Program-made: the position numbers and the translations under genes
The notes under the pieces: generated by a model
Told to the model about the DNA's origin: nothing
The model's input: the letters and a program-made list of their open reading frames with translations, nothing else
Database searches by the model: none
From: Nitrospinota bacterium
GTDB taxonomy: Bacteria; UBA8248
Assembly: GCA_046581755.1 (NCBI GenBank)
Contig: JAYGFR010000100.1
Coordinates: 1-20,873, forward strand
Direction of reading: 5' to 3'
Length of the DNA stretch: 20,873 nt
Shown here: positions 1-20,873 of the stretch, piece by piece
Layout: each line of letters starts with the position of its first letter
How positions within the stretch are numbered: position 1 is the first letter of the stretch

Positions 1-108
1 TTTGGCGAATCAGAAAACACAAGTCTACCGGAATTATGCGGCAACAACGACTTTTCACAAAATCCGGTTCTGCCGCCTTCTCAGGAGCCCCTTTACCGGG
101 GAGAGCGC

Positions 109-1842
109 TCAGCCCCCGCCCGCGGGGCGCCGTGCAAGGGGAGCCTCATCTTTTCGCCGAAGCGCAAAAATTTCGCCCGTTATGGGCATATTGTGTTCGG
201 TCCTCAAAATTACCTCATCGGATATTTCCACAGAGAAACCGTGGGCCGCGGCCATTCTTTTGATGTATGCAGCAGAGTGCGCGAACCGCGCCGACGGGCG
301 GAGGATATAGCTGTCTCCCTCGGCGTGCTCGGTCGAGAAGGCGAAAATGCCCTCCCCGCGCAGCGTATCCCGGCACCCGGCGAATACCTGGTCGAGATTT
401 CCCACATATACGAACACATCCGATGCGAGGATGAGGTCGAAAGCGCCTTTTTCCCCGCGCAACGACTCAGTGATATCGCCAACGATGAGATCCTCGTAGA
501 TGCCCCGCTCCCGGGCTTTTTCGATCATGCGCGGCGAGAGATCCACGCCGATCAAGGCGGAGGCCATGTCCCGAAAATGGGGTCCGCATAATCCTGTGCC
601 GCAGCCCAGGTCGAGAATCCGCAAGCCCTCTTTTCCGCCCGCCAGACGCCCCACAGCATCCCGAAGCATCTGGGGTCCTTTAAATTGAAGAATTTCGGTT
701 AGATGCCGGTCAAACCGTCCGGCGCACTTATCGAACAGTTTGGACACGTACTGATCGGGAGCGGCATCGGGGAGCCCGCCAATGCATGCCGCCAACAGAT
801 GCCGTATCTCGGCGTCGCCGGGCTGAATTTGCAGGGACGCCCGGTAGCACTCCGCCGCCTCATCGTATTTTCCCTGCCCATGCATGACCACTCCGATGAT
901 ATTGTGCGCGTCGGCATTGTTTGGATCAATTTCAAGCGCCCGGCGGCACAGGTCAATCGCCTCATCGAATCGATTCTGATCGTTGAAGTGAATCCCGAGG
1001 TTGGTGTGCGCTTCCGCATTATGGGGTTCAATTTCGATGGCCCGTTGGAAGGAGACAGTTGCCGCACCCCAATCGCCCTTTCCTTTGAGGGAGATTCCAA
1101 GATTGTTGTGAACGGCGGCGTTGTTGGGTTCGATCTCGATGGCCCGTTCGTAGGAGGCGATCGCCCCACTCCAATTGCCCTGTCTTTTGAGGGAACTTCC
1201 GAGATTGCTATGAACGTCGGCATGGTTCGGGTCAATTTCAAGCGCCCGGCGGCAAAGGGCAATCGCTTCATCGATTTTTCCTTGAATCGTCAACACGCCC
1301 GCCAGGTTGCTCAGCGCCTCGAGCCCGTCCGGATTCAGGGCCAGGGAATTATTCAGGGCTGCGGCGGCCTCGTCCAGCCTTCCTCCAGCCTGATGAACCA
1401 GGCCCAGGTTGGTGTGGTAATGGGGGGCTGCGGGGTTTTGCTCGACGGCCCGGGAGATGAGAGAGAGGGCCTCTTCCAAGTCTTGTTTCTGGAAAGCGAT
1501 GACGCCGAGAAAATGAAGCGCATCAGCATGGGCGGGATCGAAATCTAATATTCGCCGGTAGAGTGGTCCCGCCCGATCCATCTGACCCGCTTGATGGAGC
1601 TGGATGGCCTCCTCAAATAGCCTGGAAACATCGGCCGGGTCCCCGGGTTCCGCCATCCGGATTTTATCCGGGGCCTGCTCCCCCTTGAGGATTTCGGCGC
1701 AGGCGCATTTCGCTCCGGCAAGGTCCCCTTCCCGGAGTTTGTTTCCGGCCGATACCAGGGAGGTTCCGGTGCTGGGAGCCATTTGAGAAGAGGGCGCCTT
1801 TTGCCGCCTCTCGCGTATGGCCCGGTTTTTCCCCTTTGCCAA
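109..1842 (-). CDS. TPR-repeat protein with C-terminal class I SAM-dependent methyltransferase domain
   Basis: About 8 TPR repeats (e.g. AIALCRRALEIDPNHADVHSNLG) are followed by LFDxxAxxFDxHL, ILDLGCGTGL, GVDLSPRM, FDLILASDVFVYVG and RFAHS. The start is placed at TTG 1842 because GAGGAG lies 7 nt upstream; the ORF track extends to 1899. Confidence 0.85.
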   Translation of the reverse strand: MAKGKNRAIRERRQKAPSSQMAPSTGTSLVSAGNKLREGDLAGAKCACAEILKGEQAPDKIRMAEPGDPADVSRLFEEAIQLHQAGQMDRAGPLYRRILDFDPAHADALHFLGVIAFQKQDLEEALSLISRAVEQNPAAPHYHTNLGLVHQAGGRLDEAAAALNNSLALNPDGLEALSNLAGVLTIQGKIDEAIALCRRALEIDPNHADVHSNLGSSLKRQGNWSGAIASYERAIEIEPNNAAVHNNLGISLKGKGDWGAATVSFQRAIEIEPHNAEAHTNLGIHFNDQNRFDEAIDLCRRALEIDPNNADAHNIIGVVMHGQGKYDEAAECYRASLQIQPGDAEIRHLLAACIGGLPDAAPDQYVSKLFDKCAGRFDRHLTEILQFKGPQMLRDAVGRLAGGKEGLRILDLGCGTGLCGPHFRDMASALIGVDLSPRMIEKARERGIYEDLIVGDITESLRGEKGAFDLILASDVFVYVGNLDQVFAGCRDTLRGEGIFAFSTEHAEGDSYILRPSARFAHSAAYIKRMAAAHGFSVEISDEVILRTEHNMPITGEIFALRRKDEAPLARRPAGGG

Positions 1843-2060
1843 TTTGCCGCTCCTCAAGCGTCGGTGATGGCGGCCACCGGCTCCCCAATCTTTCCTCATG
1901 AATAGGGCCGGGCGCCAATCATCGCTCTCTCAATCCCGGAATGAGGCCATCGCCGGCGGCATGGGCCACTCCAGGCAGGCGCCACGAGATTCGCTCACAG
2001 GGGACATGATTTGGGGCCGAATTCACGCCTCCCCCCCATGGCGGGAAACCACCGGGCCGC

Positions 2061-2489
2061 TTACGATTCGGCGGCGTCAAGAATCCGAAATTGAATCGGA
2101 AGATCGTCGCTGACGATTTGGGCCGCCTTCCGGACATCGGGGTTAAACAGGAGCGGGCCCTTGAGATTGGCCGTCATCAGTTGGGGATCTTCGGGAATCG
2201 TTACAATGGCCAGGGCCTGGTAATTTTCCGGCGAATCGATCTCGAGCGAGGCGGCCAAATCCTCCGAAATATCGAAAACGATGTCCGGAACCAGCCATTT
2301 TGGCTCGATGACAACAAAGGCCAATTTTACATTATCGAGGGACTGAAGCCACTGGAAAGGCTTTTTTTCCTCATCTTCGATCAAAACGAAACGCTTGAGG
2401 TCCGGAAGGCCGATGAGGCCTTCGGGGAAATCGATTATTTCTTCGTCGGATACTTGTATTTTTCCGAAAAGAGACGTTTCAATCTCCAT
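2061..2489 (-). CDS. fliW: Flagellar assembly factor FliW (CsrA antagonist)
   Basis: MEIETSLFG, IIDFPEGLIGL, FQWLQS, LAFVVIEP and MTANLKGPLLFN are hallmark FliW motifs. The gene overlaps the csrA 3' end; ATG 2489 has GAGG upstream. Confidence 0.93.
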   Translation of the reverse strand: MEIETSLFGKIQVSDEEIIDFPEGLIGLPDLKRFVLIEDEEKKPFQWLQSLDNVKLAFVVIEPKWLVPDIVFDISEDLAASLEIDSPENYQALAIVTIPEDPQLMTANLKGPLLFNPDVRKAAQIVSDDLPIQFRILDAAES

Positions 2490-2736
2490 CACCGCCTCTT
2501 CCAGAACGCATTCTGCTCCATAGGTCTGCCGCATTTTTCAGCTCCTGGGCGTCCACCCGAGAGGCCCGGTTGTTTTCTTCTTGAATCTTGTCGAATATTT
2601 CTCCGCGGTAGATTTTCGTATCGGCGGGCGCATCCACACCGATACGGACCTGGCGTCCCTTAACGTCCACGACCACCACGCGGATTTTGTCTCCCACCAT
2701 GATGGTTTCGTCGACTTTACGGGTAAGAATAAGCAC
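2479..2736 (-). CDS. csrA: Carbon storage regulator CsrA (long-tailed, FliW-partner type)
   Basis: (M)LILTRKVDETIMVGDKIRVVVVDVKGRQVRIGVDAPADTKIYRGEIFDKIQEEN. GTG start at 2736 with GGAG upstream. Confidence 0.95.
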   Translation of the reverse strand: MLILTRKVDETIMVGDKIRVVVVDVKGRQVRIGVDAPADTKIYRGEIFDKIQEENNRASRVDAQELKNAADLWSRMRSGRGGDGD

Positions 2737-2862
2737 GAGCCAATTCTCCAGTGCCGGGCTGCGGTGATATTCGTCGATTCCCGAAGAAAACCTCCTGTCG
2801 GCCGAGAAACTACACAATGAAACCCATGCGCACAAGGCGCACCGTTTAAAAACATCTTCCCG

Positions 2863-5733
2863 CTACCGAATAAAATCCAACAAGCTGAGCTGAAGAATTT
2901 TCGCCGTCGAGGCAAACGCGGCTTCAAGCGTCGTTTGAAATACCGAAAACTCCGTAATGGCCTGGGTGAAATCCGTATCCTCTTCTTTGGACAGAATTTC
3001 TGCGAAGGCCAGGATCACCTCCTCGTTCCGGGCGCTGATCCTCTCGAACTGACGGACCACCTCGCCCACGATCACCTGCTGCAGGCCAATTCGGTCGAGG
3101 GTGGCTGTGAATTCATCCAACGTCTTCTGGATGGTATCCCCATCATTCCGCAATAGCGCCTCCCCCAACACATCAAGGAGTCCGACCAGATTGTTCCCCC
3201 CCTGGAACCCCAGGTCGCGGACCGAGGAGCCCGTGATATCCGTCAGCAGCGCGCTTGAATTCCCATCCCTCGAAGCGAGCTTCAGGTTTTTTCCATCCGC
3301 GCTGATCGTGGCCTCCGCATTCGCGGTAGTATTTTCCGAAATGGCTTTTAAAATGTCGCTCACAACGATTTTCGAGCCAAGGTCCAGATCGATTTCCGCG
3401 GCTCTCACCTTCACCGTTCCCAGCCGAACGCCCGCTCCGTCCCTGAGCGCCGATACCGCCGTTTCGGCGGATACTTTCGGGTCCATATCCCGGCCCGTTA
3501 TATTCCCCGGAATATTCGCATCGATTCCAAGATCAAACGCCGTGGTCGTGCCCCCCACATCCTTGACGATGAGGTTGGACACGATGGGAGAATTCGAATC
3601 CGTCAGGATCAGCCTTTTCCCGTCGGCCCCGATCGTCACCTTTACACCCGTGACCGCCGCCTCGATTTTCGTGATGACATCGGTGATATCGGCTGCCGTG
3701 GAGAGATCGACCGTAAACGTCGCCCCGGCCCGGTTCGTGATTAATATCGAGCCGGACCTAACGCCTTTTCCGCCATTCAGGTCCGTGAGGCGGGTGGATT
3801 TCGACGCGACGAGCGTTGCCCCGTTCAGGTTGAGCGTGACAAGAATGTCCTGGGCCCCGTCGGGGGTCAGAGCGATCGAGGAACCCGCACCCACGCTGGG
3901 CGAAGTGACCGTGAAGCTGTCCTTGAACGACCCGTTGTAATCGACCTTCGCCCCGGTGAGGTTCGTGTCCGATGTGACCGAGGTGCTGAAGGGGGATGTC
4001 GCCGAAAAGCCCAAAAGAGAAGCCAGGTCGCTCTTTGTCACATCCACGCCCACCGAAACGGCCGGGTTGTCTTTTGTGATCGTAAATTTATCCGTCGCGG
4101 CGGTGTAAACCACCGTATACCCTACGGCCGCACCCGCGGCGGTTGCGCCCTTCAGCGTGGTGGAGGCATTGATGAGGGTTTGCAGCTCCGAAGCGATGGC
4201 CGCGCCGGTTCTCGTCCCCGCCACGATGGTGAATGTCTCCGAGCGAGCTCCGCCGTCTTCGAGGATCGTGATGGTGTTATTGGTGGCCGGAATTTGCTTC
4301 ACGTTATTGTTGATGGTGAGTTCGATATTGGAGGCCAGGGATTCGCCCGTGAACACCCCAGGGCCGATGGTGATGACCGTGCTGCCTCCGCCGTCCACCG
4401 CGACGGAAAATCTGTCGTTGGCCCCGGCAAGGACGTTGAACGCCACTGCCGTTGAAGAGGTGGACGATTTCCCCTGGAGAGAGTCCGCCGAGAAACCAAA
4501 TGCACTGGCGGCGGTGCTGGCGGCAGCCGTCCCCACGCTCAAAACCTGAAAGTCGGTCGCGCCGGTCCCGGACCGGGTGAATTTAAACTGGTCGGCCGCG
4601 CTGTCGTAGGTGACTTTGGTTCCGGTGAGCGCCTCGTCCGTTACCGTGGAGAGCGATGGAGTCGAGGGCTCCTTCGTGAAGCCCATCAGCGTCCCCAGCG
4701 CCCCGTCGGTGGAGGCCACGCCCACTCTGACGGAGATCGATTCCGTCCCGCCCGTAATGGTGAACTCATCCGTCGCGACATTGTAGGTCACAGCATATCC
4801 AGTCCCGCCCGCGGCGGTTGCGCCCCTCAGCGCAGTGGATGCGTTAATTGCCGTTGCAAGCTCGGTGGCAAGAACGGCCCCCGTTTTGACTCCCACTCCC
4901 ACGTTAATTGTGTCGGTTGCTTTTCCGCCTTCCTCGATAATGGATATTGAGCTGTTGGTGGAGGTCACAACCTTGATAGTGTTGTTGATTTTAAGTTCGG
5001 CCTCGGCGGCGAGCGCCGCGCCACTACGCGTACCCGCCGCAATCGTGACGGTGGTGTCCGTCACCACGGGCTGCTGACCCCGGATGACGAGCTGATTGTT
5101 CGTTCCGTCTATGCGGAATTCATCCGTCACCGGCGCCGTGCCCTTGATGAAAGCGGAGGTTTGAAAAATATCCGGGTCGAGGTCCGTGGACAAAAAGCTC
5201 GAACCGGCGACGTTGATGGCGTTCGCTTGGCCGATCCCCACATTCACGTTGACCTTGCCCTGATTGCCCTGATATTCCCCGCTGCTGTTATAGGCGGCGG
5301 TGGCTATATCGGTGCCCGAGAAGATAAAGCGCTCCCCGACCTGGGTATTCGCCAGTTGGATGATGCTATCGCGAATACTCGATATCTGCACGGCCCCGCC
5401 GGCCCGGGTAACGGAGTCCGCAGGGGCCCCGGCCTCTTGAAGACCGATAACCCGCGCCTGGACGACCAGGTCGCGGATCTGCTGGAGGGTCTGATCGGTG
5501 ACGTTGGAAAAGGCGGTGCTTCGCGTAATATTTCGGGTGAACTGGTTGCTGTCGGCAATGATTCGGCGGAGGTTCAGGATTTTCGAGAAGCTGCCCGGAT
5601 CGTCCGATGCCTTCCGGACGCGCTTTCCGGTGACGATATCCTCCTGAACCTCCAGGACACGCCTCTGGGTCGTACGGATGGCGCTTTGGGCAATCCGGAA
5701 GCGCTGCGCCGTCGTGATTTTCGTATTGCCCAT
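2863..5733 (-). CDS. flgL: Flagellar hook-associated protein 3 FlgL, unusually long (956 aa)
   Basis: Flagellin-like N-terminus (TGKRVRKASDDP; LANTQVGERFIFSGT; YQGN) and C-terminus (EDTDFTQAITEF...QLSLLDFIR). Lies directly downstream of flgK. Confidence 0.9.
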   Translation of the reverse strand: MGNTKITTAQRFRIAQSAIRTTQRRVLEVQEDIVTGKRVRKASDDPGSFSKILNLRRIIADSNQFTRNITRSTAFSNVTDQTLQQIRDLVVQARVIGLQEAGAPADSVTRAGGAVQISSIRDSIIQLANTQVGERFIFSGTDIATAAYNSSGEYQGNQGKVNVNVGIGQANAINVAGSSFLSTDLDPDIFQTSAFIKGTAPVTDEFRIDGTNNQLVIRGQQPVVTDTTVTIAAGTRSGAALAAEAELKINNTIKVVTSTNSSISIIEEGGKATDTINVGVGVKTGAVLATELATAINASTALRGATAAGGTGYAVTYNVATDEFTITGGTESISVRVGVASTDGALGTLMGFTKEPSTPSLSTVTDEALTGTKVTYDSAADQFKFTRSGTGATDFQVLSVGTAAASTAASAFGFSADSLQGKSSTSSTAVAFNVLAGANDRFSVAVDGGGSTVITIGPGVFTGESLASNIELTINNNVKQIPATNNTITILEDGGARSETFTIVAGTRTGAAIASELQTLINASTTLKGATAAGAAVGYTVVYTAATDKFTITKDNPAVSVGVDVTKSDLASLLGFSATSPFSTSVTSDTNLTGAKVDYNGSFKDSFTVTSPSVGAGSSIALTPDGAQDILVTLNLNGATLVASKSTRLTDLNGGKGVRSGSILITNRAGATFTVDLSTAADITDVITKIEAAVTGVKVTIGADGKRLILTDSNSPIVSNLIVKDVGGTTTAFDLGIDANIPGNITGRDMDPKVSAETAVSALRDGAGVRLGTVKVRAAEIDLDLGSKIVVSDILKAISENTTANAEATISADGKNLKLASRDGNSSALLTDITGSSVRDLGFQGGNNLVGLLDVLGEALLRNDGDTIQKTLDEFTATLDRIGLQQVIVGEVVRQFERISARNEEVILAFAEILSKEEDTDFTQAITEFSVFQTTLEAAFASTAKILQLSLLDFIR

Positions 5734-5759
5734 TTCCTACCGCTCCTCCAGACTCACCT

Positions 5760-7529
5760 TCATCTGATGATATCGATTACCTGCTGCAAAAGGTCGGTAA
5801 TCGTGGAAATTACCTTCGCGCTCGCCGCGAAGTTTTGCTGAAACAGGATGATGGTCACCATCTCTTCGTCGATCGATACGCCAGACACCTCCTCGCGGTT
5901 GGTATTCAGGGCGTCTTTTACCTGGCTGGTGACTTCCTGGCGGTCGGTAATGTTTCTGCTCAGAGAGCCAAAATTTGAAATAATTCCGTTCATGAAATCG
6001 CTGATCGTCGCCGTATTCCGGCCCGCAACGACATCCCCCCGCAGGTTGGCGAGTTTCAGGACGTTGGCGTTGTCTCCCGGGGAGCCCGGTACGCCGGCCG
6101 TGGCGATTTTACTGATGTCGGCCGCAAGGAGGTTGTTGAAGGCGAATTTCTTGGCGGCCCCCGTGCGGACGGAAACGGTGAAAGAATCCCCTGTTTGGGG
6201 GTCGCCGCTGAATTTTTGAACGACGATCCGGATTCCCTCGAATTCGGCCGTCACCGATCCGCCGGTAAAATTAAACGTGGTGACCGCCGGGTCCGTTCCC
6301 AGGGGACCTCCGTCAATCGACACCTGGGTGGCATTGAGCTTCTGGTTCGTGTCCGTGTCGGTGATGGTAAAGGTTGTCGAGGACGTAAATTCGAGTTTGT
6401 AATCCGCCATCGTGAGCGCCGTTGCGTCGAATATTTTTGAATTCGACAATACGGACTGTACATTGGGGTTGCCCGTCGCCACGTCCTTGCTGTTTGAACT
6501 GCCCCCCTTGAGGCTGACCTTAAGGGGCTGGAAAAAGTCCAGGTTGGTACTTCCGTCCAGGCCGAAACCCTGTTTATGGATGATGTTGACTTCGTTGACG
6601 ATGGTCGCCGCGATGGTGTTGATGTCGTCGAGGAGATTTTTCAGCGTCGTATCCCGGAATTCGAGCAATCCCCCGATTTTGCCGTTCGTAATCCGCGAAG
6701 AGATATCGATTCGCACATTACCCCGGTCTTCGAATAAAACGCGCTGAAGGGCAACCGGCGGCGTGTTCCCAACCACGTTGTTGGGGTTTTGCTCTCCAAC
6801 GAGTTTGTTGAATATTCTTTGTGAAACCAGGGGCGCACTTCTGCCGACGAAGATCAGCAATGAGCCGTTCGTCTCTTCAATAACGTTAACGTCCACTCGC
6901 TCGGAGAGATCCTCGAGAATTCGCCGGCGCTCGTCGCGAAGGTCGTTTTCGGTGTCTCCGCTGGCCTCGCCCACCAAAATATCGGAGTTTAACCGTGCGA
7001 TGCGCTCCGCAAACTGGTTCACCTCGTCGATGGCACGGGTGATATTCCGGTCGGCCCCGATCTGCAGGTCCTCGACCGCTTTGCCCAGGCGGTTGAACTT
7101 TTCCGCCAAAATTCCGGCCGCGTTGACCAAACCGTTTCGCTCGGCGGCGCCTTCGGGCGTGGTGCCTAAATCCTCGGCCGCCGCGAAGAATTTATTGATG
7201 GCGCCGGCGATTCCGCCCTCGGTTCCGGACTCGTTCAGGAAGGCTTCGGTGGCCAGGACTCCACTGGCCTGGGCGCTGAGGGAGCCGTCCTCGGATTTAA
7301 AGCGTGCTATTTGAGCGTTCAGGAACCGGTCCACTACCTGGCGGACCGTTTCGAGACGCACGCCGGTGCCAATAAATCCCGTCACCGGCGGATTATTGAC
7401 GAGGACGACCTCTTGACGCGAATAGCCCTCAACGCCGGCATTGGCGATATTATGGGCAACCGTCTGCAATGCCGCCTGGGTGACCAGGAGAGACTCTTTT
7501 CCGATGGTCAGTGCTGTCTGAAGTCCCAT
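5760..7529 (-). CDS. flgK: Flagellar hook-associated protein 1 FlgK
   Basis: AHNIANAGVEGYSRQ, GTGV, NDLRDER, GKIGGLLEFRD, and C-terminal VSGVSIDEEM...QQNFAASAKVI. Confidence 0.96.
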   Translation of the reverse strand: MGLQTALTIGKESLLVTQAALQTVAHNIANAGVEGYSRQEVVLVNNPPVTGFIGTGVRLETVRQVVDRFLNAQIARFKSEDGSLSAQASGVLATEAFLNESGTEGGIAGAINKFFAAAEDLGTTPEGAAERNGLVNAAGILAEKFNRLGKAVEDLQIGADRNITRAIDEVNQFAERIARLNSDILVGEASGDTENDLRDERRRILEDLSERVDVNVIEETNGSLLIFVGRSAPLVSQRIFNKLVGEQNPNNVVGNTPPVALQRVLFEDRGNVRIDISSRITNGKIGGLLEFRDTTLKNLLDDINTIAATIVNEVNIIHKQGFGLDGSTNLDFFQPLKVSLKGGSSNSKDVATGNPNVQSVLSNSKIFDATALTMADYKLEFTSSTTFTITDTDTNQKLNATQVSIDGGPLGTDPAVTTFNFTGGSVTAEFEGIRIVVQKFSGDPQTGDSFTVSVRTGAAKKFAFNNLLAADISKIATAGVPGSPGDNANVLKLANLRGDVVAGRNTATISDFMNGIISNFGSLSRNITDRQEVTSQVKDALNTNREEVSGVSIDEEMVTIILFQQNFAASAKVISTITDLLQQVIDIIR

Positions 7530-7550
7530 TTGCGCTTACCGCCTATGTCT

Positions 7551-8054
7551 CTAAACCGACTGAAAAATAAAATCGCCGCCCTGAACCCTTTTTTTGCCTA
7601 ACTTCCCCTCGATGCCGTACATCGCCGGATCGGCGAACGCCGACTGAACGGAGTCCATCACCCCGTTCATGACCGAAAGAAGTTCCCCGATAATTTGGCG
7701 GTTGATCTCGTTAACCTGCTTCACCCGATCGGTCGTCTCACGAAGGCGGCCGCGTACATTCATAAATCTTTTGGCCAGCGGAGGGGGGGTGTTCCGCACC
7801 AGGTCGATGAGGTGAAGGTTTTTGGTGTCCTGGCCCTGCTCGGAGGAGAGGACGGCCATCAGCCGGGTCCGCTCCTGCTCCAGGGCGCGGATGCGGTGGA
7901 CGACCTGGGCCTTCAAACCGATTTGCTCCTCGAAATTGGCGAACTTGGGGCGGCGCAGGACTTCCCTTTCCTTCAAGAGGATTCCCTCCAAATCCTCATA
8001 GGCCTCAAATTCTTTTTCGAGTACGTCGAGAAGATTCTCCGTATGATCATTCAT
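7551..8054 (-). CDS. flgN: Flagellar export chaperone FlgN
   Basis: Helical 167-aa protein with LE..R, N..N..(II) and a C-terminal YG..G motif; immediately upstream of flgK. Confidence 0.8.
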   Translation of the reverse strand: MNDHTENLLDVLEKEFEAYEDLEGILLKEREVLRRPKFANFEEQIGLKAQVVHRIRALEQERTRLMAVLSSEQGQDTKNLHLIDLVRNTPPPLAKRFMNVRGRLRETTDRVKQVNEINRQIIGELLSVMNGVMDSVQSAFADPAMYGIEGKLGKKRVQGGDFIFQSV

Positions 8055-8514
8055 AATATCCGCTCCCCGGTTGGGTCATCTCCGGACCGCCTGCCTCCGG
8101 TTTCCCGGCCGCATTTCGGGGTGGGGCGGAATCCTCCACTTTTCCCCCGTTGGGCACCAGGTTGGAGTAGCGCCTGGTCACGTCCTCCTTCCGGGTCAGT
8201 TGCTCATAAATGATCTTGGACATTCCGATGCCAGTTCCCTTCGAGACTTCCTTTGAAATCGCTTCGTCGAACATGCTTTCGAACCAATCCATGCTGAGGT
8301 TCTTCTCCATCAAGCCACTCTTGGGCACGCTCTTGCGCATTTCCTTCAAAAGCCGCTGAACGAACAAGGATTCGAAATCCTGGCTGAATTGCTTTATCTT
8401 GGCATCGTCGCCGCTCGCCTTTAGGGTCTCGATTTGTTTTGACAAGGAACCGGAATTTTGGAGGGTCATGGCCCGCAAGTGTTCGGGAGATACGTTGCCC
8501 AGATTTCCAATCAT
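8047..8514 (-). CDS. flgJ: Single-domain FlgJ (rod-binding/rod-cap domain, no muramidase)
   Basis: FESLFVQRLLKEMRKSVP...FESMFDE...GIGMSKIIYEQL. ATG 8514 with AGGAG upstream; lies after flgI. Confidence 0.88.
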   Translation of the reverse strand: MIGNLGNVSPEHLRAMTLQNSGSLSKQIETLKASGDDAKIKQFSQDFESLFVQRLLKEMRKSVPKSGLMEKNLSMDWFESMFDEAISKEVSKGTGIGMSKIIYEQLTRKEDVTRRYSNLVPNGGKVEDSAPPRNAAGKPEAGGPEMTQPGSGYYE

Positions 8515-8606
8515 TTCCCGCTCTCCTCGCCGGCCACAGCTTTTGCGAGTCAACCCGGGGCCGGCACTACAGCATGAACATTATGCGATCGGGCGCTCCG
8601 CGCGCC

Positions 8607-9746
8607 TTAAATCAATTTGATTTCGGCATCCAGGGCATTGGCCCCTTTGAGCGCCTGCAGGATGGCGATCAAGTCCCGCGGCGAGACCCCAATCGCATTG
8701 AGGCCCCGAACGACATCTCCGATGCTGACGGTTTTCTGCAAAACGACCAGGCTCCGTTTCTCCTGCGTCACCGTGATCTCCGTTTTCGGGATGATCTGGG
8801 TCTGCGCCGAATCCGGCGCAAATGCCTCGGGCTGAGAGACCAGGGAGTCTTCACGGATGACAATGTTGAGATTCCCGTGACTGATGGCCACGGTTGAGAT
8901 CCGCACGTTTTCGCCCATGACGATGGTGCCCGTCCGCTCGTTGATCACGACAATGGCCTTTCGGTCCGTTACGACCTCGATGCGCTCGATCTGGGCGATG
9001 GCCTGCACCGCGTTTTTGGCGATGCCCCGAAGGTTTATATCCACCGTCCCGGAATCCCGGGCCTGGGCCACCTGATCCCCGAAAGCGCCGTTGATCGCTG
9101 TCACGACCCGCGAGACGGTTGTAAAATCCGGACTATTGAGAGCAAGCCGGATCGCCTTCTGGCGCCAGAAATTTTGTCTGATTTCCTTCTCCACGCTCCC
9201 GCCATTCGTGATGAGTCCGACGGTGGGATGATTCCGCTGAACACCGGTCCCCGTGGCTCCGGCGAACGCGAACCCGCCTCCGAGCGAAACCGCCCCTTGC
9301 ACCACGACGTAGACCTCGCCATCCACTCCCCGAAGCGGACTCAAAAGGAGCGTTCCGCCGAGGAGGCTTTTGGCATCGCCGATGGTCGACACCGTTACAT
9401 CGACTCGCGAACCCACGCGGGCGAAAGGCGGCAAGTCGGCCGTCAGCGCCACCGCGGCCACGTTTTTCACGTTAAACGAGCTTGCGGGGGTATTGATGCC
9501 GAGTTTTTTCAGAAAGCTCGACAGCGACTGCGCCGTAAAAGACGGGTCGTTTCCATCGCCCGTCCCGTTGAGGCCGACAACGAGCCCGTAGCCGATGAGC
9601 TGGTTCGACCGGACCCCTTTGACCGTGGCGATATCCTTGAGGCGGACGGCCTTGGCGGTGCCCGAGAGGAACACCATCACCCCCAAGACAAGGGCGGAGA
9701 CAATGGCGGCCAGACGGAAGCGCCTATGCCAGCGGCAAATCTGCAT
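8607..9746 (-). CDS. flgI: Flagellar P-ring protein FlgI
   Basis: Signal peptide ending AKA, then RLKDIA..GVRSNQLIGYGLVVGLNGTGD, KNVAAV, VINERTGTIVMG and DLIAILQALK. Confidence 0.97.
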   Translation of the reverse strand: MQICRWHRRFRLAAIVSALVLGVMVFLSGTAKAVRLKDIATVKGVRSNQLIGYGLVVGLNGTGDGNDPSFTAQSLSSFLKKLGINTPASSFNVKNVAAVALTADLPPFARVGSRVDVTVSTIGDAKSLLGGTLLLSPLRGVDGEVYVVVQGAVSLGGGFAFAGATGTGVQRNHPTVGLITNGGSVEKEIRQNFWRQKAIRLALNSPDFTTVSRVVTAINGAFGDQVAQARDSGTVDINLRGIAKNAVQAIAQIERIEVVTDRKAIVVINERTGTIVMGENVRISTVAISHGNLNIVIREDSLVSQPEAFAPDSAQTQIIPKTEITVTQEKRSLVVLQKTVSIGDVVRGLNAIGVSPRDLIAILQALKGANALDAEIKLI

Positions 9747-9760
9747 TTCCAAATTACCCT

Positions 9761-10552
9761 CTAGAACGGCCATAGTTTCGTAACAACGCGTGTCAGCCAC
9801 CCCGGCGACTGGGCTTCTTCGAGAATGCCGTCGCCCGTGTAGACGATTTTGGCATCCGCCATGAACTTGGATTGGATAGTGTTGTCCTGCGCTATGTCCT
9901 GCGGGCGGATAATTCCGCTCAACATGACGATCAGGGTCTCCTTTTGGGTCGTGAGCTCCTTTCGTCCCTCGATGAACAGATTGCCGTTCGGGAGCACTTC
10001 CACCACCTGGGCGGAAATGGTCGCGGTCAGATTGTCCGTCCGCTCGACATCCGTCTCGGCACTGTGATCGACCTTCGAAGTGGTCCGCAGGGCGTCGGAG
10101 GGGTCAAACCGCCTCGCCCGCGAACCGACGTTGGTGTTCGTCGGTTCGCCGTATCCCGGCAGGGACGGGACGGTAAAGGTCAGGTTGCTTTGCCTGTCGA
10201 TAGAGGTATCGGCTTCTTTCTTCGAGTTCGATGACTCGCTGATGAGCACCGTAATAATGTCGCCCACGCGGGAGGCGCGTTTGTCCGTGAAGAAAAACGG
10301 GCTTCGATCGCTCCAGAGGGAGCCTTTATCCCGCCCGTCCAGGGAGGCGAATACGCCCTTCTTCCCCGATTGGCCGGTTGGGCGCGCGGGCCGGGTCCGA
10401 CGAAACGACTGGACGCTCCGGAAGCGCTTGGAGCCCCGCGACACTGTCTCCCTTCCTCCGGCGGGCTGCCCGTTGCTCTCAGGTGCGCTCACCGCAATCA
10501 AGGATAAGGAAAGCAACGAACAACCTATCGAACGGATAATGATGAGTCGCAT
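9761..10552 (-). CDS. flgH: Flagellar L-ring protein FlgH
   Basis: GSLW, DKRASRVGDIITVLISE, VVEVLPNGNLFIEG, LSGIIRPQDI, ADAKIVYTG, C-terminal PGWL...WPF. The start is uncertain (ATG 10552 preferred over TTG 10579). Confidence 0.95.
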   Translation of the reverse strand: MRLIIIRSIGCSLLSLSLIAVSAPESNGQPAGGRETVSRGSKRFRSVQSFRRTRPARPTGQSGKKGVFASLDGRDKGSLWSDRSPFFFTDKRASRVGDIITVLISESSNSKKEADTSIDRQSNLTFTVPSLPGYGEPTNTNVGSRARRFDPSDALRTTSKVDHSAETDVERTDNLTATISAQVVEVLPNGNLFIEGRKELTTQKETLIVMLSGIIRPQDIAQDNTIQSKFMADAKIVYTGDGILEEAQSPGWLTRVVTKLWPF

Positions 10553-10562
10553 GGCAAGTACC

Positions 10563-11534
10563 CTAGAAAAGGACTTCAACGGAGGAAGCTCCTACGATAC
10601 GGGCGTGAACCGGCTTTTTCGAGTCGATGTTGATCACGCGGATCAAATCGCCTTTTCGTCCGGCGTCCAATGATTTTCCGATAGCCGTGATGGACAGCCC
10701 CCCACTGCGGGCGCTGATATGAACCAAATGCCCCCGCTTCACGAGATAGGGGAATTTGACATCCGACTTTCGAACCATGCTCCCCGGGCTGATCGCCCGG
10801 ATGGCAATTGCGCCATGGAACTCTGGCACGGATGTGATGGTATCCGAGGGCATGGAAGCCATGTCCTGCCGGCGAAACTCGAAATCGGCCGCCTTCAAGG
10901 TCTCCATGGCCCGGATTGGCCTGCGGGCAACCGGAACATCCATGTAAATGGCGATCTCGGCGGTTACCCAAATTCGGCGAATTTCGGATGCCCCTCGAAT
11001 GACCCTCAAAATCAAGGGGGTCCGCCCGATAAAGCGGGTGTTGGGCGGAGCCTGTACCGTCAGTTGAACATTCCCGCCGCCCGGCAGAAGAATTCTTTGC
11101 CTGGGAACGAAGATCGTTTTGATCTCGACATCCCCGTTCCGGTTGATCAGGCGGGAATTCAAAAAGCTCTGAACCGCGGAAACCATCTCTTGCTGATCCA
11201 ATATCCGGGTGCTGTTCCGCACCCGAACCACACGCGCCCCCGCCAGGGTGACGCCCTCGATTCCAGCATTCCGGATGGACTTGCCCACTGTTTCGCGGCT
11301 GATCCGGAAACTCATGCCCGAAGGAGGGGCGGAAGCCAGGAAAACATCCTCGAGTTCGCCCCTGATCCTGCGCGATACTTTCGATAAATTTGCCACCTCC
11401 GCCAGAAACACCTCGCCCTCGTTCACTTCGACGGATGGGATGAGGCGGATTTCCACTGCCCCGGAGATGGCGGGAGCAACGGCTGAAATCGCAACGAAAA
11501 TCGCCAGAATGATGCGCGGGATCAAGGTTCGCAT
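10563..11534 (-). CDS. flgA: Flagellar P-ring chaperone FlgA
   Basis: Signal peptide, SAF-like region (VPVARRPI...L...D), then LVKRG..V, G..L..G..GDLIRVINIDSKK. ATG 11534 with AAGGAG. Confidence 0.92.
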   Translation of the reverse strand: MRTLIPRIILAIFVAISAVAPAISGAVEIRLIPSVEVNEGEVFLAEVANLSKVSRRIRGELEDVFLASAPPSGMSFRISRETVGKSIRNAGIEGVTLAGARVVRVRNSTRILDQQEMVSAVQSFLNSRLINRNGDVEIKTIFVPRQRILLPGGGNVQLTVQAPPNTRFIGRTPLILRVIRGASEIRRIWVTAEIAIYMDVPVARRPIRAMETLKAADFEFRRQDMASMPSDTITSVPEFHGAIAIRAISPGSMVRKSDVKFPYLVKRGHLVHISARSGGLSITAIGKSLDAGRKGDLIRVINIDSKKPVHARIVGASSVEVLF

Positions 11535-11544
11535 TTTCAGCTCC

Positions 11545-12333
11545 TTATCGCTTGAGATCCGAAACTGTTCGAAGCATTTCATCGGCGGTCTGAACCGTGC
11601 GGCTATTGATTTCATAGGCCCGCTGGGCCTCAATCAGGGCGACGAGTTCATCGACGACCTTAACGTTGGAGTTTTCCACGAATCCCTGGGCGATGGTCCC
11701 GAACCCCTGCGTTCCGGGGGTTCCGGTCAAGGGAGCGCCCGATGCGGTGGTTTCGAGAAGCAGGTTCCGGCCCACGGAGTTCAAACCGGCTGGATTCTGG
11801 AATTTCACCAAGGTAAGGGTGCCAACGGTGGTGGGCGCCGTTGAGCCGGCATTGATGACCGACACCGTCCCGTCGGTTCCGATCGTAACGTTGAGCGCCG
11901 TCGTGGGAATCGTAACCCCCGGCGTAATGCGGAAGCCTTCGCTGGTCACGAGCTCCCCGGTGCTATTCACCTTGAAGGCGCCGGAGCGGGAATAAGCCGT
12001 TTGCCCGGTGGGCAGGGTGACCTGGAAGAAGCCGTCGCCTTCGATGGCGACATCCAGTTCGTTATCTGTCCGCTTGAATTCGCCTTCGGTGAAAATCCGC
12101 GACGTGGACGCGGGCCGGACGCCGGCTCCGATTTGAAGGCCCGTGGGAATCTGGTTTCCCTGGGCGGACGGCGCGCCCGCCGGAATAATGGTTTCGTAAA
12201 GCAGTTCCTGGAAATCGGCGCGCGATTTCTTGAAACCGATTGTGCTGACGTTCGCCAGGTTGTTCGCGATGACATCGACGTTGATCTGCTGGGCCTGCAT
12301 TCCCGTGGCCCCGGTGAACAATGCTCGTAACAA
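11545..12333 (-). CDS. flgG: Flagellar distal rod protein FlgG
   Basis: MLRALFTGATGMQAQQ..VDVIANNLANV, FQELLY, DVAIEGDGFFQV, QGFVENSNV...LIEAQRAYEINS. TTG start with GAGGAGG. Confidence 0.97.
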   Translation of the reverse strand: MLRALFTGATGMQAQQINVDVIANNLANVSTIGFKKSRADFQELLYETIIPAGAPSAQGNQIPTGLQIGAGVRPASTSRIFTEGEFKRTDNELDVAIEGDGFFQVTLPTGQTAYSRSGAFKVNSTGELVTSEGFRITPGVTIPTTALNVTIGTDGTVSVINAGSTAPTTVGTLTLVKFQNPAGLNSVGRNLLLETTASGAPLTGTPGTQGFGTIAQGFVENSNVKVVDELVALIEAQRAYEINSRTVQTADEMLRTVSDLKR

Positions 12334-12358
12334 GGCTCTTCCTCCTCAGGTGCGAAAT

Positions 12359-13126
12359 CTATTGAATCTCCTCGACTCGGCCCAGGTCGTTAACCGCCCG
12401 GTCATCGATCGAATCAAAGGTTTTGATTGTTTTCTGATAAGTCTCATACAGGCGGCCAATTTCAATTAGCTTCACCATCTCTGCGATGGCATTCACGTTG
12501 GAGCCTTCGATATATCCCTGCAAGATATCGGTCGATTCCGGCTTAAAGGTTGCCTGGCCGGGAACGACCGTGGAGAAGCTGGAAAAACCCCGCTTCTCAA
12601 GAGCATAGGGCTTGGGAAAATCGATGATTTGAACTTGCCCGACAACCTCGCCGTTCGAGTAAACCTGCCCGGTCTGGTTGATGAAGATTCCGCTATTTTG
12701 GGAGCTGGCATTCGGAACCCGGATTTCCCCGTTGTCCACGCCCAGCACGGGCCAGCCCTGATTCGCGATCATGACCCCGTCGCGGTTCAGCCCGAACTGC
12801 CCCGCTCTGGAATATCGGAGGCCGCCGGGCGACCTGAGAACGAAAAAACCATCGCCGTTCAGGGCAAGATCCAAGGGATTGTTGGTTTTTCTGAAGCTGC
12901 CCTGCTTGTAATTAATGTGGGTAAACCTCCAGGCCGACTGCTGCACGACATCATCGCCCAATGCGCTGCCCTGACCGGCCGTCTTGGAAGTTTTTTCAAT
13001 ACGAAACACGGGGACATCGGCCTTGTATCCGGGAGTATTCACCTGGGCCAGATTGTTCGCCACGATCTCGAGGCGCCGCTGCTGGAGCATCGCTGCGCCG
13101 ACGACTGCATAAGATCCTGGTTCCAT
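12359..13126 (-). CDS. flgF: Flagellar proximal rod protein FlgF
   Basis: IVANNLAQVNTPGYK, TNNPLDLALNGDGFF, YSRAGQF, QGYIEGSNVNAIAEM. It precedes flgG. ATG 13126 is chosen because the longer ORF start lies upstream of the sigma54 promoter. Confidence 0.9.
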   Translation of the reverse strand: MEPGSYAVVGAAMLQQRRLEIVANNLAQVNTPGYKADVPVFRIEKTSKTAGQGSALGDDVVQQSAWRFTHINYKQGSFRKTNNPLDLALNGDGFFVLRSPGGLRYSRAGQFGLNRDGVMIANQGWPVLGVDNGEIRVPNASSQNSGIFINQTGQVYSNGEVVGQVQIIDFPKPYALEKRGFSSFSTVVPGQATFKPESTDILQGYIEGSNVNAIAEMVKLIEIGRLYETYQKTIKTFDSIDDRAVNDLGRVEEIQ

Positions 13127-13216
13127 ACCGTTTACCCTTCCTGGAGAGGATTCCGAATAATCCGCGCTCTCGGACGGGACGCCTCCTCGGGGCCGGTCCG
13201 ATTGACTCATAGGAAG

Positions 13217-13233
13217 AGCAAGAGATGTGCCAG
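13217..13233 (-). promoter_or_regulatory. Sigma54 (-24/-12) promoter of the flgF operon
   Basis: The minus strand reads CTGGCAC-ATCTC-TTGCT, an exact TGGCAC-N5-TTGCW consensus, 90 nt upstream of the flgF ATG. Confidence 0.88.
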
Positions 13234-13281
13234 AGTTGCAGGAGGGAGAGGACTGCAATGCTAAATATTGTATGCTTTTAT

Positions 13282-13294
13282 TTTCAACATGTTA
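13282..13294. promoter_or_regulatory. Candidate IHF site in an AT-rich tract upstream of the sigma54 promoter
   Basis: TTTCAACATGTTA versus WATCAANNNNTTR (one mismatch), inside the strongly AT-rich stretch 13262-13328 and about 50 nt upstream of the -24 box. Confidence 0.5.
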
Positions 13295-13489
13295 CATGTA
13301 TTTAACGATAATTTACTTAAAACATACATGCCCCCGGAAACCGCCCATGGCACTATTTGCCGATGGATTTTTGACGCTGGAGCAGGTTTTGCCGCCCTCA
13401 TTTTCATTGGACGATTTCGGGCGCCCGGGCCGGAGTCTCCGCCCCACCCTGTTTTCCTATCGGCCCGGCCTGCGTTCCCACCGGAGGAG

Positions 13490-13792
13490 TCAGGCGGCGT
13501 TTTCCCGCTTCCATTTTTCGTTGACGAAATAGATAAAAGCCAGGATTTCCGCGATCAGGCGGTAGAGGGAGGGAGGTATCTCGGTTTCAAGCTCCAGCTT
13601 TCCCAAAAGATGCGTCAAATCCGCATCCTCGCGAATGGGGATATTGTGAATCCGCGCTAGTTCGAGAATCCGCTCGGCATCCTCCCCGATCCCCTTGGCC
13701 GTCACCCGGGGAGCGCTCTCCGCCAACGGGCGGTATTGAAGCGCAACCGCCTCCTTGGGAATAAATTCTCGAAGCTTGCGGTGTTCCTCCAT
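13490..13792 (-). CDS. FlhB C-terminal-like protein (stand-alone EscU/YscU/FlhB cytoplasmic-domain family)
   Basis: AVALQY...APRVTAKG.G..AERILELAR.HNIPIRED..L...L..LE...EIPPSLY..IAEILAFIY. Confidence 0.9.
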   Translation of the reverse strand: MEEHRKLREFIPKEAVALQYRPLAESAPRVTAKGIGEDAERILELARIHNIPIREDADLTHLLGKLELETEIPPSLYRLIAEILAFIYFVNEKWKRENAA

Positions 13793-13801
13793 GGTTTCCC
13801 C

Positions 13802-15739
13802 TCAAACTCTTAGATTAATAAAGGATTGCTCGCCCGATGGGGCCTCCGGATCCAGGGTGGGCACCAGCGGCTCCCCCTCGGGCCGGGCATGAATCCAGGA
13901 GAGCCCTTCGATGAGGAATTCCTGGCCCTCCATCGCATCGCGCAGGGCGGGAAGCTCGGCCTCGATGAACCGTCCCACCTCCTCGATTTGGGTGGTGAAC
14001 CGGGCATGAACATGCTTTCCGCGCACCCCGGCGTCCACCCGGAGCGGGCCAAGCCCCTGAAGCTCCAGCAGGAACACCACCGAATGCTGCTCGTCCTCCC
14101 CGCCGCCCGCCTGGCGGCCCTCCCCGTCCCGGCGGACGACCACATCCAACGTCCCCTTCTCGCCCCCGAACGAAAACGGGATATGGGAATAACTCCCCTG
14201 ATCGAGGATGTGGCGCAGCCCGTTCGCCGTCCGGAGGAATTCAACCGACGTGAGCGCCTGCTCGGCCTGGCCGCTGAGCTGGGACAGGGCGTTCCCCTCC
14301 GGAAGGCCGGCCTCGCGCACCGCTCTGAGGAACGATTGGAGATTTTCCCGAAGGTCCGGGGCGGCTCCCCCCCTGCCCCCGGGCGCGGCCTGATCCATCG
14401 AGGGCAACGAGCCCCCCTGCTGAATCGCCTCGCGGACCCTTCCGGGCGAAAGGCCATCCTCCTTGAGAACCGCCCGGTTCAAGGCCTCCATCAAATCCTC
14501 CGCGGCCTGGCCCGCCCCGCCCGGGACAGCCCGGTTGGCCGCGGCCAGCCCCTCGGCCAGGGAGATCAAATCGGACCCGAATCCCGAATTCCCCGCGCCT
14601 CCCGCGGGCAAATACGCGCCTCCCGCGCTCTGGGCGGCGGGCGCGAGGAGGACCAGATCGAGCAAGGGCGCCGTCCGGTTGACGAAAACGCGGACCGTGC
14701 TTCCGGCGGGAAAGGTGCTCGCCGCCTCGGGCGGCCAGGGAACCTCGGCATCGAACCCCCCGAAGCGGAGCAAGGCCGTGCGCCCGCCATCGGCCCCCGC
14801 CCTGGCGGACCCACCCGCTCTCGAAGCGCTTCCCGCCGCCGGGGCGGCTCCCGCGCCCCTGCCGGGCGCTCCTGGTATCGGAGGGCTTTGTCCCCCCGGG
14901 AATGGCTGGGGCGGATTGAGGGGATTGGGAGGAGCGCCTGACGGAGACTGTGGCCCGCCCGGAGGAAAAACCGCGCCCGTGGCCCCTGTTCCCGTGGCCC
15001 CTGGACTCCCGGCCCCGCCCGCCTGGGCCGGCATGACCCGGACAACCGTTCCCGTCAAAACCGTGCCCCGCACCGGAAGTCCGCCCGCCGCCGGGGCGGC
15101 CCGCGTCAGCGGCCCCGCCCCGAGAATCTGCATCCGGCCGGCCGGGCCGGCCAGGCCCGGGGCCGATCGGGGCCCTCCCCTTGCCAACACCCGCAGGCCG
15201 AGCGCGCCGCCCGCTGTCTGAGGCCGGATGAACAGCCGGTCTCCGCTTTTCGCCCCGCTGTCGAGCTGGAAATTCACCTGGAGCGAGCCGAGGCGCACCG
15301 GCGCCGAGCCCGGATTTTTGAAATCGAGAATCTGGCCGAGAATCGTCCCCCTCGCCTTCCCCAAAAGCGACTGGAGCCCCGCCGTCAACGGCTGGTTCCG
15401 GGCCAGGCGCACCTGCCCCGGAGCGAGCGCCTCGAAGGCATCGCCCGGCCGCCCGGACTGGGCCACGAGGCGGAGGATCTGGCCCTTGCCCTTCCCCCCG
15501 GCCTCGGCCTCGGCCGCCACCCGCTCTCCCGGCTGAAGCGGAAACGCCGCACGGATCAAGACCGTTGTGCCCTGATCGAGCGCCAAAAGAACCGCGCCCA
15601 TGGGCGAGCCCGGAGGAGCGGCCAGCACCGATGCCGAAAAGATTTGGCCCACGGGAAGCTGTGGCGTTTCCCCCGCGGGCGGCAGCGCCAGAGAGGCGGC
15701 CACGCCCGCAACGGGAACCTGGATAGGAGTATTCGGCAT
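13802..15739 (-). CDS. FliK-like hook-length-control family protein
   Basis: Low-complexity G/A/P-rich body. The C-terminal FLLELQGLGPLRVD...VHARF...IEAELPALRDAM..F resembles the FliK C-terminal domain. It is adjacent to the FlhB-like gene, a common pairing. Confidence 0.7.
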   Translation of the reverse strand: MPNTPIQVPVAGVAASLALPPAGETPQLPVGQIFSASVLAAPPGSPMGAVLLALDQGTTVLIRAAFPLQPGERVAAEAEAGGKGKGQILRLVAQSGRPGDAFEALAPGQVRLARNQPLTAGLQSLLGKARGTILGQILDFKNPGSAPVRLGSLQVNFQLDSGAKSGDRLFIRPQTAGGALGLRVLARGGPRSAPGLAGPAGRMQILGAGPLTRAAPAAGGLPVRGTVLTGTVVRVMPAQAGGAGSPGATGTGATGAVFPPGGPQSPSGAPPNPLNPPQPFPGGQSPPIPGAPGRGAGAAPAAGSASRAGGSARAGADGGRTALLRFGGFDAEVPWPPEAASTFPAGSTVRVFVNRTAPLLDLVLLAPAAQSAGGAYLPAGGAGNSGFGSDLISLAEGLAAANRAVPGGAGQAAEDLMEALNRAVLKEDGLSPGRVREAIQQGGSLPSMDQAAPGGRGGAAPDLRENLQSFLRAVREAGLPEGNALSQLSGQAEQALTSVEFLRTANGLRHILDQGSYSHIPFSFGGEKGTLDVVVRRDGEGRQAGGGEDEQHSVVFLLELQGLGPLRVDAGVRGKHVHARFTTQIEEVGRFIEAELPALRDAMEGQEFLIEGLSWIHARPEGEPLVPTLDPEAPSGEQSFINLRV

Positions 15740-15778
15740 TATGCCGCAGGTTTGCTCAGTAAAATAACGGGCGCCGGG

Positions 15779-16108
15779 CTAGACCACCACATTAATGAGC
15801 CGGCCCTGGAGATCGTTATCGTCGTGGAAGGTGGAACTCTCCCCCTCACCGGGGGCGGGTTCGGAATCGGGCTCCCGCTTGTTTTCGCTGGCCTCATACT
15901 CCTGGCCCTGGCGGCCCTCCTCGTCCACGTTGGGGTTTTCCGATTCCGCGGTTTCGTTCACGATTTCGGTCCGCATCTGCCGATCCTTGGCCGCATCTCC
16001 GGCGATCGAATGCTGCGCATTCACACCGGCGTTCTGAAGCTGGCTCTGCACCTTCTCCGCCGCCGTGATCTGCGGACTCGAGAGCGGAAAGCTGATCTCA
16101 ACGGCCAT
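15779..16108 (-). CDS. Small acidic hypothetical protein, probably flagellum-associated
   Basis: 109-aa ORF co-oriented with the FliK-like gene. Q-rich N-half, E-rich linker, C-terminal GRLINVVV; preceded by a sigma28-like promoter. Confidence 0.65.
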   Translation of the reverse strand: MAVEISFPLSSPQITAAEKVQSQLQNAGVNAQHSIAGDAAKDRQMRTEIVNETAESENPNVDEEGRQGQEYEASENKREPDSEPAPGEGESSTFHDDNDLQGRLINVVV

Positions 16109-16160
16109 GACCGAAACCCCCGTAAACCGGAAGGGCTGCCCTGTGCGCCCTCTTCCCTAT

Positions 16161-16187
16161 ATATCGGCGCGAAAGAGGACTCCTCAA
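16161..16187 (-). promoter_or_regulatory. Candidate sigma28 (FliA) promoter
   Basis: The minus strand reads TTGAG-N14-GCCGATAT, with a near-perfect -10 and a degenerate -35, 52 nt upstream of ATG 16108. Confidence 0.5.
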
Positions 16188-16396
16188 TTATAATATTTTG
16201 GCCCCGCCCCCTAAAGTCAAGAACATTCCGGCGAATTCCGCCCCCGGCATCTAGAACTTAGGCCCCGAAATCCATCCATGGCATTGAAATATCGATGCAT
16301 ACATGGTTTTGGGGCGAACGGAGCGCCCCCGGCCGGGGAAACGTTTGAGACAGGAAGCCCTTTTCCCCTTGTTCCGGGAGAGCTTTTTAACTTCTG

Positions 16397-16520
16397 CCCC
16401 CTCTCCCAAGACGGAGTCCCCGCCGAACATGGTTCGAGCGGGGCAAGGATGGGGAAAAGAAGTCCACCTCCACCCGCCGAACATGGCTCACAGGGGCAAG
16501 AGAGAGGGTTGGGGTGAGGG
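16397..16520. repeat. BoxC-like palindromic repeat enclosing two ~29-bp direct repeats
   Basis: CCCCCTCTCCC (16397-16407) pairs with GAGAGAGGGTTGGGGTGAGGG (16500-16520). Internal units are CCCGCCGAACATGGTTCGAGCGGGGCAAG (16419-16447) and CCCGCCGAACATGGCTCACAGGGGCAAG (16473-16500). Confidence 0.6.
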
Positions 16521-16544
16521 AAAACCGCAAATCTGCGCCCGCCC

Positions 16545-17246
16545 CTACCGCACCTCGATCATGACGACGTAGGGCGATAGCTCGCGGAATATCTCGGTCG
16601 GGGTCTGCTTTCGCTTCCGGACGCGGACCTGAACGTCAAATTTCTCCACCGCGGGCACCTGCTCCAGAATCAGGGCCGCCGCCGCCGCTTTGACGCCAAA
16701 ACGGACGCCCTCGACTCCTCTTTGCACAAGTCCCGCCAGCGCAACGCCCACGAGCTCCCCCTTTTCGTTCACGATGGGCCCCCCGCTGTTTCCAGCGTTA
16801 ATCGGCGCGGTAGTCCGGAACTGGGAGATATTGTCGCTCATCCCCGTTGTGGCGCTGATTTCGCCGGACACCATGCTTGGTTTCCGGCTCAGCCGCGTTC
16901 CGAGCGGATAGCCCAGCGCATGGATTCGCTCGCCCACCGAGACCCGCACCCCGAACCGGAAGCCGAACCCATCCGGCCTGGGCCGCATCTTTTGAAGTTC
17001 GACCACGGCAAGGTCGTTTTTTTTATCCGTGGCAACCACTCGGCCCCGGTAGCGCTCCCCGTTGGGGAAACTCACCTGGATGACCTTTGCCTTCTCGATG
17101 ACGTGGTTGTTCGTCAGAATGTGGCGGCTGTTTCTGATGTAGAACCCCGAGCTCGATGAGCGCCACTCCCCCCGCCCCAGCGGAGGCGGCGGAATTTCAA
17201 TCCTCGCCCGCCGCCCGGCCGGGCTTCCGGCTTGACAGGGAAGACA
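16545..17246 (-). pseudogene. Trypsin-like (S1C/HtrA-type) serine protease domain, 5'-truncated at the IS3 end
   Basis: The frame stays open upstream of the ORF-track GTG: SSGFYI...ILTNNHVI (His), NDLAVV (Asp), INAGNSGGP (Ser). There is no ATG/GTG/TTG upstream of the His before the IS3 terminus. Confidence 0.75.
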
Positions 17247-17275
17247 GTCGCTGCCCCCGGTAGTGATACCACTCC

Positions 17276-17599
17276 CTATGTTACCCTAGAAGCCAATGCT
17301 GGAGGGCGGAGCAGAGCGAAGCCCGGAGGCATTGGCTCTATCGTCTCAGGCGCCGGCGGCCTGTAGCCGAGTGCGCTGTGGGGCCTGATGCGGTTGTATT
17401 CATGCCTCCACCTTTCCGCCAGCACTTTCGCCTCATCGAGCGTATCGAAGAACTCTCGGTTCAATAGCTCATCCCGCATCTTCCCGATGAAGGATTCCAC
17501 ATAGCCGTTCTCCCAGGGGCTGCCCGGCTCGATGAAGAGTGTCTCCACCCCGAGGCGTGAGAGCCACCCCCTCACCCGGCGAGCAGTGAACTCAGGGCC
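17276..17599 (-). pseudogene. IS3-family transposase OrfB, 3' fragment
   Basis: GPEFTARRVRGWL...FIEPGSPWENGYVESFIGKMRDELLN...WRHEYNRIRPHSALGYRPPAP. Confidence 0.92.
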
Positions 17600-17763
17600 C
17601 TAGTACATCACGAACGATGTCAGGATCGGTGGATGAGGCAGTTGGCTTAGAAGATGAGCCGGCGGAGCGAGCGAAGCCGGCTCATCCAAAGCGGTGGTCA
17701 TGGTTGGCAAGTGCTCCCCTAAGATGGGCTCTGCCCGACTCTCAAGCAAGAGGAGCGCCAGCC

Positions 17764-19020
17764 ATGACCCATGTGAAGTCTACCATCGAGGAGAGCGTCT
17801 TGGTCGCCATTGATATCGCCAAAGCGCGCAACCACGTTCTTATCGACCCTCCGGGCGGATCACCCCGAAAGCGTTTCAAGATGGCCAACGCAGCAAGAGA
17901 CTTCCGGGATTTTGCGGTTTACCTCAAGGGCTTCGCCCTGCCGGTTCGCGTCGGCTTCGAGGCCACGGGCAACTACCACAGGCCGCTGGCTCACTTTCTC
18001 CTGACCCAGGGCTTCGAGGTGCGGCTAATCTCTTCGGTGGCGCTGGCTAGGACCCGCGAGGCCATGCACAACTCCTGGGACAAGAACGATCCCAAGGACG
18101 CCCAGGTAATTCTCCATCTGCTCAAGGTTGGCCTGACGCAGATCTATCACGACCCGCTCTTTCGCGGCATCAACGACGCCCAGGAGCTCTCCAAGACCTA
18201 CCATCAGGTGTCCCTGGAGAAGACCCGCGTCCAGCACAGGCTTTTGACCCACTATCTGCCCTTCTATTTCCCGGAGGCGCAGACCTACCACCACTCGGCC
18301 CGCTCAGAGTGGCTGTTCCGTCTGCTCCTCGCATTTCCCATCCCGACCAGTATCCCCCGCCTGGGCGAGGAGGCGTTTATCGCCCAGGCGGGGGACGTGG
18401 TGGGCCGCAAGGTCAACAAAGCCCGCATACTGGCGGACTTCTACCGGACGGCCTTGGAATCCATCGGCCTGCCGGTGGCCGAGGACTCTCAAGCCGTAGC
18501 CATGTTCCGCCTCGTCCTGGGGGAATATCTCACCCTCTGCCAGCTGAGAGGCCAGATCGAGCAGACGGCATGCGATTTTTTCAAAGAAGATGCGGACTAC
18601 TTTCGGCTCACCCAGGTGCCCGGCATCGCCCTCACCATACTGGCCGAAGCCGGCGACCTGAGGCGGTTCTCTCACCACAGGCAGTTCCTCAAGTTCTGCG
18701 GGCTCGACCTGTCCACCCGACAGTCCGGGCGGTTCCGGGGGGCGACCAAGCTCTCCAAGTATGGCAACGCCAGGCTGCGCTCGGCGTTCTGGATGGCCGC
18801 CAGCGCCGCGGTCCGGCTGCGCGAGAACAGCTTCCGCGCGAAGTTCGACCGCTATATCCGGCACAACCCCCAAGACCCGGACCTCAAGCGCAAGGCCTAT
18901 TGCGCGGTGGCCGCCAAGGTGGCCCGGGTCGTCCATGGATTGATCAAGAACGGGACCGACTATCGCCCCTACCACGAGGAGGCGATACCAAGTGGAGGAG
19001 TCCGCTCAGGAGGGCCATAG
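17764..19020 (+). CDS. IS110-family DEDD recombinase/transposase (418 aa)
   Basis: VAIDIAK (D), FEATGNYH (E), DKNDPKDA (D,D), Tnp domain GL...QSG, SKYGNARLRSAFW, AVAAKVARVVH. ATG 17764 with AGGAG. Confidence 0.95.
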   Translation: MTHVKSTIEESVLVAIDIAKARNHVLIDPPGGSPRKRFKMANAARDFRDFAVYLKGFALPVRVGFEATGNYHRPLAHFLLTQGFEVRLISSVALARTREAMHNSWDKNDPKDAQVILHLLKVGLTQIYHDPLFRGINDAQELSKTYHQVSLEKTRVQHRLLTHYLPFYFPEAQTYHHSARSEWLFRLLLAFPIPTSIPRLGEEAFIAQAGDVVGRKVNKARILADFYRTALESIGLPVAEDSQAVAMFRLVLGEYLTLCQLRGQIEQTACDFFKEDADYFRLTQVPGIALTILAEAGDLRRFSHHRQFLKFCGLDLSTRQSGRFRGATKLSKYGNARLRSAFWMAASAAVRLRENSFRAKFDRYIRHNPQDPDLKRKAYCAVAAKVARVVHGLIKNGTDYRPYHEEAIPSGGVRSGGP

Positions 19021-19200
19021 AGGCGAATTCGACCTAGTAGACAATGCTCGGACCTTCCACTTGGGCGCGTATTTTGTTTTGAGTACGGTGAAGACCACGG
19101 CCGATACCGATGGATCTTGTGTCACTATGGTCAAGAGCGAAGCCCACAACCGGTGGAAGCCACTTGGACTGGACCACAACAAAAACGCCTCGTTCGAGGC
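18988..19200 (+). ncRNA. Putative bridge RNA / seekRNA of the IS110 element
   Basis: A stem CCAAGTGGAGG-A-GTCCG / CGGACCTTCCACTTGG encloses guides AGGGCCAT and GACAATG, which match the insertion target. A second loop with the same spacing matches the circle junction. The RNA ends are unknown. Confidence 0.75.
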
Positions 19201-19229
19201 AAGGGGGACTTGCTGACCCAAGACCGCCA

Positions 19230-19235
19230 TTGACA
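19230..19235 (+). promoter_or_regulatory. Outward-facing -35 box (TTGACA) at the IS110 right end
   Basis: Perfect TTGACA 13 nt from the end. In the circular form it lies 17 nt from TACATC (17604-17609). Confidence 0.6.
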
Positions 19236-19248
19236 CCGCAGTTAGTAC

Positions 19249-19593
19249 GTTGTCCGAGCGGATATGGCCCGGAACGCCAAGCCGGACGAAGAGTTCTGTC
19301 AGACGGTCCAGAACATCCTCGGACGTGAGCTTTCTGGCCACATCTATCGACAGACACTCCCGCGTGAACTCATCCACCACCACGAGCATCCGAACCGGGC
19401 GTCCATCCCGCGTGCGTTCCACACAGAAGTCATACGCACACACATGATTCCGTCTCTCGGGCCTCCTCCTCACGCATGAACCATCATTCAGCCAGAGCCA
19501 TCCCCGCTTGGGCTGTCTCCGGGGAATCTTGAGGCCCTCTCTTCGCCAGATCCTCTCTACACGCTTGTGGTTCACCCGCCAGCCCTCATGCCT
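19249..19593 (-). pseudogene. IS3-family transposase OrfB, 5' fragment (N-terminally truncated)
   Basis: EGWRVNHKRVERIWRREGLKIPRRQPKRGWLWLNDGSC...NHVCAYDF...VVDEFTRECL...PGHIRSDN. Confidence 0.92.
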
Positions 19594-19676
19594 TCCGCGC
19601 GTCCGAATCTCCGGGCCAGGGCGCATCCCCCCTTCAATCTCCCCCTCCCCGGCTCCGGGCCCGGCTCATGGCCGGC

Positions 19677-20111
19677 TCAGGGAAGGCAGAGCCGATCCAG
19701 CCCGATCACGGCCTCAGCCTCGATCTCGACCAGGAAATCCGGGTCCGCCAGGCGCGAAACGCCCAGGAGCGTGCTCGTCGGGGCGGGATGGGTGAAATAC
19801 TCGAATCGCACATCCTGGCAGCGGAAATACTCGTCCACGTCGGTCGTATACGTCACCGTGCGCACCACGTTCGAAAAATCCGCGCCCACGTGCTCGAGCC
19901 CCGCGCGGATGCACTCGCACACCGCGCGGATCTGGGCGCGCATATCCCCCCTGCCGATCGCCTCCCCCCCCGGCCCGGCCGCCACCTGGCCCGCGATATG
20001 GACCCGCGCATGATCGGACGCCTCGACGACGATGACAGACGAGTAAATCGGATTCCCGCCGATGACGCGGGCGAACATTCCCTCGGGCATGAGATGGTGG
20101 ACCTGGAACAT
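19677..20111 (-). CDS. RidA/YjgF/UK114-family protein
   Basis: YS, IAGQVA, GDMRAQ, VVR, R.EYF...PTSTLLGVSRLADPDFLVEIEAEAV. Strong RBS AAGGAGG. Confidence 0.9.
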   Translation of the reverse strand: MFQVHHLMPEGMFARVIGGNPIYSSVIVVEASDHARVHIAGQVAAGPGGEAIGRGDMRAQIRAVCECIRAGLEHVGADFSNVVRTVTYTTDVDEYFRCQDVRFEYFTHPAPTSTLLGVSRLADPDFLVEIEAEAVIGLDRLCLP

Positions 20112-20324
20112 GGCAGCCTCCTCCTTTTCGGGGACGGGACGGTTCGGGTTATTGGACCATCATGCGCGATGAGCCGCGCCCGGACAAAGGCCCGGCCCCA
20201 TTGGGTACCCGGACTGCCGGGCCCGCTCTTTCGGGAACCCTCTCTTTCAGGAACCCTCGAAATCGCCGATAATCCCTAAACCGGGAAAAATCTAAAAATT
20301 CGCCTGCCGGGCCGGGAGAATCAA

Positions 20325-20390
20325 ATGAGCGAACCGAACAGTCCTGGTATCCGCCCCATCGAGATGGCCCACGTCAACTACCACTCCAAC
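20325..20390 (+). pseudogene. Possible N-terminal stub of a VOC/glyoxalase-like gene
   Basis: GGAGA RBS, then MSEPNSPGIRPIEMAHVNYHSN, which resembles a VOC first strand with a His. The sequence then switches abruptly to AT-richer vsr DNA. Confidence 0.3.
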
Positions 20391-20518
20391 AAAGGCAATG
20401 TCCGGGGCCCCCGGAGCTTTTTTATAATTTTCCCTATACCACTGGCCTCTCGCCCAAACTGCTTTTCTAAGCCGTATCTCGATTTTGGTATCCTTAGAGT
20501 GAATCCTAGACATCGTAT
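20388..20518 (-). pseudogene. vsr: Very-short-patch repair endonuclease (Vsr) fragment
   Basis: MSRIHSKDTKIEIRLRKAVWARGQWYRENYKKAPGAPDIAF follows the Vsr pattern MSRI.SKDT..E..LR..(L/V)...G..YR......PG.PDI.F. The downstream FxxGxFWH motif is missing. Confidence 0.78.
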
Positions 20519-20873
20519 GAGTTAAGCTCGAAAGTGGTGTACGGTCGTAGTTGAAGGGGTGGCGTATCCTGCTGGTTTTTAACGGCCAAGTTGCCAACCA
20601 GCATAGGAGTGGATACGCCATGAGCAAGGATAGGGTTGTTGAATTCAAAACGCCAGTACAGGAAGAAGACCCGCTCACAGAGCTTCTGAGGATGGGTTCA
20701 CAGAAGCTCATCGCAGGGGCGGTGGAAGCGGAATTTGCCGAGTTGCTGAGCCAATACGCGGGCCGTGTGGACGGGCAAGGCCGGCGCGCTGTGGTTCGGA
20801 ACGGGTATTTACCCGAGCGCGAGATACAGACGGGCATTGGCCCGGTGAAGGTGCGAGTGCCCAAGGCGCGGGA
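20519..20873 (+). mobile_element. IS256-family element, left end (runs off the window)
   Basis: GAGTTAAGCTCGAAAGTGGTGTA resembles IS256-family terminal IRs and coincides with the loss of vsr similarity. A transposase starts 101 nt inside. Confidence 0.8.
20620..20873 (+). CDS. IS256-family transposase, N-terminal part (incomplete; not in the ORF track)
   Basis: MSKDRVVEFK...DPLTELLRMGSQKLIAGAVEAE...VVRNGYLPEREIQTGIGPVKVRVPKAR; AGGAG upstream. Confidence 0.92.
   Translation, partial: MSKDRVVEFKTPVQEEDPLTELLRMGSQKLIAGAVEAEFAELLSQYAGRVDGQGRRAVVRNGYLPEREIQTGIGPVKVRVPKAR

Follow-up and report, generated by a model that had tools for sequence, protein, structure and literature searches.

IS110 elements of the ISRel25/ISMex12/ISYps2 clade at the second catalytic Asp of DDE transposases, with a predicted 3' bridge RNA

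An IS110 element inside an IS3 remnant

The window (the whole stretch of DNA that was analysed, 20,873 nucleotides) contains an IS110 element on the plus strand, antisense within orfB of an IS3 element. As first read, the element spans 17600-19248 (1,649 bp) and sits at S-D-N|G-P-E-F. The junction strings given in an earlier note on this DNA were located exactly as claimed, with CAGGGCC ending at 17599, CTAGTAC starting at 17600, TTAGTAC ending at 19248, and GTTGTCC starting at 19249, and removal of 17600-19248 restores an open orfB frame (minus strand) with the residues ...GHIRSDN GPEF.... Junction comparison places the element instead at 17602-19250, with a left core dinucleotide CT (17600..17601; GT or AT in homologues) that is presumably target-derived and a right core GT (19249..19250) that right-junction counts and a Fisher test indicate to be donor-derived. 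The note's in-frame excision to SDN|GPEF therefore holds for 17600-19248 but not for the corrected register, where the product reads S-D-K-G-P-E-F rather than S-D-N, and its "no duplication beyond one shared C" described this two-base core in the wrong register. Either the original target had AAG or a base changed later; the core C at 17600 is unchanged in the four DNA runs with contigs covering that position.

The left non-coding end (17602..17763, plus strand, 162 nt) contains the right-donor site AGT, a degraded sub-terminal repeat (score 5/18), and a hairpin at 17653-17686 (I25), and is without target guides. The recombinase gene that follows (17764..19020, plus strand, 418 aa; PF01548 and PF02371) scores 194 bits against NF033542 (cut-off 140), and its product has the N-terminal DEDD RuvC domain and the C-terminal Tnp20 domain with catalytic Ser that define the IS110 family. 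Residues D17, E66, D109, D112, and S321 are intact per a protein alignment and a separate alignment of IS621 with a 91% homologue (P0002, 422 aa). Four residues are deleted after G287, in a PGIGP helix-hairpin-helix-like motif, and the full motif of this region is found in 117 of 120 proteins. Beyond the predicted RNA loops discussed below, the remainder of the right non-coding end (19136..19248, plus strand) finishes in the left-donor site TAGTAC.

The host IS3 is a remnant. Its orfB core (NF033516 positions 160-366) lies in two halves on the minus strand: a 5'-truncated N-terminal part that runs to the second catalytic Asp (19251..19593; rve and HTH_21, NF033516 positions 160-283) and a C-terminal half downstream of that Asp (17276..17599; GPEF...WENG...E; PF13683 rve_3 E=2e-27, NF033516 positions 284-366). 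The orfA and the left end are missing, and a RidA-family gene lies at 19677-20111, beyond the truncated 5' end of orfB. The right end persists as a remnant at 17247..17275 (minus strand; homology to many other IS3 remnants in the same genome begins at 17251) and is altered, lacking the terminal CA that is canonical for IS3. The window's own genome (G000; 400 contigs, in which repeats often go unassembled) yielded neither an intact host IS3 of the same subgroup nor a further copy of the element, which is thus single-copy there, and a search of 40 relatives retrieved one partial homologue (G037) without a usable end.

The four-residue deletion, the degraded sub-terminal repeat, and the 5'-truncated host make the window copy look decayed. 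As the deletion, the C core, and the insertion site are the same in DNA-run contigs of four studies, an assembly artefact was rejected as the source of the deletion and junctions, and the copy is probably a decayed, population-wide relic. No empty site or circle joint was found in contigs of eight runs, where contigs show presence only and drop rare forms. A sigma-70 scan detected no promoter in the linear element. We dropped the claim of a junction promoter built from TTGACA at 19230-19235 in the right end because the hexamer is not general in the clade, a TTG-start hexamer being present in 8 of 38 right ends. At tandem loci (L018-L022), a donor-type junction is present in chromosomal DNA. 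Parts of the 3' end are covered by RNA-library contigs in three studies; these were discarded as evidence of expression, since the coding and host stretches are covered too, with a depth of 2-8. One such contig matches 19145-19260 exactly and then continues into a different IS3 (...GLPEHIRSDN, by hand translation), which places this right end in a second host. An Rfam search of 17200-19700 retrieved no relevant family and one chance miRNA match (E=0.56).

The clade and its target site

The window recombinase is 57% identical to ISRel25 and groups with ISRel25/ISMex12 members with a clade support of 100, in quick trees where ISYps2 itself is not among the sequences and ISMex12 is represented by an unannotated M. 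extorquens AM1 copy (L112) labelled from a supplement sequence. ISRel25, ISMex12, and ISYps2 share one tree row in supplementary table 1 of PMC11208160. An ISRel25 copy (L111) resembles the window element, with its site at S-D-N|G-T-E-L and the same RNA layout. In the papers searched, there was no description of these three elements as DDE-codon targeters or as carriers of a 3' bridge RNA. The PMC11187229 source data give 10 unique insertions for ISMex12 and 5 for ISRel25, and DNA target logos for both probably exist in the online repository of that work. A large clade that had been named but not characterised, with about 820 stretches estimated in GTDB representatives, now has an assigned target and a bridge RNA predicted in full.

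Homologues were sampled as the closest 79 of 556 confirmed relatives and the closest 80 of 241. Set 1 comprises 69 events from 82 genome or plasmid loci, and set 2 comprises 80 metagenome loci whose ends were defined from element-side letters only; at some loci of set 1, target-side letters entered into the definition of the ends (CC preference; 10 + 3 relaxed loci). In tblastn searches with the host protein, 50 of the 79 homologous loci had a match ending at residue 115 or starting at 116 (hand count), all 50 with the host on the opposite strand to the element, while 20 had no match and 9 had matches lacking the exact 115/116 boundary. Insertion at this codon boundary is far beyond chance. 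Asp-Asn is found at 52/53 right junctions in set 1 and 42/43 in set 2; the next residue is Gly at 58/60 left junctions in set 1, and Gly (43/50) or Asp (7/50) in set 2. Homologues at D-N sites come from two independent sets and at least five phyla.

The proposal that the lineage targets conserved DDE codons was upheld, in that the flanks of other copies are not unrelated in either set. Its expected flank logo, GAYAAY^GGNCC, was recovered for GAY AAY GGN but not for a fixed GGNCC, as Gly may be followed by P, T, A, or S. The expectation of IS3 codons as the target likewise proved correct for 44/55 hosts but too narrow overall: the best matches of 55 host C-terminal halves were IS3 43, IS2 1, IS481 7, none 3, and gmhA-like 1, and an ISNCY/DDE-annotated family is a further host type. 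A sub-lineage with an altered guide sits at D-N-D instead of D-N-G. No Pfam or NCBIfam model recognised its host halves, whose DDE/ISNCY label derives from plasmid annotations of 59-61% identical proteins together with a 33% match to a D-N-G host.

The left-flank core is GT in 37 and AT in 23 cases in set 1 and GT in 33 and AT in 17 in set 2, whereas the right core starts with G in 52/53 (set 1) and is GT in 43/43 (set 2), a difference in composition with Fisher p=1e-6 and 6e-6. An empty allele (L088), identical over 40 nt on either side, has an A at the position where the filled L024 shows A at its left junction and G at its right one; from this pattern and the junction counts, we infer a target origin for the left core and a donor origin for the right. 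Such asymmetry is consistent with a cut 3' of the core, as described for IS621 (PMC11208158). A specific target, no target duplication, and a short core (two bases, of asymmetric origin) are all as in the IS110 family.

Predicted bridge RNA and proposed mechanism

The consensus fold of the 3' end comprises two loops, with 96.8% of cells paired and 18 of 26 pairs having double changes; none of 500 shuffles scored as high, and slid controls reached 34-53%. In the window, the first is a predicted target-binding loop (18988..19064, plus strand; from the consensus fold and pair counts) whose 5' stem and left guide share sequence with the final 11 recombinase codons. A guide-target table of 92 events, two of whose left guides (L057, L064) were misparsed, assigns to it a predicted left target guide GGGCCAT (19012..19018, plus strand; family GNGCCRT), which matches the antisense of AAY GGN CC, and a predicted right target guide GACAAT (19040..19045, plus strand; family GATAAT in 87/92), which corresponds to the Asp-Asn codons. 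The predicted donor-binding loop (19070..19135, plus strand; limits approximate, from the alignment), supported by covariation with the element ends, contains a predicted left donor guide AGTAC (19082-19086, plus strand) and a predicted right donor guide ACTAT (19124-19128, plus strand). All four guides lie in internal loops, in IS621 order. Folded as a single sequence, the window's RNA region scores unremarkably (z=-1.8) and departs from the consensus fold within the loop. A bridge RNA at the left end was rejected, as GAYAAY is present in the right end of 38/38 element types versus the left end of only 3/38; the right end has a median length of 238 nt and the left of 135 nt.

The left donor guide column agrees with donor position -3 in 35/35 cases (T/G/A), as the top mutual-information column of 262, and the right donor guide complements positions +2 and +3 in 30/30 each, although no more than about 2-3 independent changes on the tree underlie this donor covariation. 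On the target side, a guide T at -2 accompanies a target T in 3/3 events and 0/89 otherwise; the three events are the D-N-D sub-lineage, with two apparently from related samples, so the p-value overstates the association. Covariation at position -4 is weak (p=0.02, kin not independent). By structure and covariation, then, the guide-bearing bridge or seek RNA of the IS110 family is represented here computationally, as a predicted RNA. Guide and target mismatch at position -4 in 43/92 events and at -3 in 41/92; where letters oppose each other, the right-guide U faces G in 56 and A in 11, and the left-guide G faces G in 55 and A in 32.

By analogy with IS621, the element would excise as a circle and make the bridge RNA. 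The left guide would pair across AAY GGN CC with the coding strand of the host, and the right guide across GAY AAY with the opposite strand; the top strands would be cut 3' of the two-base core, leaving the target core on the left and the donor GT on the right without duplication. A guide U or G opposite the third base of each Asp or Asn codon could let a single guide pair with either synonym by wobble; simple mismatch tolerance would accommodate the third base of the Gly codon and the codon that follows it. The guide would follow an amino-acid motif because of this wobble and tolerance, and with a motif common to many mobile elements, dispensable sites for insertion may always be at hand. The natural guide-target pairs, which number in the hundreds, would form a map of bridge-guide wobble and mismatch tolerance for use in recombinase engineering.

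We consider it highly probable that the window element belongs to the ISRel25/ISMex12/ISYps2 clade, whose members lie antisense in DDE transposases (IS3, IS481-like, and others), at the Asp-Asn-Gly codons that include the second catalytic Asp, and are likely guided there by the predicted 3' bridge RNA. A bolder version is rather doubtful: a cross-phylum RNA-guided hunter of DDE active sites whose guide, a natural degenerate primer, reads D-N-G by wobble, spans several IS families, and was re-aimed at D-N-D, and which, independently of ISEc21, can saturate all resident IS copies as a homing suppressor of transposition.

Host occupancy and relation to other IS110 elements

The earlier note saw in these codons a safe harbour and a means of disabling a competing IS; both are inferred, and each insertion splits one host copy. 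We think it unlikely that the elements form an anti-transposon homing system, kept for the benefit of the cell, that inactivates every copy of a resident DDE element. The site does destroy the catalytic core, the guide follows a change in the host motif, and occupancy is high in two genomes, with 5/5 identical host copies filled in G005 and 7/8 matches filled in G001 (including all 4 copies at or above 97%). Against this, 3/11 matches are filled in G007 (7 empty, 1 empty by eye) and 2/9 in G004 (4 empty, 3 undecided), G003 has many empty sites, and G001 retains two empty copies of another IS3; the majority of host copies are empty in 2 of the 4 genomes checked. The filled-only sets could also have arisen when a transposase acting in trans multiplied a single nested element, or through collapse in the assembly, and the window host, without orfA and the orfB start, was already truncated. 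Such variable occupancy makes mobile-element conflict directly testable.

That the IS110 element picks DDE genes since intact host ends let other host copies move the nested unit, and with it disperse the passenger, seems to us distinctly improbable. In several places, G001 and G005 have filled copies whose flanks are identical and stay homologous for about 390-420 nt, roughly as far as the host end, but independent insertion into identical copies would give the same picture, and an identical empty copy as a source of transposase is lacking in G005. IS3 transposases, moreover, act preferentially in cis.

The note's statement that ISEc21 targets the central D of the IS3 DDE motif agrees with Siddiquee et al. 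2024 (PMC11187229), so that insertion of an IS110 element at the second D of IS3 was already known in principle, which limits the surprise. According to that source, ISEc21 and ISMch6 are IS110-type, RNA-guided elements at codons around the second D, without duplication and with the bottom-strand guide 5' of the top-strand guide, all as seen or, for the RNA and its guides, predicted in our clade. The note's separate lineage with a longer recombinase also stands. ISEc21 has 358 aa (its subgroup 345-385 aa) versus about 410-430 aa in the clade and 418 aa in the window, with 19% identity; its non-coding region is upstream of the gene, whereas the guides here are downstream in 38/38 types; and it lies on the same strand as the IS3 gene, with flanks H-S-D..G-S-Q, whereas our clade lies on the opposite strand at D-N-G or D-N-D and has IS481-like and ISNCY-annotated hosts as well.

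DDE targeting in the two groups is likely convergent, though not proven to be, which suggests that RNA-guided elements reached DDE catalytic codons twice, from opposite strands. Inheritance from a common ancestor appears quite remote to us. The insertion points of the two coincide to about one base at this codon boundary, and a tree joining the clade with the whole ISEc21 group was not rejected (AU p=0.10). The best trees, however, separate them, with Bacillota elements lacking a DDE flank as the sister group (SH-aLRT 90-93), and monophyly of the DDE-targeting members alone was rejected (p=9e-5) because non-DDE relatives (L206, L207) nest with ISEc21; the opposite orientation, the RNA at the other end, and the different motif and low identity also argue against it. 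It is very improbable that insertion is loosely specific or protein-directed, with the pattern reflecting survival in dispensable IS genes: despite a single off-target event, in a gmhA-like gene (L074), and the many mismatches at -4 and -3, survival could not hold almost every event to a single codon boundary and orientation, even the off-target site is similar to the motif, and parts of the predicted RNA covary with the two donor ends as well as with the D-N-D target.

The clade shares with IS621 (PMC11208160, PMC11208158, PMC13626964) the DEDD and serine catalytic set, a target loop followed by a donor loop with LTG, RTG, LDG, and RDG (predicted in the clade), and a two-base core with an invariant second T and a cut, proposed for the clade, 3' of the core. 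It differs in having the predicted RNA in the right end, a core of RT/GT rather than CT, apparently shorter guides, a recombinase about 90 aa longer, and a protein-coding motif rather than REP DNA as its target. With the IS1111 group (IS4321/IS5075, IS1383, ISKpn4), several members of which target other mobile elements as far as reference titles indicate, it shares a long non-coding region with the predicted RNA downstream of the gene, and it may have an imperfect counterpart of their sub-terminal inverted repeat. That candidate repeat is 54% complementary at one offset versus 22-31% at nine others, with 270/456 own-partner pairs versus a shuffled maximum of 245 (kin not independent). IS1111 recombinases, in contrast, have 330-350 aa with G-L-P....S/T-G and a top-strand guide 5' of the bottom-strand guide, whereas those here have 410-430 aa, G-L-D-L-S-T-x-Q-S-G without that Pro, and the IS110-type guide order. 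In layout, the clade combines a predicted 3' RNA and a candidate, imperfect sub-terminal repeat, as in IS1111, with the long protein and the guide order of IS110, a mixture relevant to the way the family is divided. Phylogenetic placement, a check suggested in the note, sets the clade with ISRel25/ISMex12 and, in the best trees, apart from both ISEc21 and the pair ISKpn2 and IS1383, which are labelled from source-table order, represent the IS1111 group, and have a joint grouping with the clade that was not rejected (p=0.14).

The insertion and its host element

The two junction strings that the earlier note had placed at the ends of the insertion were both located as stated, and removal of 17600-19248 rejoins the minus-strand frame of the IS3 orfB as GHIRSDN GPEF. 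The recombinase gene (17764-19020) encodes a 418 aa protein with both IS110 domains, which passes the NCBIfam IS110 cut-off, and its catalytic residues D17, E66, D109, D112, and S321 are invariant in an alignment of 13 sequences and align with their IS621 counterparts. The host halves match IS3 model positions 160-283 and 284-366. This host IS3 is a remnant, 5'-truncated and without orfA, and a RidA-family gene lies past the break.

One copy of the element was found in its genome assembly. The window protein is missing four residues at the PGIGP motif, which is present in 117 of 120 proteins and intact in a 91% homologue (P0002), and the sub-terminal repeat of the window copy, at 5/18, is among the two weakest. 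The insertion, its core C, and the deletion recur unchanged in contigs from four studies, and no empty site or circle joint was seen in them; a fifth DNA run agrees with the window across 17610-19700. One RNA-library contig is identical to the window over 19145-19260 and then runs on, from those same codons, into another IS3. This second IS3 joined to an identical right end implies that the element, or a very close sibling, inserted at least twice.

Target site and core register across relatives

Of the confirmed relatives, 556 were in genomes and 241 in metagenomes; the 79 and 80 closest, respectively, were examined, together with three plasmid copies. By record title, they span Acidobacteriota, Pseudomonadota, Nitrospirota, Planctomycetota, and Bdellovibrionota. 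The host match (tblastn, counted by hand) ends at residue 115 or begins at residue 116 in 50 of the 79 genome loci, all 50 with the host antisense to the element. De-duplication gave 69 genome and plasmid events (set 1; one tandem event excluded, some ends located by target-side letters), in which the right junction has Asp-Asn (D-N) in 52 of 53 and the left junction continues with Gly in 58 of 60. The metagenome loci (set 2; ends fixed by element letters only, 60 unique flanks) have D-N at 42 of 43, followed by Gly in 43 and Asp in 7 of 50. Other copies do not have unrelated flanks, and the GAYAAY^GGNCC logo expected in the earlier note was borne out only as D-N followed mostly by Gly, with Asp in seven set 2 flanks. 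Among 55 host halves with at least 30 open codons, the best NCBIfam match, scoring for these half-proteins below the curated cut-offs, was to IS3 for 43, IS481 for seven, IS2 for one, and a gmhA-like enzyme for one, with none for three; nearly all halves begin at one common profile column. Insertion at D-N-G is well supported computationally as a real, family-wide habit. The gmhA-like case is an off-target insertion (L074:1032-1361), lying in a gmhA/SIS-domain gene where the sequence resembles the motif.

Each insertion divides one catalytic domain; the safe harbour and the disabling of a competing IS proposed in the earlier note would be possible readings of this. All five identical host copies are filled in one genome (G005), as are all four at ≥97% in another (G001); partial filling was found in G007 (3 of 11 matches) and G004 (2 of 9). 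The filled-only sets could also be nested units copied in trans.

The earlier note's register, with no duplication beyond one shared C, was wrong, as the left core varies and the right one does not. In set 1 the left flank is followed by G in 37 and A in 23 events, and in set 2 by GT in 33 and AT in 17; even copies of a single element differ here (L049, L053-L055). The right junction has G in 52 of 53 in set 1 and GT in 43 of 43 in set 2, and comparison of left with right gives Fisher p values of 1e-6 and 6e-6. An empty allele (L088), identical to the filled locus L024 over 40 nt on each side, carries the A of the left side of L024 and not its right-side G. One further empty/filled pair, in G004, is 99% identical on the left side only, and L078 is ambiguous, with a G allele matched at 40/40 and an A allele at 39/40. 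Top-strand cuts in IS621 fall 3' of the core (PMC11208158); the core asymmetry is as this chemistry predicts, which places the element at 17602-19250. Excision in this corrected register would read D-K-G, and so the restoration of SDN|GPEF claimed earlier holds only for the former register. The left core of the window, CT, was found in no other of 110 homologous left cores counted.

Predicted bridge RNA and guide-target pairing

An alignment of 3' ends from 35 element types resolves into two stem-closed internal loops. Across 26 named pairs, counted on the same alignment that gave the structure, 96.8% of cells are paired, with double changes in 18 pairs; this level was reached in 0 of 500 shuffles, and slid controls gave 34-53%. 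The 3' RNA region has no match in Rfam. The first loop holds GNGCCRT and GAYAAT, the target letters, and the second AG(T/G)AC and (G/A)(C/T)TAT, the two element ends. GAYAAY occurs in the right end of all 38 types and in the left end of three. At its three-state position, which ranks first for information among 262 columns, the left donor guide is identical to the donor in 35 of 35; at each of two variable positions, the right donor guide is complementary in 30 of 30. This covariation comprises only a few independent changes. In the window, the 5' stem of the target loop and the left guide (18988-19020) lie over the last codons of the recombinase, and many homologous recombinases terminate in Gly-Pro-stop encoded by the guide letters.

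Guide and target were tabulated for 92 events, two guides being misparsed. Non-synonymous D/N/G positions on the right side pair in 71-72 of 72, and on the left side position -2 pairs in 91, position -1 in 89, and the second core base in all 92. At the Asp third position a guide U stands opposite G 56 times and A 11 times, and at the Asn third position a guide G stands opposite G 55 times and A 32 times. These pairings are compatible with G-U/G-T wobble, reported at other bridge interfaces (bioRxiv 10.64898/2026.03.19.712850). The Gly third position and the following codon, with mismatches in 41 and 43 of 92, appear not to be read by wobble.

In one sub-lineage (L120, L121, L139) the left guide is CCGTCGT, and the elements are located at D-N-D, in host genes whose 59-61% relatives are annotated as DDE/ISNCY transposases. 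Guide T is paired with target T in three of three of these events and in 0 of 89 elsewhere. Because all three belong to one lineage, the evidence that the guide change tracks the target change is suggestive rather than strong.

Relation to known IS110 elements and minor observations

The window protein shares 57% identity with ISRel25 and 19% with ISEc21, in agreement with the earlier note's separation of this lineage from ISEc21. ISRel25, ISMex12, and ISYps2 occupy a single tree row in the Durrant supplement (PMC11208160), and the copies of ISRel25 and of M. extorquens AM1 (standing for ISMex12) are both inserted at S-D-N|G. The ISEc21 target, at the central D of IS3 DDE motifs as the earlier note has it, is published (PMC11187229). 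The target of the present clade is not described in the examined parts of PMC11208160, PMC11208158, PMC13626964, and PMC3297565, nor in the main text, as far as seen, of bioRxiv 10.64898/2026.10.21.760802, where IS3 is unmentioned. Literature searches found no further account of it, and ISfinder, online logos, figures, and cluster tables may hold a DNA consensus. The behaviour of the clade is a variation on the published IS110 habit of ISEc21.

Quick trees fully support the clade, place as its sister Bacillota elements without DDE flanks (support 90-93), and set it far from ISEc21. Monophyly of the DDE-targeting members alone was rejected (p=9e-5), but joining the clade with the whole ISEc21 group (p=0.10) or with two IS1111-type proteins (p=0.14) was not. 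In ISEc21, element and host gene share one strand, the RNA is 5', and the flanks are H-S-D..G-S-Q, whereas the clade element is antisense, has a 3' RNA, and is flanked by D-N-G or D-N-D. Convergent origin of DDE targeting in the two is the best reading, though not proven. The clade has a 3' RNA like that of the IS1111 group and an imperfect sub-terminal repeat, but it is of IS110 type in the size and motif of the protein and in its guide order.

Two distinct clade members with roughly 60% similarity to the query stand in tandem (L018-L022, junction at 1367; G006:C14 via L212-L214), with a perfect donor-type junction between them. Their outward flanks look like two different hosts, G-S-E-F-T on the left and I-R-S-D-N on the right. 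This suggests that one element inserted at a right junction already present, or that the two recombined with loss of the intervening DNA. Left and right flanks of different host families (L003 versus L030; L047; L171) suggest rearrangement between copies or mis-assembly. In a metagenome sub-lineage (L119, L128-L132, L135-L144, L150), no right end turned up within 290 nt, and an additional long GC-rich hairpin follows the RNA. An archaeon-labelled bin (G007; L064, L066) carries an element with 90% or higher identity to the Afipia copies, and bin contamination is likely.

The sequence GAGCGAAGCC occurs three times in the window, at the host 3' end (17314-17323), in the left-end hairpin (17669-17678), and just after the donor loop (19135-19144). 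Read by eye, the ORFs at 109-16108 form what we take to be a flagellar cluster (fliW, csrA, flgL, flgK, flgN, flgJ, flgI, flgH, flgA, flgG, flgF, a fliK-like gene, and a TPR-methyltransferase). A transposase-like ORF begins at the contig end (20620-20873); we presume that it resembles the IS256 family, and its 84-aa piece had no NCBIfam match. Together with a trypsin-like protease fragment at 16545-17075, this ORF identifies the region as an accumulation of remnants of mobile elements.

Follow-up and report, generated by a model that had tools for sequence, protein, structure and literature searches.

A predicted bridge RNA located 3' of an IS110 recombinase gene, with guides to the catalytic-aspartate codons of IS3-type transposases

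The window analysed here (the whole 20,873-nt stretch of contig JAYGFR010000100.1 from a Nitrospinota bacterium) contains an IS110 element at 17602-19248 that lies antisense within an IS3-type integrase gene, at its D-x-G codons. The recombinase gene is on the plus strand (17764..19020, 418 aa) and its product matches PF01548 and PF02371 as well as NF033542, the latter above cut-off. A DEDD RuvC domain is combined with a C-terminal Tnp domain carrying the catalytic serine, which places the protein in the IS110 family, and the residues D17, E66, D109, D112 and S321 were assigned from motif positions. On the minus strand the element is flanked by the C-terminal half of the interrupted integrase (17279..17599, starting GPEF; Pfam rve_3, E 2e-27) and by its N-terminal remnant (19252..19626, ending HIRSD; HTH_21, and Pfam rve with E 1e-7, just under the cut-off). 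Core and handshake positions are numbered here as in IS621 (PMC11208158). In plus-strand order the junctions consist of the left target arm, positions 1-7 (17593..17599; family junction alignment, 6/7 match to the left target guide), a left-junction core CT that the junction alignment suggests to be target-derived (17600..17601), and the element left end AGTAC (17602..17606), the right donor arm, which is complementary to the right donor guide and covaries in relatives. Family junctions likewise define the right end, with the left donor arm TTAGTAC followed by a donor-derived core GT (19242..19250, core at 19249-19250), and beyond it lies the right target arm TGTC (19251..19254), which on the minus strand is the Asp codon plus one base of the next codon. 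Elsewhere in the window a Mutator/IS256-like transposase starts at the contig end (20620-20873). We take 109-13260 together with 19677-20111 to be a flagellar cluster, its hook, rod and ring genes being named from sequence; these stretches also include a TPR-methyltransferase ORF, and a RidA-like ORF adjoins the truncated IS3.

The element is single-copy in its own genome, where our search found no intact host IS3 copy spanning the insertion site. Near-identical copies with the same flanks are present in marine runs of several studies, and in one contig from RNA run X16 the exact right end of the element continues into the D-N codons of another IS3 copy. Contigs of 8 runs yielded no circle junction or empty site of the element, an absence that proves nothing, and the joints that were found in them derive from other IS3 copies. 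The left end contains an 11-bp hairpin (17653..17686, plus strand; left-end fold z -3.5) with GCGAAGC at 17671-17677, and GCGNAGC occurs on the plus strand of 74/129 left ends against 21/129 flanks. Mini-hairpins with GNA triloops are very stable in single-stranded DNA, and this one could matter for a single-stranded circle. A long predicted stem (17696-17769) pairs the left end with the recombinase start codon and its ribosome-binding site, and similar complementarity is visible in relatives; translational repression is possible. TTGACA at 19230..19235 (plus strand) may be, from its sequence, the -35 box of a circle-junction promoter with a weak -10. The hexamers differ across the family and we rejected such a promoter as a family trait; the linear element gave no full promoter match.

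The relatives found by scanning comprise 79 loci in genomes, 80 in metagenomes and 4 viral ones, to which seven plasmid records were added; scan estimates put the clade at about 820 stretches in genome contigs and about 1,300 in metagenomes. We parsed 171 loci, of which 146 had at least one junction and distinct flanks, and 87 clade members had both junctions. The distant L084 is no clade member and was excluded from the clade counts. Protein identities were mostly 52-68% (46% for enterobacterial members), with relatives at 30%-45% identity thinly sampled. A search of the phylum matched 3/51 genomes, none in the same family besides G000. The 87 junction pairs describe a site-specific insertion about a short core, free of target duplication and terminal repeats. 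Empty sites reconstructed from them encode DNGP (40), DNGT (24), DNGS (9), DNGI (4), DNGA (3) and seven singletons, so that D-N-G-P/T/S/I targets make up 77/87. Pfam matched rve_3 in 42/43 flanks (43 were sent of 86 available, three with stops having been dropped), and some of the insertion contexts are presumably IS481-like. Across many bacteria, clade members are found inserted in the codons for the catalytic aspartate of other transposase genes. Some loci have features of their own. At L018, L088, L095, L136 and others the integrase halves on either side of the insertion seem to come from different IS3/IS481 elements, which looks like assembly collapse or recombination between copies; in L075, L078, L080 and L085 other insertion sequences interrupt the 3' RNA; and in the Bacillus and Cytobacillus relatives L177 and L178 the longer non-coding end is the 5' one. 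At L113 (2703-2715) left donor, core and right donor follow one another across the right junction, and the element lies at the left junction of a related one. This joint, a natural half-match or a tandem insertion, shows joined donor sequence in nature.

The core was A/G-T in 115/116 left junctions and GT in 113/116 right junctions of the family, and the right target arm was TGTC in 93 and TATC in 19 of 116. The first core base in the 87 insertions was G in 86 at the right junction, and G in 50, A in 36 and C in 1 at the left. Since the right base is nearly invariant and the left one variable, G19249 should be derived from the element and C17600 should be the target base. This corrects by one base the target reconstructed in the first-pass annotation, which had counted the right-junction G19249 as target. 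It also changes the reading of the guide mismatch in this copy, formerly explained as a synonymous Asn wobble (AAT versus AAC): the mismatch is A versus C at core position 8, and the site encodes D-K-G-P, the sole such case of 87. We rejected an assembly error at C17600, as contigs from two studies (runs X1 and X2) carry the same base. The D-K-G-P site is then a rare Lys variant, or else the base changed once the element was in place.

The variable left base carries information on strand transfer. In IS621 the top strands are reported to be cut after core position 9 (PMC11208158), from which a left junction with the target core and a right junction with the donor core are expected. For the first core base, left/right pairs were G/G in 50 insertions, A/G in 35, A/A in 1, C/G in 1 (the window) and G/A in 0. 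Sorting of A/G against G/A is therefore 35:0 (two-sided binomial, about 6e-11), and the protein tree has 27 changes of the left base, which makes most of these insertions separate events. With both strands exchanged across a two-base heteroduplex and segregating freely, A/G and G/A products should be equally frequent. We infer from the junction sequences that the left junction keeps the core base of the target and the right junction that of the donor, which fits top-strand (copy-out/paste-in) transfer; natural insertion scars are likely to record which DNA strand is transferred. A serious contender, which we regard as somewhat unlikely, is that the sorting has another cause: both strands could cross 3' of position 8, so that only one base acts as the core, or the reciprocal class could be lost to mismatch repair or to selection. 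Junction sequences alone cannot tell these from top-strand transfer, and bottom-strand cleavage was seen in IS621 structures (PMC11208158). Against them, the top strand of CazIS110-1 is reported to be integrated more than 1,300-fold over the bottom strand (bioRxiv 2025.10.25.684509) and IS621 to excise mainly as single-stranded circles, and a reciprocal terminal insertion would be expected to remain visible in genomes.

A target-binding loop domain (fold A; 18988..19064, plus strand) overlaps the last codons of the recombinase gene. Its outer stem (18988-19004/19049-19064, with one G.U pair and a bulged A18999), the left guide segment AGGGCCAT at 19011-19018, the inner hairpin at 19021-19035 and GACAATG at 19040-19046 all lie where they had been placed by the first-pass annotation, which found this loop but missed the donor loop and the alternative fold described below. 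The 77 nt fold with -33.3 kcal/mol (z -3.9), and 0/200 shuffles were as stable. In the minimum-energy structure of the single sequence the guides are closed up in two further small hairpins, and it is the comparative analysis that leaves the guide loop open. In 44 sequences less than 90% alike, 95.8% of fold A cells are paired, with double changes in 22/29 pairs, and slid controls reached at most 52% of cells; the inner hairpin, with its bulged A19032, has 98.5% of cells paired and double changes in 4/6 pairs. The left target guide, positions 1-9 (19010..19018, plus strand), equals the top-strand left arm at positions 2-7 and 9. On the other side of the hairpin the right target guide (19040-19045) is followed by handshake positions 19046-19047, and the segment 19040..19047 (plus strand) is complementary to TGTC 19251-19254 and the core T. 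The covarying stems and this complementarity to the junctions support the idea that a 3'-located RNA carries an IS621-like target loop, with a hairpin between a left and a right guide that point to D-N-G codons. An Rfam search gave no credible match (best E 0.12).

Downstream we found a donor-binding loop domain (19073..19135, plus strand) formed by an outer stem and an inner stem at 19091-19118, with 92% and 97% of cells paired and double changes in 9/9 pairs. Taken over the stems of both loop domains, the 44 sequences have 95.8% of cells paired and 172 double changes, an outcome reached in 0/500 shuffles by a control that ignores relatedness. Both donor guides were read from family junctions on the plus strand: AGTAC (19082-19086) of the left donor guide (19080..19089) is the right end of the element, and ACT (19124-19126) of the right donor guide (19121..19130, with one bulged base and the handshake GG at 19129-19130) is complementary to the element's left end. 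Position 5 of the left donor guide matches the element end in 107/108 relatives, and positions 10-12 of the right donor guide pair with the left end in 93/94, one of them via G.U; the donor guides of the 46%-identical L082 follow its ends as well. Counted as independent events on the tree, donor covariation amounts to little (1 change for the left donor guide; otherwise 1 of 2 and 3 of 4 pairs), and none is significant alone. Two internal loops in conserved stems are present, with the target loop complementary to both target arms, and the handshake bases of both loops pair with non-cognate DNA at position 6. The donor-loop handshake GG is found in 94/94 relatives, opposite target CC in 91/94; its G at position 6 faces the target C and not the donor A, and position 6 of the target loop is a U facing the donor A in 64/114. 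Position 7 does not discriminate, as it is C in both target and donor. When the 262-nt 3' region was shuffled 20,000 times with dinucleotides preserved, a target-guide pair of equal quality and spacing arose 152 times and a donor-guide pair 66 times, and both together 0 times; the motifs and spacings were set with the sequence already in view.

Opposite the third bases of the Asn and Asp codons, most relatives carry a left-guide G and a right-guide U. Left-guide G at position 8 faces a target A 40 times and G 65 times, and right-guide U at position 11 faces G 85, A 18 and C 1. The rarer left-guide A faces A 2 and C 1 and never G, and the rarer right-guide C faces G in 9/9 (the misparsed L169 removed), a contrast at position 11 that is not significant (p 0.15). 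This copy has the less tolerant version of both guides, A on the left and C on the right. The tolerance at the degenerate Asn codon that had been proposed for it holds for the family and fails for this copy with its A/C mismatch. Family tolerance is best read as G.T / U.G wobble pairing, by which one guide would read both synonymous codons, and IS621 is reported to have a native G.T guide pair as well (PMC11208158). The Gly third position (left guide position 5) is matched in only 45/108 and would be a tolerated mismatch. Guides that change with their target had been suggested as a test across homologues. Within the clade the test has little power because the target is constant, and covariation there is weak: left guide position 4 compared with the target gives 12/17 versus 29/91 (p 0.005, uncorrected) and, on the tree, 4.0 concordant and 0.1 discordant of 8 independent pairs (median p 0.125), and positions 1-2 do not track the target. 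Outside the clade the expected change is seen in two distant relatives, L175/L176 and L084, Paenibacillus plasmid elements with 27-29% identity and a similar 3' RNA, whose other guides match their own junctions in readings made by hand on single copies. For L175/L176 the target guides match at 8/9 and 8/8 and the left donor at 7/7, with both target-loop handshake bases; for L084 the left target guide matches at 7/7 and the right guide with one bulge. In both relatives the target and donor polarity is on the strand opposite the recombinase gene. The L175 target is an intergenic repeat, present also at L084:3262-3290.

The RNA has a 3' segment (19153..19167, plus strand), found by comparative pairing, that would support a second fold (fold B) in which 19153-19159 pairs with 19054-19060 and 19160-19167 with 18988-18995. 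These helices use the outer-stem strands of fold A, and the two folds are consequently exclusive. Fold B helices have 87.9% of cells paired and 58 double-change cells, equalled in 0/500 shuffles. The informative columns are 19155, which tracks 19058 by complement (9/9 T:A), and 19161, which follows 18994 instead of copying 19058 (5 cases); both disfavour a third repeat that is a plain duplication or a local hairpin. Which strand pairs better with 19054-19060 gave an even tally (35 vs 33). Constrained energies in the window are -69.9 kcal/mol for fold A and -68.4 kcal/mol for fold B, and most relatives favour fold A and some fold B. Fold B is absent in four lineages (L049, L059, L076 and L082). 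The four-strand repeat layout of the RNA is kept, with different guides, in the 28%-identical L173 (1919-2085), a locus at which parsing gave no firm junctions. From these sequence patterns folds A and B may act as a switch. The size of fold A matches the dominant target-only RNA of CazIS110-1.

Taken together our results make it very probable that 18988-19064 is the target loop of a bridge RNA of about 180 nt (18988-19167) that would steer the recombinase by base pairing. Guide function, expression of the RNA and programmability are predicted here from sequence; RNA-run contigs over the loop (X15 and X17, two studies) showed no discrete RNA and were rejected as expression evidence, since they also cover the ORF and flanks and give neither ends nor strand. 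In the mechanism that we consider most likely, the recombinase and the 3' RNA would be co-transcribed, the element would be copied out as a circle joining 19248-GT-17602, and the RNA would pair with target and donor as in IS621. A different division of labour seems to us improbable, namely a target-only seekRNA in which the 77-nt hairpin does most of the guiding, the protein or the same loop reads the ends, and the downstream part is precursor or accessory. Fold A is indeed self-contained at this length, short target-only RNAs are reported to dominate for ISEc11 and ISEc21 (PMC11187229), and a 77-nt target-only RNA makes up 90% of reads for CazIS110-1 (bioRxiv 2025.10.25.684509). Yet in that same preprint the target-only RNA alone supported neither excision nor integration, and in our clade the element ends and the downstream loop covary, the handshake bases of this loop facing the target. 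The full RNA may be accompanied by a short form. That the matches are relics or chance, the hairpin being a terminator or mRNA-stabilising structure and the site being chosen by the protein, is very hard to sustain even though the guides are short and a constant clade target would conserve them by plain inheritance, given four guides in IS621 geometry, the outcome of the shuffles, distant guides that change with their junctions, and a plus strand on which we found no terminator-like site in this region.

The full bridge RNA that we favour resembles those of IS621 and ISCro4 (IS622) (PMC11208160; PMC11208158; bioRxiv 2025.05.14.653916) in several reported respects: a DEDD + Tnp-serine recombinase, two loops with left and right guides in the same order and strand logic, a two-base core with an invariant T, the handshake positions, and bulged base(s) in the right donor guide. 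Unlike IS621, this clade has its RNA 3' of the gene and overlapping its last codons, a recombinase of 418 aa (315-330 aa in the IS621 branch), an R-T core with donor GT, and the extra 3' segment that enables a second fold, and it has no conserved junction promoter. The usual IS110-group layout has the RNA in the left end, and group members with a 3' non-coding region have been described, in general terms, as exceptions. A 3' RNA is shared with the IS1111 group (ISEc11, ISPa11), and the short target-only size is shared with ISEc11, ISPa11 and CazIS110-1, for which 77-86 nt are reported beside a long form. IS1111 proteins have 330-350 aa, however, their seekRNAs are reported to match the strands in reverse order compared with this RNA, and sub-terminal inverted repeats of the IS1111 type (7-17 bp) were found neither among the listed repeats nor by eye at the ends.

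IS3 targeting by IS110 elements is already published. ISEc21 and ISMch6 are reported as IS110 elements with RNA-guided insertion at the second Asp codon of IS3-family transposases (Siddiquee 2024, PMC11187229), and the ISEc21 target is thus the same codon. The two systems differ in protein (19% identity; ISEc21 has 358 aa and its cluster 345-385 aa), in the RNA (5' in ISEc21) and in the insertion itself, as ISEc21 inserts in IS3 sense right after H-S-D, whereas elements of this clade lie antisense and interrupt the codon that follows D in D-N-G. These differences, as opposed to a tree test, suggest an independent origin, and the clade is a distinct version of known RNA-guided recombination. 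PGAP names link it to ISMex12 and ISRel25, which with ISYps2 form one cluster in Durrant Supplementary Table 1 (PMC11208160); the proteins of this cluster are 57-59% identical to ours, and the ISMex12 and ISRel25 loci (L080, L081) share ends, guides and target with the element. Our literature search found no paper naming ISMex12 or ISRel25 and no description of the clade's RNA or target, though ISfinder entries and Durrant Supplementary Table 5 may list them. A 2026 preprint is reported to have modelled 32,190 bridge RNAs, and a prior annotation of this clade's RNA is quite possible.

From an evolutionary point of view, other transposons probably give the element plentiful landing sites at which insertion does no harm, and are inactivated in the process. 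One may tentatively combine all of this in a single picture, which as a whole we consider doubtful: a widespread IS110 clade would have independently become a dedicated IS3/IS481 parasite, with wobble-coded guides that, by way of codon degeneracy, read a protein motif; its 3' bridge RNA would be a two-state switch, fold A forming first and giving a 77-nt target-only guide and fold B locking both loops in a recombination-competent form; and the A/G core polymorphism would be an in-vivo record of top-strand-only transposition. For the family, our work adds a large clade of bridge recombinases in which all four guides, core and handshake can be read off, with a GT/AT core and not CT. How the core bases sort (35:0) is relevant to whether IS110 elements move one strand or two. 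Different groups have reported a short seekRNA and a long bridge RNA, and the covarying second fold provides a way, open to test, in which both forms could arise. Convergence of two lineages on one catalytic codon suggests that IS110 elements have repeatedly taken to parasitising other transposons.

Follow-up and report, generated by a model that had tools for sequence, protein, structure and literature searches.

Does the second of the two loops that follow an IS110-family recombinase gene bind the element's own ends, acting as the donor-binding loop of a bridge RNA, and around which core would it do so? The locus lies in a contig of a Nitrospinota bacterium, of which the whole stretch of 20,873 nucleotides, hereafter the window, was analysed. 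A preliminary description, made from the letters of the window, had proposed a bispecific bridge RNA with a relaxed core of effectively one nucleotide. Comparison with homologous elements leads us to consider it highly probable (roughly 0.87) that a bridge RNA with two loops has its donor-binding loop at 19069-19138, whose guides track the element ends and would pair GTTAGTA-CG/TAGTA (the slash marking the junction) around a C-R core. This provides a covariation-backed guide map for an uncharacterised clade of bridge recombinases with a non-CT degenerate core, and the map could help to program sites poorly served by enzymes of the IS621 type.

The element and the gene it interrupts

Sites of 14 bases are numbered as for IS621, with the core C at position 8. 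By the junction rule derived from homologs, the window holds a single IS110-family element at 17601-19249. Its insertion splits a minus-strand IS3-type integrase between the S-D and the G-P-E-F codons.

17276..17599, minus strand: interrupted IS3-type integrase, downstream part (rve_3), starting with GPEF
17592..17600, plus strand: left target half, positions 1-9, TCAGGGC-CC, also found in independent contigs; C17600 is an outlier, relatives having A or G
17601..17605, plus strand: left end of the element, equal to the right donor half, positions 10-14, TAGTA (homolog junctions and empty-site comparison)
17764..19020, plus strand: IS110-family recombinase P0001, 418 aa (profile matches), whose final codons run into the target loop
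19241..19249, plus strand: right end of the element, equal to the left donor half and core, positions 1-9, GTTAGTA-CG (homolog junctions and empty-site comparison)
19250..19626, minus strand: interrupted IS3-type integrase, upstream part (HTH_21, rve); on the plus strand, 19250-19254 is the right target half TTGTC

P0001 contains the domains PF01548 and PF02371 (DEDD RuvC-like and C-terminal Tnp) and scores 194 bits against NF033542, whose cut-off is 140. Residues D17, E66, D109, D112 and S321 are unchanged in 9/9 aligned recombinases and, from the likeness of their spacing to that of IS621, are predicted to be catalytic. In the window the recombinase gene has noncoding flanks of 163 nt upstream and 229 nt downstream, and the bridge-RNA loops are located downstream of the gene in all aligned relatives. 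By identity to P0001, the nearest named elements are ISMex12 (59%), ISRel25 (57%) and ISYps2 (46%), which are named in ISfinder-derived tables only and constitute one protein cluster, separate from ISEc21 (Durrant Supplementary Table 1, PMC11208160). Neither a second copy of the element nor an intact empty host allele was found in its own genome, 50 other genomes of the phylum gave one partial relative only, and an Rfam search of the window returned no match.

The left end of the window element has a strong GC-rich hairpin at 17651-17688 (GATGAGCCGGC..GCCGGCTCATC); many relatives carry a hairpin of other sequence at this place, which is absent from some short left ends (~85 nt). A perfect TTGACA is present at 19230-19235, 14 bases before the right end, with TTGACT at the corresponding place in one relative (L162). 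We assume that this motif would act as the sigma-70 -35 of a circle-junction promoter, for which the matching left-end -10 is weak.

The probable donor loop and the element ends

The predicted RNA and its surroundings comprise the following features.

18988..18998, plus strand: segment X, within the ORF, forming the 5' side of the stem that closes the target loop (stem covariation)
19009..19017, plus strand: left target guide GGAGGGCCA, which matches target positions 3-8 and codes for the last residues of the ORF
19021..19035, plus strand: inner hairpin of the target loop, with invariant bulged A19032 (alignment of relatives)
19040..19048, plus strand: right target guide GACAATG (19040-19046) and predicted handshake CT, the handshake role by analogy (PMC11208158)
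19054..19064, plus strand: segment X', pairing with X or alternatively with Y1 (stem covariation)
19069..19076, plus strand: 5' strand of the donor-loop closing stem, with its partner at 19132-19138
19079..19087, plus strand: left donor guide region, in which AGTAC at 19082-19086 (positions 4-8) tracks the right end
19091..19118, plus strand: inner hairpin of the donor loop, with invariant bulged A19114
19123..19131, plus strand: right donor guide CACTATG (19123-19129) and predicted handshake GT, pairing positions 13-8 with U.G at 9
19153..19167, plus strand: segment Y, with Y1 GTGGAAG complementary to X' and Y2 CCACTTGG complementary to X (covariation)
19187..19200, plus strand: small hairpin GCCTC-GTTC-GAGGC, present as described; relatives have hairpins of other sequence nearby (by eye)

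The letters of the donor loop are those of the preliminary description, namely GAGTACGG at 19081-19088, TG, the hairpin at 19091-19118, GTGT and CACTATG at 19123-19129, and the inner hairpin is found as drawn in the MFE fold. It had also been claimed that both loops have the same spacing; this is true in the window, but only through the pair 19020-19036 of the target hairpin, which is broken in 1/53 sequences, i.e. in the window copy. Counting from the invariant bulged A which both inner hairpins contain, the donor loop is one base longer per side than the target loop. The closing stem proposed between GCGTATTTTGTT and AACAAAAACGC pairs in the window, but only 39% of its cells are paired across 53 sequences. 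In the stem formed by 19069-19076 with 19132-19138, 81% of cells are paired and two-sided change is seen in 7/7 pairs; for the inner hairpin the values are 96% and 6/6 pairs.

Considered alone, the window carries little weight: 10/200 shuffles of 18976-19250 give a comparable pair of guide matches, and the fold of 19060-19190 is not unusual (z -1.14). The donor-guide match exceeds chance because homologs co-vary, and not from the window sequence alone. The homologs include 79 genome and 80 metagenome loci, drawn from the best 80 of at least 556 and the best 80 of at least 529 relatives, together with 4 viral-contig loci, 10 plasmid loci and others from genome searches; after removal of 8 duplicates, 190 parsed loci, window included, were retained. 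The scoring of guides and ends left out the positions later tested for covariation. Hand curation removed a spurious left end (L099), a spurious right end (L173) and four spurious right guides from truncated loops (L029, L047, L114 and L165); L100, L123, L015, L106 and L018-L022 were set from the printed sequence, and loci without a given part were excluded from the count of that part. Stem pairing and two-sided changes were tallied on 53 sequences, and coupled changes were counted by eye on an IQ-TREE tree of 54 representative proteins; the relatives share ancestry, so per-locus counts overstate support.

Positions 4-8 of the left guide equal the right end in 137/145 loci, and they do so in five states (AGGAC 75, AGTAC 53, AGTCC 4, AGAAC 3, AGTTC 2). 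The left guide differs from the end in 8/145 loci, with a true mismatch at the tracked positions 6-8 in three (L138, L190 and L076), and L028 is a further exception to guide/end agreement. Pairing of the right guide with positions 10-13 of the left end holds in 131/132 loci, where the donor states are TAGC, TAGT, TAAC and TGAT. No tracking of the ends is seen for left-guide positions 1-3 and 9 or for right-guide position 14, the latter being mismatched in 68/132 loci; position 9 of the left donor guide is G in 94, A in 44, C in 4 and T in 3 loci, against a near-invariant G in the end. On the protein tree the left guide has 4-5 coupled changes and the right guide 7 (11-12 in total), with 4 one-sided changes, 3 of which keep a G.U pair. 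By normalised mutual information over 190 columns, the cognate guide column ranks first for donor positions 6, 11 and 12, ties for first at position 13 with the stem pair 19075/19133, and is second at position 7, where it is beaten by column 18995; donor positions 1 and 2 give no signal with the guide in these columns. Covariation with the element ends, on which the preliminary description had staked its donor loop, was found in the homologs, and it argues for the reading proposed there, a bispecific bridge RNA with the second loop binding the donor.

With the donor GTTAGTA-CG/TAGTA, the left guide of the window pairs positions 4-9 and the right guide positions 8-13. [quoted passage not shown] As in IS621, the first handshake base is G opposite target C7 in 124/127 cases.

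A different account, close to the seekRNA view, is that the loop mirrors the ends by descent, having arisen as a duplicate of the target loop or of the ends, the ends being recognised by the protein and a short inverted repeat, so that only the target loop is needed. The inner hairpin with its bulged A is in fact common to both loops, a short inverted repeat, TTCC..GGAA, is conserved around the junction, and a target-only RNA is sufficient for the movement of ISEc21 (PMC11187229). We regard this account as very unlikely, because descent by itself does not yield 11-12 separate coupled changes located 110-1,500 bases apart, one set related by identity and the other by reverse complement.

Core, junctions and the state of the window copy

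The donor had been read in the preliminary description as TAGTAC/CTAGTA, with CCT around the junction; homolog junctions and empty sites give CG at positions 8-9. Of 137 unique left junctions, 83 carry G and 54 carry A at position 9; of 133 unique right junctions, 132 carry G and 1 carries A. Where both junctions are known (110 sites), the left and right bases are GG in 64, AG in 45, AA in 1 and GA in 0, and 16/20 multi-site clusters contain both A and G at left position 9. Empty IS3 alleles (L232-L234), with flanks 99.7-100% identical to those of L181, show CC-A-TTATC; in the occupied site L181, position 9 is A at the left junction and G at the right one, and comparison with the empty alleles reveals no target duplication. 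From this comparison left position 9 comes from the target and right position 9 from the element, which places the crossover of the top strand between positions 9 and 11. Identical empty alleles were also sought for L003, L005, L196, L177, L053, L024, L162, L015 and L190, and the identical flanks among the matches listed were all filled; identical empty sites came from L181 only. For L196 and L162, relatives at 77-86% had the same A.

On these data the core is predicted to be C-R, and the donor or circle junction to be GTTAGTA-CG/TAGTA. A natural end-to-end junction, ..TAGGA-CG/TAGCA (L018-L022 and L106), has the predicted form. No circle joint was present among the contigs of 4 DNA runs, contigs being a product in which rare forms are dropped. 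At L018 (1340-1400) and L106 the right end of one clade element adjoins the left end of a different one without any target in between, and this fixed donor-type junction recurs in several Hyphomonadaceae genomes.

Both right guides end in ATG, as had been described; this ATG pairs with C-R-T by U:A or U.G. Opposite position 9, U or G is found in 160/161 right donor guides, 176/177 right target guides and 171/176 left target guides. In IS621, once strands have been exchanged, the right donor guide has to accommodate the target core that comes in (PMC11208158), and we infer that the right donor guide keeps U at position 9, despite the G of its own donor, because it must do the same.

The idea of a one-base core, with CCT in the donor and any base tolerated at position 9, takes its support from the left junction of the window, which has C9, also in independent contigs, and may reflect one insertion into a C9 target. 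Yet C or T occurs at left position 9 in 0/137 unique homolog sites, all of which have A or G, and right position 9 is G in 132/133; moreover the empty sites show that the left base is that of the target, and the guides have U or G opposite it in the proportions given above. We therefore consider a core relaxed to one base exceedingly unlikely.

A register shifted by one, in which the core would be R-T, the cut would follow the T and the last G of the right guides would belong to the handshake, is unlikely. T10 is indeed common to donor and target, an invariant T follows the left target guide, and the IS621 protein recognises a T at the second core place (PMC11208158); the left donor guide, however, would then pair only to position 7, short of the core, and the guide-end pattern of IS621 fits C-R instead. 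The odd loci conflict on the place of the cut: L190 has a non-T on the left, as an R-T core would allow, whereas L015 and L172 have a non-T on the right, which opposes it, and L015 and L190 look mutated. For the preferred C-R core, the top-strand cut would come after position 9 or after the shared T10, and analogy with the IS621 guide ends favours 9.

When donor and target differ at a core base, genomes record the winning strand. The 45 A-left/G-right sites against 0 of the reverse argue against an unbiased resolution of duplex exchange, and this inheritance fits a top-strand-dominated integration, which has been reported for CazIS110-1 (10.1101/2025.10.25.684509) and also in 10.64898/2026.08.31.748434; top-strand-guided repair has been suggested for IS621 (PMC11208158). 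Flush cuts after position 9 on both strands would yield an identical pattern.

The window itself is an exception at its left junction. C17600 is without parallel in 137 homolog sites and fits neither target guide of the window. It is a genuine base: contigs of two other runs cross it unchanged. Furthermore, P0001 is without 4 residues after G287 that are present in 8/8 aligned relatives, the corresponding 12-base shortening is carried by 4/4 runs, a pair of the target hairpin is broken as described above, and a base of the short terminal repeat is lost in the window copy (1/52). From these features the copy is likely damaged and perhaps no longer able to move; a later point change is therefore the likelier source of C17600, which may also come from insertion into a variant target.

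Target reading, segment Y and related systems

The targets are D-N-G codons of integrase genes, whose third codon bases make positions 9 and 12 either purine. The right target guide is GATAATG in 164/177 cases, with U opposite positions 9 and 12, and the left target guide has G at position 9 in 171/176. Under the rules of G.U wobble, no letters other than U facing position 9 in both right guides and G in the left target guide can tolerate AAC as well as AAT, and with U at the place facing position 12 either GAC or GAT is tolerated. It is likely, judging from these guide and codon patterns, that the guide reads a protein motif through codon degeneracy via wobble pairs. Positions 7-9 of the left target guide are pairable in 140/142 cases, positions 1-3, 5 and 6 being often unpaired, and positions 10-14 of the right target guide in 142-144/144; little covariation is seen in the target loop because the target is fixed. 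Handshake pairing in this loop is partial (83/145 at position 7). One ISYps2 copy (L163) has a left flank unlike the IS3 gene and adjoining recX, and a right flank that fits the target motif. Targeting of the second D of IS3 transposases has already been published for ISEc21 (PMC11187229).

The recombinase ORF enters the target loop (window 18988-19020), and in many relatives the stop is the TAG that opens the right target guide region. In 46/54 cases the ORF terminates within the left target guide or past it, and therefore translation and target-loop folding compete.

Across 53 sequences, pairing reaches 92.5% for X:X', 93% for X':Y1 and 85% for X:Y2, with two-sided changes in all three; 0/500 shuffles were as high and slid controls gave 32-51%, controls which keep the shared ancestry. 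At three columns, among sequences in which X' carries U but X retains G, the Watson-Crick partner A is found in Y1 in 6/6, 7/9 and 8/8, which points to pairing rather than repeat copying. The covariation of Y with both strands of the closing stem implies two mutually exclusive predicted folds. When the guides are kept unpaired, the window gives equal energies for the two folds (-56.1 and -56.0 kcal/mol), and among 48 sequences the Y fold is a median 4.9 kcal/mol higher, being lower in 8/48; unconstrained folding gives no preference to the Y fold, with P(X:X') of 0.99 in the window. Segment Y is missing in 5/53 relatives; ISRel25 and the ISYps2 group lack it. A tie between the loss of Y and the position of the stop codon was considered and rejected, the stop being inside X or later in 4/5 Y-less elements.

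We tentatively suggest, at well below even odds, a conserved two-state switch at the mRNA end, tying translation to which of the loops is active and through this to excision versus insertion, in which the wobble guides hunt a protein motif of rival transposons. A ribosome finishing the recombinase within the target loop would melt strand X, Y would then pair with X' and X, and the RNA would alternate between a state with distinct hairpins and one with a three-way junction, or a piece made up of the donor loop alone. Equally with such a switch, the Y pairing may be a folding intermediate, an intermolecular RNA-RNA pairing or a mark of a processed donor-only piece. The co-varying Y pairing offers an entry point to how an RNA lying partly within its own gene becomes active.

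The system resembles IS621 (PMC11208160, PMC11208158) in its DEDD and serine recombinase, in the two loops each composed of left guide, hairpin, right guide and two handshake bases, in the left guide reading the bottom strand and the right guide the top strand, in the left donor guide pairing only to position 8, and in right guides that end with G opposite the core C. It differs from IS621 in that the RNA is in the right end, overlapping the last codons of the ORF, and not in the left end; the core is C-R, with G in the donor, instead of CT; the left donor guide is effectively 5 bases; the target is a coding motif and not a REP; and the protein has 418-429 aa against 326. ISMex12, ISRel25 and ISYps2 belong to the same clade, and the same loops, ends and core are found in L163 and in the ISRel25-type L164; the ISMex12 copy examined is interrupted in the donor loop. 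ISEc21 with its seekRNA belongs to a separate protein cluster, has 358 aa and an upstream noncoding region, and its donor loop is outside the short active RNA (PMC11187229).

As in the IS1111 group, the longer noncoding region, with the RNA, is downstream of the transposase gene; unlike IS1111, which has the opposite guide order and 330-350 aa (PMC11187229), the window element has the IS110-type guide order and 418 aa. IS1111 elements have clear sub-terminal repeats of 7-17 bp (PMC11187229); here the repeat seems short and variable, the longest perfect one between the 30-nt ends being 3-13 nt in 52 elements, at least 7 in 22 and 5 in the window, with a conserved kernel TTCC/GGAA. IS110-group elements with a downstream noncoding region are acknowledged exceptions (PMC11187229). 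Taken together, the sequence comparisons suggest that the element works like the IS621 bridge system and has the testable features of the IS110 family, being unlike IS621 in core and RNA position and unlike IS1111 in guide order and protein size. In the literature searched we came across no account of the RNA of the ISMex12/ISRel25/ISYps2 clade, which Durrant Supplementary Table 5 (predicted RNAs per ISfinder element) may place, nor any of the Y pairing or of a C-R core read by wobble.

Among the relatives, L100, L104 and L113 have right ends about 170 nt longer past the donor loop, with extra GC-rich repeats. RNA runs contain 8-21% of the window's words, a share to which no weight is given as evidence. 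Elsewhere in the window, another transposase-like ORF, which we take to be IS256-like, begins at the contig end (20610-20873), and 109-13258 is occupied by a TPR-methyltransferase gene with 102-nt repeats and an ordinary flagellar cluster, in which fliW, csrA, flgL, flgK, flgN, flgJ, flgI, flgH, flgA, flgG and flgF were recognised by eye.
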